Origin: an uncultured Gammaproteobacteria bacterium | Lineage (GTDB): Bacteria > Pseudomonadota > Gammaproteobacteria > Pseudomonadales > Pseudohongiellaceae | DNA length: 64,000 nucleotides | Assembly: GCA_913061515.1 (NCBI GenBank) | Contig: CAJXSF010000010.1 | Coordinates: forward strand, 5,808 to 69,807 | Direction: 5' to 3' | Shown here: positions 1-64,000 of the stretch, in pieces | Position numbering within the stretch: position 1 is the first letter of the stretch | Layout of the letters: each line of letters begins with the position of its first letter | Translations under genes and position numbers: made by a program | Notes under the pieces: generated by a model | The model's database searches: none | Told to the model about the DNA's origin: nothing | Seen by the model: only the letters and a program-made list of their open reading frames with translations

Positions 1-1938
1 ACCTTCGAATTCAAATCTTGGATAAAAGAAGTCGAAAGTAAAGGCGCTGTGGGCTCAACCCCGCAAGAGAGCGCCGCGAGCCAAGCGCCGCAAGATGAGC
101 CAGAGGAAGAAGGTGATAAAGCGCCTCAAGAAACGATTGTCGAAGCAGTGCTCAATGAAGAACAACTATTAGCGTGTTGTGAGCAATTAAAGAAAGCGCC
201 AGCAATTGCCGTCTCATTAGAAACAGATGGTGCGCATTATATGGAGGCGGCAATCATAGGGGTGGCAGTCGCTGTGCAAGCCGGTGCTGCATTTTACATT
301 CCGGTGGCGCATGATTCGCTAGAGTTTCCAACCCAGCTTGATCGCCAATTGGTAATGAATACCTTAAAGCCCATTTTAGAAGATGGCGCATTAGACAAGA
401 TTGCCCACAATAGCAAACGCCTCATTCATGTCTTAGCGAACTATGAGATTGAATTGGCCGGTTTGCGATTCGATACTTTGACCGCTTCTTACGTCTTGAA
501 TTCAGTAGTGCTTGACCACCAGCTGCATAAAATTTCTGATTACTACTTGAGCCTCGGTTTACAATCACCCGAAGAGCTTCTAGGTAAAGGCAAAACAAAA
601 CTCGCCTTTAGTCAGTTAGACCTTGATGCAGCCCGCGCCTATGCCGGTAGAAAGGCCGACCTCGTATTGCGCTTGCGTCAACATCTGCAAAAAGCATTGC
701 AAAATACCGGCGAGCTTGATGGCTTGCATCGATACTATGAGATGGCGCTAATTCCCGTGCTACAGACTATGGAGCGTAACGGCATTTTAGTTGATGCCGA
801 AGTGCTTGGAAAACAAAGTAAAGCGATTGGCGAGCGACTTGTTGAGGTTGAACGCTCGGCGTTTGAAATGGCAGGCGAAGAATTTAATCTTAGTTCGCCT
901 AAACAGTTGCAGCGAATTTTCTATGAAAAACTTCAGCTGCCAGTTCTCAAGAAAACGCCTAAGGGGCAGCCCTCGACCGCCGAACCTATTTTACAAGAGC
1001 TCGCCTTGGAATACGAATTGCCAAAGTTGATCATGGATCACCGTGGCCTGAGCAAGTTGAAGTCGACCTATACTGATAAATTGCCATTGGATATCAATAA
1101 ACGCACAGGCCGAATTCATTCGAGTTTTCAACAGGCGGTGGCTGCAACAGGTCGCCTTTCTTCTACTGACCCTAACCTTCAAAATATTCCAATTCGAACA
1201 GCTGAAGGGCGTAAGGTCAGGCAGGCGTTTATCGCCAAGACAGGTTACCGATTACTGGCAGCAGACTATTCGCAAGTTGAATTACGAATAATGGCGCATT
1301 TGTCTAGCGATCCTGGTTTGTTAAAAGCATTCTCTAATGCGCAAGATGTGCATAAAGCCACGGCGGCGGAGGTGTTTTCCACCCCGCTCGAAGAGGTCAC
1401 TCAAGAACAGCGTCGGCGTGCAAAGGCGATTAACTTTGGCCTAATCTATGGGATGTCTGCGTTTGGTTTGGCTAAGCAGCTAGGGATCGACCGACAAAGC
1501 GCGCAGCACTATGTGGATTTGTATTTTCAGAAATACCCAGGGGTTTTGAAATACATGGAGCAAACACAGGCCTTTGCCGATGAGCACGGTTTTGTGGAAA
1601 CCATCTTTGGGCGCCGGCTATATTTGCCCGATATTCATGCCGGCAATGGCATGCTGCGTAAAGCGGCGCAACGAACAGCTATCAATGCCCCAATGCAAGG
1701 CAGCGCTGCCGATATCATCAAGCAGGCGATGATCGATATCGATCACTGGCTTAGCAGTAGGGTGCTAGATGCTCGCATGGTGTTGCAGGTGCACGATGAG
1801 CTCGTCTTTGAAGTTGCCGAAGCTGATGTCGAGCTGCTGCGCGAAGGCGTTCGTTTCCGTATGGTAAGCGCCGCGGCGTTGAGTGTGCCCTTAGTTGTCG
1901 ATGTCGGCGTTGGTTTTAATTGGGATGAGGCTCACTAG
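1..1938 (+). CDS. polA: DNA polymerase I, C-terminal ~645 aa (5' end lies upstream of the window)
   Basis: Frame 1 is open from nt 1, so the track Met at 49 is internal. Family-A polymerase motifs DYSQVELRIMAH, RRRAKAINFGLIYG and QVHDELVFE are present. Stop TAG at 1936-1938. Confidence 0.97.
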   Translation, partial: TFEFKSWIKEVESKGAVGSTPQESAASQAPQDEPEEEGDKAPQETIVEAVLNEEQLLACCEQLKKAPAIAVSLETDGAHYMEAAIIGVAVAVQAGAAFYIPVAHDSLEFPTQLDRQLVMNTLKPILEDGALDKIAHNSKRLIHVLANYEIELAGLRFDTLTASYVLNSVVLDHQLHKISDYYLSLGLQSPEELLGKGKTKLAFSQLDLDAARAYAGRKADLVLRLRQHLQKALQNTGELDGLHRYYEMALIPVLQTMERNGILVDAEVLGKQSKAIGERLVEVERSAFEMAGEEFNLSSPKQLQRIFYEKLQLPVLKKTPKGQPSTAEPILQELALEYELPKLIMDHRGLSKLKSTYTDKLPLDINKRTGRIHSSFQQAVAATGRLSSTDPNLQNIPIRTAEGRKVRQAFIAKTGYRLLAADYSQVELRIMAHLSSDPGLLKAFSNAQDVHKATAAEVFSTPLEEVTQEQRRRAKAINFGLIYGMSAFGLAKQLGIDRQSAQHYVDLYFQKYPGVLKYMEQTQAFADEHGFVETIFGRRLYLPDIHAGNGMLRKAAQRTAINAPMQGSAADIIKQAMIDIDHWLSSRVLDARMVLQVHDELVFEVAEADVELLREGVRFRMVSAAALSVPLVVDVGVGFNWDEAH

Positions 1939-2527
1939 CCTCTTCCTCTAACCAGCTGTTCAGTTTAGCCTCGAGCCCTTCGAGGCCAGACTTTTGCAGT
2001 GATGAAAACAACTGAATCGTCGCATTGGGGTACTGGTCCAATTGCTTCCTCGCTGTTAGCAGGGCATTTTGTGCAGCGCCGCGCTTTAATTTGTCCGATT
2101 TGGTCAATAGCACATGAATCGGCAGGTTAGATTCGTGTGACCAATTGATCATCATCAAATCGAATTCCTTAAAGGCGTGTCTTACATCGGTCAGCAGTAC
2201 GAGGCCGGCTAGCGCATCTCTTTGATTTAAATAAAGTTCTAGATGTTCTTGCCATTGGTTTTTAACATTCAATGGCACTTTCGCATAGCCATAGCCTGGC
2301 AGATCGACGATATAGCGCCCCTCTCCAATGCCGAAAAAGTTAATCAACTGAGTTCGGCCGGGAGTCTTACTTGTTCGGGCGAGGCGATTTTGGTTTGTAA
2401 GCACGTTGATGGCGCTGGATTTCCCAGCGTTGCTGCGTCCTGCAAAGGCGACTTCGCGTAAACTGTCGCTCGGACAGTCGTTAAGCCCAACGGCACTGGT
2501 GACGAAACTTGCTAATTTATAATTCAT
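1916..2527 (-). CDS. engB: Ribosome-biogenesis GTPase EngB/YihA
   Basis: G1 motif GRSNAGKSSAIN, DLPGYGYA and TKSDK are present. I chose the start at MNYKL (ATG 2525-2527) rather than the ORF-track 2578. The 3' end overlaps polA by 23 nt (convergent). Confidence 0.9.
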   Translation of the reverse strand: MNYKLASFVTSAVGLNDCPSDSLREVAFAGRSNAGKSSAINVLTNQNRLARTSKTPGRTQLINFFGIGEGRYIVDLPGYGYAKVPLNVKNQWQEHLELYLNQRDALAGLVLLTDVRHAFKEFDLMMINWSHESNLPIHVLLTKSDKLKRGAAQNALLTARKQLDQYPNATIQLFSSLQKSGLEGLEAKLNSWLEEEASEPHPN

Positions 2528-2814
2528 GGGCGCACTAGATACAGCAAGAAACCTATTTGCGCAAGCGTGCTGCACCACTGTGAGGCTTGAAAATTGCGAA
2601 AAAAGCGCCTATTAAAGGCACAAAATACGTTTCAAGTGGCTGCAATACATAGAGTAATCAGATGTATTGCGCTATAATTCGCGCCCGTTCGTCTGATTAA
2701 TTTCGCCCGTCATGCCAAAGTGTAGGCCCTAACAGGGGTTAACCGCGGGGCGGCGGCGGTTGACCGTACTGACAATACAAGCACTCTGTGAACTATAGGA
2801 AAGTTGGACTATTC

Positions 2815-3441
2815 ATGAAAAATCTAGCCACGAAGAATGCACTGACCCTGGTATCTAGTCTTATATTTGTAGCCTTTGCGAGCCTCGGCCACGCACAGGG
2901 CAATGCTGCCGCTGGTGAGAGCAAGGTAGCAGTATGCGCTGCATGCCACGGCCCTGCAGGCCAAAGCACTATTGGTGCTAACCCTAAACTAGCAGGTCAA
3001 AGCGCTGTTTATTTGATCAAACAAATGAACGAGATCAAGTCAGGTGCGCGCTCTGTGCCTTTGATGACTGGGCTTTTGAATAACTCTAACGACCAAGATA
3101 TTGCCGACATGGCAGCTTACTACGCCGAACAAGAAGTGACCCTTGAAGGCGCAGATCCTGAATTGGTTGAACTAGGTGAAAGCATTTACCGCTCTGGTAT
3201 CGCTTCATTGAACGTAGCCGCATGTTCTGCATGCCACTCGCCTACTGGCAAAGGCAATCCACAAGCAGGTTTCCCAGCATTGAGCGGCCAGCATGCTGAG
3301 TACACAGCTACGCAACTTAAAGCTTTCCGCTCTGGTGAGCGTACTAACGACGGAACAGCAGCGCCTATGCGTATTATCTCTGAGCGTCTTACAGACCGTG
3401 AGATTGATGCCTTGGCGAGCTATATTTCAGGGCTAAATTAA
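2815..3441 (+). CDS. Di-haem cytochrome c4
   Basis: Signal peptide and two haem-binding motifs (CAACH, CSACH) with distal Met regions. ATG at 2815 is preferred over GTG at 2788. Confidence 0.9.
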   Translation: MKNLATKNALTLVSSLIFVAFASLGHAQGNAAAGESKVAVCAACHGPAGQSTIGANPKLAGQSAVYLIKQMNEIKSGARSVPLMTGLLNNSNDQDIADMAAYYAEQEVTLEGADPELVELGESIYRSGIASLNVAACSACHSPTGKGNPQAGFPALSGQHAEYTATQLKAFRSGERTNDGTAAPMRIISERLTDREIDALASYISGLN

Positions 3442-3444
3442 GAT

Positions 3445-3473
3445 TTGTGATAGCGAAGTTTATTTTCGCTATC
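3445..3473 (+). terminator. Hairpin after cytochrome c4 (perfect 11-bp stem GTGATAGCGAA / TTCGCTATCAC, 7-nt loop)
   Basis: The inverted repeat was read directly. It is followed by a T-rich GGTCTTTCTC, not a clean T-tract. Confidence 0.4.
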
Positions 3474-3536
3474 ACGGTCTTTCTCAGATCAACTGTATAG
3501 TATTGATACAAGACATGAATCCGAGGGAGCAAGAAC

Positions 3537-4178
3537 ATGAACAAGTTAATTAAGCAATTATTAGTCGTTTTACTGCTAAGCCCATTGGCGTTTTCTGCGC
3601 TTGCTCAGCCTGAAAAGTATGTAGCGGGTACGCATTACACTGTATTACCAGCCCAAGTGAAAACGAATGACCCAAGCAAGATCGAAGTGGTCGAAGTCTT
3701 TTGGTACGGCTGTGCGCACTGCTTCCGCTTTGAGCCATTAATCGAAGATTGGGAAGCGAACTTGCAGGCTGATGTGGATTTTGTGCGCTTTCCTGGCATG
3801 TGGAATGAGCTTATGAAGGTTCACGCACAGGCTTTCTATGCGGCTGAAGCGCTCGATAAAGTGGATGTTCTGCATAATCCATTGTTCAATGCGATCAACG
3901 TTGAAGGCAACCGACTCCAGAACGAACAGCAAATCTCTGCGCTATTCGCCAAACATGGTGTGAGTGCTGATGATTTCAGTAAAGCGTTTAACTCATTCTC
4001 AGTTCGCACGAAAGTGAACCAAGCAGAAGCGAAGATGCGCGAATATCAAGTTCGTAGCACTCCGAATATGGTTGTGAATGGCAAATACCTCATCTCTACT
4101 GGTGACGCGGTGCGCACTCAGCAAGAAATGTTGGAAGTGGTTAACTTCCTAGTGAACAAAGAAAGAAGCTCTAGCTGA
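3537..4178 (+). CDS. dsbA: Periplasmic thiol:disulfide oxidoreductase DsbA
   Basis: Signal peptide and thioredoxin-fold active site FWYGCAHCFRFEP (CxxC). Confidence 0.92.
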   Translation: MNKLIKQLLVVLLLSPLAFSALAQPEKYVAGTHYTVLPAQVKTNDPSKIEVVEVFWYGCAHCFRFEPLIEDWEANLQADVDFVRFPGMWNELMKVHAQAFYAAEALDKVDVLHNPLFNAINVEGNRLQNEQQISALFAKHGVSADDFSKAFNSFSVRTKVNQAEAKMREYQVRSTPNMVVNGKYLISTGDAVRTQQEMLEVVNFLVNKERSSS

Positions 4179-4289
4179 TAGAAACACTGATTTGCCAAAT
4201 CGGTAGTGTGTTGGTGCCGCAACAAAGGCGGCGCCAACATACACGGTGACATTGAAGTTCAAGGACGCCCCAAATAAGAGCGGTAATCA

Positions 4290-6263
4290 ATGAGCCATAG
4301 GGATAGCGAAAGCATAGAAGTTGATCGCTGGAAAAAGAAATTTCTAGATGCACTAGAAGTGCATGACACTCGTGAAAAATCCCTCAATAATCGTATTAAA
4401 CTCCTTCGTAGAGGCCTAGTAGGCGTTAGCCTGGCCGGTGAAGGTTTGGACGTCGGGCTTGATCGTGAGCTCTCTTCTCTTCGCGCTACCCTGCGCTCTC
4501 AAGATACTGAATCTGGCCTCGAAGTCCTTTTAGAGCGAATCGAGAAGTCAGTTTTACGTTTAGATTCCCGCAAAGAGCAAAGTATCTATTCGACGCAAAA
4601 AGCGCTGAATTTAAGTGTAAAGCAACTGCAAGAATTGTCTCTTTCGCGTGAATTAAAGCGCGCTGTTAAGCAATATTCGAAGAACCTCAACAAACACATC
4701 AAAGATCCCCAAAGCCATCCTGTGTTAATCACGGATTTTCTCGAGTTGCTGCGTATGGTGATTCGTGAATTGGCGCAGACTACTGAGCCTGAGGCATCAC
4801 AGCAGGAGTCTGGGTTTTGGGCTCGTCTTTTTGCCGGTGGCACCGAGAAGTCAGTGGCTGAGCCTGTGCCGGCAACGGCTAGTAGTGCCCCAGCTCCAAA
4901 AGAAGTACAAACCGATAATAAAGATCAGGCGCCGCAAGACAGTGAACCAGAGCAGTTCGTTGCGGATGTGTTAGGTAAGGCTCCAAAAGTAGTCAACGCT
5001 GCCGCTGGCAGGACGCCTGACCAGAAAACGGGCGCCGTAGTAGAACAGACAGACGAAGACACTGCCCTACAGTCGCACAGTAATGATATTACCCCTGAGC
5101 CTATTATAGAGAAAACTGTCGAGCCAGAACGTGAAGCTGCAGTAGCACAGACACAATCGCAAGCTGAGGCCAGCGAGCCTGCAGAGGCTGAGCCAGTTTT
5201 CTCGGTTATTGCTAACCATGCCGAACCCGCCCTTTTGCGCATTCTTGAAAATATCTATGTACCAGAATCATCCAATGCGCTTGCAGCCAAAGTAAAAGCG
5301 CGAATCGAAAAAGGCTTAAATTGGTACGAATTTGTCGCGGTTTTAGAGGATATTTACGCTCTCATTAGCGCGGCAATGGAAGAGGAGCGTTCTGAATTCC
5401 AACGCTTTCTCAATGAACTCAATCAAAGCTTAGGGCAAGTGCAAGAGTATGTGCATTTCTCGAAAGAGCAAGAGGGCGCAGCGCGTGAGTCAGAGCGAGC
5501 TTTGGATGAAGCGGTTCGCTCGCAGATAGGTGAGATTAATGATTCTGTGCAGGTTGCAGAAAACATCGGTGATCTGAAGCTTGCCGTGCAAAACCAACTT
5601 GGCAGCATTCTTTCGTCTATGGATACCTTCAAAGAGATGAAGCGCCAGCAGCAGCAAAGTGCGAATGAGCATAGCCAACAGCTTGAGGCACGCTTGGCAG
5701 GGTTGGAGCAAGAATCCAAAGAGCTGCGTTTGCACTTAGCGCGACAAGAAAAACTAGCGAATCGCGATGCCCTAACAGAGCTACCTAATCGAGCCAGTTA
5801 TGATCAGCGCGTGGTTGAAGAGGTTACGCAATGGCGCACAAAATACGCAGAGGACCAAAGTGCAAGCTTGTGTTTGGGCATATGCGATGTCGATCATTTT
5901 AAGAATATCAATGACACCTATGGGCATCTAGCTGGCGATAAAGTTTTGAAAATATTGGCAAAACAAATATCGGACCAATTGGGGGACGAAAACTTCGTGG
6001 CGCGCTATGGCGGCGAAGAATTTACGATTCTTATGCCTAATAAGTCACTAGATGAAGCCCAGATGTTACTAACGCAAGTGCGAGAGAAGATTGAACGTTG
6101 CCCATTCCATTTTAAAGAGAAACTAGTGCAAATCACGATGTCGTTTGGCCTTGCTCAGTTTAAAGACACCGATACCCCCGAAAAAGTGTTTGAAAAAGCA
6201 GATAAAGCGCTCTATCAAGCGAAAAAGGCCGGCCGTAATCAAGTCTGTGTTGCTAAACCCTAG
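4290..6263 (+). CDS. Diguanylate cyclase (GGDEF) with long coiled-coil / low-complexity acidic N-terminal region
   Basis: C-terminal GGDEF domain with RYGGEEFTILM and upstream DALTELPNR. The position after dsbA matches the Pseudomonas dgcH locus as I recall it. Confidence 0.85.
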   Translation: MSHRDSESIEVDRWKKKFLDALEVHDTREKSLNNRIKLLRRGLVGVSLAGEGLDVGLDRELSSLRATLRSQDTESGLEVLLERIEKSVLRLDSRKEQSIYSTQKALNLSVKQLQELSLSRELKRAVKQYSKNLNKHIKDPQSHPVLITDFLELLRMVIRELAQTTEPEASQQESGFWARLFAGGTEKSVAEPVPATASSAPAPKEVQTDNKDQAPQDSEPEQFVADVLGKAPKVVNAAAGRTPDQKTGAVVEQTDEDTALQSHSNDITPEPIIEKTVEPEREAAVAQTQSQAEASEPAEAEPVFSVIANHAEPALLRILENIYVPESSNALAAKVKARIEKGLNWYEFVAVLEDIYALISAAMEEERSEFQRFLNELNQSLGQVQEYVHFSKEQEGAARESERALDEAVRSQIGEINDSVQVAENIGDLKLAVQNQLGSILSSMDTFKEMKRQQQQSANEHSQQLEARLAGLEQESKELRLHLARQEKLANRDALTELPNRASYDQRVVEEVTQWRTKYAEDQSASLCLGICDVDHFKNINDTYGHLAGDKVLKILAKQISDQLGDENFVARYGGEEFTILMPNKSLDEAQMLLTQVREKIERCPFHFKEKLVQITMSFGLAQFKDTDTPEKVFEKADKALYQAKKAGRNQVCVAKP

Positions 6264-6353
6264 TATCTTCCTTCCAAGAACCAAACTATTTTTCGACAAA
6301 TACAGTCTTAGTCTCGTTTCGGGAACAAATTTACCCTTATCGCGTTGGAATTC

Positions 6354-7679
6354 ATGAGTACACCGTCGTTCACTTTACAAACCTTTGGGCAAACCCTCAT
6401 CGGAAAACTCCCGGATAATATCCGTGCCTTATTACAAGGTAACCAGAACGCGCGACTGTTGAAAAACGCTGACGTCATTTTATTGGTGTATGAAGACAAG
6501 CTATATAACCTAGGCAATGGCCAGTGGCGTAGCGTCCACCAATCCGATGAGAAAAGTCTTTACAGCGTCATTGCTGAGGCCGCCGGTGAGTTGTTAGGTC
6601 AGCGTGAAGAGCCTACTTCGGTGCTACTGCTTTTACCTGCCCAACAGTTTATTGCCACACAGGTCAATATGCCGGGTATAAGCAAAGATAGCTTGCGCTC
6701 TGCGTTGCAGTTGCAATCATCGGTTTTGCTACCTAGCTATGAGTCGCCTTTGTTGTTTGCGGTAAACCCTCATGCTGACCCGAGTGCGAACCATGATGTA
6801 GTAGTTTGGAGCGACGAAGGTATTCTTGATGAGCTTTTCACGGCTTTCGCAGAACAGGATCTGTTTTTGCTGGGTGTTATGCCACGCAATGTGGCTGCAG
6901 CCCAGCTCAGCGATGTTACAGGCAAATTACTTCTTGTCGACGAAGACAGCAATAGTCTTAGCTTACTCGTCTACAAAGACGCAGTGTTAAGTGAATTTTT
7001 GCAAGTGCAACGCGCCGATCTAGAGGACCCAGATTTTGCTAGGCAGTGGCAAGAAACAGTAACAGATTTGCAGGTTGGCGTTGATGAACAGATAAAACTG
7101 ACTAGCGCCGAACAATACTGTGCTTTGCAAGGCGATGACTTAGCGCATACCGAATACAGTTTCATTCCGCAAGGGGCGCGCGCTGCACTGAAACAAAAAG
7201 AAAAAGGCAAACGGATTGTTTACGCAGCGGTTGCTGCAGTGTTCTTAGTTTTTCTCGCAACCTCCCCTTTCCTACTTCAGTCCGTGCAGTTGATGCGACT
7301 AGAATCTCAGCTCTCTAGTTTGCAAAGCGCTTCAACTCAGGCACGGGAAGACCAAGCAGCGGTGCGCGATTTTGAAATTTCCTGGGGTGTTTTGAACGAG
7401 TTCCCCAGGCAGCACATTCCCGACGTGCTGTTGCAGCTGCAGACTGTGCTTACACCGAATGTTCTTACCTCGATAGAGATCTCTGAAGGCAGTATTGAAA
7501 TAGAGGGTGAAAGCGCAGACCCACAAAGTTTGCTGCAATTATTAGAACAGGACGCCATGTTTACGGGTGTCGATTTTGCCAGAGCTACCAATAACAACCG
7601 TTATTATATTGAGATGCGTTTAAGCACGGTTGATTATGATGCTTACCGACAGCGCTATTTTCCAGATGTGAGGCGTTGA
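6354..7679 (+). CDS. GspL-like (PilM-PilN fusion-like) bitopic assembly-platform protein
   Basis: About 290-aa cytoplasmic part, one TM (IVYAAVAAVFLVFLATSPFLL), then a coiled-coil and a PilN-like periplasmic domain. It heads the T2SS cluster. The call rests on architecture and context only. The ORF track starts at TTG 6345. Confidence 0.5.
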   Translation: MSTPSFTLQTFGQTLIGKLPDNIRALLQGNQNARLLKNADVILLVYEDKLYNLGNGQWRSVHQSDEKSLYSVIAEAAGELLGQREEPTSVLLLLPAQQFIATQVNMPGISKDSLRSALQLQSSVLLPSYESPLLFAVNPHADPSANHDVVVWSDEGILDELFTAFAEQDLFLLGVMPRNVAAAQLSDVTGKLLLVDEDSNSLSLLVYKDAVLSEFLQVQRADLEDPDFARQWQETVTDLQVGVDEQIKLTSAEQYCALQGDDLAHTEYSFIPQGARAALKQKEKGKRIVYAAVAAVFLVFLATSPFLLQSVQLMRLESQLSSLQSASTQAREDQAAVRDFEISWGVLNEFPRQHIPDVLLQLQTVLTPNVLTSIEISEGSIEIEGESADPQSLLQLLEQDAMFTGVDFARATNNNRYYIEMRLSTVDYDAYRQRYFPDVRR

Positions 7680-7686
7680 ATACGAC

Positions 7687-8241
7687 ATGACTAAACGTGA
7701 AAAAAATATTCTAATTCTTGCCTCTGTCGTAGGTGTCGTTTTTATCTTGACGCAAGGGCTGCCAAGCATCAAAAGCTTTTACGGCGATCGAAACGACAGA
7801 ATCAGCCAATTAGAAACTGACGTGCAACGTCAGCAGCGCTTAATTGAAGATGCGCAGCTTTGGAGTGAAAGACGTGAGGCTGTGCAGTTGCGCAGCACCG
7901 ATTTAGGGGAACGACTTTTCCAAGAAAACTCTATTCCCCTTATAAGCGCCAATATTCAACGGCTAGTGCGTGAATATGCCACCGAAGCTGGCGTAAATAT
8001 CACCTCTACAAAACTGGCGGAGTCGATGTCCGCGGATGGCTGGTTACTGGTAGAGCAAGAGTTGTCGATACTGACCGACAGCCAAGGCAATATTATGGAT
8101 CTACTCAATAGCATAGAAACATCAGACCCTTTATTAGGGGTTAGTGATTTCAGCGTGCGTCGTAATCGAAACCAATATTCAGGCACTATCACAGTTGTTG
8201 GCTTCAGCCGAAGTGATAATGCCAATGCAGCAGCGGACTAA
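7687..8241 (+). CDS. GspM/PilO-like bitopic protein
   Basis: N-terminal TM (ILILASVVGVVFILT), a coiled-coil and a small periplasmic domain. It lies between the GspL-like and gspE genes. Confidence 0.45.
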   Translation: MTKREKNILILASVVGVVFILTQGLPSIKSFYGDRNDRISQLETDVQRQQRLIEDAQLWSERREAVQLRSTDLGERLFQENSIPLISANIQRLVREYATEAGVNITSTKLAESMSADGWLLVEQELSILTDSQGNIMDLLNSIETSDPLLGVSDFSVRRNRNQYSGTITVVGFSRSDNANAAAD

Positions 8242-8245
8242 CACT

Positions 8246-9706
8246 ATGTCAGATGCCACAATTAGTCTTCCTATGTTTGGCCAGCTTCTAGAGCCAGAAG
8301 GGATTGCTCCTGCTCAAAATTTCTCGACCACATTCGAGCTAGTATGCAACACATTGCCGAGCATCGAGTTGCGTGCAAAGATTCGTTTCATTATGGGCGA
8401 GTACGTAAAGTTTCGTCGAGGACAAGGCGACGAAGTGTCCCGTTTGATGAAGTACTGGCGTGCTGAATTGTCGCCGCAGATTGAACAAGGCGATGATGTA
8501 TTTGTATCAGGTTTCGAAGATGACGAAGAGTTAAAAGACTTAGCCTCCGAGGCGCCAATTATTCGTTTGGTAAACCACTTGTTTGCACGGGCAATGGATT
8601 TGAATGCCAGTGATATTCACTTTGAGCCCAACGAAAATCATCTGGATGTGCGTTGCCGTGTCGACGGCATCATGACAAGAATTGAACGTTTGCCTATCAA
8701 GATTCATACGGCTGTGGCCTCCCGACTAAAACTAATGGCACGTTTGGATATCGGCGAGAAACGTTTGCCACAAGATGGCCGCATCGACTCGCGTATTGGT
8801 AATAAGCAATTAGACATGCGTGTTTCTACTTTGCCAGGTGTGCATGGTGAATCAGTGGTGCTACGTATACTGGACCGTAGCGATACGGCAGTTAGCCTGC
8901 AGCAACTAGGCATGCCCGAAGAAATTCTCGGCAAATACCAACAGTTGATTACACAACCCCACGGTATGATTCTCATTACTGGGCCTACCGGCAGTGGTAA
9001 AACGACGACGCTGTATGCCACGCTAGAAAAAATAAACAGCGAAAAACAAAAAATCATTACGGTGGAAGACCCGGTCGAGTACCAACTTGAGGGCATCACT
9101 CAAATACAAGCGAACTCCAGCATCGGTTTAAGTTTTGCGGCGGGTTTGCGCTCAATCGTGCGCCAAGACCCTGATGTGTTGATGGTCGGTGAGATTCGCG
9201 ATCACGAGACTGCCGAAATTGCTATCGAGTCCGCGCTTACAGGTCACTTAGTTTTCTCAACACTGCACACCAATGATGCTGCAGGCGCTGTAACGCGAAT
9301 GCAAGATATGGGCGTTGAAGGCTATTTAATTAGCTCCAGTGTGCTTGCCATCCAAGCGCAAAGACTTGTGCGACGCGTATGCGTCGATTGCAAAGTAGAG
9401 CAGCCTCTCACGGCCGATGAAGCCAATGTATTAGATATTGATGCGAAGGACTATCCAGTACTGGCCCGGGGCAAAGGCTGTGAGCGCTGTGGCGGAAGCG
9501 GCTATCGTGGTCGTATTGGTTTATATGAGTTATTGGTGATGTCTGATGCGATTCGCCACCATGTGGCCACAGGCGCCGATGCCAATGTGATTCGCGAACA
9601 AGCGATAAAAGAAGGGATGAAAACACTGCGCCAAGATGCTCTAGAAAAACTTGCCGCTGGGCTTACCACGCCAGAAGAAGTTGTGAGGGTAACACGCGCG
9701 ATATGA
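8246..9706 (+). CDS. gspE: Type II secretion ATPase GspE
   Basis: Walker A GPTGSGKTTTLYA, Asp/His boxes and the tetracysteine motif CVDC...CERCGGSGYRGR. ATG at 8246 lies just after the upstream stop; the track start 8144 overlaps the previous gene. Confidence 0.92.
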   Translation: MSDATISLPMFGQLLEPEGIAPAQNFSTTFELVCNTLPSIELRAKIRFIMGEYVKFRRGQGDEVSRLMKYWRAELSPQIEQGDDVFVSGFEDDEELKDLASEAPIIRLVNHLFARAMDLNASDIHFEPNENHLDVRCRVDGIMTRIERLPIKIHTAVASRLKLMARLDIGEKRLPQDGRIDSRIGNKQLDMRVSTLPGVHGESVVLRILDRSDTAVSLQQLGMPEEILGKYQQLITQPHGMILITGPTGSGKTTTLYATLEKINSEKQKIITVEDPVEYQLEGITQIQANSSIGLSFAAGLRSIVRQDPDVLMVGEIRDHETAEIAIESALTGHLVFSTLHTNDAAGAVTRMQDMGVEGYLISSSVLAIQAQRLVRRVCVDCKVEQPLTADEANVLDIDAKDYPVLARGKGCERCGGSGYRGRIGLYELLVMSDAIRHHVATGADANVIREQAIKEGMKTLRQDALEKLAAGLTTPEEVVRVTRAI

Positions 9707-10911
9707 GTGCAGCTTATTACCAATACCAAGCTTACGATGCTCAGGGCAATGTGCAGACCGGTCAGGTCAATGCAGAGTCTGAGCGAGAAGCGCTTAAAAT
9801 CTTACAGGGCAAGAAGCTTATTCCTGTGAAGATTTCGCGTGCCGGTCAAGATGGTAAGCGTGGAATTACTAGTCGGCGTATTAAGAACAGTGACCTGCTC
9901 GACTTCACTACCGGTCTTTGCACTTTGGTCGAAGCCCGGGTGCCTTTAGATAAAGCCTTACGACTGCTGGAAGGCATCACCGAGTCTGCCGCGATGCGAC
10001 AACTGGTGATCACGATGCGCAGAGATGTCAAAGAAGGCAGAAGTCTTGCCGAATCGATGGAAGCTAGGCCTGATGTGTTCTCTAAGATGTATATCAATAT
10101 TGTGCGCGCCGGAGAAGAAGGCGGCATTTTGCACCAACTGCTCCCAGATCTAGCAGACTTTCTCGAAACTAACGCTAAGAATCGTCAAGCCATCATTGCG
10201 GCGATGGTCTACCCTATCGTGCTTCTGGTGACTGGCATTATTTCGGTGTTTCTGTTGCTCGCTTTCGTGGTGCCACAATTCGCGATTATGTTTGAAGACG
10301 CGGGGACTGAGATTCCCGCCTCTGCTGCTTTTTTACTTGCGTTAAGTGAGGGCGTGCAGAGTTATGGCTATTTGGTGATTGTCTTTGTCCTTGGTTTTAT
10401 TGCGTGGTGGAAATGGTTAGATCAAGACCCTGGTCGCAAATTGCAAAAAGATGAATTTTTACTAAGAGTCCCTTTGCTTGGGGCTTTGTTGCTCTACAAA
10501 GATTGCGCCGTCTTCGCTAGAACGCTAGGGGCATTGTTAGTTGCAGGCATCCCATTGATTCGGGCGTTGCGAGTATCGCGTGAAGTTGTCAGTAATACCG
10601 ACATCGCACAGCATTTAGAGCAGGTCGAAGACGACGTGCGCTCCGGTGCTGGTTTGGGAATCTCACTAGAGAAAACCAATCGCTTTCCGACGCTATTGCA
10701 TCAACTGGTGACAGTCGGTGAAGAGTCTGGCCGTACCGGGAGTATTTTATTAAAAACAGCGGCGAGTTTTGATACTTATGTAAAGAATCAAATGTCGAGT
10801 CTCGTTTCGGCCTTGCAGCCGGCCTTAATCCTTTTTCTTGGTATCGCGGTGGGTGGTATTACCATCACGATGCTTTCGGCGGTATTCAGTATGAATGCCG
10901 TAGATTTCTAA
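9703..10911 (+). CDS. gspF: Type II secretion inner-membrane platform protein GspF
   Basis: Duplicated GspF/PilC cytoplasmic domains and three TM segments. ATGA start/stop overlap with gspE at 9703-9706. Confidence 0.9.
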   Translation: MSAAYYQYQAYDAQGNVQTGQVNAESEREALKILQGKKLIPVKISRAGQDGKRGITSRRIKNSDLLDFTTGLCTLVEARVPLDKALRLLEGITESAAMRQLVITMRRDVKEGRSLAESMEARPDVFSKMYINIVRAGEEGGILHQLLPDLADFLETNAKNRQAIIAAMVYPIVLLVTGIISVFLLLAFVVPQFAIMFEDAGTEIPASAAFLLALSEGVQSYGYLVIVFVLGFIAWWKWLDQDPGRKLQKDEFLLRVPLLGALLLYKDCAVFARTLGALLVAGIPLIRALRVSREVVSNTDIAQHLEQVEDDVRSGAGLGISLEKTNRFPTLLHQLVTVGEESGRTGSILLKTAASFDTYVKNQMSSLVSALQPALILFLGIAVGGITITMLSAVFSMNAVDF

Positions 10912-10932
10912 TATTTGCACCGGAGTGATACT

Positions 10933-13065
10933 GTGAATGTAATAAGACCATTGGCACTTCTTAGTTTAGCAATCGCGCTAGCCTCATGCGCCAATACGCC
11001 CAATAGCAACACGAGTGGCTCCGTTCAGAATTCGGCTAGCAGCGCGCGCGCAGGGAGTAACGAAACGACTGCATCGACCAGTGCGTCAACAATGGCGATA
11101 GAGGCAACGAATGAGGCTCAACAAAGCCAACTGATTTCTGAGATCAATCGCAGCGGGGCAAGCGCTATTCCTGCTTACACCGATACTCGCCCTACTCCGG
11201 TCAATGCAGCGCCAGATAATGTTGTCGAGTTAAATTACGAGCAGGCTGATTTGCGGGTGATACTAGAAGAATTAGCGGACGCATTAGACCTAAGCATCAT
11301 CATCGATCCAAGCATCGACGATCGAGTGAGTATTCGTACATCGGCAAACCGTCCACTCACCCAAAGTGATATTTGGCCGTTAGTGAGGCTGTTGACTCGT
11401 CAGGCCGGTATTAGCTTAGAGCGTTCTGGCAATATCTATTATGCTCGCCGCCAACAAAGCACAATCCCTGTTGAGATCACCACGCCCGCAACAAGCGCTA
11501 ACGCTATTGCAAGCGTGATCATGCAGATCACACCATTGACGTATATCTCTATAGAGTCTGCAATTGAAATTCTGACCCCGTTAGTGGGCAGCGATGGCAC
11601 AGTGGTGAGAGTCTCTAACAATAATACCTTGGCGATTACCGCTACATCTTCACAGCTAAGTCGCATCAATGAATTGTTAGAAATAGTAGATGCGGACCCC
11701 TTTCAGAACCAAGGCCTGCATCTGTATCCGCTCACTTATGCCAGTGCAGCCGACTTGGCCACAGAGCTTGCAGAAATTTTGCAGCTTATAGAAGGTCAAA
11801 ACCCGTCTTATCAGGTCAAAGGTCTAGAGCGCATCAATGCCCTGCTCGTTACCGCGCCAGCAAGTCGAGGCTTCGAGGAAATAACACGCTGGGTGAAGCT
11901 TTTGGATGCTGACAGCCAAGAGCAAGCCGAACAATTATTTCATTATCGCGTGAAGAATTTAACGGCGCTGGAGCTGGCAGACACCTTGACGAGGGTGTTT
12001 GAGATCGACGAGGACGATGAAAATCTGCGTCGCCCTAATCAGAATAATCTTACTGAGACGGTTGAAGTGGTGACCCCAGAAGGCGATACCATAAGCCGTA
12101 CGGTGCCTGCTGCGCAAAACGCCTCGGTTGGCGGTGACAGTCCACAAGTTGTTTCTGCCGACTTGAAAGTGAATATTGTTGCAGACGAAGCGACGAATAG
12201 TTTGTTGATCCGTGCAAACCCAAGGGACTATCGCCAACTACTGGCCACGATTAGTCAATTAGACGCGGTTCCTTTGCAAGTGATGATCAACGCGGTGATC
12301 GCCCAAGTCACGTTGACAGATGAAACCCGTTTTGGCGTAGATTGGTCGCGCATTGCAGACAACGCCATCACAAACGATATTTCTACCACAAGCAACACCA
12401 GCTTTCTTCCTGCCAGCGGTCTTGGCGGCTTATTGTTCACAAAATCCTTTGTCGATGGTGCGGCGCGCGTTGAAGCCACTCTAGAGGCCATCGCCTCTAA
12501 TAATGAGGTGAACCTATTAGCACGACCATCGTTAACTGTTATTAATAATATGGAAGGCGAGATCAAAATCGGCTCTCGTGTGCCTGTGCAATCTGGCTCG
12601 ACCACCACACAAACCGGCGACAACATCATTAGCAATATTCAGTATCTAGACACGGGGATTGAATTGCTAATTACGCCACGGATCAATGATGATGGCGTGG
12701 TGAATATGACAATCTCGCAAGGGCTCTCGTCAATCCAAGAGGCTGCGGGGATTGAAGGAAACCCCATTTTCGACAATCAAGAAATTACCACTAGCATCGT
12801 CGTGCGCGATGGTGAAAACGTTGTTCTGGGTGGGTTGATACAATCGTCGAATTCGGATTTAAACACCGGTGTGCCAGGGCTAAATCGTATACCGGTAGTG
12901 GGTAAGCTTTTCTCTTATCAGCAAGACAGTGAAGAGCGCAAAGAATTGTTCATCGTTTTACGCCCAGAGATCATCGACCTAAATGACATCAACAGCGTGC
13001 AATATCAGGAGATATTGAGTCGCTTCGAATTGGCCGTTGAGATGTTTGAAGAGGCAGGGCTTTAG
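10933..13065 (+). CDS. gspD: Secretin GspD family, predicted lipoprotein (liposecretin)
   Basis: GTG 10933 follows GGAG. Lipobox LALAS-C (Cys codon 10987-10989), an S/T/N/A-rich linker, an N0-like segment (VVELNYEQADLRVILEEL) and a C-terminal secretin domain (LLARPSLTVINNMEGEIKIG, VPGLNRIPVVGKLF). Confidence 0.9.
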   Translation: MNVIRPLALLSLAIALASCANTPNSNTSGSVQNSASSARAGSNETTASTSASTMAIEATNEAQQSQLISEINRSGASAIPAYTDTRPTPVNAAPDNVVELNYEQADLRVILEELADALDLSIIIDPSIDDRVSIRTSANRPLTQSDIWPLVRLLTRQAGISLERSGNIYYARRQQSTIPVEITTPATSANAIASVIMQITPLTYISIESAIEILTPLVGSDGTVVRVSNNNTLAITATSSQLSRINELLEIVDADPFQNQGLHLYPLTYASAADLATELAEILQLIEGQNPSYQVKGLERINALLVTAPASRGFEEITRWVKLLDADSQEQAEQLFHYRVKNLTALELADTLTRVFEIDEDDENLRRPNQNNLTETVEVVTPEGDTISRTVPAAQNASVGGDSPQVVSADLKVNIVADEATNSLLIRANPRDYRQLLATISQLDAVPLQVMINAVIAQVTLTDETRFGVDWSRIADNAITNDISTTSNTSFLPASGLGGLLFTKSFVDGAARVEATLEAIASNNEVNLLARPSLTVINNMEGEIKIGSRVPVQSGSTTTQTGDNIISNIQYLDTGIELLITPRINDDGVVNMTISQGLSSIQEAAGIEGNPIFDNQEITTSIVVRDGENVVLGGLIQSSNSDLNTGVPGLNRIPVVGKLFSYQQDSEERKELFIVLRPEIIDLNDINSVQYQEILSRFELAVEMFEEAGL

Positions 13066-13088
13066 TCAATAACAGATAAGGAGACAAC

Positions 13089-13496
13089 ATGAATCTATCA
13101 ACACAAGTGCGTCAGCAGCGCGGGTTTACCATTATCGAATTATTAATCGTGATGGCGATTCTAGGAATGTTGGCGGTTATGGTCGCGCCAAACCTATTCA
13201 ATAAAGCAGATGGTGCACGTCATGATGCAGCGCTGTCGCAAATCTCTGCGATCGGGTCTGCCTTAGCGACGCACCGTTTAGACGTAGGGCAATATCCAGA
13301 TGAACTAGAAGGCTTGATGGAGAATACTACGGGGCGCTCGACTTGGGATGGCCCGTACTTGAACAAAGAAGTGCCTGTCGACCCTTGGGGCAATGAATAT
13401 CAATATAGCTCTAATGGCAGCAGTTACACGCTTATCTCCTACGGGGCTGATGGACGGGCTGGCGGTGAGGGCAATGACGCCGACGTCAGCAATTAG
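13089..13496 (+). CDS. gspG: Major pseudopilin GspG
   Basis: Prepilin leader and GFTIIELLIVMAILG. GspG-type C-terminus DPWGNEYQY...YGADGRAGGEGNDADV (Ca-binding loop). Confidence 0.93.
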   Translation: MNLSTQVRQQRGFTIIELLIVMAILGMLAVMVAPNLFNKADGARHDAALSQISAIGSALATHRLDVGQYPDELEGLMENTTGRSTWDGPYLNKEVPVDPWGNEYQYSSNGSSYTLISYGADGRAGGEGNDADVSN

Positions 13497-13971
13497 TCGC
13501 AAGCATCGCGGGTTTACACTCCTTGAGCTGATGATTGTCTTGGCAATCTTGGCGATGGGCAGCGCGCTGTTGATTCCTAATCTAGGGGGCATGAGTGGGC
13601 GCACCTTTAATGCGCAAGTGCGTGAAGCGACGGCCCTGCTTAATTATACTCGCCGCAACGCAGTGGTCCTAGGGCAACCCGCGACTGCGAGTTTTTACGC
13701 CAGCAATAATGATGAAGACGAGCAAAGCGAAATCGAAGCGGCTCGCTCTGACTTAGGTCGCGATGACACATGGACGGCCAGAGGTCTTGAGCTATATTAC
13801 CGCGATAGCACGGACCAAACGGTACTCGTCGAAGACAACATAGAAGTAACGTTCTTTCCTGAAGGCGGTAGCACTGGCGGGGCATTGGTGCTTAGCCTAG
13901 AAGAGCGCGAAGCAATAATTACTATAGACCCATTTTCTGGCAAAGTACGGGCGGAGATTTTAGATGATTAA
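13474..13971 (+). CDS. gspH: Minor pseudopilin GspH-like
   Basis: RGFTLLELMIVLAILAMG prepilin N-terminus. I chose the start at ATG 13474 (overlaps the gspG 3' end); the track start 13393 is deep inside gspG. Confidence 0.7.
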   Translation: MTPTSAISRKHRGFTLLELMIVLAILAMGSALLIPNLGGMSGRTFNAQVREATALLNYTRRNAVVLGQPATASFYASNNDEDEQSEIEAARSDLGRDDTWTARGLELYYRDSTDQTVLVEDNIEVTFFPEGGSTGGALVLSLEEREAIITIDPFSGKVRAEILDD

Positions 13972-14341
13972 GTCTCGTCAACAAGGCTTTACCTTGCTCG
14001 AGGTGATCGTTGCTCTAACGATTACGGCGATGGTGTTGGGAAGTTTGTTTTCTTTAGCTGCCGGTAGTAAACAACTCGCGTTTCGTTCTGATCAAAGTTT
14101 GCAGCTTGCAGTGCAGGCGCGCGCCGCCGTTAATTTTGCCCTACTCGAAGATGAATACTCCGAAGTGGAGCCCGCTATAGATAACGAGCGTTTCGATATC
14201 CGCGCTGAAGATTATCTAGACCCTGTACACCGCAAAACAGAACCTTTCTCATACAAACTTCAACACTATGCAGTGATCGATGAGCGCACTGACGAACGCA
14301 TCGAAGGGACGCGTTGGGTGCGTCTTGAGTTGGCGGAGTAG
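13964..14341 (+). CDS. gspI: Minor pseudopilin GspI-like
   Basis: MIKSRQQGFTLLEVIVALTI prepilin N-terminus, about 125 aa, in the expected order. Overlaps the gspH stop. Confidence 0.7.
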   Translation: MIKSRQQGFTLLEVIVALTITAMVLGSLFSLAAGSKQLAFRSDQSLQLAVQARAAVNFALLEDEYSEVEPAIDNERFDIRAEDYLDPVHRKTEPFSYKLQHYAVIDERTDERIEGTRWVRLELAE

Positions 14342-14347
14342 CGGCTA

Positions 14348-15046
14348 ATGGCTATCGCTAAACATCAAGCTGGCTTTACACTAATCGAAATCATTCTGGC
14401 CTTGGCGCTCACCGCAATGCTATTGAGTCTTTTAAGCACCGGTATGTATAGTGTGATGAATGACTGGGAGCGCGATACGCAATCGCTCGATGAGAGCCTC
14501 GATGAAACAGTGGCCATTTTGCAAATTGAGCGGGCTCTACAAGGGGCCTTTGCGCACAGTTACAGGGACATGGAAAATTTAGCCCGCTATGTCTATTTTG
14601 AAGGCGAGCGTGAAACGCTAACTTGGGTGTCGACTGTTTCCCCGCAAAGAAGTGGCGGCCTAATGGCATGGTTCTTAGACTCGAATAATGAAGAGGGTGT
14701 GTCGTTGCGCCTAGCCGCAGCGGCTAGCGATAATCCTTCACAGCGCTTAGAGAATGCCGAGCCACGAATTCTGCTGCCTAACTACACGGCCACTTTCGCC
14801 TATCTGTATGAAGAGCTAGATTTCAGCAAACAATGGCGCGACGATTGGCGTGCAACAGAAACAATGACGCTGCCGCTTGCTGTGCATGTACGCCTGACAC
14901 CTATTGATGCAGACTCAGGTAGAGAAGAGCTCGATATCATCGCAAGAATCAGAGCTAACACCCATCGCTCTTTACGCCCTGCATTTGGCGGCAACCCTTC
15001 ACTAACTTCCGGTTCGTCTCTTAGCCCGCAAATAGGGGGTCAGTGA
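14348..15046 (+). CDS. gspJ: Minor pseudopilin GspJ-like
   Basis: QAGFTLIEIILALAL prepilin N-terminus, about 230 aa, in the expected order. Confidence 0.7.
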   Translation: MAIAKHQAGFTLIEIILALALTAMLLSLLSTGMYSVMNDWERDTQSLDESLDETVAILQIERALQGAFAHSYRDMENLARYVYFEGERETLTWVSTVSPQRSGGLMAWFLDSNNEEGVSLRLAAAASDNPSQRLENAEPRILLPNYTATFAYLYEELDFSKQWRDDWRATETMTLPLAVHVRLTPIDADSGREELDIIARIRANTHRSLRPAFGGNPSLTSGSSLSPQIGGQ

Positions 15047-15047
15047 T

Positions 15048-16073
15048 ATGCGTAGGCAACAAGGTTCAGTGATCATCATTGTGCTATGGACGTCCGTACT
15101 GTTAACAGTGTTAGTGACTGTAATGGCGGGCAAGGTGCAACTCTCTGCAAAAACTGCGTTTCATAACGCCTCTGCCGTGGCGGCAATGGCCAGTACTAAT
15201 TCGGCCATGTACAAAGCCGAAATGGAGCTGATCCTAGAAAAAATGACAGCCCCTATCGATAAAGAAATCGAAGTAGATGAAGACGGCAATTCGCGCATCG
15301 ATGCCTACCGCTTCAATGGCCAAGCCCTGTCGCTTTTTAACCCATTAGACGAAGATATGATCGTGCGCATCTACGATCATGCCGGCAAGATCAATCTCAA
15401 TGGCATGTCTCAGCAGAACCTTCGCCTATTGATTGAAAATAGAATGGGTGAAGATGTCGATGTTGATCGCGTACAAGAATTATTAATGGCTTGGGTGGAT
15501 TGGTTTGACTTGAACGATGCCGCCAATATCAATGGGGCGGACACAGACTATTATGAGTCCTTAGACCCACCCTACTCTCCGCGTAATTATTCTGAGTTAG
15601 ACAGCGTCGAGGAGATTCGCTTGATTCGCGGTTTCGATGAACTGTTCAAAGACGTGAACTTAGAGGCAGCGTTTACCGTTTATGGCAGTACGAGCAGAGT
15701 AAATCTTAATGTCGCAACCCGAGAGGCGATGCAGTTGTTGCCAGGATTGGATGATGAGCTTATAGAAGAGATTATCGCCTACCGGGAGCGCAAAGATTTT
15801 CGGAGCCAATCAGACGTTGGCAATATCGTTCCTTTAGATAGTTTTGTGGAGCTGTCCAATTGGATTGGCACCAATACCTCTAGCTATTACTCTGTCTTTG
15901 CATACCCGAAGGCAGAGCTCACTGATGAAGAGCTTGCCAGTGGGCAAGACCCAGTAAAGCAGGCCTATATGGAAATTGTAGAAGTGCGGGGGCCAAGAGA
16001 TCGTGCGCGGGTCTATAAAGTAGACCCTTACGGGCGCTTACCCGACACCTCGCCTGCAAGAGTCGAGGACTAG
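15048..16073 (+). CDS. gspK: Minor pseudopilin GspK-like
   Basis: N-terminus MRRQQGSVIIIVLWTSVLL lacks the +5 Glu, as is typical of GspK. About 340 aa, last pseudopilin position. Confidence 0.75.
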   Translation: MRRQQGSVIIIVLWTSVLLTVLVTVMAGKVQLSAKTAFHNASAVAAMASTNSAMYKAEMELILEKMTAPIDKEIEVDEDGNSRIDAYRFNGQALSLFNPLDEDMIVRIYDHAGKINLNGMSQQNLRLLIENRMGEDVDVDRVQELLMAWVDWFDLNDAANINGADTDYYESLDPPYSPRNYSELDSVEEIRLIRGFDELFKDVNLEAAFTVYGSTSRVNLNVATREAMQLLPGLDDELIEEIIAYRERKDFRSQSDVGNIVPLDSFVELSNWIGTNTSSYYSVFAYPKAELTDEELASGQDPVKQAYMEIVEVRGPRDRARVYKVDPYGRLPDTSPARVED

Positions 16074-17266
16074 GGTCTTTGAATATCCCAATCGACGCGC
16101 ATGACAACTGAGCCAACCCCTTTATTGGGTTTGACTTGAATAAGCTTGCTCAACTTGGTTTCGTACCAAAGCAAGCCGCTCTCCTCTGCTACCCCGCCAA
16201 TCACATAGAACTCGCCTACACGCATCGAGATGGCATTGACGCGTATACGCGCGGTGATGATCTCACCCTTTTTAAAGGGGCCCTTAGGCACGTCGTCACG
16301 GTCGGTCGTTAGGTAAGCGGACATAATTTCATCGAGGGTGCGCATGATGGCGAAGCCGAAATTACACATTAGATTGTCTTTGCGAATCTCGATTTTCGAC
16401 TCTAGGATAATATCGCTTAGGGGCTCGACCTCTTCGATCTCTTCGCCATCGAGATTCTTCACTACGGTGTACAACACGCGGCAGTCTTTAATATTGCGAT
16501 CGTCGACTGTGTTGATATCAGGCGCTTCATGGGGCTCAACGTTCTTGCTGTTGCAGTAATCCTCGTACCGTGCCACAACGTGATGGCTCTCGCCAATCTC
16601 GCGGATACGGCCTTTCTCTAACCAGATTGCCGTGTCACACAGCTCTTGCACGTGGTACATCGAATGGCTACAGAAAATCATGGTTTTATTCTGTTTGCGA
16701 AACTCATTCATGCGCTCGACGCATTTCTTTTGAAACGCGATGTCACCAACGGAAAGAGCCTCGTCGATTACCAATACATCAGGGTTTACCATTGTGGCAA
16801 TGGAGAATGCCAAGCGCACATACATGCCAGAGGAATACGTTTTTACAGGGCGATCGATGAAGTCGCCAAGTTCAGAAAACGCGATGATCTCTTTTTCTAA
16901 GCCTGCAATATCGGCATCGGGAACACCAAGCAATGCGGCATTGAGGTAGATGTTGCGCCGCCCTGTAAACTCAGGATGAAAGCCGGCCCCTAATTCAAGA
17001 AGCGCGGCAACCTGGCCCTTTATCGAAATGCTGCCCGAGCTTGGCTGCAAGGTGCCGACTAAGAGTTTCATTAAAGTGGACTTGCCAGCGCCGTTGTCGC
17101 CAATAATGCCAAGGCTACGCCCTTCTAGCACTGAGAAAGAAATATCTTGTAAGACATGAAAATTCTTATGCCGTGGCTTGCGCAGCAATAGTTCCAACAA
17201 CCGGTCTTGTGGGCGGTCGTAGATCCTAAAATCTTTGTGTACGTTCTCTACTGAAATGCTGTGCAT
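16070..17266 (-). CDS. wzt: O-antigen/polysaccharide ABC exporter ATP-binding protein (Wzt-like) with extra C-terminal domain
   Basis: Walker A GDNGAGKSTLMKLL, signature YSSGMYVRLAFS and Walker B LVIDEAL. About 150 extra C-terminal residues, as in glycan-cap-binding Wzt proteins. Confidence 0.85.
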   Translation of the reverse strand: MHSISVENVHKDFRIYDRPQDRLLELLLRKPRHKNFHVLQDISFSVLEGRSLGIIGDNGAGKSTLMKLLVGTLQPSSGSISIKGQVAALLELGAGFHPEFTGRRNIYLNAALLGVPDADIAGLEKEIIAFSELGDFIDRPVKTYSSGMYVRLAFSIATMVNPDVLVIDEALSVGDIAFQKKCVERMNEFRKQNKTMIFCSHSMYHVQELCDTAIWLEKGRIREIGESHHVVARYEDYCNSKNVEPHEAPDINTVDDRNIKDCRVLYTVVKNLDGEEIEEVEPLSDIILESKIEIRKDNLMCNFGFAIMRTLDEIMSAYLTTDRDDVPKGPFKKGEIITARIRVNAISMRVGEFYVIGGVAEESGLLWYETKLSKLIQVKPNKGVGSVVMRVDWDIQRP

Positions 17267-17285
17267 TGCTTTAGATCTCTAACAT

Positions 17286-18089
17286 TTACAACACGTCCCC
17301 GAAGGCGTGTCGAATACGCATAAACACCCAGCCACCGATGCAGTAAGTTAAAAGTGACACAGGAACAATAATTTGAAAGCTCGTCATATCGAAAGTGCCA
17401 AGTAGCACTAGATTTCGATACATCTCAACAAAGCTATGCATGGGGTTAAGCAGCAATAAAGGCTGATACTCAACGGGAATCAAAGAGATTGGGTAAACGA
17501 TAGGCGTTAGGAAAAACCAAGCGGTAAGCGTGAGTGACACGATCTGCTGAATATCGCGCAGAAAGACACAGAAGGCTGAAAGGATTGCCACTAACCCCAT
17601 CGTGAACAAGAATTGGAAAAAGAAGACAATAGGCAAGAGCAGCCAGAGGCTATTGAAATAACCTTGCGTGCTCAAATAGACCAAGAACAGCGACAAGGCA
17701 ATGCCGTGGATCATATAAGGCACGATTGTGCCTACGCCTGGGATGATCTGCACCGGGAACATCACCTTGGTAATCAATGGGGCTTTCTCTAACAATAAGC
17801 CGCTGGCCCGCCCCATGGCATCGCCAAAGGCAAACCAAGGCAGGTAGCCCATCATCATGAAGACAACGAATGGGGTGTTGCCATACTCCACTGGCATTGG
17901 TGCGCGAAACACCACGCTGAATACAAAGGAGTAGATAAGAATATTGACAATAGGCGTGATGAACAACCACACCATGCCCCCGAAGGAGCCTGCAAACTGC
18001 CCCGTAAAATCTTGGCGCACAAAATTATGAAAGAGCCGGTAATGAACAATGGGGGCAAACAGCCACTGACGAAGCAGAGAGAAAAACAT
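17286..18089 (-). CDS. wzm: ABC-2 type polysaccharide exporter permease (Wzm-like)
   Basis: About 267 aa with six predicted TM helices, immediately upstream of wzt. Confidence 0.85.
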   Translation of the reverse strand: MFFSLLRQWLFAPIVHYRLFHNFVRQDFTGQFAGSFGGMVWLFITPIVNILIYSFVFSVVFRAPMPVEYGNTPFVVFMMMGYLPWFAFGDAMGRASGLLLEKAPLITKVMFPVQIIPGVGTIVPYMIHGIALSLFLVYLSTQGYFNSLWLLLPIVFFFQFLFTMGLVAILSAFCVFLRDIQQIVSLTLTAWFFLTPIVYPISLIPVEYQPLLLLNPMHSFVEMYRNLVLLGTFDMTSFQIIVPVSLLTYCIGGWVFMRIRHAFGDVL

Positions 18090-18126
18090 TCGGGGATCCA
18101 GACTTCCTATTGAAAGTGGCGTCTAA

Positions 18127-19500
18127 TTAATTCTGCGGAGCAACTAACCAATCGCCCACTTCGGACAGGTCTTCGGCACTGAGTGTGCCCGCTTCGCGCT
18201 TAAGAAGCAGATTGTATCGAATGTGGTCGTATCTTGCGCGTTGTAAATCACGTTCTGCACGAAAGCGTGCGCCCAAAGCGTTCAATACATCGACACTTGT
18301 CACTGTGCCAAGCTCAAAACCACGTTGCTGCGCCGTGTACGAAAGCGCGGTGGACTCGGCGAGACGTTCGGCTGCGCGCACCCGCAGCTCGCTGGCTTTG
18401 ACTTGCAAATAGGCGGTACGCGTACGCTCAATGATTTCTAATTCGATTTGGCGCAGTTCATTTTCGGCGATGCGGTGTTGGCTGCGCGCTTCGCTTACGC
18501 CAGCTTTACTACGGCCGCTGGTAAAGATGGGGATTTGTACGTCAACGCCGATGTAGTCTGTGGTTGTGCGGTTGGCCTGCAAGGCGTTGTCAAAACCAAT
18601 ATTCGAATCCTGCTTGTTTAAGATCAAAGAGACGCGAGGCATATAGGCGCCTTTGCTTTCAGAGATACGTTTGTCGGCAGCCTGCACGGCAAACTCTCGG
18701 GCCAGTATCTGATGGTTTCCGCTACGTGCGCGCTCTAACCATGATTCAATGCTGCCCTCTAAGGCGGGAATATCGATTTCTTCATCAAGGCGGTAGAGTT
18801 CGCCAACAGTAACGCCAGACACGGCGCGCAGTTGCTCTTTCGCAATGGCTAGCTCACTCTCTAAATTTAACTGTTCGGCTTGCACGGCGGCCTGTCTGGC
18901 CTGCACTTCATACAAATCGGTGATTTGCACAGCTTGCAGATTGTACAGGCTTTCGACTTGCGCAAGCTGGCGATTGACCGCATCTAGCTCCGCCGTCACT
19001 GAAGTCACGGCGTCTTGAGCCTGTAGAACAGCGAAATATTTCTCAGCCACATCGGTAAGCACAAAGGCCAGCTGCCCGAAGTACTCCGCCTCGGATTGCT
19101 CCTCTATCAAATAGGCTCTGCCGCGGGCATTAAAGGCCTGCCAATTAAACAATACTTGGGTGAGCTGTAAGGAATAGCGCTCACCGCGATACTTTGTGGT
19201 TTGATTGATTGCATCTTGGGTTTGCGTGTTATCTGATACGCTAGCGTTTGCATTGACCTGTGGCATTAGCTGCCCATTCGCTGCTCGTTTTCTTGCAGAG
19301 CTGATATTCAAGCGCTCTCGCGATATTCGCAGCTCAGGGCTGTAGTCCAATGCCGAGGTAAAGAAATCCTCTAGCGTGCTGCCTTGCACAATAATGCGCG
19401 TCACGGCTTGCTCTTCAAGCTCCGCTGCCATCATTGGCGTAAGCAGGCTTGCGCCAAGGCTTAGAGTAAGGGCTAGAATAATTAATCGCTTCATAGACAT
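18127..19500 (-). CDS. TolC-family type I secretion outer-membrane factor
   Basis: Signal peptide and two-repeat OMF architecture with long coiled helices. ATG 19498-19500 overlaps the hlyD-like stop by 1 nt. Confidence 0.85.
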   Translation of the reverse strand: MSMKRLIILALTLSLGASLLTPMMAAELEEQAVTRIIVQGSTLEDFFTSALDYSPELRISRERLNISSARKRAANGQLMPQVNANASVSDNTQTQDAINQTTKYRGERYSLQLTQVLFNWQAFNARGRAYLIEEQSEAEYFGQLAFVLTDVAEKYFAVLQAQDAVTSVTAELDAVNRQLAQVESLYNLQAVQITDLYEVQARQAAVQAEQLNLESELAIAKEQLRAVSGVTVGELYRLDEEIDIPALEGSIESWLERARSGNHQILAREFAVQAADKRISESKGAYMPRVSLILNKQDSNIGFDNALQANRTTTDYIGVDVQIPIFTSGRSKAGVSEARSQHRIAENELRQIELEIIERTRTAYLQVKASELRVRAAERLAESTALSYTAQQRGFELGTVTSVDVLNALGARFRAERDLQRARYDHIRYNLLLKREAGTLSAEDLSEVGDWLVAPQN

Positions 19501-20867
19501 CAATCTTCACGCAAGCTGCGAGCAAGCGCGTTAGAGAATGGTTTCATCACATACTGCAAGAAAGTGCGTGAGCCGGAAGTGATAAAGACTTCGGCAGGCA
19601 TGCCTGGCACTAGTATTAGGCCATCAAGATCTTCCATTCCCTCTGGTGTCACAGCAACCCGTGCCAAATAGTAAGTCATTCCTGTTTGTCGATCGCTCAT
19701 CGCATCGGCTGAGACAGAAATGACACTGCCGGTAATCGTAGGCACAGAGCTGCCAAAACTAGAAAAACGAATGGTTGCCTCTTGCCCAGTCTGCACACGG
19801 TCAATGTCACCTAGTGAAACTCTCGCTTCGATGATTAATTCGTCGCTCTGAGGCACGACCTCACCAATGGGGGCACCTGGCCCGATGACGCCACCCTCGT
19901 TGTGAAACTGCATGCCACTGACGATGCCAGCCTCGGGTGCACGTATCACTGTGCGGTCTACAACGTCGGTTAAAGCAATCATGCGCTCGCGAATATCTTT
20001 CAGGCGCGTTTGTGTTTCGCTCAATTGTGTCACGACTTCTGAGCGGAATTCGTTTTCTGTTTGTAGAATTTGTAACTGGGTTTCACCAATCTGCATTTCT
20101 GTCGATGAGATAGTGGAGACAAGTTCGGCCGCTTCGCCGTTATAGGCCGCATGGCTGCGCTCTAATTCGCGCAAGCGCAATTTATCCGAAAACCCTTCCT
20201 CTAAAAGGATACGCACATCGGCTAGTTCCTCGCCGAATGAGGTCGCCAGTGCCTCTTTGCTCTGTTTCATCGCTTGCAGGCCACTCACGCGTGAGCGTAG
20301 TTGTTCTATGCGTTGCTCCAAGACGGCTATACTGCCTTCTCGTGATCTTTTGCGCGCTAGAAAAATTTGATCCTGTGCCGCCATCTCGGCGACGGCATTC
20401 GGATTGCTTGAAGACAACGATGCCGGATAGTTGATTGATTCGAGGTCGTCCCGCTCCGCAATCAAGCGTGCCTCTAGTGCTGTTAAGGCAATGAACTGCG
20501 CACTCGCAATCTCAAGTTGCGCTTGCGACTGTGTATTGTCTAGTTCGATTAAAGGCGCGCCTGCCTCAACATAGTCACCATCGCGCGCATAGATGCGTTT
20601 GATCATGCCGCCTTCTAAGTGCTGCAAAACTTTTTTGTAGGAGCGAACGGTCACAGAGCCTGGTGCGTGTGCTGCGCCTTCAATAGGTGCCACGGTTGCC
20701 CATACGCCAAAAACGCCGAACACAAGGAACACAATGATCAGTCCGATGCGGCGCGGCGAATCCATGTTTGTTTCAACTTCTATGGTCTGGGCCGCGCGCG
20801 CGGGAGCACTGGGCTTGTCAGCCGTCATCGCGGGCAAATTGTCCTGAGCCTTTTTAATATCTGTCAC
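19500..20867 (-). CDS. HlyD-family type I secretion membrane-fusion protein
   Basis: N-terminal TM (IGLIIVFLVFGVFGVWATVAPI), a long coiled-coil and C-terminal barrel motifs (LVPGMPAEVFI). Confidence 0.9.
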   Translation of the reverse strand: MTDIKKAQDNLPAMTADKPSAPARAAQTIEVETNMDSPRRIGLIIVFLVFGVFGVWATVAPIEGAAHAPGSVTVRSYKKVLQHLEGGMIKRIYARDGDYVEAGAPLIELDNTQSQAQLEIASAQFIALTALEARLIAERDDLESINYPASLSSSNPNAVAEMAAQDQIFLARKRSREGSIAVLEQRIEQLRSRVSGLQAMKQSKEALATSFGEELADVRILLEEGFSDKLRLRELERSHAAYNGEAAELVSTISSTEMQIGETQLQILQTENEFRSEVVTQLSETQTRLKDIRERMIALTDVVDRTVIRAPEAGIVSGMQFHNEGGVIGPGAPIGEVVPQSDELIIEARVSLGDIDRVQTGQEATIRFSSFGSSVPTITGSVISVSADAMSDRQTGMTYYLARVAVTPEGMEDLDGLILVPGMPAEVFITSGSRTFLQYVMKPFSNALARSLRED

Positions 20868-20903
20868 TGTTTATATCCCAAACTAGTAAATTCTGTGTGT
20901 GCG

Positions 20904-22613
20904 CTATGCCTGCGCGGCTTTGTTCTGCGGCATGAGACTGGCAAGCACTTGCTCGCGCGGGCCGAAGCTCTTCGCCGTGCCGTCTTTCATCACCAAAATT
21001 TTGTCGGTGACCATCAACACCATTGTGCGGTGTGTGATTACGATGACTGTGCAACCTTGTTCTTTAACGCGTTGAAGTGCCAGCACCAATTCGCGTTCGC
21101 CTTGGTCGTCGAGATTGGAGTTCGGTTCATCGAGCACTAATAATTTAGGGTTGCCATAAACTGCTCTGGCAAGCCCAATACGCTGTCGTTGTCCGCCTGA
21201 CAAAATGCCACCGCTACCGCCAATGACCGTGTCATAACCGTTAGGTAAACGCAGAATTAGTTCATGTACACCGGCAAGCTGTGCTGCTTGCACCACCTTC
21301 TCAGGGTCTAGCTCACCAAAACGGCTGATGTTTTCTGAGATGGAGCCATCGAAAAGTTCGATATCTTGGGGTAAGTAACCGATGTGCGGGCCAAGCTCGC
21401 GGCGATCCCAAGCGAAAATATCGGCACCGTCCAAGCGGACCTTGCCACCGCCGGTTGGCCAAATCCCTAAAAGGGCGCGAGCAAGGCTCGATTTTCCAGA
21501 GGCGCTAGGGCCGACTATGCCAAGAATATCGCCAGCATCTAATTCAAAGCCAACGCCTGCCACCACGGGTGCTTTTGCGCCTGGTGGTGTGACATATACG
21601 CCTTCAACGCTGATCTGCCCAGTAGGGGCAGGCAATGACATTCTTTCTTCATCTTTAGGAATACGCTCTAATAATTGACCGAGGCGTTCGTATTGAGCGC
21701 GCGCGACAGAGAAGCCCTTCCAGGTGCCTACTAATAGGTCAATTGGGGCTAGAGCGCGGCCAAGAAGTAGCGAGCCGGCAATCACCATGCCTGGGGAGAT
21801 TTCTTGTTCCAAGGCGAGCAAAGCCCCTAAGCCAAGAATCAAAGACTGTGTGATCATACGAAAAGATTTAGAGAAGGTGCCAAGTAGCCCAGCACGACGG
21901 CTAGCGTCAGTTTGCAAGAACAATACTTTGTCGGCACGCTCTTGTTGGCGATGACGGATGCCATCGATCATGCCCATGGCTGCGATCACTTCGGAGTTGC
22001 GCATGCTGCCATTGATCTGGTTATTAACCCAGTTTGCCTCTACGTTGGCTTCTTTGAGTTTTTCGTTAGTGGCTTTTTCAGTGGCAAAGGCAAAAGCAAT
22101 CATCACAATGCCTGAGATGATTCCCACCACTCCAAACCATGGGTGAAACATAAACATCACGGCAATATAGATAGGGAACCAAGGGGCATCGAAAAATGCG
22201 AATAGCCCATTGCCAGTCATAAACTGGCGCAACTGTGATAGGTCGCTATTGGGTTGGGCTCCGCCGCCCATGCCGCCTGAATAAAGGTTTTGCTTAAAGC
22301 TGGCGTCGAATACGCGATTGCGCAGTCCAGTCTCGATTTTATTACTAGCGCTTGTCAGTATCATGGTGCGAACCCATTCGAAACCGCCCATCGCTGCAAG
22401 CAAGAACACCATAATAATTGTCAATGTGCCAAGAGTGGATAAGCTGCCACTAGACATCACTCGATCATATACTTGCAACATGTACAGAACAGGCACAAGC
22501 ATCAAGATATTGATGGCAGCGCTGAATGCCCCCGCATAGATGAAATAATGACGGACGGCCTTGAAAGCCTCGTAGAGCTCTTTGTATCTAACTTTGTTTT
22601 TTGGATCGTTCAT
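20904..22613 (-). CDS. Type I secretion ABC transporter, PrtD/RsaD type (no C39 peptidase domain)
   Basis: Six-TM domain plus an NBD with GPSASGKSSLARAL, LSGGQRQRIGLARA and LLVLDEP. About 569 aa. Confidence 0.92.
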   Translation of the reverse strand: MNDPKNKVRYKELYEAFKAVRHYFIYAGAFSAAINILMLVPVLYMLQVYDRVMSSGSLSTLGTLTIIMVFLLAAMGGFEWVRTMILTSASNKIETGLRNRVFDASFKQNLYSGGMGGGAQPNSDLSQLRQFMTGNGLFAFFDAPWFPIYIAVMFMFHPWFGVVGIISGIVMIAFAFATEKATNEKLKEANVEANWVNNQINGSMRNSEVIAAMGMIDGIRHRQQERADKVLFLQTDASRRAGLLGTFSKSFRMITQSLILGLGALLALEQEISPGMVIAGSLLLGRALAPIDLLVGTWKGFSVARAQYERLGQLLERIPKDEERMSLPAPTGQISVEGVYVTPPGAKAPVVAGVGFELDAGDILGIVGPSASGKSSLARALLGIWPTGGGKVRLDGADIFAWDRRELGPHIGYLPQDIELFDGSISENISRFGELDPEKVVQAAQLAGVHELILRLPNGYDTVIGGSGGILSGGQRQRIGLARAVYGNPKLLVLDEPNSNLDDQGERELVLALQRVKEQGCTVIVITHRTMVLMVTDKILVMKDGTAKSFGPREQVLASLMPQNKAAQA

Positions 22614-22747
22614 TGAGGCTTCTTTTGCATTAAGTTTTAATTTATTGAGTCAGCTAAGTGGGGCACAAATTCTGCCTTTTCAAGCTTTTGCTAGGCTAAG
22701 GGCGCGATTGTACACCTTCATCGGCTGTTCTGTTAGGGCGCGCAACC

Positions 22748-23554
22748 CTATAGCTCTTGCTTACCTTCTGCTAAGGCTTGCAAGGTGTCGGGGTCAATAA
22801 TGAGCAAGCAACCGGGCCCGTCGCGTTTCACTATTTGCTTGGCCTGTAGTGTTTGAAACACCCGCGTGACGGTTTCGCGGCTCAGGCTTAGCATGATGGC
22901 AATCTCCATATGCGTTGGCGGATTATTGATCATCGATGGCACTTGGCCATTTTTCTCTTTGGCAGTAAGTAACATCCACAATTGGCAGCACACCCGTTGG
23001 CTGATGTTGGGCAGGCCCAAGAGCGAGCGTTGTCGCGTCATTTGGCGCAATCGCGCGGCAAGCCTTTCTCCTAATACCTTAAAGATATTTGGCTGTTTCA
23101 GCATAATTTCGCGCAGGCTTTCCATCGGAATAAACACTGTGACGGCTGCGGTTAAGGCGATGACATACTCGGGCTGCGTGCCGTGATCAAATAAGCCTAA
23201 TTCGCCGCAAAAGTCGCCTGGTTCCACGAAATAAAGGCCCACTTCCCGGCCATCAATGGTAAAATCTACCCCCTGCAAGCGCCCTTCAAATAAAAAGCAC
23301 ACAGCGTCTTCATGAATTCCCGCATTTAATACAATGCCACGGCGGGCAAATTTGCGCAGGCTAGCCAGCGGCGCAAGTTCACTCAATATTTCGTGAGGCA
23401 AGGGCTTTAATATTGGAAAAGTGCTTAGCAGCTCTGGGGTTACCACGATACAGTTTTTGTCCCTGATGGCTGGATTCGGCGACGCTCCGGCATTATAGGA
23501 GGTTGCTGATGAATAGCAAACGCCAGTACTTGCGTGCCGTGTGACTGTAATCAC
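22748..23554 (-). CDS. Crp/Fnr-family transcriptional regulator
   Basis: cNMP-binding-like beta-roll (GDFCGELGLF) and a C-terminal HTH SRETVTRVFQTL that matches the E. coli CRP RETVGR recognition helix. GTG start, so the start is uncertain. Confidence 0.8.
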   Translation of the reverse strand: MITVTRHASTGVCYSSATSYNAGASPNPAIRDKNCIVVTPELLSTFPILKPLPHEILSELAPLASLRKFARRGIVLNAGIHEDAVCFLFEGRLQGVDFTIDGREVGLYFVEPGDFCGELGLFDHGTQPEYVIALTAAVTVFIPMESLREIMLKQPNIFKVLGERLAARLRQMTRQRSLLGLPNISQRVCCQLWMLLTAKEKNGQVPSMINNPPTHMEIAIMLSLSRETVTRVFQTLQAKQIVKRDGPGCLLIIDPDTLQALAEGKQEL

Positions 23555-23647
23555 CCAGTGATGAATTAGCTTGCCGTATCATTGTCAAAGTCAATCTAGG
23601 TCAGTTGCGTTTTACTGGCCCTTTACTCCCAAGCGGGGGAAGAGAAT

Positions 23648-25042
23648 ATGAAACTCACATTACAAGCAGTTCGCCCACAATTCGCGTTGCGCTTTGCGCT
23701 GCTGCCATTGCTGTTTGCCTTTAACACGGTGAATGCGCAAACCGTTAGCAGCGTGGGTGAAGTCAGTTTGGTGCTTGGCAAGGCCTATATCAAATCAGGC
23801 GATAGCCAAGAGCGTGTGCGCGCTGGCATGAAAGTCAGCGTGAGCGATGAAATTATCACGGAAGCCAATGGCCATGTGCATATTCAGTTTGTCGATGACG
23901 CCTTGGTCAGTGTTCGCCCTGATAGCAAGTTAGAAATTCAACGCTATGATTTCGATGCAGCCAATCCTGCTAACTCCTCTATTAAACTAAACCTGCTAGA
24001 GGGTATCGCGCGTTCTATTTCTGGCGATGGCGCCCATGCAGCGCGCGATCGTTTCCGCATGAACACCCCTATTGCTGCAATTGGTGTGCGTGGCACAGAC
24101 TTCGTCGTTAGTGCTTCGAGCCAATCCGTTCGTGCTCTAGTCAATGAGGGAGCCATTGTCATGGCGCCCTTCTCCAACGATTGCTTAGCAACTGCATTTG
24201 GGCCTTGTGCGGCGAATGCCGTTGAGCTTTCCCAAGATTCTTTGCAGATGGTCGCCATCGAGGGTGACGTCGCCTTGCCAAGATTAATGCCCGCCTCTGA
24301 CGAGCGTGGCAATTTATCTGAGGCTGGCGAAGTGGCTGTTGCAGAGGCGGACACTCGCACTGAAGACAAAGCCGTAGGCTCAGATGTTTACCTAGAAAAC
24401 GTCACTTCCTTAAAAGTGGCCGAAGAGGCCAATATTGTTGCGGCAGCCAAGCCTAAACCACCGGTTGTGACGCCACCTGTGACTGTATTGCCTGACTTTA
24501 CCCCAGAGATTGCTGTTGCCTCCTCGGCACTTGAAAGCAATAACTTGATTTGGGGGCGGTGGTCAGGCCGTGACGAAGGCTATGGCGACTTGGAGCGCAT
24601 CACTGTCTCTGAAGAAGTGGCAAGCGCCGGGCGCGATATCATGATTCTAAACGACAACTACCGTTTGTTCCGCGATAGTAATGGCAGCACCTTAGTTAAC
24701 CCTAATCTCAATGTGGTGAGCTTTGCTTTGAACAGTGCCCAGGCCTTCTATCACTCAGGTTCTGGCGTAATGGCCATGGAGGTTAATAACGGTTCTTTGC
24801 AGGTCAATTTTTGGGCCAAAAGTTTCGCTACGCAGTTGGGGCTTAGCTCTGCAGCCTCTGGGGCAGTCGATTTCTCTGCTTCGGGAATTTATGTCGATGG
24901 TGGTTTCTTCTATAACAACTCCGACACCCAGATTATTCGCGGTGCGGTAAGTTTGGATGGCACAGAGGCGGGTTATGTATTCGAAAAACAACTCGGTACT
25001 GACACTAGCGTTGAAGGGATCACCTTGTGGGGTGCGCCGTAG
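23648..25042 (+). CDS. Secreted FecR-domain protein with C-terminal TbpB-like beta-barrel signature
   Basis: Sec signal (...FNTVNA/QT, no lipobox). FecR-like segment (GHVHIQFVDDALVSVRPDSKLEI ... IAAIGVRGTDFVV). The C-terminal about 130 aa has a strand pattern ending GAVSLDGTEAGYVFEK...GITLWGAP. Confidence 0.65.
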   Translation: MKLTLQAVRPQFALRFALLPLLFAFNTVNAQTVSSVGEVSLVLGKAYIKSGDSQERVRAGMKVSVSDEIITEANGHVHIQFVDDALVSVRPDSKLEIQRYDFDAANPANSSIKLNLLEGIARSISGDGAHAARDRFRMNTPIAAIGVRGTDFVVSASSQSVRALVNEGAIVMAPFSNDCLATAFGPCAANAVELSQDSLQMVAIEGDVALPRLMPASDERGNLSEAGEVAVAEADTRTEDKAVGSDVYLENVTSLKVAEEANIVAAAKPKPPVVTPPVTVLPDFTPEIAVASSALESNNLIWGRWSGRDEGYGDLERITVSEEVASAGRDIMILNDNYRLFRDSNGSTLVNPNLNVVSFALNSAQAFYHSGSGVMAMEVNNGSLQVNFWAKSFATQLGLSSAASGAVDFSASGIYVDGGFFYNNSDTQIIRGAVSLDGTEAGYVFEKQLGTDTSVEGITLWGAP

Positions 25043-25044
25043 TC

Positions 25045-27042
25045 ATGAGCAGCACTCGCCGACTTAATCCTCTTAGCCAAGGCCTTGCGTATTTAGTGCG
25101 CTTAGTGCCCATGAACGCGCGTCTTTTGATGCTGGCGTTGGCGGCAGCATTGACGGCGTTGATCGTGACTGTGTTCGATGACAGCCTAGAAACCTTGCAA
25201 GAAAATTTGGGTGCCCTGGGCTGGACTTTAAACGTCGATAACACCTTAGAGCAGCGTTTCAGCATTATTGCTATCGATGAGAAAAGTGTGGCTCAAGAAG
25301 GCGCTTGGCCCTGGCCGCGTGACACCATGGCGCGCTTGGTCGCCTCGTTAACGCAAGCCGGCGTGTCTTTGCAATTGCACGATATTGTCTTCCCTGAGTC
25401 TTCTGCCGGTGATGATGCCTTGGCCAGCGCTTTGCAGGCCGCCCCGGGTGCGGTACTAGCGCAACTACCGGTGTTAGGATCAGAGCAAGTGCTGCGCACC
25501 GGCAGTTTGACCCATGCAGTCACTGGCATTAATTGTGAAAGTGGCCTGCCAGCGACCTCTAATTACCTTGGCAACAACGCTAGTTTTTTGAATATTCCGA
25601 AAGGGCATATCGCACCGATCGTGTCAGCAGATGGCGCCATCCGCAAGATGCCTGGCTTGATTTGTGTTGATGGGCAGGCTTATCCCGCGTTGCCAATTAG
25701 TGCATTTTTACAGGCTTTGAACACGCAAGTATGGGCAGCCACGCTTAGCCCAACTGAATCGTTATTTGGGCCTGCGCAAACGCTGCAGCTTGATGCCTAC
25801 CCAGGTTTACGTATTCCGCTAGATGCGCAAGGCAATCTACGTATTTCTTACCGCAATAGCCCTAGTGCCTATCGCGTAATTTCCGCAGCCGATGTGCTCA
25901 ATGGCGATATTGACGCGGGCATGCTCGAAAATAGCTGGGTGTTGATTGGCGCTACCGCATTTGGCATTGGCGATATCGTTCCGACTCCTTATAGCGGCGC
26001 GACTCAGGGTGTTGAGTTGCAAGCACGTATTCTGGGCAGCTTGCTCGATACCAATGTGCCTTATACGCCAAGCGGCGCATGGCTGTTTTTGCTGGCCTTA
26101 TGCGCCATCAGTGCGGCCGTCCTCTTTGCCTTGGCCGGTGCCCGCGAGCGCTTTGCGAGTTATGGGCTGCCTATAGCGGGGGCTGTTTTGCCTTTGCTGG
26201 CACTAGGCCTGCATATCGAACTGCTTAATATGAGCAATATATGGCTTGGTTGGGTATCCCCCGCCCTGTTCAGCGTGTGCGCGGCAAGTGCCTTGATGTT
26301 GCTTGAGCAGGCAAGAGTGCGCAATGAGCGCAGCCGTGTGTTTGGCAATCTCAATGCCTATTTGCCAAGCGATGTGGCCAAAGAAATTGCCTTTAGTTTG
26401 CCCAGCTCTAGCGTCAATGCGCGCCGCAGTGAAGTCACCTTATTGAGCGCCGACCTGCGTAACTTCTCTGCCTTTAGCGAGGCGCGTCCCCCAGAAGAGT
26501 CAGCCGCACTGCTGCATTACTTCTTCGTGCGTGCTGCTGAGATTGTCGAGCAGCATGGCGGGCGTATTCATGAGTTTAAAGGCGATGGTCTGTTGGCTGT
26601 TTGGGATGGCCACGATGCGCGCGCCGCACAACAAGCCTTGAGTGCCGCCCAATCAATGGAGGGCTCAATCGCTCGTGATATGCCGCAAGCCCCGCCGGAA
26701 GGTTTAGAGCCTTTGGCATTAGGGATTGGTATAGAGCAAGGCCCAGTGTTGATAGGCTCTATTGGCCCAGCACAGCGCCGAACGCATACCTTATTGGGCG
26801 ATACTGTCACCATCGCTTTGCGTATTCAGGAAATGACAACCGAACTTGCGTTGCCGATCTTGGTGGGCGAATGCGCTGCGCGCAATTTGCAAGGTCAAAA
26901 GCTTGAATCTCAAGGTAGTTACCTTTTGACTGGTTTGAATACGCCCCATGTGTTGTTTTCGCCTCCGCTAGACGCTCTTCCTGTTCGCCGCGCAAAGTCT
27001 GAATCTGTGACGCTCACAGTATTATCGGGCGGCAAGCGCTGA
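25045..27042 (+). CDS. CHASE2-domain class III nucleotide (adenylate/guanylate) cyclase
   Basis: TM, an about 300-aa extracytoplasmic segment, three TMs, then a cyclase homology domain (LLSADLRNFS, EFKGDGLLAVW, LLGDTVTIALRIQE). ATG at 25045 lies 2 nt after the fecR-domain stop. Confidence 0.85.
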   Translation: MSSTRRLNPLSQGLAYLVRLVPMNARLLMLALAAALTALIVTVFDDSLETLQENLGALGWTLNVDNTLEQRFSIIAIDEKSVAQEGAWPWPRDTMARLVASLTQAGVSLQLHDIVFPESSAGDDALASALQAAPGAVLAQLPVLGSEQVLRTGSLTHAVTGINCESGLPATSNYLGNNASFLNIPKGHIAPIVSADGAIRKMPGLICVDGQAYPALPISAFLQALNTQVWAATLSPTESLFGPAQTLQLDAYPGLRIPLDAQGNLRISYRNSPSAYRVISAADVLNGDIDAGMLENSWVLIGATAFGIGDIVPTPYSGATQGVELQARILGSLLDTNVPYTPSGAWLFLLALCAISAAVLFALAGARERFASYGLPIAGAVLPLLALGLHIELLNMSNIWLGWVSPALFSVCAASALMLLEQARVRNERSRVFGNLNAYLPSDVAKEIAFSLPSSSVNARRSEVTLLSADLRNFSAFSEARPPEESAALLHYFFVRAAEIVEQHGGRIHEFKGDGLLAVWDGHDARAAQQALSAAQSMEGSIARDMPQAPPEGLEPLALGIGIEQGPVLIGSIGPAQRRTHTLLGDTVTIALRIQEMTTELALPILVGECAARNLQGQKLESQGSYLLTGLNTPHVLFSPPLDALPVRRAKSESVTLTVLSGGKR

Positions 27043-27194
27043 TATTCTAGCTAGGTATTTTCAAGACAGATTCCCGTCACATAAAAGGGTGTTTTGTTAT
27101 TGCTTGTGGCGCCTTGTTTCATGATAATTGCGCAAATAAATTTACATGACATACGCTTCGATATGTCTGTCGCCTAGCCGGACCCACAGACACT

Positions 27195-28502
27195 ATGCGC
27201 TGGTCAATCCTCACTTTTAGTTTCTTGCTCCCCTTATCTGCGCACGCGTGCCCCGATCTGCAATCGTTTTATCAATATGATGACGACGTGGAGTCACAAA
27301 TTGAGTTGGAGTCTGCTTTAGCTCCCTTGATGAGTGAGTGTTTGCGCAGCCCTGAATTTTTTGCGCTTTACGGCGCGGCTTTAATGGAGACGGGCAAGCT
27401 CTCAGTTGCGCTGGAGATGCTCGAACGCGCCTTATTGCTTGACGCTAACAATGGCTCTGCGCTGATCGACTATGCGCAAGCGCTATACTTGCGCGGACAA
27501 TTGTTCTCGGCACTCGATCTCAATCAGCAACTCAGCCAGCGCCAAGATCTGCCTGCCAATATCGCAACTCTAGTCGCAGAGCGCGAAGAGCGCTGGCGCC
27601 GTGATACTCGTGCTTATGGGGTGCAGCTAGATGTGCTGGCCGGTTTTGACAACAACCTCAACGGGGCGCCAGACCCAAATCAAATTACCCTTACGCTTTC
27701 AGGCGAGCCAGTCATATTGACACTCAACCCAGAGTTTCAGGCGATTAGCGGGCCCTATCTAAACCTACGATTGGGCGGGCAATTTCAACAGCTGGCTTCT
27801 GACCACCAACACAATGTAACGGGGGAGATAAGAAGCCGAATCAGTGAAGACGCCGCTTCGGACCTCATTCAGGCCTCTGCCCATTACAATTACTTGTTAC
27901 CTAAACGGGACAATGCTTGGCAGTTTGGTGGAGGGATGAGCCATCTATTCTTCGGTGGCAACCCGCTTTACACCGCCGTGGATAGCAATGTTCGCTATCA
28001 AAAAATAACTTCCAGGAGTTGTACCCGCCGGTATGAGTTGGCTGGGCAATATCAGCTGTACAACGATCAAAGCCGTTTGAACTCGATCGAGAGCAAGCTT
28101 AGTGCAGGCTTGGATTGCCCAGTGCAGGCTTTGGGCTTGCCTACCTTGTTGGGCGGCGAGTTGGCCATAGTCCATAGCGCAGCCCTCAAAGATGGCCGCC
28201 CTGGTGGGGACCGCTTGGGCTGGCAATTCAATCTTGCTTGGCAGTTTCCGCTTTTAGGCGGCATGTTGACTAGCCAGCTTAGCCATACAGAATTGGACGA
28301 CCAAAAGGGCTATAGCGCCTTGCTAGATGACGGCGCACAACGCTGGGTAAAACGTAGCTTCGCGCTGCTGCAATACAGGCAAATGCTGCAGCCTAACTTG
28401 GCGTTTATGTTCAATATTTATCATCAAAACCAGCATAGCAATATCGAACTTTTTGACAGCGTCGACAGCACCCTCGAACTTGGCATAAGCGCTAGCTTTT
28501 AA
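27195..28502 (+). CDS. Outer-membrane protein: N-terminal TPR-like region + C-terminal beta-barrel (DUF560/Slam-like architecture)
   Basis: Signal peptide (LLPLSAHA), TPR-like helices (ALYGAALMETGKLSVALEMLERALLLDANNGSALIDYAQALY), then an amphipathic strand pattern with a terminal Phe (...LGISASF). The family assignment is by eye only. Confidence 0.45.
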   Translation: MRWSILTFSFLLPLSAHACPDLQSFYQYDDDVESQIELESALAPLMSECLRSPEFFALYGAALMETGKLSVALEMLERALLLDANNGSALIDYAQALYLRGQLFSALDLNQQLSQRQDLPANIATLVAEREERWRRDTRAYGVQLDVLAGFDNNLNGAPDPNQITLTLSGEPVILTLNPEFQAISGPYLNLRLGGQFQQLASDHQHNVTGEIRSRISEDAASDLIQASAHYNYLLPKRDNAWQFGGGMSHLFFGGNPLYTAVDSNVRYQKITSRSCTRRYELAGQYQLYNDQSRLNSIESKLSAGLDCPVQALGLPTLLGGELAIVHSAALKDGRPGGDRLGWQFNLAWQFPLLGGMLTSQLSHTELDDQKGYSALLDDGAQRWVKRSFALLQYRQMLQPNLAFMFNIYHQNQHSNIELFDSVDSTLELGISASF

Positions 28503-28674
28503 AAACAAAGTTAATTGTTTAAAAATAGCAGCTTACGGCCGCATCTTAATGAAACAAACAGCTTGTAATTGCTAGGCAGTCCTAGTAGTATCTTCGCCCA
28601 TGTCCGCTTGTGGTCAGGAATCACTATGCCATTTAAGTGGGTTCAACTAGGAATATTCAGCAAGTTTTCGTCTA

Positions 28675-28690
28675 TGTGACTGTAGTCACA
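28675..28690. promoter_or_regulatory. Perfect CRP-type palindrome TGTGA-CTGTAG-TCACA upstream of the S-layer-like gene
   Basis: Read directly. A TATCCT hexamer at 28712-28717 would place the box near -41.5 (class II geometry). The ATG is at 28806. Confidence 0.6.
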
Positions 28691-28805
28691 GGGAAGTGAA
28701 AGCGAACTGCGTATCCTTGGCACAACCGAATGGGGTCATCCGCTGTTGTAGGCGTGTCACAATCGGATAAAACAAATTGGATTAAAATTTTAAGGAGTTC
28801 TAACA

Positions 28806-31562
28806 ATGGCGATTACCGTCGAAGCTCGTACCAATCTCGTAGGCCTCGTAGTAGGTATGTTTGGTGCTGCACCAGGTGCAAGTGTTTTGTCTGACCTAGT
28901 AGCATCTTACGAAGCAGGCGCAACAATCAAGCAAATCGCAGCTAACCTTGCGAACACTACTGAATTCACAGGCATTTTCCCAACTTTCCTTACTAACGAA
29001 GAGTTTGCAACTAAAGTTGTTAATCAACTAGTTGGTAGCGAAGTTGTTCAAGCTGAAAAAGACGCAGCCGTTACTACTCTAGTAGGCATGCTAAACGGTG
29101 GCGCAAGCCGCACAGATGTATTCGTTGACGCAATCGCTGCTGTTGACGCTCTACAATCTACTAACGCTGCATGGGCAAATGCCGGTGCTGCGTTCGATAA
29201 CAAAGTCGAAGTCGCAGTTTACTACTCTGTTGAAAAACAACTAAGTGGTGCATCTTTGCAAGCGCTTCAAAACGTAGTGGCTTCAGTTACTAGCAGCGCA
29301 GCTTCAGTAACTAGTGCGAAAGCATCTGTAGACAACGTACAGAATCCAGGTTCTACGTTCTCATTCACTACCGGTGTGGATGCACTCGTCGGCGCTTCTG
29401 CTGATGACGTGTTCAATGCTACAGTAACTAGTACCTCTGCAACTTTGGGTGCGCTTGACACTGTTGATGGCGGTGCAGGTAACGACACTATGAATGTAGT
29501 GGAGACTGGAGTAGCCGCCAACGCGGATTACGTCCTTCCAACTGGACTTTCAATAAAGAATGTAGAAACTTTGAAAGTTACAACTAATGGCGCCCTAGGC
29601 ACACTGGCTGGTACTAACTTTGACGTGTCTGCTATTGCAGGTTTGACTTCATTTGTAGGCGCTGCTGCTGGTGCAGGTACTGCGACTGGTAGTGAAATAA
29701 AGGCAGCTGGAACTACTGATGTTACTTTAACTGTTGCAGGCGCAAATGCTGCAACTGTTAATGGTGGTAAGGATGTACATGTAAATGCAGGCACTGGTGG
29801 TGTAACTACTATCGCTGGTTTGGCTTCTGGTACTTCTTCTGCTTCTGTTAAAGGTGGTGGTAATGTTGTTGTATCTGGTAATAGCATGAAGAGCCTAACA
29901 TTGGATGCTATCGCTGGTACAACTGCGGGCTTTACTTCTACTGGTGGTGCAACTGTTACTGTTAAAAACCAGACTTCTGCATTGGCCACAACTGTGACTA
30001 ATGCAACATCAACTGCGCTAACTGTTAACGTTGATGGCGTTGGTTATACTGCTGTTGGTGGTACTACACCAGTTGCCGTTTCTGTTGCTGCTGGCTCAGC
30101 TGCTGCAACTATCAACCTAAATGCTACTGGCAATAAGAGCAGTGTTACTGTTTCAGGCGCTGCCGCAAAGACATTGAACATTACTGGTAGTGCTGCACTA
30201 ACATTGGCCAGTCCTCTTGCAACTGCGACTAAAATTGATGGCTCTGCCGCAACAGGCGCTTTGACTCTTGGCGATTTGAACGCTGGTACTCTTACAGTTA
30301 CTACTGGCTCGGGCGATGATTCTCTAGCTGTTCAAGCAACAACGGCAGCTACTGTAACTACTGGAGCTGGTAACGACACAGTGACATTAAAATCTGCTCT
30401 TGCTGCAGCTTCAAAAATCACTCTAGGTGCAGGCAACGACACAGTGTTGTTCGGCACTGGTGGTAGTGTTGCAACTTCAACTTCAACAGTTATTGATGGC
30501 GGAGACGGTGACGACTCTGTATCTGCTAACCTAATCAATGCTGGAAATGCGACTCAGTTTGTAAACTTTGAGAAAGTGAACTTAGATAGCGCTACTGGTC
30601 TTGATCTTGCTTTGTTGACTGGTAACACTATTTCTGGTTTGACTATCAGTGGCGCTGCTGCTGCTAACGCAACTTATCAGAATGTAAAGCTTGCCAACTC
30701 ATTGACTGTTGATTATGTGGGTTTAAACACAAACACAAATACATTGACTTTCTCTGACGCAAGTGGAACTTCTGACACTTACAGCATCACTTTCGCAGGT
30801 GTTGGTGCTTCTACTCCAACTAGTGCAACAGTGGGCGCCGGCACAGTTGCTGCTCAAGGTATTGAGAACTTCAGTATCGTTTCTGGTGGGACAAAAGCCT
30901 GGAACTCCTTGACTCTTGGTACAAACACTGTAGCGAAAACAGTTACCATTACGGGTGACGCTAAACTGGATTTAGCATTTACTGCGTTTGGTACTGCGGG
31001 TGCATCTGGTGTTACTTCAATTGATGGCTCTGCAGCAACTGGTGCCTTGTCTATCAATGCAGCTAACATTGGCAAAGCAACTGCTGGACTCACAATCAAA
31101 GGTGGTTCTGCAGCAGACACGCTAACTGCTAGTACAGTATCTGTTAGTCTAACTGGTGGTGCTGGTGCAGACTCGTTCAATGTTGCAGCTGCTCTTGTTG
31201 GCACTGCTACTCCTGCAGGTTTGGTAACTACTACAATTACTGATGCAACAGCTGGTGATAAGATTATCTTCGCTGACTTAGGTACAGAAGTATTTACTTC
31301 TACTAAGATTAACGTAAGTACAGCAACTGCATTGATTGGCGGTACAACAAATGCCCTAGACTTAGCGGCTGCAGCTGCAGACTCTAGTACAAACGGCCAA
31401 ATCACTTGGTTCCAGTATGCTGGTGACACGTATGTTGTTCAGGAGCTGGGCGCAAATGCAGCTGTAATTGGCACTGACGATGTCGTTGTTAAGTTAACTG
31501 GTCTAATTGATCTGTCTACTGCAACTTACGACGCAACGACTAACGCACTAACTTTGGTGTAA
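28806..31562 (+). CDS. Large Cys-free Ala/Thr/Gly/Val/Ser-rich surface-layer / RTX-like protein, probable T1SS substrate
   Basis: Strong SD AAGGAG and no signal peptide. Sparse GGxGxD-like motifs (GGAGNDTMN, GAGNDTVTL, GAGNDTVLF, GGDGDDSVS, GGAGADSFN), repeated IDGSAATGAL, and an acidic hydrophobic C-terminus (...VVVKLTGLIDLSTATYDATTNALTLV). A T1SS lies nearby. Confidence 0.7.
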   Translation: MAITVEARTNLVGLVVGMFGAAPGASVLSDLVASYEAGATIKQIAANLANTTEFTGIFPTFLTNEEFATKVVNQLVGSEVVQAEKDAAVTTLVGMLNGGASRTDVFVDAIAAVDALQSTNAAWANAGAAFDNKVEVAVYYSVEKQLSGASLQALQNVVASVTSSAASVTSAKASVDNVQNPGSTFSFTTGVDALVGASADDVFNATVTSTSATLGALDTVDGGAGNDTMNVVETGVAANADYVLPTGLSIKNVETLKVTTNGALGTLAGTNFDVSAIAGLTSFVGAAAGAGTATGSEIKAAGTTDVTLTVAGANAATVNGGKDVHVNAGTGGVTTIAGLASGTSSASVKGGGNVVVSGNSMKSLTLDAIAGTTAGFTSTGGATVTVKNQTSALATTVTNATSTALTVNVDGVGYTAVGGTTPVAVSVAAGSAAATINLNATGNKSSVTVSGAAAKTLNITGSAALTLASPLATATKIDGSAATGALTLGDLNAGTLTVTTGSGDDSLAVQATTAATVTTGAGNDTVTLKSALAAASKITLGAGNDTVLFGTGGSVATSTSTVIDGGDGDDSVSANLINAGNATQFVNFEKVNLDSATGLDLALLTGNTISGLTISGAAAANATYQNVKLANSLTVDYVGLNTNTNTLTFSDASGTSDTYSITFAGVGASTPTSATVGAGTVAAQGIENFSIVSGGTKAWNSLTLGTNTVAKTVTITGDAKLDLAFTAFGTAGASGVTSIDGSAATGALSINAANIGKATAGLTIKGGSAADTLTASTVSVSLTGGAGADSFNVAAALVGTATPAGLVTTTITDATAGDKIIFADLGTEVFTSTKINVSTATALIGGTTNALDLAAAAADSSTNGQITWFQYAGDTYVVQELGANAAVIGTDDVVVKLTGLIDLSTATYDATTNALTLV

Positions 31563-31578
31563 TAGTCCTTTACTGAAA

Positions 31579-31600
31579 GCAACTACGTACACGTAGTTGC
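31579..31600 (+). terminator. Perfect inverted repeat GCAACTACGT-AC-ACGTAGTTGC after the S-layer-like gene
   Basis: Read directly. There is no T-tract, so it may be an RNA-stabilising 3' hairpin. Confidence 0.35.
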
Positions 31601-31607
31601 TTGATGT

Positions 31608-31646
31608 AAAAAAACCCCCTATTGCGAAAGTGGTAGGGGGTTTTTT
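31608..31646. terminator. Bidirectional rho-independent terminator (A7 - CCCCCTA...TAGGGGG - T6)
   Basis: 7-bp GC-rich stem flanked by an A-run and a T-run, between convergent genes (S-layer-like + strand, sapC-like - strand). Confidence 0.8.
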
Positions 31647-31685
31647 ATTTTAGAGTTTGCGATTTACTCGTGCTGCATAAAAACA

Positions 31686-32456
31686 CTAAACGCCATCAAA
31701 GTTTATATTACCTTCGTCACCAGAAAGCCCGAACTGTAAGTCTTTGACGCTTGGGGGGTTGCTTTGAGACTTCGCAGCGCTATCGATTAAAACTTCTAAA
31801 TTTTGCATCGAAAGTAACTGGCAATAGATCAAAGGTAAGGCTCCTGCATCGCGCAAGCGGGTTAATTGATTGGAGTCCAGAGAATTAAACTTAACTTCAT
31901 TAATTCGAAAAATGCCCTCTACCAATACATCTTGTTCGCCTTTTTTTACAGTTATAGGCCAACTCTCGTACAAATCTAATTCGTTGAGTAAATTACAAAT
32001 TGAATGCGTAACAACGTGATTCTCAAAAACATGAATTAAAAAATTTAGAATATCGTTAATCGATGGGCTTGGTTCACCTTCGCTATCGAAAAAAGGATGC
32101 CCTTCAGTTGTACTTAAAGAAGCACTTGAGCTATCTACGCACAAAGCTTTTTTATTTTCTTCTAAATGATTCAATGCAAATGGGTAGCCACGATAAGCAG
32201 CCGGAATATACCCTGCTAACCAACTCCCTGTACTATCGACAAAATAATTATTACCCGCTTCTAAACTTTGTAGAGCAAACAATCCAAAACCATTGTTCGA
32301 TCGACTAAATACTATAGGAATATGCAGTGCAGCTTTAGGGACCTCTAGAGTCACCAAAGGACACATAGCTTCATTAGCTGCAAATGCAAAATTATTAGTT
32401 GGATTCCATCGTAAATTCTTATGGAGCTCTTTTGAAACTACTTCATATGTTGACAT
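31686..32456 (-). CDS. SapC-family protein
   Basis: About 256 aa. The N-terminal pattern (VSKELHKNLRWNP..NFAFAANEAMCPLVTLEVPKAALHIPIVF) matches what I recall of the SapC family. The gene is visibly AT-richer than its neighbours. Confidence 0.65.
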   Translation of the reverse strand: MSTYEVVSKELHKNLRWNPTNNFAFAANEAMCPLVTLEVPKAALHIPIVFSRSNNGFGLFALQSLEAGNNYFVDSTGSWLAGYIPAAYRGYPFALNHLEENKKALCVDSSSASLSTTEGHPFFDSEGEPSPSINDILNFLIHVFENHVVTHSICNLLNELDLYESWPITVKKGEQDVLVEGIFRINEVKFNSLDSNQLTRLRDAGALPLIYCQLLSMQNLEVLIDSAAKSQSNPPSVKDLQFGLSGDEGNINFDGV

Positions 32457-32484
32457 AACAATTGCCTGCTAGAGTATTTGAACA

Positions 32485-33009
32485 TTAATGATACCGATAT
32501 TCTGATTCGGGGGGGGGCTTGTTGAAATCACTGTCTACTGGGTATTGTTGCCATACAGTCGAATGCCATTCTGAAATTTTCCACAAAGACCTTAATATTA
32601 AGAGCCATTGAACAAGCTCAGGCGCAGTTAGGTTTAAAAGTGTTTGCTCAGTATGCGATTTTCGAAAACGTAGAGATAAATAACTGACGTTTGCTGTGAT
32701 ATCGACTTCTTCCACTAGCCAGTTCTGAGTATTTGTAATACTTGCTGGTTTTACTTCTGACTCGATGCATTCATCTAGCTTTAAATTTTGGTTCGTAAAA
32801 TTGCCTTTACATAAGCTATTGTGAGTTTCTAGCCAGGTAAAAAGACTTGGTAATAAGCGTAGTAATAATCTTTGAGTAAGGGAAAATGTTACGTAGTCAT
32901 TCTGACTAGTTTCACCTATTATTTCTATTCGGTCTTCTATGTCGTTATATTTAGTCGTAAGCTTGATTAGTTTAGTCATGGTATATATTTCTTCAACATT
33001 CGACTCCAT
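32485..33009 (-). CDS. Hypothetical protein (no recognisable motif), likely co-transcribed with the sapC-like gene
   Basis: 174-aa ORF, AT-rich, 28 nt upstream of the sapC-like start. An alternative start is at 32979 (MTKLIKL). Confidence 0.45.
   Translation of the reverse strand: MESNVEEIYTMTKLIKLTTKYNDIEDRIEIIGETSQNDYVTFSLTQRLLLRLLPSLFTWLETHNSLCKGNFTNQNLKLDECIESEVKPASITNTQNWLVEEVDITANVSYLSLRFRKSHTEQTLLNLTAPELVQWLLILRSLWKISEWHSTVWQQYPVDSDFNKPPPESEYRYH
32509..32517. repeat. G9/C9 homopolymer inside the 3' end of the hypothetical ORF (encodes PPP)
   Basis: Counted directly: ttcGGGGGGGGGctt. Confidence 0.9.
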
Positions 33010-33127
33010 CGTGCAAACTAATAGAGTTTAGAGTCACGATAGGTATGACGCAATGTCTAACCCTATCTTAAGATAAGCAAATAAAACTAAAAAACTATAT
33101 CTGACGACTAAGAAGCGCATTGCAACT

Positions 33128-33859
33128 ATGGACAAAACAAGCACAGGCTATAATACTGAGGTTCTGCACATGATTTTTTTTAAAATAGTAGTAATCCCAA
33201 TTTTAGTCGTAGGCATAGCCAGCGAAAGAGCATTAAGCGCAGTAGAGCTCAATCTCTTCGAGCGTGTAGAGTCAACAAATACCATTAACTCTATTAGTAG
33301 CGACCAAGCCCGCGAACAACGCGCCCTCCCCAACGCCCCAACGTTCACTCTGCTTGGCACCAGCCGCATCGGCGGCAAGCTAAAAGCCAGCCTAGTCGAT
33401 AATAATGGTGAGGTTATTCGGGTGGAGATGGGCGACGAAGCTTCTACCCCAATTCCCGGCCATGTCGGCTATAGATTGGTGCGGGTAGGTTCGCGTGAAG
33501 TGGCAATCAGCTTGCCTGGGAATACGCCGTGCATTGGCTTTGAAGATAAAGGTGTCTCTTGTGGCTCCGATGGCCTAGCGGAATTATCCCTCACTACGGC
33601 GGCTCCTATCATAGTCGCATCTACTGCAGAGCAAACACAGCAGAATAACGACGAAATAGCCGCAGCCAATGCCGAAGAAGAGCCCGACAACCCCTTTGCG
33701 GCGGCGCTTCGGGCAGCGGCACAGAACGAAGCAGCCACTCGCGGGCGCGGTCGGCCGATCAGCGAGCGCTTCGAGGTGCAAAGAATAGCGCCAGAGGATG
33801 TTCCGCCTGGCAAGCGCGTCGTTCGCACGCCGTTTGGTGATAGACTCGTTGATATATAA
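33128..33859 (+). CDS. Bitopic membrane protein with PilP/GspC-HR-like beta domain and Ala/Glu-rich tail
   Basis: TM IFFKIVVIPILVVGIA (a start at 33170 is plausible). Segment FTLLGTSRIGGKLKASLVDNNGEVIRVEMGDEAS..IPGHVGYRLVRVGSREVAISLPG resembles the GspC-HR/PilP fold pattern (by eye). Confidence 0.4.
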   Translation: MDKTSTGYNTEVLHMIFFKIVVIPILVVGIASERALSAVELNLFERVESTNTINSISSDQAREQRALPNAPTFTLLGTSRIGGKLKASLVDNNGEVIRVEMGDEASTPIPGHVGYRLVRVGSREVAISLPGNTPCIGFEDKGVSCGSDGLAELSLTTAAPIIVASTAEQTQQNNDEIAAANAEEEPDNPFAAALRAAAQNEAATRGRGRPISERFEVQRIAPEDVPPGKRVVRTPFGDRLVDI

Positions 33860-33870
33860 TCTGCGGCACT

Positions 33871-34722
33871 GTGACTACTATTAAAACCTCTACTAGCCCC
33901 TCTCTTTCGATCTCAATCGTTATCTATCGCTCAGCGCTAGAGGTGTTGAGTGAAACCCTGTCTACCCTTCTAAGTTCTGTTAGCCATTCGCTAGAGGATG
34001 GCGATCTTAGTTCGGCGCAGATCACCCTCGTGCACAATGCAGTGCCTTGCCCGCAATTGAGTGCATTGATACAAGATTTTACCCAGCGTGCGGCAAAGAA
34101 AGAGGTTCAAGTGCGCCTATTAGAAGGCCATGGCAATATAGGGTATGGGCGCGGCCATAATCTGGCGGTGCTAGCGGCCAGTAGTGATTACCACCTTATA
34201 TTGAACCCAGACGTTAAGCTTGTCGAAGACTCGCTTAGCCAAGGGCTGCGCTTTATGGCGGACCATTCAGAGATCGTGGCACTTAGCCCTGCGGTGGTGG
34301 GCGAAGACGGCAGTAAGCAGTATGTGTGCAAACGCTACCCTTCGGTGCTGGACTTTGTGATTCGCGGGTTCGCCCCTAATTTTGTAAAGGGCTGGTTTAG
34401 CAAGCGCCTTGCCCACTACGAAATGCAGGACTTGCCCGAGCAAGAACCTAGTACCGACATCCCCATCATCAGTGGATGTTTTATGTTGTTTCGAACCCAG
34501 GCGCTGCAGGGCGTAGAGGGCTTCGATGATCGCTACTTCCTCTATTTTGAAGATTTTGACCTATCACTACGTGTGCACTGTAAAGGTGCATTGGCCTATT
34601 TGCCGTCCATGAAGATCGTCCACCTTGGCGGCAATAGCGCTAAAAAAGGTCTGCGGCACATTGGCATGTTCGCGCGCTCTGGCCTGCGCTTCTATAACAC
34701 TCACGGTTGGCGCCTGTTATGA
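33871..34722 (+). CDS. Family 2 glycosyltransferase (rhamnosyltransferase-like)
   Basis: ISIVIYRS..., GHGNIGYGRGHN and GCFMLFRTQAL...FLYFEDFDLSLR are typical GT2. GTG start. Confidence 0.8.
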   Translation: MTTIKTSTSPSLSISIVIYRSALEVLSETLSTLLSSVSHSLEDGDLSSAQITLVHNAVPCPQLSALIQDFTQRAAKKEVQVRLLEGHGNIGYGRGHNLAVLAASSDYHLILNPDVKLVEDSLSQGLRFMADHSEIVALSPAVVGEDGSKQYVCKRYPSVLDFVIRGFAPNFVKGWFSKRLAHYEMQDLPEQEPSTDIPIISGCFMLFRTQALQGVEGFDDRYFLYFEDFDLSLRVHCKGALAYLPSMKIVHLGGNSAKKGLRHIGMFARSGLRFYNTHGWRLL

Positions 34723-35693
34723 GCCTAGAAACACACACAGCACAAAAAACTGTCTTGGTGACTGGCGGCACGGGTTTTGTTGGGCGTGCCCTTTGGCAGC
34801 GCTTGTTAGAAAAGCAATACCGAGTGCATATACTGGCGCGCTCAGAACCCAGTTCTAGCCCCGATGTGGCGAGCAGCGTGTTCTTTCAAGGGGATATCAA
34901 TGACAAAGTGGCGTTGAAAGCCGCTTGTGCCGGTGTCGATACGATCTATCATCTGGCCGCCTATGCCCATGTGAATCAACACGATGCCCAAGCCATGCGG
35001 ACTGTGAATGTCGAGGGAACACGCAGTTTGCTTGCCGCTGCCAAAAGCGCAGGTGTTAAGCGCATCGTCTATTTCAGTAGCATCTTGGCCGATAGTGAGT
35101 TGTACCCCCAACTTACCGACTACGGGCAGGCTAAAAAAGATGCAGAGAACCTGTTGTTAGCGGCAGCAAGTGCGGGTGAGATCGAGGTGTGTTGTCTGCG
35201 CCCTGCCAATGTCTATGGTCTAGGCATGAAGGGCAATCTATTAAGTGTGTTGAAGCTTATTCATCGTGGGGTATTGCCACCCTTGCCCTTGCCGAGCGCA
35301 AGTTTGAGCTTAGTGGGCAGCCGAGACCTTTGCGAGGCGGCGTTGCTAGCGGCTGACTCAGCCAATGCGAACCAACAAATCTACGCGGTGACCGACGGTA
35401 AAACCTATACCATGAAGGGCATTGAGCTGACGGCGCGTCGCACCCTAGGGCGGGCGCCTTTCAAGTGGCAGTTGCCGAGAGAGGCATTTTATTTGGCTTT
35501 TGCCACCCTAGAACTGCTAGGCAAAGTGCTGCGCTTGCCCAATGCCCCTGGCTTGCGTTCCTATCGGGTCTTAACCGTTGATACGGTGGTCTCAAGCGAG
35601 AAAATACAGCAGGAACTGGGCTATAATCCGGCGAGCTCATTGAGCTATGAACTTCCCGAGATTTTGCAACAGATTGCCGCGCGCCAGCAGTAA
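34719..35693 (+). CDS. NAD-dependent sugar epimerase/dehydratase (SDR)
   Basis: VLVTGGTGFVGRAL Rossmann motif and YGQAK catalytic motif. ATGA overlap with the GT2 stop (34719-34722). Confidence 0.8.
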   Translation: MSLETHTAQKTVLVTGGTGFVGRALWQRLLEKQYRVHILARSEPSSSPDVASSVFFQGDINDKVALKAACAGVDTIYHLAAYAHVNQHDAQAMRTVNVEGTRSLLAAAKSAGVKRIVYFSSILADSELYPQLTDYGQAKKDAENLLLAAASAGEIEVCCLRPANVYGLGMKGNLLSVLKLIHRGVLPPLPLPSASLSLVGSRDLCEAALLAADSANANQQIYAVTDGKTYTMKGIELTARRTLGRAPFKWQLPREAFYLAFATLELLGKVLRLPNAPGLRSYRVLTVDTVVSSEKIQQELGYNPASSLSYELPEILQQIAARQQ

Positions 35694-35734
35694 TGGCTCG
35701 TTAAGCAGTAAATTGATACTTAAAAAGGCCCAGC

Positions 35735-36295
35735 GTGAAAATCACCCCTACTACTATTGCCGATGTCGTCATTCTCGAACCCACTTTGCATGGGGATCAC
35801 CGAGGCTTTTTTCTTGAAACTTGGCGTGAGTCGACCTTTGACTCTATCGCCCCTGGCCTGAAATTTGTGCAAGACAATCACAGCAAATCAGGCAAAGGTA
35901 TTCTGCGCGGCCTGCATTACCAATTAAAGCAGCCACAAGGGAAGCTTGTGCGTGTTATTGCTGGCGAGATCTATGACGTGGCTGTGGATATGCGTCGCAA
36001 CTCGGCAAGCTTTGGGCAGTGGGTTGGCGTGACTTTGTCAGCGGATAATCATCGGCAACTATGGGTGCCACCGGGTTTTGCCCATGGTTTTGTCGTAACC
36101 AGCGAAAGCGCCGAAATGGTGTACAAATGCACCGACTACTATGCGCCAGAGGATGAGCATTCCTTGCTTTGGAATGACCCAGCATTAGCAATCGACTGGC
36201 CATTGCAAGATTTAGGGATGGCAGAACCGGTTCTCTCTGCGAAAGATCGCGAAGGCAAATTATTTGCCGATGCCGTTGTGTACGAAAACAGTTAA
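35735..36295 (+). CDS. rfbC: dTDP-4-dehydrorhamnose 3,5-epimerase
   Basis: Cupin-fold RmlC motifs (HGDHRGFFLETW, RGLHYQ, FAHGF). GTG start. Confidence 0.92.
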   Translation: MKITPTTIADVVILEPTLHGDHRGFFLETWRESTFDSIAPGLKFVQDNHSKSGKGILRGLHYQLKQPQGKLVRVIAGEIYDVAVDMRRNSASFGQWVGVTLSADNHRQLWVPPGFAHGFVVTSESAEMVYKCTDYYAPEDEHSLLWNDPALAIDWPLQDLGMAEPVLSAKDREGKLFADAVVYENS

Positions 36296-36322
36296 ATAAG
36301 CGAAAGCACGGAGCAACAATAC

Positions 36323-37201
36323 ATGGGAAAACGCATTGTCATTACTGGGGCAAATGGTCAGTTAGGCCAAACTCTCATGCGTTCGACGTTGTTTGAGCTT
36401 CATACTTTGTTGCCGCTTGGGCGTGAAGACATGGACATTGCGATCCAATCCGAGGTTTCAGCCAAGCTCGATGCCTTAAAGCCCGATGTCATTATCAATG
36501 CGGCGGCCTACACGGCTGTGGATGCGGCAGAGACGAACCCCGAAGATGCTTACAGCATTAACGAACAAGGGGTAAAGCATCTGGCACGTTGGTGTAAAGG
36601 CAAGCCTTGTCATCTCATTCATGTGTCTACTGACTTTGTGTTTGCTGGCGACAAAAATCGCCCCTACCGTGTCGACGAGCAAACCAACCCTTTGAGCATT
36701 TACGGTCAAAGCAAATTGGCTGGCGAGAAAATGTTGACAGAGATTTTACCGAGTAAATTCACCATCGTGCGAACGGCCTGGCTGTACTCTCCTTACAATA
36801 ATAATTTCTTGAAAACGATGCTGCGCTTGATGCGTGAGCGCGACGAACTCAATGTGGTTGACGATCAAATTGGAACGCCTACTTCAACGGCAGGGCTCGC
36901 TGCCTGTTTGCATGGGCTTGTGATGGCTGAAAAGCCAGGCAAACTGTACCATTGGACCGACGCCGGCGTGGCAAGCTGGTATGACTTTGCAGTGGCGATT
37001 CAAGAGGAGGCCCTAGCAAAGTCCTTTTTAGACCATGCCATTCCTATTCATCCAATCTCCACTGAAAAATATAAAACGGCGGCAGTGCGCCCGCCCTACA
37101 GCGTGCTCGACAAATCCAAAGCCTTATTAGATTTGCAGTGCCCACAGATCCATTGGCGCGAAGCCCTACGAGATGTCCTGCGCACATTGACAGAAAAATA
37201 G
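36323..37201 (+). CDS. rfbD: dTDP-4-dehydrorhamnose reductase
   Basis: ITGANGQLG, AAYTAVDAAE, STDFVFAG and YGQSKLAGE. Confidence 0.92.
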   Translation: MGKRIVITGANGQLGQTLMRSTLFELHTLLPLGREDMDIAIQSEVSAKLDALKPDVIINAAAYTAVDAAETNPEDAYSINEQGVKHLARWCKGKPCHLIHVSTDFVFAGDKNRPYRVDEQTNPLSIYGQSKLAGEKMLTEILPSKFTIVRTAWLYSPYNNNFLKTMLRLMRERDELNVVDDQIGTPTSTAGLAACLHGLVMAEKPGKLYHWTDAGVASWYDFAVAIQEEALAKSFLDHAIPIHPISTEKYKTAAVRPPYSVLDKSKALLDLQCPQIHWREALRDVLRTLTEK

Positions 37202-37282
37202 AGGCCAAAAAAGATTGCCATGTAGGAGCTTGCCTGCAAGCGAAACTGACTATAACGATAATTCCAAAGCGAGACACACAAA

Positions 37283-38365
37283 ATGCGAAAAGTCTTAATC
37301 ACCGGCGCAGCTGGATTCATCGGAGCAAACTTCACTCATTACTGGTTGAAGAAATACCCAGCAGATAAAGTCGTCGCATTAGATGTGCTGACTTATGCGG
37401 GCAATACTTGGAACTTGCACGATGTGTGGAACGAGCCAGCCTTGACCTTCGTGAAAGGCGATATCTGTGATCAAGCACTTATCGAGCAATTGCTGACAGA
37501 GCACGGTATAGACACCATTGTGCACTTTGCCGCTGAGAGCCATGTGGATCGCTCAATAACCGGGCCAGATGCCTTTATTAACACCAATATTATCGGCACA
37601 CACAGTTTGCTAAAAGCCGCTAAGGCATTTTGGTTAGATAAAGAGGAGCCGCTGGCCCATCACTTTCATCACGTCTCAACAGATGAAGTGTATGGGACGC
37701 TAGAGCCTGACGATCCGGCTTTCTCTGAGCTAACCCCCTATGCGCCCAACTCTCCTTATGCAGCAAGCAAGGCGGCATCGGACCATTTGGTGCGCTCATA
37801 TCATCACACCTATGGTTTGCGCGTCACCACGAGTAATTGCTCAAACAACTACGGGCCTTATCACTTTCCAGAGAAACTGATTCCTTTGTGCTTGTTGAAT
37901 ATTCTGCATGGTAAGCCCTTGCCGATTTATGGCAATGGTTTGCAGATTCGCGACTGGCTCTATGTGGATGACCACGCGCGCGGCATTGATCTTGTGATCA
38001 ATAAGGGTGAGCCGGGCGAGACCTATAATGTGGGCGGTAATAATGAGTGGACGAATATCGATGTGGTGAAATTGCTTTGCCAGTTAGTCGATGGTTTTTT
38101 TGCTACCGATGAAGAGCTACGCATTCGCTTTCCACAATGCCCTGCTGCAAAAGGCAGTGCTAGTACAAGCCTCATTACCTATGTAACCGACCGCCCTGGC
38201 CATGACACGCGTTATGCCATTAATGCTGAAAAGATCATGTCGCAACTTGGTTACGAGCCAAAAGTAGGTTTTGCCGACGGCCTGACGCGCACTGTGCAAT
38301 GGTATTTAGATAACCAGCAGTGGTGGGAAAAAATACAAGACGGCACCTACAAAAACGGCTTCTAA
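37283..38365 (+). CDS. rfbB: dTDP-glucose 4,6-dehydratase
   Basis: ITGAAGFIGANF, HFAAESHVDRS, YAASKAASDHL and DRPGHDTRYAI. Confidence 0.95.
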   Translation: MRKVLITGAAGFIGANFTHYWLKKYPADKVVALDVLTYAGNTWNLHDVWNEPALTFVKGDICDQALIEQLLTEHGIDTIVHFAAESHVDRSITGPDAFINTNIIGTHSLLKAAKAFWLDKEEPLAHHFHHVSTDEVYGTLEPDDPAFSELTPYAPNSPYAASKAASDHLVRSYHHTYGLRVTTSNCSNNYGPYHFPEKLIPLCLLNILHGKPLPIYGNGLQIRDWLYVDDHARGIDLVINKGEPGETYNVGGNNEWTNIDVVKLLCQLVDGFFATDEELRIRFPQCPAAKGSASTSLITYVTDRPGHDTRYAINAEKIMSQLGYEPKVGFADGLTRTVQWYLDNQQWWEKIQDGTYKNGF

Positions 38366-38377
38366 GGAAGCCGTTTT
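38352..38377. terminator. Bidirectional terminator AAAACGGCTTC-taag-GAAGCCGTTTT that contains the rfbB stop codon in its loop
   Basis: Perfect 11-bp arms, including the A4/T4 runs, between convergent rfbB and the Calx-beta gene (15-nt gap). Confidence 0.7.
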
Positions 38378-38380
38378 ACT

Positions 38381-40075
38381 TTAGGGAAGTAGATAAAAGT
38401 ACTGTTCGTCGCCGGTACTGTATACCATTCTGAAATCTTCGGTGCCATCACCGTTCAAGTCCCCCACTCCAAACAAACCCGTTTTCAAGGTTGTGCCAGC
38501 ATAGGTTTTAGGGTCTACGCGGCGGACTATAAAATCTGCATACAGCTTAATAGTGCGGCCGTTAAAACTAAACGCGCTAATGCCAAATGGCTCGAAGCGC
38601 ACATTCGACACACCATTGAGCGCCAACAAGGCGTTGATATATTCCTGGCCGATTGAAGGCGCAGTGGTAAACAGTTGCTGACGCACGACGTTGTCGCTGG
38701 TGTACACCACCTGCATATATTCCTGCCCGGCTAAGGCGGGGTTTGGATGGGGGTGTAGATACACGCCTTCGACAGAGCCACCAGGTGCCACGCTCGATGT
38801 GATCGATGGCCGCAGGTTATAGCGGTCATAAAAGGAATTATTAATCACGAGCTTGCCATCGTCATCTAAGTCAAGCGGGGGTGGCCCTTGGTTGCGTTGC
38901 ACAGTGAGGTTGCCGTAAGCGGTAATCACCATCTTAGGAATGGAAAGTGCATTGAGCGCAAACTGTAAAACACTAGTATTGGCTAGGGCGGGTTGAAAAT
39001 TGACCTGCAAGCCTTCGTCATTGATCATTCTTCCGCTTTGGTCTTGATTGAGAAATACGGCACTGCTTGCGCCGGTACTTGCCTTGCCCGCGGTGTATGG
39101 GTAGAAGTGAAAGGAGTTGTCGCCCACTTTGATCGTGACGATGCCGGTGGCGGCGGCTTGCGTGGCCTCTAGTGAAGTAATGCTTAATTCGGGAATGCGA
39201 TTAATAGTGGTAAGTATTGTGTTGGCACTGTTGAACGGCGATGCCTGAGTCATGCTTAGTACCTGACCCTGCGTGATATTGTCTACCGCGGGGGTAATCT
39301 TCGTGAGGTTCGGGGTGAAGTCCTCATCATCGTTGACGATGGTAAGCGTGGCAGTGGCTTGTTCGCCCAGTGTGGCAAGGGTTGGGGCTGATAAGGTCAA
39401 TGTTAGGTTTTTGTCGACTTGGCCAACGGAATTGTCAACGATTGTCACGGTAAAGGTTTGCGTGAGGACGCCTTCGCCGAAGGTCAAGGTGCCGGTAGCG
39501 GCTGTATAAAAATCCGGAGCGGTCGCAGTACCATTGCTAGTGGCGTATTTGACGGTCACCTCGCCATTACTGCCGTTTATTCTTGATACGGTAATCGTTG
39601 CATTGCCCGCATTTTCCGCCACGCTATAAGTAGCGGCTGAAAACTCCAATTTGCCCGCCTCGAAATCGAGGATGCTTAACGTGGCTGCTGCATCTGCGCC
39701 TATGGTGTCACCAGTGGGGCTCGATAGCGTTAGGGCAACAGTTTCGGTGCCTTCCACAACGGCATCATCGAGAATGGCGACAGTTACAGTCTTATTGGCA
39801 CTGTCCCCTGCTGCCCAGGAAACAGTGGCAGATAATGCCGTGTAATCGGTGCCCGCAGTCGCAGTGCCATCGGCGCTAGTGACCAGTACAGTAGCAGCGC
39901 CAGTAGTCACTCCCGTGCGCTTGAGAGTGATGGTGGCGGTGGCTGGGGAGGCAGCTTCAGAGACGCTGAAACTCGTGGCGTTAAATTCGATAACACCGGC
40001 CTGTGCGAAGGTGCAGGCACAAAGAAGCAGAAGAGATAAGGCGCTGCGGGAAAACAATGTCATAAGGTTTGCCAT
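38381..40075 (-). CDS. Secreted protein with tandem Calx-beta domains and an unknown C-terminal half
   Basis: Signal peptide (LLLLCACTFAQA). Repeats with GTATAGTDYTA...VTVAILDDAVVEGTETVALTL. C-terminal GDLNGDGTEDF (FG-GAP/EF-like). Start chosen at 40075. Confidence 0.75.
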   Translation of the reverse strand: MANLMTLFSRSALSLLLLCACTFAQAGVIEFNATSFSVSEAASPATATITLKRTGVTTGAATVLVTSADGTATAGTDYTALSATVSWAAGDSANKTVTVAILDDAVVEGTETVALTLSSPTGDTIGADAAATLSILDFEAGKLEFSAATYSVAENAGNATITVSRINGSNGEVTVKYATSNGTATAPDFYTAATGTLTFGEGVLTQTFTVTIVDNSVGQVDKNLTLTLSAPTLATLGEQATATLTIVNDDEDFTPNLTKITPAVDNITQGQVLSMTQASPFNSANTILTTINRIPELSITSLEATQAAATGIVTIKVGDNSFHFYPYTAGKASTGASSAVFLNQDQSGRMINDEGLQVNFQPALANTSVLQFALNALSIPKMVITAYGNLTVQRNQGPPPLDLDDDGKLVINNSFYDRYNLRPSITSSVAPGGSVEGVYLHPHPNPALAGQEYMQVVYTSDNVVRQQLFTTAPSIGQEYINALLALNGVSNVRFEPFGISAFSFNGRTIKLYADFIVRRVDPKTYAGTTLKTGLFGVGDLNGDGTEDFRMVYSTGDEQYFYLLP

Positions 40076-40251
40076 AGAAAGTGAGTTCAAACTAGTTGCT
40101 AGCATACCGCGGTTTATCGGCCGAAGCTGATGAATCTTGAATGTCGCGGGTTTTGCAGCATAGCGGGTTTTGCTAGTTGGCTCACGAGAATTTTGAGAAT
40201 CTGTGACATACTTGGCGCAGTGAAAACACTAGATTAATAAGGAGTGACCCT

Positions 40252-40902
40252 GTGATGCTGAGGTTTGCAAATCCACTGCTTAAAGCGATTTTCGTCATTG
40301 CTTTGCTGAATTGTCTGTACGCTGGCGCCGCTAGTGCCAGCACCGTCCTTGAAATGAGCTTCGCACAGGTCGTTGAGCACTCTGAATTAGTGTTTGAGGG
40401 GCGAGTACAAAGCGTAGAGCCGCAAATATTGGGCGATGGCAGAATTTACACCTTTGTTGAATTCGAAATCCTCGATGTCGTCAAAGGAGCTTATACCGAT
40501 ACGCAAATTCAATTGAGCTTTCTGGGCGGCGAGCTTGCGGGCAAAGGCATGTTTGTCACGGATATGAAGATCCCTCTGGTGGGGGAAACAGGCTTGTATT
40601 TCGTTGAGTCACTTAGCCAAGCTCAGGTGAATCCATTCGTGGGTTGGAGCCAGGGTCATTACTTGATCGAGACCTTGCCAGACAATAGCCGAGTGGTGAC
40701 CACAGTGGCGAATGAGACGGTCATTGCTTTAGATGCGCCAACAAGCCAAGCGCCCACTACGAGTGCCATGAATAGCTTTAGCAAAGGCAAGGCTAAGGGC
40801 GTGCTCATCCAACAGCAAAACCAACTTAGCGCACTTAGCCAAGCGCTGAGTGTTGAGCAGTTCAAGGCCGCGGTGCGTGATGTCGCAGAGCAAGCGCGAT
40901 GA
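40252..40902 (+). CDS. Hypothetical secreted protein, translationally coupled to the metalloprotease
   Basis: Signal peptide (ALLNCLYAGAASAST) and no recognisable motif. Its stop overlaps the next ATG (ATGA at 40899-40902). Confidence 0.5.
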   Translation: MMLRFANPLLKAIFVIALLNCLYAGAASASTVLEMSFAQVVEHSELVFEGRVQSVEPQILGDGRIYTFVEFEILDVVKGAYTDTQIQLSFLGGELAGKGMFVTDMKIPLVGETGLYFVESLSQAQVNPFVGWSQGHYLIETLPDNSRVVTTVANETVIALDAPTSQAPTTSAMNSFSKGKAKGVLIQQQNQLSALSQALSVEQFKAAVRDVAEQAR

Positions 40903-42380
40903 AGGGGCCTGTGAAGATGAGCAAAAAAACACTGCTAATAGCGGTGCTTGGGCTGAGCTGCGCGACCACTTATGCCTATAACGTCTCAGGAACCAAATGG
41001 CCCGGCGCTGCGACGCATCTCTATATTGGCATACCCGGCACCGCGCCCAGTGGTGTGACCTGGAGCGAGGCCTTGCGCCGCTCAGCCTTAGATTGGACGG
41101 CCAATACTCCGTTTACCTTCAATACCATCTCTAGCTACAAAGACCCTTGCAATGGCTACAGTGTGAACAGCCAAGCGTCGGGCTTTCCTGATGGCCAAGG
41201 CGATGGGCTAAACGGTACTGACTTTACGACAACGGTGTGTGGTAACAACTATGGCACTAATGTCTTGGCTGTTACCTTGGTGTATACCGAATCCAATCTG
41301 TTGGGTGCCTTCGATATAACCGAGGCGGATGTGGTCTTTAATGCCAACTCTCGATTCGATATATATGACGGCACGATGAGCCAGTCACGAGGGACCGATT
41401 TCGAACGAGTCGCCTTGCATGAGTTTGGTCATGTCATCGGGATGAGTCACGAACAGTCTGCCACATCGATTATGCGCGCGACCATCGGCAACTCGTTTAC
41501 CCTGCAAGACGATGATATCGCCGGCGCAACGGCTCTGTACAACGGTTATCGAAATTGCCCGTTTACAGATTTAAGTTTTGGGCGGCGCAACGGCAGCCTT
41601 AGTTCGGGCGATTGCACCGTGCAAGAGTTGATGGGCGGTGGCGATGACCCTAGTTTGGTCGATGTGTACCAATTTAGCTTAGAGCAGGCGACCACGGTCA
41701 ATATCGACATGACTTCTCCGTCACTAGATTCAGTCTTGGTGTTGATGACGGGCAAGTCCGAAGTCATTGAAATCGACGACGATAGTGCTGGCGCTTGTAA
41801 CTCTCGCATCAACCGCACTTTACCGGCAGGTGATTACGCCGTGCTGGCCAACACCTTTGCCGGAGAGTCGGACTGCGGCGACACCTTTGGCCCCTATGAA
41901 CTCACGATGTCCTATGCAAGTAATGGGCTCTTAGGCCTTCCAGGGCGTGCGAGCCTGCAAGGGGGCAATGCCAATGCGAGCTTCTCTGGTGCTGTTACCA
42001 GCAATAAAGGGCAAAGCTACAGCAATCTCGTGCGTTCAACTCAATCGGTCGATGTCACAGGGCAGATCACCGTTGACCCTGTTCACCGTGGGAAAGCCGG
42101 TTTTATCGTGGTGGCGGCACTATTGGATGATGGTGAGATTCTGCTACGCGACTCTATTGGCCAATTAATCAGCTATGACCCGCAATCTGGCAATATCCCT
42201 AAATTCAAATCGAAGACCTTGGCAGCTGTGGAGAACGTCGCGGTGCTAAGCAATACGGTGCCTGCACAATTGGGGATTAGCAGTATTGTCGTCGATTTTT
42301 TGATTGGCTATGGCGTTGATAGCGATCCGAATGAGCTCTATTTCCATGCGGCGCCAATTAACCTCACGGTGACGCCTTAA
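40899..42380 (+). CDS. Secreted zinc metalloprotease (metzincin/M10-like) with PPC (pre-peptidase C-terminal) domain
   Basis: HEFGHVIGMSHE zinc site with a downstream SIM Met-turn. PPC-like DVYQFSL...LVLM...DDDSAG...LPAGDYAVLANTF. A signal peptide follows MSKKTL. Confidence 0.8.
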   Translation: MKGPVKMSKKTLLIAVLGLSCATTYAYNVSGTKWPGAATHLYIGIPGTAPSGVTWSEALRRSALDWTANTPFTFNTISSYKDPCNGYSVNSQASGFPDGQGDGLNGTDFTTTVCGNNYGTNVLAVTLVYTESNLLGAFDITEADVVFNANSRFDIYDGTMSQSRGTDFERVALHEFGHVIGMSHEQSATSIMRATIGNSFTLQDDDIAGATALYNGYRNCPFTDLSFGRRNGSLSSGDCTVQELMGGGDDPSLVDVYQFSLEQATTVNIDMTSPSLDSVLVLMTGKSEVIEIDDDSAGACNSRINRTLPAGDYAVLANTFAGESDCGDTFGPYELTMSYASNGLLGLPGRASLQGGNANASFSGAVTSNKGQSYSNLVRSTQSVDVTGQITVDPVHRGKAGFIVVAALLDDGEILLRDSIGQLISYDPQSGNIPKFKSKTLAAVENVAVLSNTVPAQLGISSIVVDFLIGYGVDSDPNELYFHAAPINLTVTP

Positions 42381-42531
42381 TGGCAAACGGAGCGAATGCA
42401 AATTTACTCCGGGCCCTGAGTCACTGTATAATCGCGCACATCTCGTGAAATCTTGCATATGGCAGTGTGTTGTCAATTTTGCGCTATAGGCATGCGAGAG
42501 TTTAATTTGATTACTTTAAGAGGATTTTAGC

Positions 42532-42990
42532 GTGGCAGTTTTCAACAGCAATATCGTTATACGCGTCGCTCGATTGAGCGTGCTGGCACTGAGCGTCGTG
42601 TTTATGGGCTCACTTGCCGCTCAGACTAGCGAGGAATTGATCGCAGAGCGAATCAAGCCAGTTGGTGAAGTCTGTGTTGCTGGCGAGTCTTGCGCTCGTG
42701 GCGGTGCGGCGCCTATGGCGGCGGCCGGAGCTGCAGCAAGCGGTGAATTCAATGTTGAACAGACTTATCAGCAAAACTGCAACGTATGCCACGCCTCTGG
42801 CATGGCCGGTGCACCAAAGCTTGATGATGCGGCTGAGTGGCAAGCGCGCTTGGCGGATAAAGGCATGGAAACATTGGTAGCGAATGCGATCAATGGGATC
42901 AACGCAATGCCTGCGAAAGGAATGTGCATGACTTGTAGTGATGAAAACATTGCAGAGCTAGTTGAGTACATATCAGGACAAGGTCAGTAA
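42532..42990 (+). CDS. Cytochrome c5 family (mono-haem, C-terminal disulfide)
   Basis: CNVCHASGMAGAPK and NAMPAKGMCMTCSDE. GTG start. Ala-rich linker after the signal anchor. Confidence 0.85.
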   Translation: MAVFNSNIVIRVARLSVLALSVVFMGSLAAQTSEELIAERIKPVGEVCVAGESCARGGAAPMAAAGAAASGEFNVEQTYQQNCNVCHASGMAGAPKLDDAAEWQARLADKGMETLVANAINGINAMPAKGMCMTCSDENIAELVEYISGQGQ

Positions 42991-43076
42991 GGCTGTTCAT
43001 TGCTGGTTAAGCTTGGTTTAGTTATTCTGAATTTGTAACGGTGTAATACCGGTAACAGTAATAGGAGCAAGACGTC

Positions 43077-43451
43077 GTGAAATTGATCAATATTTTGAAG
43101 TCCCGTTTAGTACAACTAAGTGCAATTGCTACACTCATCATTATGTCTGGTACTACTTCGGCAGATACTCCTACTTCAGGAGTAATGCAGTTGGCCCAGA
43201 ATTCTGACGGGTTTGAAGTAGAACGTGTATATATGCAAAGCTGCTGGGCATGTCATAACAGCGGTGCGGCTGGTGCTCCTAAAGTAGGCGTGGCAGCAGA
43301 TTGGGCGCCACGTATCGAAAAAGGCATGGATACATTGCTTGAAAATGCCATCAACGGCATTAATGCAATGCCAGCTAAAGGCTTGTGCTTCACTTGTACT
43401 GACGACGATCTGAAAGATCTTATCCAGTACATGGTAGATAGCAGTCAATAA
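43077..43451 (+). CDS. Cytochrome c5 family, tandem paralogue
   Basis: CWACHNSGAAGAPK and NAMPAKGLCFTCTDDD. GTG start. Confidence 0.85.
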   Translation: MKLINILKSRLVQLSAIATLIIMSGTTSADTPTSGVMQLAQNSDGFEVERVYMQSCWACHNSGAAGAPKVGVAADWAPRIEKGMDTLLENAINGINAMPAKGLCFTCTDDDLKDLIQYMVDSSQ

Positions 43452-43471
43452 GTGGCGTGATGCTACTGTAG

Positions 43472-43496
43472 AAAGGGCTCTTAGGAGCCCTTTTTT
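43472..43496. terminator. Bidirectional rho-independent terminator (AAAGGGCTC-ttag-GAGCCCTTTTTT)
   Basis: Read directly between convergent cytochrome c5 and rep. Confidence 0.75.
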
Positions 43497-43500
43497 GTGC

Positions 43501-45522
43501 CTAATTGAATAGGTTTTTTAACCCCGCAATTGCGGCGGCACCCTTCTCTTGTTTTTGTTCTGCGGTTGCCTCTGAGCGCCCTTCCCATTCCAATAAGTCT
43601 TGCGGTAGTTCATCCAAGAACCGGCTGGGTGTGGTTGTGATTGTTTCGCCGAATTGTTTGCGTTTGCGCGCTAAGGTGAACGTTAAACTCTGCTGCGCAC
43701 GAGTGACGCCCACATAGGCAAGACGCCTTTCTTCTTCGATGTCATCGTTCTCTATGCTGTTGCGATGGGGCAGGAGTTCCTCTTCCATGCCCATGATGAA
43801 CACATAAGGAAACTCCAAACCCTTTGCGGCATGCAGTGTCATGAGCTGAACCTGGTTGTCGATATCCTCTTCTTCTTGTCTCTCCATCATATCGCGTAGG
43901 ATCAACTTGTTAATCGCCGCCTCGATGTCTTCATCGGCGTCGTCCTCTTTGTTGGCTAGGCTCTTCTGTAGCGATGAAATCAGCACTTCGACATTGCCGA
44001 TGGCTCTTTCAGCCGCGTTGGGCGTTTTGGCATTCTGATGCAGCCAACCCTCATAATCCATGTCGCTGAGCATTTCTCGAATTGCGGCGATACTGTCACC
44101 GCGTTGGGAATTTTCGCGAATTCTGTCAAGCCAAGAGGCGAACCGCGTTAAGCGTTCGATTTTCTTCTCTTCTAAAAACTGCCCAAGTCCAATCTCATTG
44201 CAGGCGTTGAGTAGGCTAGTTTCGCGTTCACTCGCATAGCTGTTGAGCCCCTCTAGAATGCTAGGGCCAATCTTGCGGCGCGGGGTGTTAATTGCACGTA
44301 AAAATGCATTGTCGTCATCTGGGTTAATCAGCAGGCGCAAATAAGCCATGATATCTTTGATCTCTGGCTTTGAGAAGAAAGACGTGCCCCCTGTAATTTG
44401 ATAAGGGATCTGATTGGCTTGTAGTTGAATCTCTAATGCTCGCGCCTGATGATTGCCTCGGTACAGTACAGCAAAATCTCTGAAGCGCAGCCCTTTGTTA
44501 ATACATAGGCTGAGGATCTCGAGCGCGATGCGTTCAACTTCACCGTCTTGGTGCGGGCACATAATCACGCGGATCTGATTACCAAGCCCTAACTCACTCC
44601 ATAGCTGTTTCTCATAGATATGGGGGTTGTTGGCAATCAGAGTGTTCGCGGCGCGCAGAATATTATTATTAGAGCGATAGTTTTGTTCTAGTTTAATGAG
44701 TCTCAGCTTCGGGTAGTCTTTCTCTAATTGCACCATGTTCTCAGGGCGCGCGCCACGCCAAGAATAGATCGACTGATCGTCATCCCCGACCACGGTAAGG
44801 CCGCTGCGAGGACCAACCAAAAGTTTTACGAGCAAATATTGACCAGTGTTGGTGTCTTGATATTCGTCGACAAGAAGATAGTGGATGCGGTTTTGCCAGC
44901 GCTCCAGGACGTCTTGTTGTTCTTGAAAGAGTTGCACGGGTAAGCGAATTAAATCGTCAAAATCAACGGCGTTAAACGCAAGAAGATGGCGTTGATACTC
45001 GGTGTATACCCGTGCAGCGAATACCGCCTCGGCGTCTTCGGCAACGAGTTCTGCCTGCTTAGGTGTTAATAGCTGGTTTTTCCAAGAAGATATCGTGTTT
45101 TGTGTGTTTTTGAGTTGTTCGTCACTAATTTCGGCCTCTTTGTGCAGTAAACTCTTCAAAAGCGCGAGACTGTCTTGGCTGTCAAAGATAGAAAAGCCCG
45201 ATTTGTAACCGAGTTTGGCGTGTTCACGGCGAATGATGGTGAGGCCAAGATGGTGAAAGGTCGAGATCGTTAAGCCTCGCGCACTGGCACCCTGTGCGGT
45301 GTTGCGAATTAGTTGGCTGACGCGTTCTTTCATCTCGCGTGCCGCTTTGTTGGTAAATGTGACTGCGGCAATTTTATGAGCGGGGTAACCACACTCATTA
45401 ATAAGATAGCTAATTTTTTGCGTGATAACGCTCGTTTTGCCGCTACCAGCCCCTGCGAGGACTAACAATGGGGAGCTTATGTATTTGACCGCCTCTTTTT
45501 GACGGCTATTGAGTTTCTTCAC
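43501..45522 (-). CDS. rep: ATP-dependent DNA helicase Rep
   Basis: UvrD/Rep SF1 motifs AGAGSGKTSVIT, LLVDEYQDTN, VGDDDQSIYSWRGA and VTRAQQSL. About 673 aa. Confidence 0.93.
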   Translation of the reverse strand: MKKLNSRQKEAVKYISSPLLVLAGAGSGKTSVITQKISYLINECGYPAHKIAAVTFTNKAAREMKERVSQLIRNTAQGASARGLTISTFHHLGLTIIRREHAKLGYKSGFSIFDSQDSLALLKSLLHKEAEISDEQLKNTQNTISSWKNQLLTPKQAELVAEDAEAVFAARVYTEYQRHLLAFNAVDFDDLIRLPVQLFQEQQDVLERWQNRIHYLLVDEYQDTNTGQYLLVKLLVGPRSGLTVVGDDDQSIYSWRGARPENMVQLEKDYPKLRLIKLEQNYRSNNNILRAANTLIANNPHIYEKQLWSELGLGNQIRVIMCPHQDGEVERIALEILSLCINKGLRFRDFAVLYRGNHQARALEIQLQANQIPYQITGGTSFFSKPEIKDIMAYLRLLINPDDDNAFLRAINTPRRKIGPSILEGLNSYASERETSLLNACNEIGLGQFLEEKKIERLTRFASWLDRIRENSQRGDSIAAIREMLSDMDYEGWLHQNAKTPNAAERAIGNVEVLISSLQKSLANKEDDADEDIEAAINKLILRDMMERQEEEDIDNQVQLMTLHAAKGLEFPYVFIMGMEEELLPHRNSIENDDIEEERRLAYVGVTRAQQSLTFTLARKRKQFGETITTTPSRFLDELPQDLLEWEGRSEATAEQKQEKGAAAIAGLKNLFN

Positions 45523-45716
45523 AGGGGTTGATTTTCGTCTTTACTAGTAATGGGTTGGGGTGTTCTCTATTATATACGAGCCTAGTCCATACTCCTTGAA
45601 TTGATTGGGTTTTACTTGTTTATTCTTTCATCAAATATTTATGAAAGTAACTTGAGTAAATCACTTACCCTGCCGATAACAGTATTTAATGGACTGTTAA
45701 AACGTGGAGCCGCGCA

Positions 45717-47435
45717 GTGCAAATACTGCTGATCGCTGAACATGATGCTGAGTTTCGATTGATTGAGCGCCTGCTTAAGAATGTTGAAGACTCCCCTTAT
45801 CTGCTGACGTGGTGTCAGGCAGATGTGTTGGCGTTGGCAGCGACGCAGGTCTCAGCGTATAAGGCTATTATTTGGGGCCGCATCTCAGACCCTGAAATAT
45901 CCAAAGCATTGCTTAGTGAGCTCAAGCGCCAACAAATCGATATTCCCGTCATTGCCATTAGCGATCAATACCCACCAGGGGCAGACCGCGATGCTATCAA
46001 GCGTGGGGAGTCAGACATCCTGCTGCGCTCTTCCTTAACTGGCCAGTTACTAGAACGGTCTATAAATTTTGTATGCTCAAGACTAATACCCCTGCACAAG
46101 AATATAGAATCTCTCAATGCAGACCCTTTAACGGGCTTAAGTAATCGACAGGAGTTTCGCGATAAGCTTGCTCGTATTCTAGCCGATGCGAAGTCTCCAG
46201 AGTCTGTTGGCCTTCTTTTAGTAGACGTCGATCAATTTAAGAAAGTGAACGCTTCCTATGGTCAGGGAGCAGGTGACGCACTTATTCAGTTGATTGCCGC
46301 GCGTATACGCAATTGCTTATCTGAAGATCAGCACGCTGCTCGCATTGGCGGCAATGAATTTGCAGTGGTGTTTCAAAACGGTAGCGAATCGGTTGAGGAA
46401 CAATGCCGCAACTGCGTAGAACAAATTATCCAAGCGATGGCAAAACCCTTCCCTGTTGCTCAGCATGCAATTCGTATGCACGTGAGTGTTGGCATCGCAT
46501 TGAATAAAGAAGTAGAGATCACTGTCGATGTGTTGTTAGCAAATGCTGACATGGCGATGCGCATCGCTAAAGGTGAGAAAGGCAATAATTACCAGTTCTA
46601 CACGCAGAACATGACGAAGGCCGCACAAAAAATACTCAAATTAGAGTCTGAAATAAGACGCGGTATTCGCAACGAAGAATTTGAATTGTTCTATCAACCG
46701 CGTATTGATTTGGCCAGCAATCAAATTGTTGGCGCCGAAGGGCTTGTGCGTTGGAATCATCCTACCCGTGGGCTATTACCTCCAGCTGAGTTTATCTCAG
46801 TGGCCGAAGAAAGTGGTTTGATCGTGCCATTAGGGTATTGGGTTATTCACCAGGCCTGTAAAGATCTCAATGTTCTTTCAGAGCTTGGCCACCATCAGGT
46901 GCAACTCGCGGTGAATGTGTCCTTTAGGCAATTCCAAGATAAGAACTTTGTACAGACGGTTGCCAATATTCTCGGCAACCAGGGAATTACCGAGGGCCGC
47001 TTAGAGTTTGAGTTGACCGAAACAACGATGATGATCGAGGGGCACGCCGTGGATCAAAGTTTGCGTCGCCTCAATGAACTAGGCATCGATATCTCTTTGG
47101 ACGATTTTGGTACGGGCTATTCTTCGTTCGCGCACATTCAACGCTTGCCGATTTCAGTGCTGAAGATTGACCGCTCTTTCGTTGGCAGTGTTATCTCCAA
47201 CGAGGACGATGCCACGATCGTCAAAGCCATTATCAGTCTGGCCCATAGCTTGAATATGCAAGTGATCGCTGAGGGAGCCGAGACGGCTGAGCAAGTGAAT
47301 TTCCTTTCCGAGAATAGTTGCGACCAAGTGCAAGGCTACTTTTACAGCAAGCCTGTGACTTTCTCCTCTGTAAAAAACCTCCTCTCTCATTCCGAGCTGC
47401 TAACCAATAATATCAATGCAAGCATTACCCACTAA
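45717..47435 (+). CDS. Pseudo-receiver - degenerate GGDEF - EAL protein (probable c-di-GMP phosphodiesterase)
   Basis: The GGDEF site reads GGNEF. The EAL region has YQPRIDL, AEGLVRW, DDFGTGYSS and QGYFYSKP. The N-terminal REC-like fold has no obvious acceptor Asp. GTG start. Confidence 0.85.
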   Translation: MQILLIAEHDAEFRLIERLLKNVEDSPYLLTWCQADVLALAATQVSAYKAIIWGRISDPEISKALLSELKRQQIDIPVIAISDQYPPGADRDAIKRGESDILLRSSLTGQLLERSINFVCSRLIPLHKNIESLNADPLTGLSNRQEFRDKLARILADAKSPESVGLLLVDVDQFKKVNASYGQGAGDALIQLIAARIRNCLSEDQHAARIGGNEFAVVFQNGSESVEEQCRNCVEQIIQAMAKPFPVAQHAIRMHVSVGIALNKEVEITVDVLLANADMAMRIAKGEKGNNYQFYTQNMTKAAQKILKLESEIRRGIRNEEFELFYQPRIDLASNQIVGAEGLVRWNHPTRGLLPPAEFISVAEESGLIVPLGYWVIHQACKDLNVLSELGHHQVQLAVNVSFRQFQDKNFVQTVANILGNQGITEGRLEFELTETTMMIEGHAVDQSLRRLNELGIDISLDDFGTGYSSFAHIQRLPISVLKIDRSFVGSVISNEDDATIVKAIISLAHSLNMQVIAEGAETAEQVNFLSENSCDQVQGYFYSKPVTFSSVKNLLSHSELLTNNINASITH

Positions 47436-47523
47436 ATCGAAGTAAGGTCAGCCTGTTATTGGCGTGAAACGAAAAACTGTACTAAACATTGAGTATTGAA
47501 ATTCGTTTGCCAAGGACTGGCCT

Positions 47524-49056
47524 GTGTCACTCGCCATTGTTTACTCTCGTGCCAATGTTGGCGTTGATGCGCCACTAGTGACTGTCGAGACCCATTTATC
47601 CAATGGCTTGCCAAGTTTCACGATTGTCGGTTTACCAGAAACTGCAGTGCGCGAAAGCCGTGAGCGGGTACGATGCGCGATTCTCAATAGCCAGCTAGAG
47701 TTTCCCACTCGCCGTATTACTATTAATCTTGCGCCTGCAGACCTGCCTAAGAGTGGTGGGCGATTCGATCTCGCGATTGCCATTAGTATTCTGGCGGCGT
47801 CGGGTCAAATTCCGATACAAGCACTTGCGTCCGTTGAGCTTTTGGGCGAGCTAGCGCTGACGGGCACATTGAGGTCCGTATATGGTGTGCTGCCGGCTTT
47901 AATCAATGCACGCGCTTGTGGCCGCTCACTTCTGATCCCTTTAGCCAACAGAGGCGAAGCACAATTATTGCCGAACGCCAATGCCTTTGCTGGAAACCAT
48001 CTTGTAGATGTATGTCGGCAGTTACAAACTGGGTCAGGTATGACTTTGTGCGAACCTGTGCTTGGCTATTCAAGCGAAGCGAATAGAAAGGGGGAGTTCG
48101 ATCTCATTCGCGGGCAGAGTGCCGCAAAGCGAGCGCTGACAGTAGCGGCAGCTGGCTCGCACAATATGTTGCTTGTCGGGCCACCTGGTACAGGCAAGAC
48201 CATGCTCGCTAGGAGCTTGGAGTATTTACTCCCACAGTTAAATGAAACCGCCGCGTTAGAGGCTGCCGCTATTCGCTCTATTTCGAAACAGTCACTAGAC
48301 CCTGCCAATTGGCGCCAAGCCCCCTTTCGGATGCCTCATCACACGGCGACCAATGTCGCCCTTGTGGGCGGTGGTGCTCATGCTTTTCCAGGCGAAGTAA
48401 GCCTTGCGCACCAGGGAGTGTTGTTTCTAGACGAGCTAACGGAGTTTAAGCGCAGCGTATTAGAAAGTCTGCGTGAGCCTTTGGAGTCAGGAGTCATTAC
48501 TATTAGCCGAGCGAGCTATCGGCTCGAACTACCAGCTCAGTTTCAACTGATTGCCGCAATGAACCCCTGCCCTTGTGGTTTTTATGGTGACCCACACGGT
48601 GCATGTAGTTGCACGCCAGAGCGCGTGCAACGCTATTTAGATAAAGTCTCTGGTCCCTTGCTCGATAGAATCGATCTCATTATAGAGGTCCCAAGGATTC
48701 CATTTGAAGAGCTGCGCGCTCCTATAGAAGGTGAAGATCAGGCAGGTAGTGAGGAGTCAGACCTACAACAAAGGATTGTCGATTGTCGAAGTATGCAAGT
48801 GGCGCGTGCAGACAAGCTCAATAGAGAACTGAACAATAAAGAGCTCGAGATCTATTGTGAGCTTGATGCCAGTGGTGAGGCGTTGCTCAAAGAGGCTGTC
48901 AGAAAGCTTTCTCTATCTGCACGTGCAAGTCATCGAATTCTTAAGCTGGCGCGCACGATTGCGGACTTAGAAGCACGAACGCAAATAGAAGTCGCGGACC
49001 TCGCCGAAGCCATCTCCTATCGCCGATACCTGCAAATATTGAACCCGCGTGCTTAA
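47524..49056 (+). CDS. comM: Mg-chelatase-like AAA+ protein YifB/ComM
   Basis: Lon-protease-like N-terminal domain, Walker A GPPGTGKTM, FLDELTEF and C-terminal HRILKLARTIADLE. GTG start. Confidence 0.9.
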   Translation: MSLAIVYSRANVGVDAPLVTVETHLSNGLPSFTIVGLPETAVRESRERVRCAILNSQLEFPTRRITINLAPADLPKSGGRFDLAIAISILAASGQIPIQALASVELLGELALTGTLRSVYGVLPALINARACGRSLLIPLANRGEAQLLPNANAFAGNHLVDVCRQLQTGSGMTLCEPVLGYSSEANRKGEFDLIRGQSAAKRALTVAAAGSHNMLLVGPPGTGKTMLARSLEYLLPQLNETAALEAAAIRSISKQSLDPANWRQAPFRMPHHTATNVALVGGGAHAFPGEVSLAHQGVLFLDELTEFKRSVLESLREPLESGVITISRASYRLELPAQFQLIAAMNPCPCGFYGDPHGACSCTPERVQRYLDKVSGPLLDRIDLIIEVPRIPFEELRAPIEGEDQAGSEESDLQQRIVDCRSMQVARADKLNRELNNKELEIYCELDASGEALLKEAVRKLSLSARASHRILKLARTIADLEARTQIEVADLAEAISYRRYLQILNPRA

Positions 49057-49334
49057 TGTGGTGCTTGTGGCTGTTCAGTATCTTGCGCAAGCTTTGCAAG
49101 GCGTTCCTCTAGCACTTTTACTTGCACCTCCAATGCACTGATTTTTTCTTCTGCACGCGCCAGTGCCGCTAGTTGGCTTTCAAACTCTTCTCTGGTTAGC
49201 AGGTCCAGTTTGGAGAATCCTTTCTGCAAAGCCGCAGTCATAGATTTTTTCATGTCATCGCCAGCAGCTTCTGCTTGTGGCATGAGTTTGGAAATCTGTT
49301 GGCTGATTTCTTCAAAAATTCGCTTGTCGATCAT
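49053..49334 (-). CDS. ubiK: Ubiquinone biosynthesis accessory factor UbiK (YqiC/BMFP family)
   Basis: MIDKRIFEEISQQISKLMP... LDLLTREEFESQ... coiled-coil resembles E. coli UbiK. Start at the internal ATG 49334. Confidence 0.75.
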   Translation of the reverse strand: MIDKRIFEEISQQISKLMPQAEAAGDDMKKSMTAALQKGFSKLDLLTREEFESQLAALARAEEKISALEVQVKVLEERLAKLAQDTEQPQAPH

Positions 49335-49604
49335 CGTGATAGCCCTTGCGTTAAATTCATTGCTAAGCATTGTAGCTCAATCGCTCAATTTCAGTGCAAC
49401 CCTTAAGGGTCATATTGCACACAAATTAAGCAGCCGAAGTGAACCAGAATGTGGCATCACAAAAAAAACGAACCATAAAGGTGCATAAAGCAAATTTATA
49501 CGCAAGAAAGAAATTTTAAAATGAGAGTGGTTTTGGAATTCTAAAAATCTTTAAGTAGATGTTTTTATTAGTAAATAAAATATTTTTTGGGAAATTTTAA
49601 TAAT

Positions 49605-49621
49605 AGGCACGCTCTGTGCTT
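49605..49621 (+). promoter_or_regulatory. sigma54-type promoter aGGCACGctctGTGCTt upstream of the porin gene
   Basis: GG-N10-GC spacing. Matches TGGCACG-N4-TTGCW at most positions. About 115 nt upstream of ATG 49734, in an AT-rich leader. Confidence 0.5.
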
Positions 49622-49733
49622 TAAGCCAATTGTCCAGTTTTAGATCGCGATTTACAAAAGTGCAATCGCGACTAGTTCGGAACAGAACCCACAAGAAAAA
49701 AATACTTACTACAACGTCTAGGAGATTTAGAAA

Positions 49734-50417
49734 ATGAAAAAACTTACTAAGGCATTGCTTGCCACAGGATTGCTAAGCGCTACTTTTGCTGTACAGGCCC
49801 AAGAGAGTCCAATCAGCGCAAATGTAACGCTGGCAACTGACTACATCTATCGTGGTGTGTCGCAAACTAGCAGCGCCGCAGCGATACAAGGCGGCTTTGA
49901 CTATGCTAGTGAGTCAGGGTTCTATGTGGGTACATGGGCATCAAACCTTTCATATGATGATTACATCGAAATTGATTACTACGGTGGATATTCAGGAAGC
50001 TTGACGGACGAGATCGGCTATGACGTTGGTTTCATTTATTATGACTATCCAGGAATGAGCACTGATGACTTTTTAGAATTCTATGGCGTGTTGAGCTATG
50101 GCGGTTTGTCTGCCTCTATCAACTACTCTAATGATTTCTATGCGTCAGTTGGCAAGGCGTTGTACTACACACTTGATTACGGTTTTGACTTAGGCAACGA
50201 CTTTGCACTTGGTTTGCACTACGGATTACAGACTTATGATCTAGACTATTGGGGCACAGAAGACGCCTATTCTGAATACAATGTGTCTTTGTCTAAATCA
50301 TACGCTGGTTTGGATTTCTCATTGATGTATACAGATACGGATCTTAGTGATGCGAACTGTGGAAGCCCAACAGCCTGCGATAGCACAGTCGTATTTGCAA
50401 TGGGTAAATCGTTCTAA
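49734..50417 (+). CDS. TorF-family putative outer-membrane porin
   Basis: Signal peptide. ANVTLATDYIYRGVSQTS..AIQGGFDY is the family signature as I recall it. Tyr/Asp-rich strands and a terminal Phe. Confidence 0.7.
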   Translation: MKKLTKALLATGLLSATFAVQAQESPISANVTLATDYIYRGVSQTSSAAAIQGGFDYASESGFYVGTWASNLSYDDYIEIDYYGGYSGSLTDEIGYDVGFIYYDYPGMSTDDFLEFYGVLSYGGLSASINYSNDFYASVGKALYYTLDYGFDLGNDFALGLHYGLQTYDLDYWGTEDAYSEYNVSLSKSYAGLDFSLMYTDTDLSDANCGSPTACDSTVVFAMGKSF

Positions 50418-50457
50418 AACCCGAAGTGCGCACGTTTAGTGCATTGCTTGTCTTAAC

Positions 50458-50498
50458 AAAGGGCCCGTCGGCAACCGCTGACGGGCCCTTTGTTATTT
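50458..50498 (+). terminator. Rho-independent terminator (GGGCCCGTC-loop-GACGGGCCC + T-rich tail)
   Basis: Perfect 9-bp GC-rich stem read directly after the porin gene. Confidence 0.8.
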
Positions 50499-50514
50499 GG
50501 GCCAAAAACTCTAT

Positions 50515-50560
50515 GGCACCAATTGGTGCGCGATGTGGTGCATAGCACCATTATGGTGCA
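50515..50560. promoter_or_regulatory. NtrC-type enhancer sites (gGCACCAATTGGTGCg and aGCACCATTATGGTGCA)
   Basis: The second site matches TGCACCA-N3-TGGTGCA at 16 of 17 positions. The first is a perfect palindrome with a spacing 1 bp shorter. They lie about 90-130 nt upstream of the sigma54 promoter. Confidence 0.65.
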
Positions 50561-50644
50561 ATTTTGTGGGATTGGAACGGTAGTTACGAGAGATATTTTC
50601 TGCAAACTTCCGTAAGTTATTGTTTTATATCGTTATGTTCTTGT

Positions 50645-50661
50645 TGGCACGACCCGTGCAT
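50645..50661 (+). promoter_or_regulatory. sigma54 promoter TGGCACGacccGTGCAt for glnK-amtB
   Basis: GG-N10-GC with a good -24/-12 match. It lies 67 nt upstream of the glnK ATG. Confidence 0.75.
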
Positions 50662-50670
50662 TAAGCATAG

Positions 50671-51066
<396 letters not shown>

Positions 51067-51156
51067 AGCAAAAGATACATAGATCGAATAGATCACAAAC
51101 AACGACTATAAAGTTAACCAGGAAGTAAGACTCACAGACCTGGTTTGGAGGTAAAG

Positions 51157-52419
51157 GTGGAAGACCAAATTTTTCAACTGCAGTACGCGATGGACACATT
51201 CTATTTCCTAGTTTGTGGCGCGCTAGTGATGTGGATGGCGGCAGGTTTCTCAATGTTAGAAGCCGGTCTTGTTCGCTCAAAGAACACAACAGAAATTCTA
51301 ACCAAGAACGTCGCATTGTTCTCGATCTCATGCATCATGTATTTGGTTTGCGGTTACGCGATCATGTACGGTGGTACATTCTTCCTATCAGGAATCGAAG
51401 GCGGCGACACGCTCGTTGCAGACGCACTAGCCTCTAAGGCTGAAGAAGGTTTTGACGGTGGGTCGGTTTACTCCGGTGCTTCTGACTTCTTCTTCCAAGT
51501 AGTATTCGTTGCAACGGCAATGTCGATTGTTTCAGGTGCAGTAGCTGAGCGCATGAAGCTTTGGGCTTTCCTATTGTTCGCAGTAGTAATGACTGGTGTT
51601 ATTTACCCATTAGAGGGTTCATGGACTTGGGGCGGCAACGACGTGTTCGGCATGTTCAACCTAGGTGACCTTGGTTTCTCTGACTTCGCCGGTTCCGGTA
51701 TCGTCCACATGGCAGGTGCTGCAGCGGCTCTAGCGGGTGTTCTCTTGCTAGGTGCACGTAAAGGCAAATACGCAGCGGATGGCAGCATCAAAGCAATCCC
51801 AGGTGCTAACCTACCATTGGCGACACTTGGTACCTTCATCCTTTGGATGGGTTGGTTCGGTTTCAACGGCGGCTCTGTATTGAAGCTTGCTGACGTGGGT
51901 AGTGCGAACGCTGTTGCGATGGTGTTCTTGAACACGAACGCTGCTGCTGCAGGTGGTTTGGTTGCTGCACTTCTAGTCGCTCATGCGCTATTCGGCAAAG
52001 CTGATCTAACAATGGCACTGAACGGTGCACTTGCTGGGCTAGTAGCCATTACTGCTGAGCCTTCTACTCCTACAGCGTTGCAAGCAACGATCTTTGGTGG
52101 TCTAGGTGGCGTACTAGTAGTATTCAGCATCGTCTTCTTAGACAAAATGAAAATCGATGACCCAGTAGGTGCAATCTCTGTACACGGTAGCTGTGGTCTT
52201 CTAGGTCTTCTAATAGTGCCGATCACGAATGATGGAGTTTCGTTCTCCGGTCAAATCATTGGTGCACTAACAATCTTCATCTGGGTATTCGTTGCTAGCT
52301 TGATCGTTTGGACTCTGATCAAAATGGTCATGGGTATTCGAGTAAGTGAGGAAGAGGAATCGCAAGGTGTGGATGTATCTGAGTGTGGTCTTGAGGCTTA
52401 CCCAGAGTTCACTAAGTAA
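51157..52419 (+). CDS. amtB: Ammonium transporter AmtB
   Basis: Amt-family TM pattern (DFAGSGIVHMAGAAAAL, WFGFNGGS, ISVHGSCGLLG). GTG at 51157 lies 5 nt after GGAGG. Confidence 0.93.
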   Translation: MEDQIFQLQYAMDTFYFLVCGALVMWMAAGFSMLEAGLVRSKNTTEILTKNVALFSISCIMYLVCGYAIMYGGTFFLSGIEGGDTLVADALASKAEEGFDGGSVYSGASDFFFQVVFVATAMSIVSGAVAERMKLWAFLLFAVVMTGVIYPLEGSWTWGGNDVFGMFNLGDLGFSDFAGSGIVHMAGAAAALAGVLLLGARKGKYAADGSIKAIPGANLPLATLGTFILWMGWFGFNGGSVLKLADVGSANAVAMVFLNTNAAAAGGLVAALLVAHALFGKADLTMALNGALAGLVAITAEPSTPTALQATIFGGLGGVLVVFSIVFLDKMKIDDPVGAISVHGSCGLLGLLIVPITNDGVSFSGQIIGALTIFIWVFVASLIVWTLIKMVMGIRVSEEEESQGVDVSECGLEAYPEFTK

Positions 52420-52464
52420 TATCGTAGGAAGGTTTTTACTCTCAATAACGTAGATATTAACGTA

Positions 52465-52489
52465 AGCGCCCTTCGGGGCGCTTTTTTTT
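52465..52489. terminator. Rho-independent terminator AGCGCCC-ttcg-GGGCGCT + T8
   Basis: Read directly after amtB. Confidence 0.85.
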
Positions 52490-52499
52490 GCGCTAAATT

Positions 52500-53225
52500 T
52501 TAGAAATCACCCCATAAATGCTGCGCTAAACTAATGGCGACTACCGGAGCAGTCTCGGTCCGTAATACTCGCGCTCCAAGGCGCAGAGAAGAAAAACCAA
52601 ACTTATTGGCACAAGTGACTTCTGTTTCTGACAAGCCCCCTTCTGGGCCAATCAAAAAAGTCACTGAGTTTGGTGTGCGGTCACTAGGCAAGGAATTTTC
52701 AGCACGATGATCTAGGACAAAGCACTCACCTGTGTGCTCTTGTGCTAACCACTGCTCTAAAGGCTGCGGGGGAATAATTGTTGGGATTGCACAGCGGCCG
52801 GATTGCTCGCAGGCACTAATCGCTACGCGCTCCCAATGACTCATGCGGTTGTCTACGCGATCGGCTTTAATCTTGACTTCGCAACGTTCTGTTAATAGCG
52901 GAATGATGCAATTAACGCCGAGTTCCGTCGCTTTCTGAATCGCATAATCCATCCGCTCGCCACGGGAAATTCCCATAGCGAGGTGGATGGTGAGAGGTGA
53001 TTCAGATTCATTGTGAACAGCTTGTTCGATCAAGACGGTGAGGCGCTTTTTCTCCACGGCTTGCAGTGTGGCTAAGAACTCGCCGTCACGTTCATTGAAC
53101 AACGCGATCTGTTCGCCTGAGCGCATGCGCAAAACTTTACTGACATAGTGTGCAACGCTGTCATCCAGTTGTGTTTCAGAACCAACAATGAGTGATTGCT
53201 TAGTGTAGATTCGTGACAGGCGCAT
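52500..53225 (-). CDS. rsmE: 16S rRNA (uracil1498-N3)-methyltransferase RsmE
   Basis: About 241 aa. MRLSRIY... PUA-like N-terminus and C-terminal SPOUT motifs (LIGPEGGLSETE, RVLRTETA). Confidence 0.88.
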   Translation of the reverse strand: MRLSRIYTKQSLIVGSETQLDDSVAHYVSKVLRMRSGEQIALFNERDGEFLATLQAVEKKRLTVLIEQAVHNESESPLTIHLAMGISRGERMDYAIQKATELGVNCIIPLLTERCEVKIKADRVDNRMSHWERVAISACEQSGRCAIPTIIPPQPLEQWLAQEHTGECFVLDHRAENSLPSDRTPNSVTFLIGPEGGLSETEVTCANKFGFSSLRLGARVLRTETAPVVAISLAQHLWGDF

Positions 53226-53226
53226 A

Positions 53227-54090
53227 TTATTTTTCGCTTAGTCGAAGATTATTCCAAATAGCGCTAACAGGTCCGTCTTGGTTCATTGTATAGAAGTGCA
53301 AGCCAGGCGCGCCGCCTTCCAATAATTTTTCGCAAAGCTGCGTGACAACTTCGATGCCGAAAGCCTGAATGCTTTGTGTGTCGTCGCCGTAGCTTTGTAA
53401 GCGTTGACGCATCCAGCGTGGAATTTCCGCGCCGCAGTTTGTGCTGAAGCGTGCAAGGCTTGTGTAATTCGTAATGGGCATAATGCCAGGCACGATCGGA
53501 ACCTCGATTCCGGCTGCACGAGCACTTTCTACATAATAGAAATAAGCCTCTGGGTTATAAAAATACTGAGTAATCGCACTGTTCGCGCCAGCATCGACTT
53601 TCTTTTTGAAATAATGAATGTCGCTGTCAAAGCTGTCTGACTTAGGGTGGATCTCAGGGTAACATGCGACTTCGATATGAAAATGATCGCCAGTGTGACG
53701 CCTAATTAGTTCGATAAGCTCATTGGCATAATAAAAACTATTCGTGCCACCGGTGCCAGAGGGAATGTCACCACGAAGCGCCACGAGTCGATTGATCCCA
53801 AGCGATTTATAGTCGTTGATGAGAGACACTATTTCTTGCTCAGAGGAGCCGCCAAATGATAAGTGTGGCGCCGCATTGGATCCGGAATTGTGTATATTAA
53901 GCACTGCTTGGCGAGTGCCGTCTCTAGTGGAGCCGCCAGCGCCATAAGTTACCGAAAAGAAATCGGGGTTTAGCAAAGCCAATTGCTTATGCACTAGTGC
54001 AAGCTTTTGCACACCCACATCCGTTTTAGGCGGGAAAAATTCAAAGCTAAAACGCGTATCTGTGGCGCTGCTTTTATTTGTCGTACTCAT
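53227..54090 (-). CDS. metF: 5,10-methylenetetrahydrofolate reductase
   Basis: FSFEFFPPKT, SVTYGAGGSTR and LHFYTMN. Confidence 0.93.
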   Translation of the reverse strand: MSTTNKSSATDTRFSFEFFPPKTDVGVQKLALVHKQLALLNPDFFSVTYGAGGSTRDGTRQAVLNIHNSGSNAAPHLSFGGSSEQEIVSLINDYKSLGINRLVALRGDIPSGTGGTNSFYYANELIELIRRHTGDHFHIEVACYPEIHPKSDSFDSDIHYFKKKVDAGANSAITQYFYNPEAYFYYVESARAAGIEVPIVPGIMPITNYTSLARFSTNCGAEIPRWMRQRLQSYGDDTQSIQAFGIEVVTQLCEKLLEGGAPGLHFYTMNQDGPVSAIWNNLRLSEK

Positions 54091-54183
54091 CTAATTGTTC
54101 TCTTGCAGTGTATTTTAGATTAAGCGTGTAGACAAACGCCTCAGCATAATAGCCGAGGCGTTTGTTTACAGTTTCTCAGTATA

Positions 54184-55563
54184 TTAGTACTTGTAACTAT
54201 CTGGCTTATAAGGGCCTTCTGGAGCTACATGAATATACTTGGCTTGTTGTGGTGTTAGCTTCGTAAGAACGCCGCCAAAACCGCCTACCATTAACGCAGC
54301 TACTTGCTCGTCCAAATGCTTAGGCAATACTTCTACCGTGATATTGTCTTTCTTGAACTCAGGAGACAATGAAGCAAAGCCTTTTTCATAAAGGTAGATC
54401 TGGGCAATAACTTGGTTAGCAAAAGAGCCGTCCATGATTCGTGATGGGTGGCCAGTGGCATTGCCTAGGTTGATCAAGCGCCCTTCAGAAAGCAGGATCA
54501 AATAGTTGCCACTGTCTGTGTCTTTATCGCCACGGTAGATTTTGTGAACTTGTGGTTTCACTTCTTCCCACGTCCAATTCTTACGCATAAACGCCGTATC
54601 AATTTCATTATCGAAGTGACCGATATTACAAATGATGGCGCCGGCTTTAACAGTTTGCAGCATGTTCTTGTCACAGACGTCGATGTTGCCTGTAGTAGTA
54701 ACAATCAAGTCCATCTTGCCAAGAATTGATGTGTCGATATCTTCGATGCGGCCAGTGTTGTTGCCGTCTTTATAGGGAGAGACAACTTCATAGCCATCCA
54801 TACATGCTTGCATTGCACAGATAGGGTCGATCTCTGAGATCTTCACAATCATGCCTTCTTGACGCAGGCTCTGTGCTGAGCCCTTGCCCACGTCACCGTA
54901 GCCCACAACTAGCGCGTGCTTGCCAGATAGCAGCATGTCGGTACCGCGCTTGATGCCATCGTTGAGGCTGTGACGACAACCGTACTTATTGTCGTTCTTT
55001 GACTTAGTGACAGAATCGTTCACATTGATTGCAGGCACTTTCAAAGTACCTTCTTCCATCATCTCAATCAGGCGATGCACACCAGTGGTTGTTTCTTCAG
55101 TAATGCCGTGAATATTGTCGAGCAACTGTGGGTACTTATCGTGGACCATGCCAGTAAGATCACCGCCGTCATCAAGAATCATATTGGCATCCCATGGCTC
55201 GCCATCCTTGAGGATAGTCTGCTCAATACACCATTCGCCTTCTTCTTCTGTCTGGCCTTTCCATGCATAGACTGCGATGCCTTTAGAGGCAATATACGCG
55301 GCAGCGTGATCTTGTGTAGAGAAGATATTGCATGAAGACCAACGCACTTCTGCGCCGAGCTCGACAAGTGTTTCGATCAATACTGCTGTTTGCACAGTCA
55401 TGTGGATACAGCCAAGAATCTTGGCGTTTGCCAAGGGCTTTTCAGCACTATAGCGTGCGCGAAGCGACATTAGTGCTGGCATTTCTGCCTCGGCTAGCAC
55501 CACTTCTTTTCTACCGAACTCTGCAAGAGAAATATCTGCAACTTTATAATCTGTATTACTCAT
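54184..55563 (-). CDS. ahcY: Adenosylhomocysteinase
   Basis: [19 protein letters not shown] site [12 protein letters not shown] and terminal ...YKY. Confidence 0.96.
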
Positions 55564-55597
55564 TTAAAAATCCTGTTGTCGTCTATTGAATGTATGT

Positions 55598-56755
55598 TTA
55601 AAGGCCGGCAGCATCGCGTAGCGCTGCAGCTTTGTCAGTTTTTTCCCAAGTGAAGTTAGGCTCTTCGCGACCAAAATGCCCATAAGCGGCAGTAGGCAAA
55701 TAAATCGGGCGCAAAAGATCTAGCATACTGATCAAACCCTTAGGGCGCAGTTCGAAGTGCTCGCGTATAATCTCAACAATGCGATCCTCAGAAATTTTGC
55801 CAGTGCCAAATGTATCAACGCTAATCGAAGTTGGTTCGGCGACACCGATGGCATAAGAGAGTTGAATCTCGCAGCGCTCGGCAATCCCAGCAGCAACAAT
55901 ATTTTTCGCAACATAACGTGCAACATACGCTGCTGAACGGTCTACTTTCGAAGGGTCTTTACCAGAGAATGCACCACCGCCATGGCGAGCCATACCACCA
56001 TAGGTGTCTACAATGATCTTTCGTCCAGTTAGCCCGCAGTCGCCGTGTGGCCCGCCAATGACGAATCGGCCCGTGGGGTTAATGAAATACTTTGTGTCTT
56101 TGTTTAGCCATTGCTCTGGCAGCACTTTCTTAATGATCTCTTCCATCACAGCTTCTTTCAAATCTGCTTGGCTAATGTCTTCGCTGTGCTGAGTTGAAAG
56201 AACAACGGCATCGATGGCCACTGGCTTGCCGTTGTCATAACGGAAAGTGATTTGGCTTTTGGCGTCAGGTCGCAACCAAGGCAATTGGCCATTTTTGCGT
56301 ACTTCGGCTTGACGCTGCACAAGGCGGTGAGAATAAGTGATAGGCGCTGGCATCAGCACGTCGGTTTCATTGGTGGCATAACCAAACATGAGGCCCTGGT
56401 CGCCAGCCCCTTGTTCGTGGTCCGGTGTATCATCAACCCCTTGTGAAATATCCGGGGACTGTTTGCCTAGCGCATTTAAAACGGCACATGAGTTGCCATC
56501 AAATCCTTTGTCAGAATGATCATAACCAATATCACATACTACTTTGCGGCTGATCTCTTCGATATCGACGTAAGCTTCAGTTGTGACTTCGCCAGCAACT
56601 AACACCATGCCTGTTTTAATGAGGGTCTCGCAGGCAACGCGTGCTTTAGGGTCTGCTGTAAGAATGGCATCAAGTACCGCATCAGAGATCTGATCGGCCA
56701 TTTTGTCTGGATGGCCCTCGGAAACGGATTCTGAAGTAAAAAGTGATGTAGCCAT
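55598..56755 (-). CDS. metK: S-adenosylmethionine synthetase
   Basis: [25 protein letters not shown] and GGGAFSGKD. Confidence 0.97.
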
Positions 56756-56813
56756 AGTATGTCCTTTTCATTCGTTGAGTTATTAATATCAGTTTGTTCT
56801 AAAACGGGTCTTG

Positions 56814-57806
56814 CTAAATTTTGCTAAACACACACATTTGGATCTGAAAGCCATTGCGCAATCCAAGAAAAACCGTTTGTGCTGTTTTTAGGCCAGCTTG
56901 TTCTGCCCAGTCATTCATTTCATCTTGATCGAAGCCTAACCAAATGTCGCCGCAGGACTCTTTCACCCAGTCTTGATCGTGACGGCACAGCTCTACAATC
57001 AATAACAAGCCATTGTCATTAAGAAGACTATGCGCGTGCTCGAATGCCTCATGTGGGGATGCCAAGTGGTGCAATACCATGTCGAATAGAATGAGATCGC
57101 AACGCTCTTGCAGCTCTAAGGCCTTGTGTGTATCCCCATGAATGAAGCCAACATTGTTGAGCCCCTCATTCGCAACGGATTGGCGGGCGAGGTTGAGCAT
57201 CTCTAGAGCATTGTCCAGTGCCACAACCTTCTCAAAACGCCTTGCAAGTTCAGTGAGTAGCTCGCCTTGGCCAGGGCCAACTTCCATCACGCTGTGTTGC
57301 GCCGTGAGGTCAAGGCTGTTCAATAAGTCGAGCAGGCTGCTCATATATTGGCTGTGCTGCGCCACTAAGCCCTGTTTTTCACGGAATTTGTCAGCATGGC
57401 GAGTGAAGAATTGCAGTGATTGCTCTGAACGTTCTTGCTGTACGACATTGAGCCGCTCAATCAGTTCTGGGTTAAGTGCAACTTTATCGATTGCTTCGAA
57501 GGCACTTTTCTTAAGCGCGTAATGAGGATCGTCTGCCGTTAATAGGGGGCGGCGATAAAAAATACTATTGCCTTCGCGGCGCGTGCTGGCAAGGCCTGCC
57601 GTGGCAAGAATCTTAAGATGGTGGCTGAGGGCTGATTGACGGATATCGAGTATTTGAGAGATCTCGAGAACGCCAAAGGAGCTCACGCGCAATAAGCGCA
57701 GAATCTCGAGCCGCAAAGCATCGGCTAAGGCTTTGCATAGAGCTGTGAGCTCTTCTGCTTCATCCTGCGCAGGGTTGTTGCTTGTTGAAATCGCGCTAAG
57801 TGCCAA
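56814..57806 (-). CDS. ArsR-type wHTH fused to a SAM-methyltransferase-like domain (SahR-like regulator of the methyl cycle)
   Basis: The N-terminus (LRLEILRLL...ISQILDIRQSALSHHLKIL) is ArsR-like. The C-terminus has the methyltransferase motif I VMEVGPGQGEL. It sits next to metK/ahcY/metF, as described for SahR. Confidence 0.7.
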   Translation of the reverse strand: MALSAISTSNNPAQDEAEELTALCKALADALRLEILRLLRVSSFGVLEISQILDIRQSALSHHLKILATAGLASTRREGNSIFYRRPLLTADDPHYALKKSAFEAIDKVALNPELIERLNVVQQERSEQSLQFFTRHADKFREKQGLVAQHSQYMSSLLDLLNSLDLTAQHSVMEVGPGQGELLTELARRFEKVVALDNALEMLNLARQSVANEGLNNVGFIHGDTHKALELQERCDLILFDMVLHHLASPHEAFEHAHSLLNDNGLLLIVELCRHDQDWVKESCGDIWLGFDQDEMNDWAEQAGLKTAQTVFLGLRNGFQIQMCVFSKI

Positions 57807-57861
57807 TGCGGTGCCTATAGATTGCTTGAACGTGACGCAGGACTATATCAGCAAAATATAT

Positions 57862-57885
57862 CTATATCAAAATAAATTGATATAG
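57862..57885. promoter_or_regulatory. Perfect palindrome CTATATCAA-AATAAA-TTGATATAG in the sahR-like/tktA divergent region (candidate operator)
   Basis: 9-bp arms read directly, with an extra half-site ACTATATCA at 57842-57850. Confidence 0.5.
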
Positions 57886-58048
57886 CTGCCATTGGTCTTG
57901 TATTCTAAGCCTTTCTTGCGCCATACCCCCACTTTTGGGCGTGAATTAGACGCAAAATAAGGCAAGGCTTGAGTAGCATATTCAGCCTAGGTGCGGGAAA
58001 ATAGCGAGCCTTGCAAATATCACAGCCCAAGACAGGAGCTAACTCAGT

Positions 58049-60055
58049 ATGTCCAGCAGTGTCCCTTCGCGCAGAGATTGTGCTAATGCTATTCGAGCCC
58101 TCAGTATGGACGCGGTCCAGAAAGCTAATTCTGGTCACCCCGGTGCGCCTATGGGTATGGCTGATATTGCGCAGGTGCTATGGAGCGACTTTTTGAGCCA
58201 CAGCCCCGTTAACCCTAATTGGATCAACCGCGATCGCTTTGTTATGTCCAATGGCCATGGCTCGATGCTTGTGTATTCACTGTTGCATCTAAGCGGCTAT
58301 GACGTGTCAATCGATGACATCAAAAATTTCCGTCAGCTACACTCGAAGACGCCTGGTCACCCTGAGTTTGGCTACACGCCAGGGGTAGAGACCACAACGG
58401 GTCCGCTAGGACAAGGTCTAGCAAATGGTGTGGGAATGGCCATCGCAGAGAAAACATTGGCGGCACAGTTTAATCGCCCTGGTTTAGACGTCATCGATCA
58501 CCACACTTATGTCTTTGCAGGTGACGGCTGTTTGATGGAGGGGATCTCTCATGAAGTGTGTTCATTAGCGGGTACATTAGCGCTATCGAAGCTGATTGTT
58601 TTCTACGATGACAATGGCATCTCTATCGACGGTGACATCGAAGGCTGGTTTACCGACGACACGACTAAACGTTTCGATTCCTATGGTTGGCAGGTGTTGG
58701 CAGTAGATGGCCATGACCCAGAACAAATTGCCAGCGCAATCAAAGAAGCGCAAGCCGATACCAAGCGCCCGACGATTATTCGTTGTAAGACTATCATTGG
58801 TTTTGGCTCCCCCGCTAAGCAAGGCACATCAGGCATCCATGGTGCGCCGTTAGGTGAGGCAGAGATCGTGGCGACGCGCGAAGCCTTGGGTTGGCCGCAT
58901 GCTGCATTCGAAGTGCCTGAATCGATCAAAACCGCATGGGATGCGCGCGAAAAAGGCTTTGCAGCAGAGTCCGCGTGGAAAGAAATAATGGTGCGCTATG
59001 AAGAGGAGCACCCAGTATTAGCGATGGAGTTGATTCGTCGCCTGAAGGGCCAGCTGCCTAGTCATTTCAGCGCAAAGGCCGAAGACTATATTCAAGCCTG
59101 CCAAGAGAAAGGCGAAAAATTGGCTAGCCGTAAAGCGTCGCAAAACTGCCTTGGCGAGTTCGGGCAGTTATTGCCAGAGATGATCGGCGGCTCTGCGGAT
59201 TTGGCTGGTTCCAATTTGACTCTTTGGTCAGGTACGCGCCCTATCACCGAAGCTGCAGACGGCAATTACATTAACTACGGTGTGCGCGAGTTCGGTATGA
59301 GCGCCATCATGAACGGCATAGCACTGCATGGTGGCTTTATTCCTTACGGCGGCACCTTCTTAATCTTCATGGAATATGCGCGCAACGCAGTGCGCATGTC
59401 GGCGTTAATGAAGCAGCACTGTGTGTTTGTTTATACCCATGACTCTATTGGTCAGGGTGAAGACGGCCCAACGCACCAGCCAATCGAGCAATTGGCAAAC
59501 TTACGTGTGACACCGAATATGTCAGTGTGGCGCCCTTGTGATGCAGTGGAAACCGCCGTGTCATGGAAAGTCGCGCTAGAGCGTAATACTGGCCCCACAT
59601 CATTGGTGTTCTCGCGCCAAGGTCTTGCGCATCAAGAGCGCACGGCTGAGCAAGTTGCTGCAATCGCCCGCGGTGCTTACGTCCTTGAAGATTGCGATGG
59701 TGAGCCAGAGGCAATCGTGATCGCCACAGGCTCAGAAATGCAAATCAGCCGAGACGCAGTCAAACAACTGCAAAGTGATGGCGTGCGCGTGCGTCTTGTT
59801 TCGATGCCATCTACCGATGTCTTTGAAGCACAAGATGAGGCTTATAAAGAGAGCGTCTTGCCATCAGGGGTAAGAAAGCGCGTTGCGGTAGAAGCCGCTG
59901 CTGCCGACTATTGGTATAAGTATGTTGGTCTTGATGGGCAAGTCATTGGCATGACGAGTTTTGGTGAATCTGCCCCAGGTGGTGCGTTGATGGAAGAGTT
60001 TGGCTTCACCGCTGAAAATGTGGTTGCCACCGTCAAGCAACTTTGTAATAAGTGA
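58049..60055 (+). CDS. tktA: Transketolase
   Basis: [24 protein letters not shown] and [16 protein letters not shown]. Confidence 0.97.
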
Positions 60056-60095
60056 AACTACTCGGTCAGGCGTCACCTGCACACGTGAGAGGGCT

Positions 60096-61121
60096 ATGGC
60101 TTATCGTATTGCCATAAATGGTTATGGACGGATTGGGCGTTGCGTATTGCGCGCCCTGCATGAATCAAACGCACACAAAGATTTAAGCATCGTCGCGATC
60201 AATGATCTAACCGATACGCATTCATTGGCCTATCTAACACGTTACGACAGTACGCACGGGCGATTTCCGGGCGAAATAGATAGCGGTAAAAATTCGTTAA
60301 TTGTAGGCGGGAAAGAGATCGCTGTATGTTCTGAAGAGCGTATAGAAAACCTGCCATGGCAGGCGCTAGATATTGATCTAGTAATGGAGTGCACGGGGAC
60401 GTTCTCAGATCGCCCTACTGCAGCGCTGCATTTGCAAAGTGGTGCAAAGCGCGTGCTGTTTTCTCAGCCCGCACAAAGCGATGTTGATGCCACCGTTATC
60501 TATGGCGTGAATCACAATAGCCTGCGCGCTGAGCATCAAATTATTTCCAATGCTTCATGCACCACTAATTGTATTGTTCCAGTAATAAAGTGTTTGGATG
60601 ATAGTTTCGGTATTGAGAGTGGTGTGATTACTACCATCCATTCAGCGATGAATGATCAACCTGTGATCGATGCTTTTCACCACCATGATTTACGCAAGAC
60701 CCGCAGTGCGGTGCAGTCAATCATTCCGGTAAATACAGAAATCGACAAAGGCATCGGCCGCATTTTGCCTCATCTGGATGGGCGTTTTTCTGCGCAAGCG
60801 ATGCGCGTGCCGACAGTGAATGTTTCAGCAATCGACTTAACTGTCGTGGTCAATGCCGATGTCAGTATCGATACAGTAAACGCAGCGATACGAGAAGGCG
60901 CGAAAAATTCACTGCCTTTGGTCTTAGCTTGTACAGATGAGCCATTGGCATCTTGCGATTTCAATCATGACCCAAGGTCGGCCATTGTCGATTTAAGTCA
61001 GACTCGAGTCAGTGGTAAACGATTAGTGAAAGTTTTGGCTTGGTTTGACAATGAATGGGCTTTCGCGAATCGCATGCTTGATGTGGCACAGTTAATTCAA
61101 AAATTAGATAACGAGGAATAG
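60096..61121 (+). CDS. epd: Erythrose-4-phosphate dehydrogenase (GAPDH family)
   Basis: INGYGRIGR and SNASCTTNC. The tkt-epd-pgk-fba context favours Epd over Gap. Start at MAYRIA. Confidence 0.8.
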
Positions 61122-61129
61122 TCCGAGTA

Positions 61130-62314
61130 ATGGCAATTTTAAGAATGCAGGACTTAAACCTGCGCAGTAAGCGTGTTCTTATTCGCGAAGATTTGAATGT
61201 CCCAATCAAAGATGGTGAGATCGTCAATGACACGCGAATTCGTGCTGCGATTCCAAGCATTGAGATGGCGTTACAAGCTGGTGCGAAAGTCATCGTCATG
61301 TCGCATCTCGGGCGACCAACTGAAGGTATGCCAATTAGTGAGCAACCTGAGTCATCATTAGCGCCTGTGGCGAAACATCTCGCAAGTCTATTGGGAGTGG
61401 ATGTTCACTTGTCGACAGACTATTACAATAACCCTGCGCAAGTTAAACCTGGCGAAGGCGAGATAGTCCTGCTTGAGAACGTGCGAGTCAATGCCGGTGA
61501 AAAAAGCAACGATGACGAATTAGCAAAACGCTATGCAGCAATGTGCGATGTGTTCGTTATGGACGCATTTGGCACAGCGCATAGAGCACAAGCGTCAACT
61601 CACGGCGTGGCAAAGTTTGCTGCACAAAGTTGTGCCGGCCCGCTGCTCGCAAAAGAGCTCGACGCTCTAGAGCTAGCGCTTAAAAACCCCGAGCGCCCGA
61701 TGTTGGCGATCGTTGGTGGTGCGAAAGTTTCAAGCAAGTTGCAAGTGCTAGAAAGCCTGGCAGGCATTGTTGACCAGTTAATCGTCGGTGGCGGAATTGC
61801 CAACACCTTCTTGCTGGCCGCAGGGCACAATGTCGGGCAATCATTGGTAGAGCGTGATTTGCTCGACACTGCTAAAGCCTTGATGGCCAAAACCAATATT
61901 CCAATGCCCGTTGATGTTCGTGTGGCAAAAACATTTTCGGCCGATGCACAGGCTACAGTAAAGCCGGTTGAGGAAGTCAGTGATGACGATATGATTCTCG
62001 ATATCGGCCCGCAAACTGAGGCAATGTTTACAGAGATTATTGCAGGCATGAAAACGATTATTTGGAATGGTCCTGTAGGCGTATTCGAGTTTGAACAGTT
62101 TGCCCCTGGCACTGAAGCGGTGGCCAAAGCGATTGCGAATAACCAAGGCTTCTCTATTGCAGGTGGTGGCGAAACTATTTCGGCAATTGATAAATTTAAA
62201 GTCACTAAAGATATCTCCTATATCTCAACCGGTGGCGGAGCTTTCTTGGAGTTTGTGCAGGGTGAGACATTGCCTGCGGTACAAATTCTTGCTGATATGG
62301 GGAGTAAGGCTTAA
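61130..62314 (+). CDS. pgk: Phosphoglycerate kinase
   Basis: [25 protein letters not shown] and [10 protein letters not shown]. Confidence 0.97.
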
Positions 62315-62364
62315 CCCTTTTTATAAGATTTAAATATTAATAGAACCAAACTACGAGGTAGCAA

Positions 62365-63402
62365 ATGGCATTAATTAGTTTACGTCAGCTTCTGGATCAT
62401 GCCGCGGAGCACGCTTATGGTGTTCCAGCATTTAACGTTAATAACTTAGAGCAAGTGCGTGCCATCATGGAAGCTGCAGATGAGGTGAATAGCCCTGTCA
62501 TTCTGCAAGCCTCCGCCGGTGCTAGAAAATATGCTGGTCCTAATTTTTTGAAGCATTTGATTCAAGCTGCAATCGAAGAGTTTCCACATATACCAATCGT
62601 GATGCACCAGGATCACGGGATGTCCCCTGCAATCTGCCAGCGTTCTATTCAGCTAGGTTTTTCATCAGTCATGATGGATGGCTCCTTAGGGGAAGACGGC
62701 AAGACACCAATGGATTACGACTACAACGTGGCAGTGACGAAGCTGACAGTCGATATGGCCCATGCTTGTGGCGTCTCTGTCGAAGGTGAAATCGGTTGCC
62801 TTGGCTCATTAGAAACCGGTATGGCTGGCGAAGAGGATGGCGTTGGTGCAGAAGGCGTATTGTCGATGGCGCAGATGCTGACAGACCCAGAAGAAGCTGC
62901 GCGTTTTGTGGACGACACAGGTGTCGACGCACTCGCAATTGCCGTGGGCACTAGTCACGGCGCATACAAGTTTAGCCGACCACCAACGGGTGATATTCTA
63001 GCCATTGAGCGCATCAAAGAGATTCACCGTCGTATTCCAAATACTCACCTTGTGATGCACGGTTCGTCTTCTGTTCCGCAAGAGTGGTTGGCAGTGATCA
63101 ATCAATTCGGTGGCGAGATTCCTGAGACTTACGGGGTTCCTGTTGAAGAGATTCAAGAAGGCATTCGTCATGGCGTGCGCAAGGTCAATATCGATACTGA
63201 TTTGCGCTTGGCCTCCACTGGTGCGGTGCGCAAATTCCTTGCAGAGAATAAATCTGAGTTTGATCCTCGTAAATTCTTAATCCCAACAATGAAGGCAATG
63301 AAGTCTGTCGTTGTGCAGCGCCTAGAGGCGTTCGGAACTGCGGGTCAGGTCTCGAAGATCGGTAAGGTCTATTCCTTGGAAGAGATGTCCGAACGCTATT
63401 GA
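62365..63402 (+). CDS. fba: Class II fructose-1,6-bisphosphate aldolase
   Basis: [23 protein letters not shown] and LVMHGSSS. Confidence 0.95.
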
Positions 63403-63427
63403 GGAATCATTGCTCCAAGGCGGGACT

Positions 63428-64000
63428 ATGTTCAATACAGATGATGCGGCGCAGCTAAAAGCGAGCTTGCCGCCCTTGGACTTCCATAAGGGCGTTGAGA
63501 GCAGCCCCCTGTTGACGCGTTATTTGCAGTTTTATGGTCTTGACGCTGAGGCCTTGTGTGGTTCAAAAACCCATGGCATTCATCATGCTATGGGTTTTTT
63601 TTCGAGCGCGAATTTCTCTATCGCCTGTCAGTACTTCCGCCCTAGCGCACCGCAAGGCACCGTATTAATTGTGCATGGGTATTACGACCACGTTGGGCTT
63701 TTCACGCATATCATCAAGTATTGTTTGAGTCGCCAACTTGCCGTGGTTGCGTTTGATCTTCCAGGGCATGGGCTTTCGAGTGGGGTGCCGGCAAGTATCG
63801 AATCGTTCTCATTGTATACGCAGGTGTTTAAAGACTGTGTGACAAAGGCGCAAGAGGCGCAATTGTCTGCGCCATTCCATGTGATTGCACAGAGCACTGG
63901 CGGCGCGATCGTCATGGATTATTGTTTAAGCCATTGCGAGCAAAGTCAGTCGCAACTTGCGCACATCGTGTTGCTCGCTCCGCTTGTGCGCCCACATGCT
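63428..64000 (+). CDS. Alpha/beta hydrolase (lysophospholipase-like), 3' truncated by the window edge
   Basis: Hand translation from ATG 63428 is open to nt 64000. LIVHGYYDH, DLPGHGLS and nucleophile elbow AQSTGG are present. It is absent from the ORF track because it has no stop. Confidence 0.7.
   Translation, partial: MFNTDDAAQLKASLPPLDFHKGVESSPLLTRYLQFYGLDAEALCGSKTHGIHHAMGFFSSANFSIACQYFRPSAPQGTVLIVHGYYDHVGLFTHIIKYCLSRQLAVVAFDLPGHGLSSGVPASIESFSLYTQVFKDCVTKAQEAQLSAPFHVIAQSTGGAIVMDYCLSHCEQSQSQLAHIVLLAPLVRPHA

Follow-up and report, generated by a model that had tools for sequence, protein, structure and literature searches.

A conserved four-gene FecR, CHASE2 cyclase, TPR-barrel and Crp cassette that may link a surface cue to an RsaA-like S-layer gene

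We believe the block at 22748-28502 of the window (the whole 64 kb stretch of DNA that was analysed) is probably a portable trans-envelope signalling cassette of the same kind as the NsrA–CyaK/CyaD1–Clr system of S. meliloti. Its outer-membrane receptor would be split into two proteins, and it would link a surface cue to the S-layer. The cassette has four genes: a secreted FecR-domain protein, a CHASE2 membrane cyclase, an outer-membrane protein with TPRs and a predicted 14-strand barrel, and a divergent Crp-type regulator. The four ORFs and their domains agree with an earlier note made from the DNA letters, and so do the 2-nt junction and the membrane topology, as judged from the ORF list, Pfam and hydropathy.

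The cassette is real and its gene order exceeds chance. Every complete locus among the 70 fetched has the arrangement Crp<-|->FecR–CHASE2 cyclase–TPR barrel, which recurs in about 70 genome loci of the Pseudohongiellaceae and Marinomonas, although this synteny evidence is drawn mostly from one family. The Marinomonas loci have the same four genes in the same order despite unrelated flanks and a barrel protein that is 29-32% identical. Two metagenomic relatives, L085 and L086, keep the order with a barrel protein of only ~25% identity, and in L074 a distant member of the barrel family lies directly after a CHASE2 cyclase. Methyloprofundus has the Crp<-|->FecR–CHASE2 cyclase arrangement, and in its plasmid locus the same FecR protein is encoded but no barrel gene lies next to it. 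The claim that these genes are conserved neighbours is therefore borne out, and in other families too.

The FecR-domain protein (464 aa, 23648-25042, forward strand; Pfam FecR 2.1e-12) starts with a signal-like sequence (aa 1-30) ending VNA/QT in which no lipobox Cys was found, so the idea that it is Sec-secreted and not a lipoprotein holds. The FecR domain itself (aa 36-200, nt 23753-24247; Pfam) is followed by a variable Pro-rich linker (aa ~205-295) and a conserved C-terminal domain, which the alignment and an AlphaFold2 model (pLDDT ~70-89 in this domain) describe as a handle and an 8-strand barrel-like fold (aa 296-464, nt 24533-25039). At its N-terminus the protein is also similar to the LapA/MpIBP retention module. 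The stop codon of the gene is TAG (25040-25042); after a 2-nt gap the ATG of the cyclase follows at 25045.

The outer-membrane protein (27195-28502, forward strand) has a signal sequence, a periplasmic TPR domain (aa 23-136, nt 27261-27602) and a 14-strand beta-barrel (aa 139-434, nt 27609-28496) in an AlphaFold2 model with a pLDDT of 86, and its last residue is Phe. The TPR-like helices and the strand-rich C-terminal half had thus been read correctly. A segment between strands 1 and 2 (aa 153-185) is conserved but unmodelled. The family is large (1624 representatives), yet Pfam gives nothing beyond weak TPR matches for the window protein, and no Pfam barrel family matches either it or 52 family members. 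Foldseek matches it to BcsC (best, 1.6e-11, over TPR and barrel), OmpG and CymA.

The most serious alternative, though we consider it unlikely, is that this protein is a divergent Slam (type XI) which moves the entire FecR protein out to the surface or the medium, where it would bind or scavenge something and signal to CHASE2 indirectly. Slam consists of a TPR N-domain and a 14-strand barrel, its substrates consist of a handle and an 8-strand barrel, and some of these, hemophilin for one, are soluble and not lipidated (PMC5449769, PMC8406197). The modelled outer-membrane protein has this architecture. Its neighbour, always encoded close by, has a C-terminal domain whose top PDB folds are TbpB (1.3e-4), the LbpB N-lobe, the TbpB C-lobe and hemophilin 7rea, with fHbp and NHBA likewise among the matches; the TbpB-type fold suspected for a Slam substrate is thus what Foldseek returns. 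However, these E-values are modest, lipocalin 8-strand barrels follow closely, the full-length model has a pLDDT of only 61.5, and in sequence the C-terminal domain matches none of the TbpB-type families. The earlier note's DUF560/Slam assignment fails in sequence and agrees in architecture alone: PF04575/DUF560 matches neither the window protein (E<=10) nor any of the 52 family members (E<=0.1), and TPR_Slam matches weakly in just 5 of the 52 (best 0.016). Unlike the TbpB-like substrates of Slam, the candidate is not a lipoprotein, and it has a FecR domain at its N-terminus as well as a long linker. The proposal that the whole FecR protein is exported and still acts as co-sensor for CHASE2 is topologically at odds with a periplasmic CHASE2 domain, from which an exported FecR domain would be parted. 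FecR domains characterised elsewhere are periplasmic, the one in NsrA is fused to a periplasmic TPR, and the Methyloprofundus plasmid locus described above manages without a neighbouring barrel gene. The candidate substrate is also tied to a cyclase and a regulator, and PMC8406197, which treats the TXISS, mentions neither FecR nor cyclase. Given the modelled folds of the two proteins, the outer-membrane protein may still be related to Slam.

The inner-membrane component of the signalling cassette that we favour is a CHASE2 class III nucleotidyl cyclase (25045-27042, with the ORF open from 25027, forward strand; Pfam CHASE2 6.5e-43, Guanylate_cyc 8.9e-12; best PDB match Cya2 2w01, 1.4e-23). Hydropathy gives one TM (27-45), ~300 aa, three TMs (347-419) and the catalytic domain; the periplasmic CHASE2 domain lies at nt ~25162-26103 and the catalytic domain at nt ~26422-26934. 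Both metal-binding Asp residues are kept, the Arg is kept in the window protein, and the motifs are strongly conserved in 71 orthologues. The adenine-specifying Lys position is Glu, which suggests cGMP rather than cAMP as the product. The catalytic transition-state Asn is Thr here and Thr or Ser in every module member, whereas active S. meliloti cyclases retain Asn. The base-specifying position differs among the module cyclases (E, H or K), and two distant ones have Gln for Arg. Judging from these residues, the activity of the module cyclases may be low or altered.

The regulator runs from 22748 to 23446 on the reverse strand (232 aa) if it starts at ATG 23446, as the gene callers have it; the ORF is open as far as a GTG at 23554. 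Pfam confirms the divergent Crp/Fnr regulator reported for 22748-23554 (cNMP_binding 1.4e-12, HTH_Crp_2 1.9e-13), and the PDB comparison puts S. meliloti Clr 7pza (7e-15) first, with E. coli CAP also among the best matches. Its recognition helix, SRETVTR, is of the CRP type with RETVxR kept, a comparison that draws on PMC10127613. The ribose-binding G-E pair is retained but the phosphate-binding Arg-Ser (R82/S83 in CAP, R95/S96 in Clr) is absent. Gln-Pro stands there instead, in a motif QPE[YF] that 65 orthologues and distant modules also keep, so canonical cNMP binding by this protein is doubtful. The earlier note had cAMP or cGMP feeding the Crp protein. The genes for both partners are indeed present, but both have non-canonical nucleotide-site residues, and the step between them is therefore one that we infer.

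The same residues are the case for a second alternative, somewhat less probable than export by a Slam, in which the cassette signals otherwise than by cAMP or cGMP to Crp. The cyclase would be a pseudo-enzyme or make another nucleotide, and the Crp-like protein would answer to a different effector or to direct contact. The replaced Asn and the variable base position are found throughout the module, and the loss of Arg-Ser is clade-wide. Against this, the Asp pair and its flanking motifs are strongly conserved in the 71 orthologues, the G-E pair persists, and cyclase and regulator are linked in every locus, like clr and cyaD1 in S. meliloti.

The signalling cassette would reach the surface layer through two Crp boxes. 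Just two sites in the 64 kb window match TGTGA-N6-TCACA with at most one mismatch, and they fall in the block's two promoter regions. Box 1 (TGTGACTGTAATCACC, 23540-23555, no strand assigned) lies between crp and the fecR operon, and box 2, a perfect palindrome (TGTGACTGTAGTCACA, 28675-28690, no strand assigned), lies 116 nt before the ATG of an RsaA-like gene. Of 66 loci, 65 have an equivalent of box 1, its spacer varying between them, and so do the distant modules L085, L086 and L082. An equivalent of box 2, likewise with varying spacers, is present in 53 of 61, 130-390 nt past the stop of the outer-membrane protein gene. Sites outside these two promoter positions number 23 in 978 kb. A putative sigma-70-like -35/-10 of the crp-like gene (TTGCTA-16-TATAAT, 23492-23519, reverse strand; 10 of 12 in a consensus scan) would put box 1 roughly at -62, and box 2 would be near -41.5 if TATCCT at 28712-28717 is the -10. 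These conserved palindromes make it plausible, as the earlier note supposed, that the divergent Crp-type regulator carries the output on to the surface layer.

The gene behind box 2 (28806-31562, forward strand) encodes a 918-aa protein homologous to the Caulobacter S-layer protein RsaA over aa 397-916 (~520 aa; PDB 5n97/6p5t, E 1.2e-22), with a weak RTX repeat in Pfam. In 49 of 52 loci the block is directly followed by an RsaA-like gene, the probable target of the module. The protein is also the probable substrate of the type I secretion system encoded on the other side of the block, which probably exports it. These genes (18127-22613, reverse strand) lie downstream of the crp-like gene in the same orientation, and by Pfam they are an ABC gene (20904-22613; ABC_membrane/ABC_tran), an HlyD-type gene (19500-20867; HlyD_3) and a TolC/OEP-type gene (18127-19503; OEP). 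The block is thus flanked by a T1SS operon and an S-layer-like gene, as had been claimed. Among the Pseudohongiellaceae loci with a long enough flank, nearly all have the ABC and HlyD genes next to the block; in the two Marinomonas loci neither gene was detected there. A SapC-family gene (31686-32456, reverse strand; precomputed Pfam PF07277) belongs to the context; the name SapC derives from the Campylobacter fetus S-layer locus. LPS/O-antigen genes are nearby, and in these respects the surroundings are like those of Caulobacter RsaA with RsaD/E/F. We know of no dedicated envelope-sensing cyclase/Crp module that has been described as controlling rsaA.

The surrounding LPS/O-antigen and S-layer genes and the BcsC match could suggest that the barrel is a surface-polymer exporter (a BcsC/PgaA-type TPR porin for polysaccharide, or an S-layer anchor) fortuitously beside a FecR/CHASE2 sensor, but this is very improbable given that BcsC and PgaA barrels have 16 strands and not 14 (PMC8406197), that Marinomonas, L074, L085 and L086 have the barrel gene after the CHASE2 cyclase in unrelated contexts, and that polysaccharide synthase is not coupled to it.

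The earlier note was wrong that no circuit of this composition has been characterised. NsrA of S. meliloti has a beta-barrel at aa 600-1200 of 1209 (PMC7529298) and is required for signalling to CyaK/CyaD1/D2 and Clr (PMC7529298, PMC13001267). This 1209-aa protein contains FecR (8.7e-15) and TPRs, and the gene directly after its own encodes a CyaK-type CHASE2 cyclase. Both systems therefore have a barrel OMP, a FecR domain and TPRs acting, or here predicted to act, upstream of CHASE2 class III cyclases, an OMP gene that adjoins a cyclase gene, and a Crp-family regulator encoded beside a cyclase. The neighbours clr–cyaD1–FecR–Sel1–PDE are a further locus of this kind, with a stand-alone FecR protein (SMc02177) that is dispensable for signal perception, a point against our reading, and a Sel1/TPR-like periplasmic protein, SMc02178 (PMC5498481). 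The fusion in NsrA is "Rosetta stone" evidence and supports a link between the FecR protein, the TPR-barrel and the CHASE2 cyclase. However, the cassette has FecR and TPR-barrel as separate genes flanking the cyclase where NsrA is one protein with a ~600-aa barrel. The NsrA barrel and the 14-strand barrel showed no homology; hhalign aligns only the TPR (E 0.02) and FecR (E 0.0023) parts, so the resemblance is modular and not orthology. The cassette also differs in the added TbpB-like domain of its FecR protein, in a cyclase with E/T/T instead of K/T(S)/N, in a regulator without R95/S96 whose recognition helix is of the CRP main cluster and whose boxes are TGTGA instead of the Clr site GTNNC...GNNAC, in its probable target (an S-layer gene, not symbiosis genes), and in the absence of a phosphodiesterase gene from the block.

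Two other systems come close. A Campylobacterota cluster groups a CHASE2 adenylate cyclase with a phosphodiesterase, a FecR-domain OMP and a TPR protein, the same domain families, and one pathway has been proposed for them; it is a genomic observation without a mechanism, the FecR domain is described as part of the OMP, and neither Crp boxes nor an S-layer link are reported (PMC9239204). The Burkholderia "BiofilmReg" operon and P. aeruginosa PA4035/PA4036 likewise have a secreted FecR protein directly upstream of a CHASE2 sensor, but their output is a histidine kinase and response regulator, the FecR protein has LysM in place of the TbpB-like domain, and the fourth gene is DUF4136 in place of the TPR barrel (PMC5192318).

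We propose that the TPR and barrel protein sits in the outer membrane, where the Sec-exported FecR-domain protein would associate with it. The periplasmic FecR domain would convey the condition of the cell surface to the periplasmic CHASE2 domain, and the cyclase would then produce a cyclic nucleotide, possibly cGMP. It is less certain that the TbpB-like C-terminal barrel reaches the surface, presented there by the 14-strand barrel or by way of it, with the FecR domain remaining in the periplasm. The Crp-family regulator would respond and bind its boxes. At box 1 it would control its own gene, the fecR-cyclase-omp operon and probably also the co-directional T1SS genes, and it would also bind before the RsaA-like gene. 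The protein contacts, the nucleotide made, its sensing by the regulator and the sign of the regulation are what we infer here. The NsrA–CyaK–Clr pathway was already known, and the cassette looks like a split version of it. What is new are the Crp boxes, including the one at the RsaA homologue, the Glu and Thr substitutions in the cyclase, and a regulator without Arg-Ser. The two conserved box sites would wire the cassette to an RsaA-type surface-layer gene, and in this lineage a surface or envelope cue would thereby be coupled to S-layer production and export.

We believe, with moderate confidence, that the four genes of this block form a split NsrA-type relay across the envelope, leading into a CHASE2 cyclase and a dedicated, autoregulating Crp-family regulator that drives an RsaA-type S-layer gene. 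ORF listing and translation put all four genes where the earlier note had placed them. The regulator is on the minus strand (22748-23554; Pfam cNMP_binding 1.4e-12, HTH_Crp_2 1.9e-13). On the plus strand are the FecR-domain protein (23648-25042), the cyclase (ORF 25027-27042) and a barrel protein (27195-28502) for which Pfam gives sub-threshold TPR matches alone. The FecR, CHASE2 and class III cyclase domains assigned earlier all have Pfam matches (FecR 2.1e-12, CHASE2 6.5e-43, Guanylate_cyc 8.9e-12). A 400-kb metagenomic scaffold is identical to the window, and the window's relatives are Pseudohongiellaceae. On identical metagenomic contigs, gene callers take ATG 23446 as the start of the regulator (232 aa); the longer ORF with a GTG start would overlap the first of two predicted Crp boxes. 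The stop codon of the FecR gene is the TAG at 25040-25042 and the cyclase ATG follows at 25045, which is the 2 nt gap that had been described. In a Kyte-Doolittle scan the cyclase has hydrophobic stretches at 27-45, 347-365, about 375-393 and about 401-419, in keeping with the proposed topology of one TM, about 300 periplasmic residues, three TMs and then the catalytic domain. The CHASE2 domain (PF05226) lies between the first TM and the TM bundle. The FecR protein has a basic/hydrophobic leader ending in VNA before QT and lacks a lipobox cysteine, as expected of the secreted non-lipoprotein it was said to be.

The earlier reading is right about the linkage of these parts as well as their identity. 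We scanned with a barrel-protein profile, taking one genome per species, and scored gene order in the resulting 70 loci by BLAST of the window proteins against the locus ORFs. A divergent Crp-family regulator followed by FecR protein, CHASE2 cyclase and TPR barrel is present in every locus long enough to judge (70 fetched). Two Marinomonas species carry the cassette with a barrel protein 29-32% identical; their flanks hold glycosyltransferase, acyltransferase, OmpA-family and Tad-pilus genes, and no T1SS or RsaA gene was found in them. Because these flanks are unrelated, we take the four genes to travel as a unit. The same order is found in two metagenomic loci (L085 and L086) at about 25% identity of the barrel family member, and in a third (L074) a distant family member directly follows a CHASE2 cyclase. 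The contigs of several other distant members are too short to judge context. Chance synteny is rejected, since the order is kept in the complete loci of the 70 and again in L085 and L086. A Methyloprofundus plasmid (L082) has the divergent regulator, FecR protein and CHASE2 cyclase without the barrel gene. In L085 the cassette is followed by small toxin-antitoxin-like genes (L085:9475-10724; ParE_toxin, HTH_3, TumE), which hints that it sits in mobile or variable DNA there. Two Pseudohongiellaceae-type cassettes (L011, L045) are in MAGs labelled Klebsiella, most likely through mis-binning or mislabelling.

Pfam identifies an ABC exporter, an HlyD-type adaptor and a TolC/OEP protein upstream (18127-22613, minus strand), co-directional with the regulator, and Wzm/Wzt-type O-antigen export genes lie beyond them at 16070-18089. 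On the other side is a gene for a 918-aa protein (28806-31562, plus strand), residues 397-916 of which match the Caulobacter S-layer protein RsaA (PDB 5n97/6p5t, E 1.2e-22). Homology to the RsaA lattice domain next to a T1SS makes this an RsaA-type protein, so the earlier labels of T1SS and S-layer-like gene were sound. A SapC-family gene (31686-32456, minus strand) and sugar-nucleotide/dTDP-sugar genes come next. Taken together, the RsaA homologue, T1SS, SapC-family gene and O-antigen/LPS genes resemble a full S-layer locus of a Pseudohongiellaceae MAG, as far as sequence can tell. In the Pseudohongiellaceae loci the T1SS genes precede the block, and in 49 of 52 loci the gene that follows it encodes an RsaA homologue.

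Searching the whole 64-kb window for TGTGA-N6-TCACA with at most 1 mismatch yields exactly two matches. Box 1 (23540-23555, TGTGACTGTAATCACC) is between the regulator and FecR genes. Box 2 (28675-28690) is the perfect palindrome TGTGACTGTAGTCACA, 116 nt before the ATG of the RsaA-like gene. The count equals the chance expectation of 2.09 for the window; it is the placement that is non-chance, since the promoter DNA of this block, about 0.5 kb in all, holds both boxes. A box is present in the crp/fecR intergenic region of 65/66 loci and 130-390 nt after the barrel gene in 53/61, with conserved half-sites and variable spacers, and there are only 23 other sites in 978 kb. Boxes also occur in the distant modules of L085, L086 and the Methyloprofundus plasmid. 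The recognition helix of the regulator, SRETVTR, is conserved, and an RE(T/M)VGR-type motif marks the main Crp cluster (PMC10127613). With an RE(T/M)VxR helix and TGTGA-N6-TCACA sites near its probable target promoters, the protein has these marks of the CRP/Clr group. The conserved boxes and helix support the idea that the cassette's regulator controls its own gene and probably the S-layer gene too, and the conserved box before the RsaA-like gene makes the output to the surface layer that had been proposed a likely one. In a sigma-70 scan the minus strand shows a -35/-10 match (23519..23492, 10 of 12), and box 1 would lie near -62 of the regulator gene. For the fecR operon and the rsaA-like gene the same simple scan gives no sigma-70 match; TATCCT at 28712-28717 would put box 2 near -41.5. 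The Methyloprofundus plasmid has a perfect TGTGATTGAAGTCACA (L082:7035-7050) some 200 nt ahead of a very large hypothetical gene, whose start is at 7236 and which may be another surface-protein target of the same regulator type.

The earlier note was aware of no characterised circuit of this composition. That claim has to be given up, since a comparable pathway is known in S. meliloti, where the CHASE2 cyclases CyaD1, CyaD2 and CyaK act with the outer membrane protein NsrA and the Crp-like Clr (PMC7529298, PMC13001267). We located a CyaK-type gene on an S. meliloti megaplasmid record (L083), and immediately upstream of it is a 1209-aa ORF (L083:3189-6818) with a FecR domain (8.7e-15) and TPRs at 438-606. 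In Garnerone's NsrA paper of 2018 nsrA reportedly has the gene number smb20775 and lies upstream of cyaK; the adjacency is confirmed on L083. These domains and the published barrel at aa 600-1200 (PMC7529298) show that NsrA is FecR, TPR and barrel in one chain, whereas the window has the same modules beside a CHASE2 cyclase on two polypeptides that flank it. It is important not to mistake this for orthology, which is rejected. With hhalign the barrel-protein family aligns to NsrA over 47 TPR columns only (E 0.02) and the FecR-protein family over the FecR domain only (E 0.0023), both against a single-sequence template of limited sensitivity; barrel sequence homology to NsrA was not found. The relationship is modular, since a FecR domain and a TPR stretch are all that align. 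Similar parts recur elsewhere. The S. meliloti clr–cyaD1 locus encodes a FecR protein that stands alone, together with a Sel1-repeat protein and a phosphodiesterase (PMC5498481), a Campylobacterota cluster combines a CHASE2 cyclase, PDE, FecR-domain OMP and TPR protein (PMC9239204), and in Burkholderia and P. aeruginosa FecR proteins are upstream of CHASE2 histidine kinases (PMC5192318). Just upstream of the nsrA-like gene, L083:2571-3494 (minus strand) encodes a PycTM domain (Pycsar effector, 2.5e-12), so that the NsrA–CyaK locus has an effector domain of cyclic-pyrimidine defence as its neighbour.

What the barrel protein does is a more difficult matter. Its AlphaFold2 model, built from a 28-sequence alignment, has a pLDDT of 86; residues 23-136 form TPR-like helices, residues 139-434 form 14 beta-strands, and the last residue is Phe, so the earlier description of TPR-like helices and a strand-rich C-terminal half ending in Phe was accurate. 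Foldseek against the PDB finds BcsC (TPR plus a 16-strand barrel) at 1.6e-11. OmpG and CymA, both barrels of 14 strands, also match (TM 0.55-0.68 when normalised to the target); such resemblance is common to barrels in general. A role as a polysaccharide porin was considered and ranked low. The proposal that this is a DUF560/Slam-like barrel holds for architecture and fails for sequence. Slams are defined by a TPR N-domain and a 14-strand DUF560 barrel (PMC5449769), and the model likewise predicts a periplasmic TPR domain at the N-terminus that leads into a barrel of 14 strands. However, neither the window protein nor its barrel half has a match to any Pfam barrel family at E<=10, and none of 52 family members (down to 23% identity) matches PF04575/DUF560 at E<=0.1. 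There are weak TPR_Slam matches in 5/52 (best 0.016) and weak DUF2860 matches in 4/52. The Slam claim is thus unproven. The family itself is large: a cut-off of E<=1e-3 gives 1624 representatives, and one of E<=1e-30 still gives 170. Searched with a profile of its distant alignment, PDB sequences yield TPR proteins only, and a protein search with that alignment returned mostly the same close Pseudohongiella proteins.

Two other features of the barrel protein deserve mention. Its most conserved stretch, aa 153-185 (27651-27749; DNNLNGAP...LTLSGEP..L.LNPEF, with many invariant residues), lies between strands 1 and 2 and is left unmodelled by AlphaFold2 (pLDDT <50); it may serve as a plug or as a strand that binds a partner. 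There are four invariant cysteines, C19 (27249-27251), C49 (27339-27341), C276 (28020-28022) and C308 (28116-28118). Invariant cysteine pairs occur in both exported proteins, the FecR protein having C179 and C187. This suggests disulfides, which would fit a periplasmic or extracytoplasmic location.

When 29 homologues are aligned, the FecR protein falls into a leader, a very conserved FecR region (aa 36-200) that holds its cysteine pair, a variable, Pro-rich linker (about 205-295) and a conserved C-terminal domain (296-464). The last of these has no match in Pfam (E<=10), NCBIfam or PDB sequence profiles, so by sequence the suggested TbpB-type barrel was not found. Its fold says something different. 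The AlphaFold2 model is mediocre overall (pLDDT 61.5), with the C-terminal domain at about 70-89 and all-beta, and from this model of moderate quality the best Foldseek match in the PDB is TbpB (4qq1, 1.3e-4). The LbpB N-lobe, the TbpB C-lobe (5kkx, 161 columns, rmsd 5.6), A. baumannii hemophilin (7rea), fHbp and NHBA are also among the top folds; lipocalins are close behind with slightly worse E-values. Slam substrates share a handle and an 8-strand barrel (PMC5449769), and soluble ones exist (PMC8406197). Since the top folds are exactly Slam substrates, we regard the predicted resemblance as a real but moderate-strength lead on a Slam-like relationship.

The N-terminus of the FecR protein resembles something else. 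NCBIfam profiles on the 29 orthologues hit LipL45/Lsa33 (FecR domain) and retention_LapA only, all N-terminal, the latter in 29/29 (best 3e-8, below cut-off). The "cell surface anchoring domain" of MpIBP (5ix9) superposes over 63 columns (rmsd 0.9, 24% identity), and the LapA/MpIBP retention-module resemblance spans aa 36-124 (23753-24020). Besides TPR matches, a weak one to 5ix9 is all that PDB sequence profile searches with the FecR and distant barrel families return. FecR domains may have a fold in common with the retention plug of T1SS adhesins, which is intriguing given the neighbouring T1SS.

The catalytic domain of the cyclase best matches Synechocystis Cya2 in the PDB (2w01, 1.4e-23), which is described as a guanylyl cyclase. 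We aligned its residues with those of Cya2, OaPAC, S. meliloti CyaD1 and CyaK and the cyclases of the distant modules. Both metal-binding Asp of class III enzymes are present (ADLRNF, KGDG) and conserved in 71 orthologues. The adenine-specifying Lys position is Glu (HEFKGD), as in Cya2; it is Lys in CyaD1, CyaK, OaPAC and the Methyloprofundus cyclase and His in L086. The second specificity position is Thr. Glu/Thr is not a textbook combination, compared with Lys/Asp(Thr) for ATP or Glu/Cys(Gly) for GTP. The transition-state Asn is replaced by Thr (GDTVTIALR); this position is Thr, Ser or Ala in every module cyclase and Asn in CyaD1, CyaK, Cya2 and OaPAC. The catalytic Arg is kept in the window and is Gln in L086 and Methyloprofundus. 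The Asn and Arg pair of active class III enzymes is therefore incomplete. On whether the cyclase is catalytically dead, a possibility raised earlier, the sequence evidence is divided: the metal Asp and the Arg speak for activity and the lost Asn against it. Across 71 orthologues these motifs hardly vary, which speaks for a site under selection rather than in decay. The regulator best matches S. meliloti Clr (7pza, 7e-15) and then E. coli CAP. It keeps the ribose-binding G-E, but the residues equivalent to CAP R82/S83 and Clr R95/S96, which in Clr bind the cyclic phosphate (PMC10127613), are Gln-Pro clade-wide, so the G-E ... R-S/T cassette of cNMP-activated CRP/Clr proteins is incomplete. QPE(Y/F) is conserved in 65 orthologues and the distant modules, and Methyloprofundus has APEF. 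The conserved non-canonical residues of both proteins raise the question of which nucleotide is used.

A bolder reading, which we think improbable, makes the barrel a very divergent, Slam-like type XI translocon and, with the FecR protein, a two-protein receptor across the outer membrane. The TPR and 14-strand barrel would thread the FecR protein across the outer membrane, its TbpB-like C-terminal barrel would be a ligand-binding head on the surface, and the Pro-rich linker would span the barrel while the periplasmic FecR domain gates the cyclase. The cyclase, with Glu/Thr and without Asn, and its Crp partner, without Arg-Ser, may then use a nucleotide or binding mode beyond canonical cAMP/cGMP, and this signal would switch S-layer production. 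What interests us most are the conserved, unusual residues of the active and ligand sites, together with the possibility that the C-terminal barrel of the FecR protein is displayed in a Slam-like way.

The split NsrA-type relay that we favour is of interest in its own right. CHASE2 is a widespread sensor domain for which, to our knowledge, neither a ligand nor an activation mechanism has been defined, and we know of no genetically dissected example other than the S. meliloti NsrA pathway. In free-living marine gammaproteobacteria the cassette follows the FecR/TPR/barrel/CHASE2/Crp logic of that pathway, with separate genes for each part, which makes dissection easier, and with a clear conserved cis-regulatory read-out in the two Crp boxes, one of them before an RsaA-type S-layer gene. 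It is a tractable system for how FecR domains talk to CHASE2 and may also link to Slam-type surface display. If confirmed, it would be a first dedicated signalling input for S-layer expression.

Follow-up and report, generated by a model that had tools for sequence, protein, structure and literature searches.

A conserved Crp-type site of class II geometry precedes an RsaA-like S-layer gene in Pseudohongiellaceae and is probably read by a dedicated local regulator

The gene for an RsaA-like S-layer protein, located in a 64,000-nucleotide stretch of DNA from an uncultured member of the Pseudohongiellaceae (the window), is preceded by a perfect TGTGA-N6-TCACA palindrome that is kept, at a fixed distance from a -10 hexamer, in front of S-layer genes across the family. 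We propose that a Crp-family regulator encoded in the same window binds this palindrome and a second, nearly identical site in front of a sensor operon, that it activates in the class II manner from these sites, and that they belong to a private regulon, an explanation which we regard, taken as a whole, as reasonably likely.

A perfect palindrome in front of the S-layer gene

The palindrome, TGTGACTGTAGTCACA (28675-28690, hereafter box 2), extends to 7+7 letters, TGTGACT-GT-AGTCACA, and is the only perfect TGTGA-N6-TCACA core in the window. Dinucleotide-shuffled versions of the window held such a core 0.04 times on average, with at least one match in 4 of 100 shuffles; the first-pass annotation had estimated about 0.06 per 64 kb. 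The sequences and coordinates given there for the box, the hexamer TATCCT, the AAGGAG, the ATG and the upstream pair TTGTAA-17-TAGTAT were exact. Its report of no second copy holds for the perfect core but misses a copy that matches at 15 of 16 positions, TGTGACTGTAATCACC (box 1, 23540-23555), in the promoter region shared by the divergent regulator and FecR operon. Boxes 1 and 2 are the only sites in the window with at most one mismatch, and their spacers are one letter apart. A chance match was rejected as an account of box 2, the box being present in every orthologous locus.

After a gap of 21 nt, box 2 is followed by TATCCT (28712-28717, forward strand), the predicted -10 hexamer of a promoter that we call P2 and a match to TAnnnT, whose spacing from the box is conserved. 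Transcription from P2 is predicted to start near 28724, which would place the centre of box 2 at -41.5. The -35 position reads CAGGGA, agreeing with TTGACA at 2 of 6 letters, and a consensus promoter scan found no sigma-70 match at this position. Further downstream, the AAGGAG at 28792-28797 is followed by the ATG of the S-layer-like gene at 28806. The P2 leader is nearly invariant within the genus and is opened, a few nucleotides after the P2 start, by a predicted stem-loop with a CCGA...TCGG base (28726-28766, forward strand; RNAalifold consensus of 20 sequences), in which most pairs are invariant and two apical pairs covary (UA/CG); the covariation support is weak. No Rfam family matched the region 23300-29000 at E values up to 1. 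A sigma-54 promoter, considered on account of a TGGCAC just after the hexamer, was rejected on direct reading, the -12 GC being absent or 2 nt out of register in the window and in relatives.

Conservation and fixed geometry at two boxes

Box 1 has the same layout as box 2. The hexamer TATCAT of the FecR operon lies 21 nt 3' of it (23577-23582, forward strand), which would again centre the box at -41.5, and three genes follow on the same strand, each assigned by a Pfam match: a FecR-domain protein (23648-25042), a CHASE2 class III cyclase (25027-27042) and a TPR protein (27195-28502). The three genes (23648-28502) are presumed to form a sensor operon driven from box 1.

Within the genus, where the regulators are 71-97% identical, box 1 was found in 21 of 21 loci and the perfect core of box 2 in all 17 loci that extend that far; the most diverged species differ in the central letters (e.g., TGTGATTGTCGTCACA) and have unchanged half-sites. 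Across the family, 76 of 80 loci have box 1 upstream of the regulator, and the four without a scored box have short flanks, outside the scanned range. A further 20 longer loci from eight other genera all carry box 1, and every one of these keeps the order ABC - regulator - FecR - cyclase - TPR. Box 2 is perfect in 14 of 14 family loci with a linked S-layer homologue and before seven unlinked S-layer genes. A box with a TAnnnT 21-22 nt downstream was present in all 38 S-layer-gene loci examined, from nine genera, with the caveat that the related genomes behind these conservation counts are not independent samples. Drift affects the four central nucleotides and the flanking sequence, while both boxes are kept in nine genera of the Pseudohongiellaceae. 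Taken together, they give the profile TGTGAY(T)-NN-(A)RTCAC(A), in which the final A is consistently missing from box 1.

The distance between box and hexamer is held within narrow bounds. Among 77 distinct box 1 loci, the gap to TAnnnT is 21 nt in 73, 22 nt in two and 20 nt in two, and among 37 distinct box 2 loci it is 21 nt in 34 and 22 nt in three. Elsewhere between 8 and 39 nt, as well as on the other flank of the box, TAnnnT occurs in at most about 10% of loci (0-1 for box 2 at other gaps), and the 21-nt spacers themselves are only 34-41% identical between loci. Since the centre of a 16-mer that stands 21 nt before a -10 hexamer falls at -41.5, the two boxes have, judged from sequence, one architecture, that of class II Crp/Fnr-dependent promoters. 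The earlier prediction that the S-layer-like gene is under Crp-family control from a class II position is supported by this comparison of 38 out of 38 loci, and the box itself is almost certainly a conserved protein-binding site.

The box is also paired with the S-layer gene in particular. Cassettes that lack an S-layer gene beside the TPR gene have no box 2 after the TPR gene. In seven genomes (G140, G072, G057, G163, G049, G061 and G137), unlinked S-layer genes are preceded by a perfect box and, 21-22 nt after it, a TAnnnT; the gene lies about 65 kb away in G140, about 700 kb away in G072 and on a separate contig in G061. By this comparison, the box travels with the S-layer gene and not with the cassette.

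The S-layer protein, its exporter and its paralogues

The gene downstream of box 2 (28806-31562, forward strand) encodes a predicted RTX-type protein of 918 aa that matches Caulobacter RsaA structures over residues 399-916 (E 1e-22) and gives a weak match to RTX repeats. Genes for a type I secretion system lie nearby on the reverse strand, namely TolC (18127-19503), HlyD (19500-20867) and an ABC transporter (20904-22613), and this system (18127-22613) is predicted to export the S-layer protein. No box precedes the exporter genes, the sites in the window with at most one mismatch being the two boxes described. A SapC-family gene follows the S-layer gene. Because of the RsaA match, the adjacent ABC/HlyD/TolC exporter and the SapC-family gene, the label of S-layer-like is well founded, and the homology and the adjacent exporter indicate that the protein fits the RsaA type of S-layer protein exported by type I secretion.

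Some relatives (G147, G153, G134, G169 and G163) have large families of S-layer paralogues with a common N-terminal region of about 258 aa. On the closed 3.38-Mb chromosome of G147 (loci L159-L164 and L193-L203), 17 S-layer paralogues were scored among 69 candidates, and a TGTGA-N6-TCACA box was present in 16 of 16 readable upstream regions, 15 times perfect and once with one mismatch. Four of these 16 boxes lie about 88-90 nt before the ATG with a TATAAT 23 nt after the box, and the other 12 lie several hundred nucleotides further upstream, within a repeated element. In G153 one of six S-layer copies has a box, and in G169 none of the four examined does.

Two probable promoters and the predicted mode of action

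A second candidate promoter, P1, is of the sigma-70 type (TTGTAA-17-TAGTAT, 28563-28591, forward strand) and lies about 84 nt upstream of box 2. Because P1 is conserved across the family, in the form TTGTnn-17-TAnnAT, the S-layer gene probably has two promoters rather than one, with P1 canonical and P2 dependent on an activator. A hairpin that follows P1 (28604-28640) differs in sequence between genera. A block AAAATAG-NN-GCTTAC (28520-28540), which precedes the P1 -35 element by about 25 nt, is kept across genera and could be a UP element or the site of another factor.

From the geometry of P2 we infer activation by the local regulator (22748-23446). A dimer would bind box 2, centred at -41.5 relative to P2, and, P2 having the -10 hexamer TATCCT and no usable -35 element, would recruit RNA polymerase in the class II manner, the mode that this centre and the poor -35 make most plausible at P2; transcription of the RsaA-like S-layer gene would be switched on, or boosted. 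We consider it likely that the regulator activates P2 in this way. The same protein would bind box 1 in the same geometry and drive the FecR-domain, CHASE2-cyclase and TPR operon, and would thus control the presumed signal generator together with the surface-layer protein. P1, some 110 nt further upstream, would probably give basal S-layer expression.

Box 2 might instead be an operator. The regulator bound there would roadblock elongation from P1, or would act in two ways, silencing P1 and firing P2, and the outcome could be repression or a switch between promoters instead of simple activation. This reading draws on the fact that P1 is conserved as widely as the box, also before unlinked S-layer genes, and that box 2 falls at about +80 of the predicted P1 transcript, a position from which a bound protein could obstruct transcription. 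However, at both boxes the distance to the TAnnnT hardly varies, which a mere roadblock would not require; at box 1 this geometry is found without a co-directional promoter upstream; and the distance from P1 to the box differs between genera. An operator role is accordingly, in our estimate, clearly improbable.

The local regulator as the probable reader

The regulator that we propose as the class II activator is encoded on the reverse strand (22748-23446; Pfam cNMP_binding and HTH_Crp_2). Its annotated GTG start at 23554 appears to be an over-extension, since relatives align from about residue 37 and have stops upstream, and the start is probably the GTG at 23446, which leaves box 1 intergenic. 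An ORF from the GTG at 23554 would run across box 1 and across the regulator's own promoter, TTGCTA-16-TATAAT (23492-23519, reverse strand), which is conserved. The distance from that promoter to box 1 ranges from 42 to 108 nt between genera with no helical phasing, so that box 1 keeps a rigid spacing only on the side of the FecR operon. This variable and unphased distance lends no support to class I autoregulation of the regulator promoter from box 1.

Three Crp-family proteins were found in the source genome, namely the local regulator, a Vfr/CRP orthologue (contig C54) and an FNR/Anr-like protein. The recognition helix of the local regulator, SRETVTR, aligns with RETVGR of CRP and matches its Arg180, Glu181 and Arg185, and across the family the helix takes the form SRE[TSA]V[TS]R with R-E-x-V-x-R invariant. 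The FNR/Anr-like paralogue has a Cys cluster and an ETVSR helix and was rejected as a reader on these grounds; from what is known of its family, it would presumably read TTGAT-type sites. With the helix CSREMAGRVL in the Vfr/CRP orthologue, both that protein and the local regulator could in principle read TGTGA.

The first-pass annotation had offered the global CRP/Vfr homologue and the local regulator side by side, and the comparison of genomes decides in favour of the local regulator. Of 11 genera, the same nine have the regulator and the N-terminal domain of the S-layer protein; the other two, g18 (0 of 16) and g20 (0 of 13), yielded neither. No Vfr orthologue was found in the closed genomes G140, G085, G137 and G147, where the only Vfr match was the local regulator, and in the closed genome G064 Vfr is a pseudogene with stops and frameshifts (C1:3041950-3042443). 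Several other closed genomes of the same genus as G064 (g22) lack any Vfr. By these gene contents, the global regulator Vfr has been lost repeatedly in the Pseudohongiellaceae. In G140, G085, G137 and G153, the local regulator is the sole protein above the Pfam HTH_Crp_2 cut-off. These four genomes keep box 1, and those checked also keep the S-layer box.

Were Vfr the reader of the box, S-layer expression would be tied to general cAMP signalling. The Vfr orthologue of the source genome has an Arg-Glu...Arg helix with which it could recognise TGTGA half-sites, and it may co-bind in the source species. Against this stand the closed Vfr-less genomes, which keep both boxes and the hexamer; the presence of Vfr in g18 (12 of 16) and g20 (12 of 13), genera that have neither the regulator nor the S-layer gene nor the cassette; and the perfect core, which is not enriched genome-wide (see below). 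We take Vfr to be a very unlikely reader, and the local regulator very probably reads the box.

We give almost no credence to a role of the palindrome as a hairpin (a 6-bp stem with a 4-nt loop), of RNA or DNA, in the long P1 leader, for instance as a processing or attenuation signal. The 16-mer can fold in this way within a P1-derived leader, but the Y at box position 6 and the R at position 11 vary independently, with no covariation; the non-pairing C/A is the commonest combination in box 1 (32 of 79); the half-sites never show a compensatory change; the last base of box 1 is non-complementary; the sequence is found again in a divergent promoter region that is not transcribed; and the region has no Rfam match.

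A presumably small and private regulon

In the 3.23-Mb source genome, the perfect core occurs twice and a reversed control pattern five times, so the motif is not enriched genome-wide. A position weight matrix built from the boxes returned three strong sites, with scores of 24.9 (box 2, the top of the genome), 23.9 and 22.1 (box 1), and the next best site scored 17.1. The third strong site, TGTGATTGCAGTCACT, lies outside the window (contig C5:38313-38328; L150 5314-5329), 19 nt before an extended -10 element, TGcTAAACT, and upstream of a membrane ORF of 70 aa. It is kept only in the three closest species (G000, G001 and G008) and is for that reason not a core member of the regulon. A genome-wide CRP regulon was rejected, given the unenriched core and the mere three matches that stand out from the matrix scan, and with three outstanding sites in the genome the regulon appears tiny and private.

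Signal and ligand

The phosphate-binding cassette of the regulator reads GELGLFDxGxQP in all orthologues, with Gln-Pro where CRP and Clr have Arg-Ser, and it lacks the canonical phosphate-binding Arg-Ser/Thr pair. The cyclase domain (26377-27039) is likewise unusual, having Glu and Thr at the two substrate-specifying positions, as in guanylate cyclases, and a further Thr at the position that the catalytic Asn occupies in GDxVNxAxR. Its best match among solved structures is PDB 2w01, an entry labelled adenylate cyclase, which we take to be the Synechocystis guanylyl cyclase Cya2.

A step in which the cyclase makes a nucleotide that acts on the regulator is suggested by the conserved linkage of the genes. 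The link is not secure, given the regulator without Arg-Ser and the residue changes in the cyclase, and we regard a nucleotide from the adjacent cyclase as a possible but somewhat doubtful ligand. The Gln-Pro of the regulator and the Glu, Thr and missing Asn of the cyclase allow a ligand other than cAMP or signalling by the cyclase domain without catalysis; the ligand could be cGMP or another nucleotide. More speculatively, the module may be a feedback circuit from the envelope to the S-layer that works without ordinary cAMP signalling, with the box as the output of a sensing route not yet described, which tunes S-layer production to the state of the outer surface; where S-layer paralogues are many, the box might also mark which copies are expressed. 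We consider this reading rather unlikely.

Comparison with known systems

Few bacterial proteins are as abundant as those of S-layers, and their synthesis is generally regarded as constitutive. A predicted dedicated Crp-family switch and a presumed envelope sensor operon, coupled to each other and conserved family-wide, suggest that S-layer output is signal-controlled in the Pseudohongiellaceae, which are widespread aquatic Gammaproteobacteria. The hypothesis is precise, naming two 16-bp sites and one regulator, and cultured Pseudohongiella strains, among them P. nitratireducens SCS-49 (locus L077), carry the regulator with box 1, making genetics possible. The regulator would also illustrate how, in nature, a Crp paralogue can retain the DNA specificity of CRP while having a private regulon and an apparently changed ligand pocket.

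Class II CRP/FNR promoters of E. coli, of which galP1 is typical, have a 16-bp TGTGA-N6-TCACA site centred at -41.5 and 21 nt from the -10 element, where it replaces the -35 element, and the cognate protein has an Arg-Glu...Arg recognition helix. The promoters described here resemble them in the site, the 21-nt gap that would centre it at -41.5, the poor -35 element of P2 and the matching helix of the regulator, all read from sequence in our case. Unlike E. coli CRP, which is global, the predicted reader is a locally encoded, dedicated paralogue that has some three sites per genome, and its cNMP pocket lacks the phosphate-binding Arg. Unlike galP1-type promoters, P2 has an S-layer gene as its target and a second conserved promoter upstream.

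The closest described system is the pathway of CHASE2 cyclases (CyaD1/CyaD2/CyaK) and Clr in S. meliloti, which likewise combines CHASE2 class III cyclases with a Crp-like regulator. Among solved structures, the best match of our regulator is S. meliloti Clr (PDB 7pza), with E. coli CRP also among the best. Members of the Clr regulon include smc02177, which has a FecR domain, and the TPR protein smb20495, and the palindromic Clr-box TGTTN8AACA (HGTYHCNNNNGRWACW) stands before its targets (PMC5498481). In contrast, the box described here, TGTGAY-N4-RTCAC, does not match the Clr-box, and the helix is SRETVTR where S. meliloti Clr has SRPKVNR. S. meliloti Clr binds cAMP through a canonical Arg-Ser pair, whereas the local regulator is without that pair, and the output is an RsaA-like S-layer protein here and infection control in S. 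meliloti.

P. aeruginosa Vfr (PDB 2oz6 and 7ff8) likewise comes from the Pseudomonadales and shares the type of half-site and a similar helix. Vfr is a global regulator in P. aeruginosa, whereas the boxes of the Pseudohongiellaceae persist in genomes that have lost it.

With regard to the target, the system resembles RsaA of Caulobacter crescentus and SapA of Campylobacter fetus in having an RsaA homologue, predicted to be exported by a type I secretion system, next to a SapC-family gene, and the multi-copy S-layer families of some relatives recall the sapA cassette families of Campylobacter fetus. Expression of rsaA in Caulobacter is constitutive, and variation of sapA in Campylobacter fetus comes about through promoter inversion and recombination. 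In contrast to the predicted site for a Crp-family activator before the S-layer gene here, none is known to have been described for the RsaA and SapA systems. Among the papers searched, none connected an S-layer gene with a Crp-family regulator and none dealt with both Pseudohongiella and an S-layer, and an S-layer review contains nothing on transcriptional regulation (PMC4232325).

What the first reader, a model, noticed from the sequence alone, without database searches (positions are those of the whole stretch)
28806..31562. 918-aa Cys-free, Ala/Thr/Gly/Val-rich protein with sparse RTX-like motifs: probable T1SS-exported S-layer protein
**Seen:**
- There is no signal peptide, no Cys and a single His.
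- The N-terminal ~170 aa are non-repetitive (..FGAAPGASVLSDLVASYEAGATIKQIAANLANTTEF..), reminiscent of DUF4214/RsaA-type anchoring regions.
- The centre contains degenerate GGxGxD motifs (29469-29495 and a cluster at about 30300-30530). An IDGSAATGAL motif occurs twice, 786 nt apart (30234 and 31020).
- The C-terminus is typical of uncleaved T1SS signals.
- Expression signals are strong: AAGGAG SD and double 3' hairpins.

**Established:** RsaA (Caulobacter) and SapA (Campylobacter fetus) are S-layer proteins exported by T1SS.

**Inference:** this is an S-layer or surface-array protein in a lineage where such layers are poorly documented.
Basis: partly seen in the sequence, partly recalled or inferred. 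Interest (0 to 1): 0.6.

Follow-up and report, generated by a model that had tools for sequence, protein, structure and literature searches.

The report
RsaA-type surface-layer protein, swappable cassette
This gene very probably encodes the protein that forms a crystalline surface coat (S-layer) on an uncultured Pseudohongiellaceae bacterium. It is a relative of Caulobacter RsaA with a different anchoring domain, so it is an ordinary kind of gene, but it lies in a cassette that differs sharply between sister species.

Summary
The ORF 28806-31562 encodes 918 aa with no Cys and one His. It has sparse GGxGxD motifs, a twice-occurring IDGSAATGAL module, an AAGGAG SD and a double 3' hairpin.

The S-layer reading is strongly supported by computation:
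- Residues ~181-918 are homologous to the lattice domain of Caulobacter RsaA (phmmer E 1e-22; Foldseek E 1e-21; AF2 pLDDT 89.5), including the C-terminal secretion region.
- The genome's only PrtD-type T1SS, a sapC gene, Wzm/Wzt and rhamnose genes surround the gene.
- Codon usage ranks 14th of 2050 ORFs, level with EF-Tu and GroEL.
- A sister species carries, at the same locus, an allele whose C-terminal domain matches RsaA at E 1e-157.

One correction: the helical N-terminal domain (1-180) is not RsaA-like. It is a diverged DUF4214 / phycobilisome-linker-like domain.

New here: promoter, leader and N-terminal domain are conserved across the genus. The lattice domain plus sapC/orf174 (about 29020-33305) form a replaceable cassette with at least 5 types in 7 congeners.

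Other notes of this scan on this same window already called the gene RsaA-type; it was not found on other DNA.

Verdict: new member of a known kind, moderate interest.

The parts
28675..28690 (+). CRP-type box TGTGA-N6-TCACA upstream of the S-layer gene
   Evidence: Present once, at the same distance (about 96-145 nt) upstream of the start codon, in every genus locus and in the Pseudohongiella, Zoogloea and Comamonas loci. First noted in scan note e1-4020969.
28712..28717 (+). -10-like hexamer TATCCT (putative)
   Evidence: Position confirmed. Five of six genus sequences read TATCCT and one reads TATGCT. Its promoter role is inferred; the consensus scanner did not call it.
28722..28805 (+). 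Conserved 5' leader with SD AAGGAG (28792-28797) and two further GGA motifs (28765, 28779)
   Evidence: Nearly identical in six genus genomes although the coding region diverges to 36-62% aa identity. No stable fold (z 0.42). No Rfam match.
28806..31562 (+). S-layer protein gene, 918 aa
   Evidence: Single copy in the genome.
28806..29345 (+). N-terminal helical domain (aa 1-180), putative cell-surface (O-antigen) anchor, diverged DUF4214-like
   Evidence: AF2 gives 10 helices at pLDDT 91.7. The DUF4214 hits of full-length homologues map to aa ~47-112. The best fold hits are phycobilisome-linker domains, and they are weak. Identity among genus alleles is 55-85%.
29346..31559 (+). Beta-rich RsaA-like lattice domain (aa 181-918)
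   Evidence: phmmer against RsaA E 1.2e-22, aligned down to the last residues. Foldseek hits 6z7p/6p5t/5n8p at E 1e-21 to 2e-18, TM 0.48-0.63. The domain starts at a motif that aligns with the first residues of the RsaA C-terminal-domain crystal construct.
29469..29495 (+). GGxGxD Ca-binding-type motif (aa 222-230)
   Evidence: This is the best Pfam HemolysinCabind stretch, aa 218-229.
30306..30527 (+). Cluster of four GxGxD motifs (aa 501, 520, 541, 565)
   Evidence: This is the most conserved part of the family, with 63-66% mean identity over 451-600.
31155..31181 (+). Third GGxGxD motif (aa 784-792)
   Evidence: It aligns with a GGxGxD motif of RsaA.
31314..31559 (+). C-terminal ~82 aa, presumed uncleaved T1SS secretion signal region
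   Evidence: It aligns with the RsaA C-terminus (49 bits, E 2e-12 for aa 756-916), including the conserved W-F-Q-aromatic ... T-Y-V-V block and the K-L-T-G-L block. W868, F869, Y876, L897, G899, D902 and L903 are invariant in 34 homologues. The 82-aa extent is taken from published RsaA work and recalled from my own knowledge.
31571..31652 (+). Double hairpin terminator (the second is flanked by A- and T-runs, so it is probably bidirectional)
31686..32456 (-). SapC-family gene
   Evidence: PF07277, E 6e-63. Found next to SLP genes in genus loci and in Pseudohongiella, Comamonas and Rhodocyclaceae loci. GC3 is 0.30 but CAI is average.
32485..33009 (-). orf174, unknown partner of sapC
   Evidence: No Pfam or NCBIfam hit. 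Homologues lie in SLP loci of the genus and of Massilia and Rhodocyclaceae.
29020..33305 (.). Variable cassette: SLP from about aa 72, the terminator, sapC, orf174 and the 5' part of orf243
   Evidence: blastn against the sister genome G001 gives 82% identity up to 29020, then no match until 33305. Against G008 the match runs to 29495. GC is 0.43-0.47 against about 0.52 in the flanks.
18127..22613 (-). Dedicated T1SS: ABC (20904-22613), MFP (19500-20867), TolC-type OMP (18127-19503)
   Evidence: TIGR01842 739 bits (cut-off 510). TIGR01843 367 bits (cut-off 209). TIGR01844 205 bits (cut-off 225, so just below). It is the only PrtD-type ABC over the cut-off in the genome.
16070..18089 (-). Wzm/Wzt O-polysaccharide ABC exporter
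   Evidence: 79-97% identical across the genus.
22748..23554 (-). Crp-family regulator, likely activator acting at the CRP box
   Evidence: Synteny with the SLP gene is kept in Gamma- and Betaproteobacteria. The link to the box is inferred (scan note e1-4020965).
33871..38365 (+). GT2, epimerase, rmlC, rmlD and rmlB: glycan (rhamnose) synthesis genes
   Evidence: Syntenic in the genus.

Best explanation
The gene encodes the S-layer protein of a Pseudohongiellaceae bacterium. It is a two-module protein built on the RsaA plan.

Proposed mechanism:
1. The protein is made without a Sec signal.
2. The PrtD-type ABC / HlyD / TolC system encoded 6 kb upstream exports it in one step through its uncleaved C-terminal signal.
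3. Outside the cell, the beta-rich C-terminal domain (aa ~181-918) folds around Ca2+ at its GGxGxD-type sites and self-assembles into a two-dimensional lattice.
4. The helical, DUF4214-like N-terminal domain (aa 1-180) ties the lattice to the cell surface. The most likely ligand is the O-polysaccharide made and exported by the Wzm/Wzt, GT2 and rml genes of the same locus.
5. Transcription starts from a conserved CRP-box promoter under the neighbouring Crp-family regulator, and expression is very high.

Between species, homologous recombination in the conserved promoter / leader / 5' coding arm and in the downstream arm swaps the lattice domain together with sapC/orf174. This gives different surface types on a common anchor.

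Shown: the homology, the fold, the gene context, the codon bias and the cassette structure.

Inferred: export by this particular T1SS, Ca2+ dependence, O-antigen anchoring, lattice formation, Crp control and the selective reason for the diversity (phage or predator pressure).
For: (1) RsaA homology.
- phmmer E 1.2e-22 over aa 397-916, plus a weaker match from aa 182.
- Foldseek top six hits are all RsaA, E 1e-21 to 2e-18, TM 0.48-0.63. The next hits are serralysin beta-rolls at E about 0.2.
- The model is confident: pLDDT 89.5.

(2) C-terminal secretion region. It aligns with that of RsaA and holds the family's invariant residues.

(3) Context.
- T1SS trio.
- SapC family gene.
- Wzm/Wzt plus rmlBCD/GT2.
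- The whole 24-kb arrangement is syntenic in seven genus genomes, and partly so in Pseudohongiella, Zoogloea, Comamonas, Massilia and Rhodocyclaceae.

(4) One transporter, one substrate. There is one PrtD-type ABC over the cut-off and no other HemolysinCabind ORF in a 98%-complete genome.

(5) Expression proxies.
- CAI 0.797 with ribosomal-operon weights, rank 14 of 2050 ORFs. EF-Tu scores 0.815, EF-G 0.793 and GroEL 0.793.
- SapC has the same GC3 but scores only 0.656, so low GC3 alone does not explain the value.
- Strong SD and a strong terminator.

(6) Classical S-layer composition: no Cys in any of 12 alleles, acidic, rich in Ala/Thr/Gly/Val.

(7) Same-locus alleles in sister species.
- G001 (flanks 84-98% identical) has a C-terminal domain collinear with RsaA 248-1025 at E 7e-158.
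- G008 and G013 alleles match RsaA at 3e-25 and 7e-19.

(8) Module behaviour typical of S-layer genes.
- N-terminal domain 55-85% identical among genus alleles.
- C-terminal domains fall into at least 5 types at baseline identity (32-41%).
- The window's C-terminal domain is closer to that of Zoogloea (50%) than to that of G001 (39%).
- DNA similarity breaks at 29020 and resumes at 33305.

(9) Precedents in the literature.
- Slr4, an RsaA-like beta-helix with under 20% identity to RsaA, proved to be a true S-layer in a marine gammaproteobacterium (PMC7821379).
- The RTX+DUF4214 protein Psh of P. putida is T1SS-exported, acts at the cell surface and blocks phages (bioRxiv 10.64898/2026.09.02.748959).
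Against:
- The N-terminal domain has no detectable sequence or fold similarity to the RsaA O-antigen-binding domain. Its DUF4214 assignment rests on homologues only, since Pfam finds nothing in it even at E up to 10. The phycobilisome-linker fold match is weak (E 0.7, TM 0.34-0.42).
- O-antigen binding by DUF4214 domains has only been modelled, not measured, in the Psh preprint.
- The N-terminal domain type does not track Wzm/Wzt. These are 97% identical between the window and G001, while the N-terminal domains are 59% identical.
- The TolC-type protein scores just below the TIGR01844 cut-off.
- RTX motifs are few, and Pfam support is borderline.
- High CAI can be partly compositional in a protein that is 56% Ala/Thr/Gly/Val.
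Confidence: 0.8

Rival explanations
1. It is a Psh-like surface shield. The T1SS-exported, DUF4214-bearing, Ca-binding protein coats or aggregates on the O-antigen and masks phage receptors without forming a regular two-dimensional crystal.
For: The parts list matches P. putida Psh: a DUF4214-type helical domain, RTX-like repeats, an adjacent T1SS and an O-antigen locus. The strong between-species diversification of the exposed domain is what phage pressure would produce.
Against: The exposed domain is homologous along its whole length to a domain whose known role is lattice formation, and a sister allele is nearly an RsaA orthologue. Psh itself was never examined by microscopy (the term does not occur in the paper), so it may also be an S-layer. 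The two readings therefore overlap rather than exclude each other.
Confidence: 0.1
2. It is an RTX-family adhesin or biofilm-matrix protein. It would be exported by the T1SS and either retained at the surface or released, mediating attachment rather than forming a cell-covering array.
For: It is a beta-helical, Ca-binding, Cys-free T1SS substrate. Relatives carry the same N-terminal domain on much longer proteins of 1228-1756 aa. Slr4 is both an S-layer and a matrix component.
Against: - It lacks the adhesin hallmarks: no long tandem Ig/BIg repeats, no N-terminal retention module, and a LapG/LapD-type system was not looked for. Pfam finds only a borderline RTX hit.
- At 918 aa, its size is typical of S-layer proteins.
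- Its codon bias equals that of translation factors.
- The locus is organised like the rsaA and sap loci.
Confidence: 0.05
3. It is a freely secreted Ca-binding exoprotein of another function (for example a bacteriocin-like or nutrient-scavenging protein) that merely shares the RsaA beta-helix scaffold.
For: A Halomonas DUF4214 protein of similar size was interpreted as an anchored exo-enzyme (PMC11970703). Serralysin-type beta-rolls are the next-best fold hits.
Against: - No catalytic domain is detected by Pfam, NCBIfam or fold search.
- The enzyme reading of the Halomonas protein rests only on RTX-region threading.
- Conserved linkage to O-antigen genes and a conserved anchor-like N-terminal domain argue for cell association.
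Confidence: 0.03

Closest known systems
RsaA S-layer protein of Caulobacter crescentus/vibrioides with its RsaD/E/F T1SS (PDB 5N8P, 5N97, 6P5T, 6Z7P)
   Same: - Two-module plan: a helical N-terminal domain and a beta-rich C-terminal domain, with the junction at the aligned G-S/Q-T-hydrophobic...T-T-G-x-D motif.
- The C-terminal domain is homologous in sequence and fold (26-28% identity in structural alignment).
- Shared C-terminal secretion region, sparse Ca-type motifs and no Cys.
- A PrtD-type T1SS and O-antigen genes at the locus.
   Different: - The N-terminal domain is unrelated by sequence and by Foldseek.
- The protein is about 100 aa shorter.
- A SapC-family gene and orf174 accompany it.
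- It has a CRP-box promoter with an adjacent Crp / CHASE2-cyclase module.
- Lattice symmetry is unknown.
Campylobacter fetus SapA/SapB with the sapCDEF operon
   Same: - A T1SS-exported, LPS-anchored S-layer protein with a sapC gene beside the transporter/substrate locus (PF07277 hit, E 6e-63).
- A conserved 5' region and N-terminal anchor with a variable C-terminal part (the C. fetus facts are from my own knowledge; the pattern here is).
   Different: There is a single copy per genome, so there is no within-genome cassette inversion. The variation lies between species. Sequence homology to SapA was not tested. Here sapC is convergent to the S-layer gene and 9 kb away from the T1SS genes.
Psh (PP_1794) of Pseudomonas putida KT2440, an RTX+DUF4214 'phage shielding' protein (bioRxiv 10.64898/2026.09.02.748959)
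   Same: - A DUF4214-type helical domain plus Ca-binding repeats.
- Export by an adjacent AprD/PrtD-type T1SS.
- Location in an O-antigen locus of a gammaproteobacterium.
- A proposed O-antigen-bound protective coat.
   Different: Direct homology to Psh was not tested because no sequence was at hand. Psh is not reported to resemble the RsaA lattice domain. Its O-antigen binding is only modelled, and no lattice was sought.
Slr4 S-layer family of marine Gammaproteobacteria (Pseudoalteromonas tunicata; PMC7821379)
   Same: A predicted RsaA-like L-shaped beta-helix in a gammaproteobacterium. Slr4 was shown experimentally to be the most abundant protein and to form a lattice, so distant RsaA-likeness can predict S-layer function.
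   Different: - Slr4 shares under 20% identity with RsaA, and its neighbour is a T2SS cluster.
- The present protein is closer to RsaA, has a T1SS-type C-terminus and lies beside a T1SS.
- A T2SS cluster also lies next to this locus (6354-16073).
- Homology to Slr4 was not tested.

Membership tests
RsaA-type S-layer proteins | Beta-rich C-terminal lattice domain homologous to RsaA residues ~250-1026 | tested here: met
   phmmer E 1.2e-22. Foldseek E 1e-21, TM 0.48-0.63, with RsaA entries as the top six hits.
RsaA-type S-layer proteins | N-terminal O-antigen-binding domain homologous to RsaA residues 1-249 | tested here: not met
   No sequence alignment to RsaA before its residue ~249. A fold search with the N-terminal domain alone did not place RsaA (6z7p is in the library) among the top 50 of 72 hits.
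RsaA-type S-layer proteins | Uncleaved C-terminal secretion signal and a dedicated ABC/MFP/OMP type I system nearby | tested here: met
   C-terminal 160 aa align with the RsaA C-terminus, E 2e-12. TIGR01842 and TIGR01843 score over their cut-offs and TIGR01844 scores just under. It is the only such ABC in the genome. Actual export is not testable here.
RsaA-type S-layer proteins | Ca2+-binding GGxGxD-type sites | tested here: met
   Three strict and three loose motifs. The Pfam HemolysinCabind score of 24.5 bits is just over the cut-off of 23. Metal binding itself is not testable.
RsaA-type S-layer proteins | Anchoring to smooth LPS / O-antigen | tested here: inconclusive
   Wzm/Wzt, GT2 and rmlBCD are syntenic with the gene. 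However, the N-terminal domain type does not co-vary with Wzm/Wzt, and binding cannot be tested in silico here.
RsaA-type S-layer proteins | Very abundant protein that self-assembles into a 2D lattice covering the cell | not testable with these tools
Campylobacter fetus Sap system | sapC-family gene linked to the S-layer gene and its T1SS | tested here: met
   PF07277, E 6e-63, at 31686-32456. The linkage recurs in other loci.
Campylobacter fetus Sap system | Several silent sapA-type cassettes per genome, rearranged behind one promoter | tested here: not met
   One copy in a 98%-complete genome.
DUF4214 (PF13946) domain proteins | Pfam PF13946 match over the gathering score | tested here: inconclusive
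   The window protein gives no match even at E up to 10. Six full-length homologues match at E 3e-10 to 3e-15, in residues that align with aa ~47-112. There is also a weak phycobilisome-linker fold match.
Psh-type RTX+DUF4214 phage-shield proteins | Homology to P. putida PP_1794 and T1SS-dependent phage protection | not tested
   Only the architecture and context are comparable. No Psh sequence was available to compare.

The most novel reading that the evidence does not exclude
The S-layer gene of this genus works as a plug-in system.
- A fixed, nearly invariant CRP-box promoter, 5' leader and lineage-specific DUF4214-type anchor serve as a landing pad.
- Whole lattice domains, together with sapC/orf174 or alternative accessory genes, are exchanged there by recombination.
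- Donors reach across proteobacterial classes. One congener carries a Caulobacter-type RsaA domain (E 1e-157), and the window's own domain is nearer to that of the betaproteobacterium Zoogloea than to the domains of its sister species.

This would make lattice domains mobile 'serotype' modules shared among Alpha-, Beta- and Gammaproteobacteria. Their expression would be set by an envelope-sensing cyclic-nucleotide/Crp circuit.
Probability: 0.5. Interest if true: 0.6.

Novelty: new member of a known kind. Interest (0 to 1): 0.42.

Why it matters
It assigns a likely S-layer, with its exporter, probable anchor glycan genes and regulator, to Pseudohongiellaceae. I found no published S-layer record for this group.

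It also adds a case to the small set of Gram-negative, T1SS-exported S-layers beyond Caulobacter and Campylobacter.

The wider point is the modularity. A DUF4214-type domain stands where RsaA has its O-antigen-binding domain. Lattice domains, including a near-RsaA one, are swapped between species on a conserved promoter/anchor arm. If confirmed, this gives three things:
- A natural series of interchangeable lattice modules for studying S-layer assembly and display engineering.
- A testable function for the widespread DUF4214 domain.
- A marker of phage- or predator-driven surface diversification in environmental bacteria.

Tried and rejected
- NCBIfam gave no family for the protein.
- Pfam on the isolated N-terminal, middle and C-terminal pieces added nothing.
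- The search for related loci with the single protein found no confirmed relative. The search with alignment A1 worked.
- The listing of cluster members returned no names. The genome search does not give kinship for genomes reached through named loci. Taxonomy therefore had to come from EF-G hits.
- I tested whether the N-terminal domain resembles the RsaA anchor. This was rejected.
- I tested whether the conserved 5' leader is a structured RNA or a known family. It has no stable fold and no Rfam match.
- I considered a sigma-54 reading of the TGGCAC in the leader and rejected it by eye, because the -12 GC is missing.
- I considered that the low GC3 (0.29) reflects only foreign origin. This is not sufficient: sapC has the same GC3 but an average CAI. 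Foreign origin of the cassette is still likely.
- The consensus scanner found no sigma-70 promoter or terminator at the expected places. The terminator was confirmed by folding instead.
- Literature searches for 'Pseudohongiella' + 'S-layer' and for 'RsaA-like' + 'S-layer' returned no papers.


Full report
**Observation**

The ORF at 28806-31562 (+) is real and encodes 918 aa.
- It has no Cys and one His. Ala+Thr+Gly+Val make up 56% of residues. There are 65 acidic and 30 basic residues.
- Strict GGxGxD motifs lie at aa 222, 565 and 784. Looser GxGxD motifs lie at aa 501, 520 and 541.
- IDGSAATGAL occurs at nt 30234 and 31020. The two copies head an old duplicated module: aa ~475-600 against ~737-860, 33% identity, E 7e-8. 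Both copies are conserved in the family consensus.
- AAGGAG sits 8 nt before the ATG.
- Two hairpins and a T-run follow the stop codon: MFE -42.6 kcal/mol, z -7.25.
- Pfam sees only a borderline RTX match, 24.5 bits against a cut-off of 23. NCBIfam sees nothing.

**What the protein is**

[quoted passage not shown] The E-value is 1.2e-22 and the alignment runs to the last residues. A weaker match begins at aa 182, at the motif that opens the RsaA C-terminal-domain crystal construct.

An AlphaFold model built on 34 homologues is confident (pLDDT 89.5). It shows ten helices (aa 5-176) followed by an all-beta region (aa 184-918).

Foldseek returns RsaA entries as its six best hits, at E 1e-21 to 2e-18 and TM 0.48-0.63. 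Serralysin beta-rolls come next at E about 0.2.

The N-terminal domain is different:
- It has no sequence match to RsaA residues 1-249.
- Modelled alone (pLDDT 91.7), it does not retrieve RsaA. It retrieves only weak phycobilisome-linker-domain hits: probability 0.82, TM 0.34-0.42, E 0.7.
- Pfam finds nothing in it.
- Six full-length homologues have clear DUF4214 matches (E 3e-10 to 3e-15), and these map onto aa ~47-112.

So it is a diverged DUF4214-type domain standing where RsaA has its O-antigen anchor.

**Context**

Upstream on the minus strand:
- A PrtD-type ABC exporter (TIGR01842, 739 bits, cut-off 510).
- A HlyD adaptor (TIGR01843, 367 bits, cut-off 209).
- A TolC-type channel (TIGR01844, 205 bits, just under the 225 cut-off).
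- Then Wzm and Wzt.

Downstream:
- A SapC-family gene (E 6e-63) and an unknown 174-aa ORF, convergent with the S-layer gene.
- A GT2, an epimerase, and rmlC, rmlD and rmlB.

Between the T1SS and the gene sit a Crp-family regulator, a FecR-domain protein, a CHASE2 cyclase and a TPR outer-membrane protein.

The genome is 98% complete. It holds one copy of the gene, only one PrtD-type ABC over the cut-off and no other RTX-repeat ORF. The pairing of this transporter with this substrate is therefore the simplest reading.

**Expression proxies**

I derived codon weights from the ribosomal-protein/EF operon of the same genome. With these the gene has CAI 0.797, rank 14 of 2050 ORFs of at least 200 aa. 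EF-Tu scores 0.815, EF-G 0.793 and GroEL 0.793, while its neighbours score 0.58-0.69.

Its GC3 of 0.29 lies in the lowest 0.4% of ORFs. However, sapC has the same GC3 and a CAI of only 0.656, so low GC3 alone does not give the high value.

**Relatives and lineage**

The protein database holds 861 homologues. Named ones come from Pseudohongiella, Tepidimonas, Stutzerimonas/Pseudomonas, Zoogloea, Janthinobacterium, Cupriavidus and others. They are labelled 'S-layer protein', 'DUF4214 domain-containing protein' or hypothetical.

EF-G of the genome is closest to Pseudohongiellaceae (91%) and Pseudohongiella (86-87%).

In the GTDB genus of the window, 20 of 24 sampled genomes have a match. None of 16 genomes from other families of the order does. 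No paper in the library links Pseudohongiella with an S-layer.

**The locus across the genus**

The gene order Wzt-Wzm-OMP-MFP-ABC-Crp-FecR-cyclase-OMP-SLP-(SapC-orf174)-orf243-GT2-epimerase-RmlCDB is conserved in all seven genus genomes examined. Parts of it recur in Pseudohongiella, Zoogloea, Comamonas, Massilia and Rhodocyclaceae.

Divergence of the S-layer gene is decoupled from its flanks:
- G001 has flanking proteins 84-98% identical but an S-layer protein only 36% identical.
- G008 has flanks at 73-93% and an S-layer protein at 37%.
- G021 has more distant flanks (66-88%) but an S-layer protein at 59%.

Split by domain:
- The N-terminal 180 aa are 55-85% identical among all genus alleles.
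- The C-terminal domains fall into at least five types that match each other only at the compositional baseline of 32-41%.
- The window's C-terminal domain is 50% identical to that of the betaproteobacterium Zoogloea but 39% to that of G001.

At the DNA level, similarity to G001 runs from upstream through the promoter and leader to 29020 (about codon 72). It then stops and resumes at 33305. Similarity to G008 runs to 29495.

The CRP box, the -10-like hexamer and the whole leader down to the ATG are almost invariant in the genus.

The G001 allele is collinear with RsaA residues 248-1025 at E 7e-158. The other alleles match RsaA as follows:
- G008: 3e-25.
- G013: 7e-19.
- G024: barely, at 0.0016, with better hits to canonical RTX blocks.

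In G001, sapC/orf174 are replaced by a 508-aa methyltransferase-type gene.

Taken together, this is a replaceable cassette between conserved arms.

**Mechanism proposed**

Confidence is 0.8 for the core claim of 'S-layer protein exported by the adjacent T1SS'.
1. Translation without a Sec signal.
2. One-step export through the ABC/MFP/TolC system, using the C-terminal signal.
3. Ca2+-assisted folding and lattice assembly of the RsaA-like domain.
4. Attachment through the DUF4214-type domain, most likely to the Wzm/Wzt-exported, rhamnose-containing polysaccharide.
5. Very high expression from a Crp-dependent promoter.

The homology, fold, context, codon bias and cassette structure are shown here. 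Export route, metal dependence, ligand, lattice and regulation are inferred from RsaA (review PMC12175726), from the C. fetus sap system (my own knowledge) and from other notes of this scan.

**Rivals**
- A Psh-like, possibly non-crystalline O-antigen coat (0.1). P. putida Psh has the same parts and blocks phages. Its O-antigen binding is only modelled and no microscopy was done. This reading overlaps with the S-layer reading.
- An RTX adhesin or matrix protein (0.05).
- Another secreted Ca-binding protein (0.03).

None of these explains the full-length RsaA lattice-domain homology and the codon bias as well.

**Comparison and novelty**

The protein works like RsaA and belongs to the RsaA lattice-domain family. 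It fails one defining feature of RsaA itself, the N-terminal anchor.

It shares with C. fetus the sapC linkage and the pattern of a conserved 5' arm with a variable remainder. It differs in having one copy per genome.

Homologues are already labelled S-layer proteins in databases, and other notes of this scan on the same window had already called the gene RsaA-type. I therefore class it as a new member of a known kind.

The more novel element is the cassette behaviour with cross-class lattice domains. It is documented here for seven genomes and deserves a proper phylogenetic test.

Two papers give indirect support that proteins of this architecture are surface-located, costly and T1SS-dependent:
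- A Halomonas DUF4214 protein of 1038 aa was hit by independent mutations in 7 of 8 laboratory-evolved populations (PMC11970703).
- Psh (see above).

Slr4 shows that even weaker RsaA-likeness predicted a true S-layer (PMC7821379).

Noticed in passing
window 28722-28805: The 5' leader of the S-layer gene is almost identical in six genus genomes, although the coding sequence diverges strongly. It has no stable predicted fold (z 0.42) and no Rfam match. It carries three GGA motifs (28765, 28779 and, in the SD, 28794). This might be a CsrA/RsmA-type binding pattern, but that is speculation. The reason for the conservation is unexplained.
   Followed up: partly
L043:13397-16336 (genome G001, same locus): A sister species whose flanking genes are 84-98% identical carries an allele with a C-terminal domain collinear with Caulobacter RsaA 248-1025 (530 bits, E 7e-158). 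This is far closer to RsaA than the window's allele, and it implies exchange of lattice domains between Alpha- and Gammaproteobacteria.
   Followed up: partly
L043:16784-18310 (-): In G001, sapC and orf174 are absent. A 508-aa protein with a methyltransferase domain plus PF10119 (methyltransferase regulatory domain) takes their place. The accessory genes therefore travel with the lattice-domain type.
   Followed up: no
window 32485-33009 (-): orf174 has no family assignment. Its homologues lie in S-layer/T1SS loci of the genus and of Massilia (L018:17133-17573) and a Rhodocyclaceae MAG (L020:12474-12920). It may be an unrecognised S-layer accessory protein.
   Followed up: no
relatives: G005:C7:33813, G005:C7:44219, G009:C110:10334, G018:C45:806, L017:10001-15271: The same N-terminal domain heads much longer proteins (1228-1756 aa) in some relatives, and some genomes hold two or more carriers. 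The anchor therefore looks like a reusable module for several surface proteins.
   Followed up: no
window 6354-16073: A type II secretion-like cluster lies directly next to the Wzt end of the S-layer locus, and its last gene is syntenic in the genus. The Slr4 S-layer family of marine Gammaproteobacteria also has a conserved T2SS neighbour (scan note e1-4020961). No link to this S-layer protein is evident, since it has a T1SS-type C-terminus.
   Followed up: no
window 38381-40105 (-): A 574-aa protein with two Calx-beta domains is a conserved neighbour at the far end of the locus (58-77% identical in the genus). It may be another Ca-binding surface or secreted protein.
   Followed up: no
control genomes: The PrtD-type model TIGR01842 scored over its cut-off in none of the 14 control genomes, Caulobacter vibrioides included. 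The window's ABC protein scores 739 bits. By this model the exporter here is more PrtD/AprD-like than the Caulobacter one.
   Followed up: no
window 28001-34000: GC falls to 0.43-0.47 against about 0.52 on both sides. GC3 is 0.29 in the S-layer gene and 0.30 in sapC, against a genome median of 0.51. This coincides with the variable cassette.
   Followed up: yes
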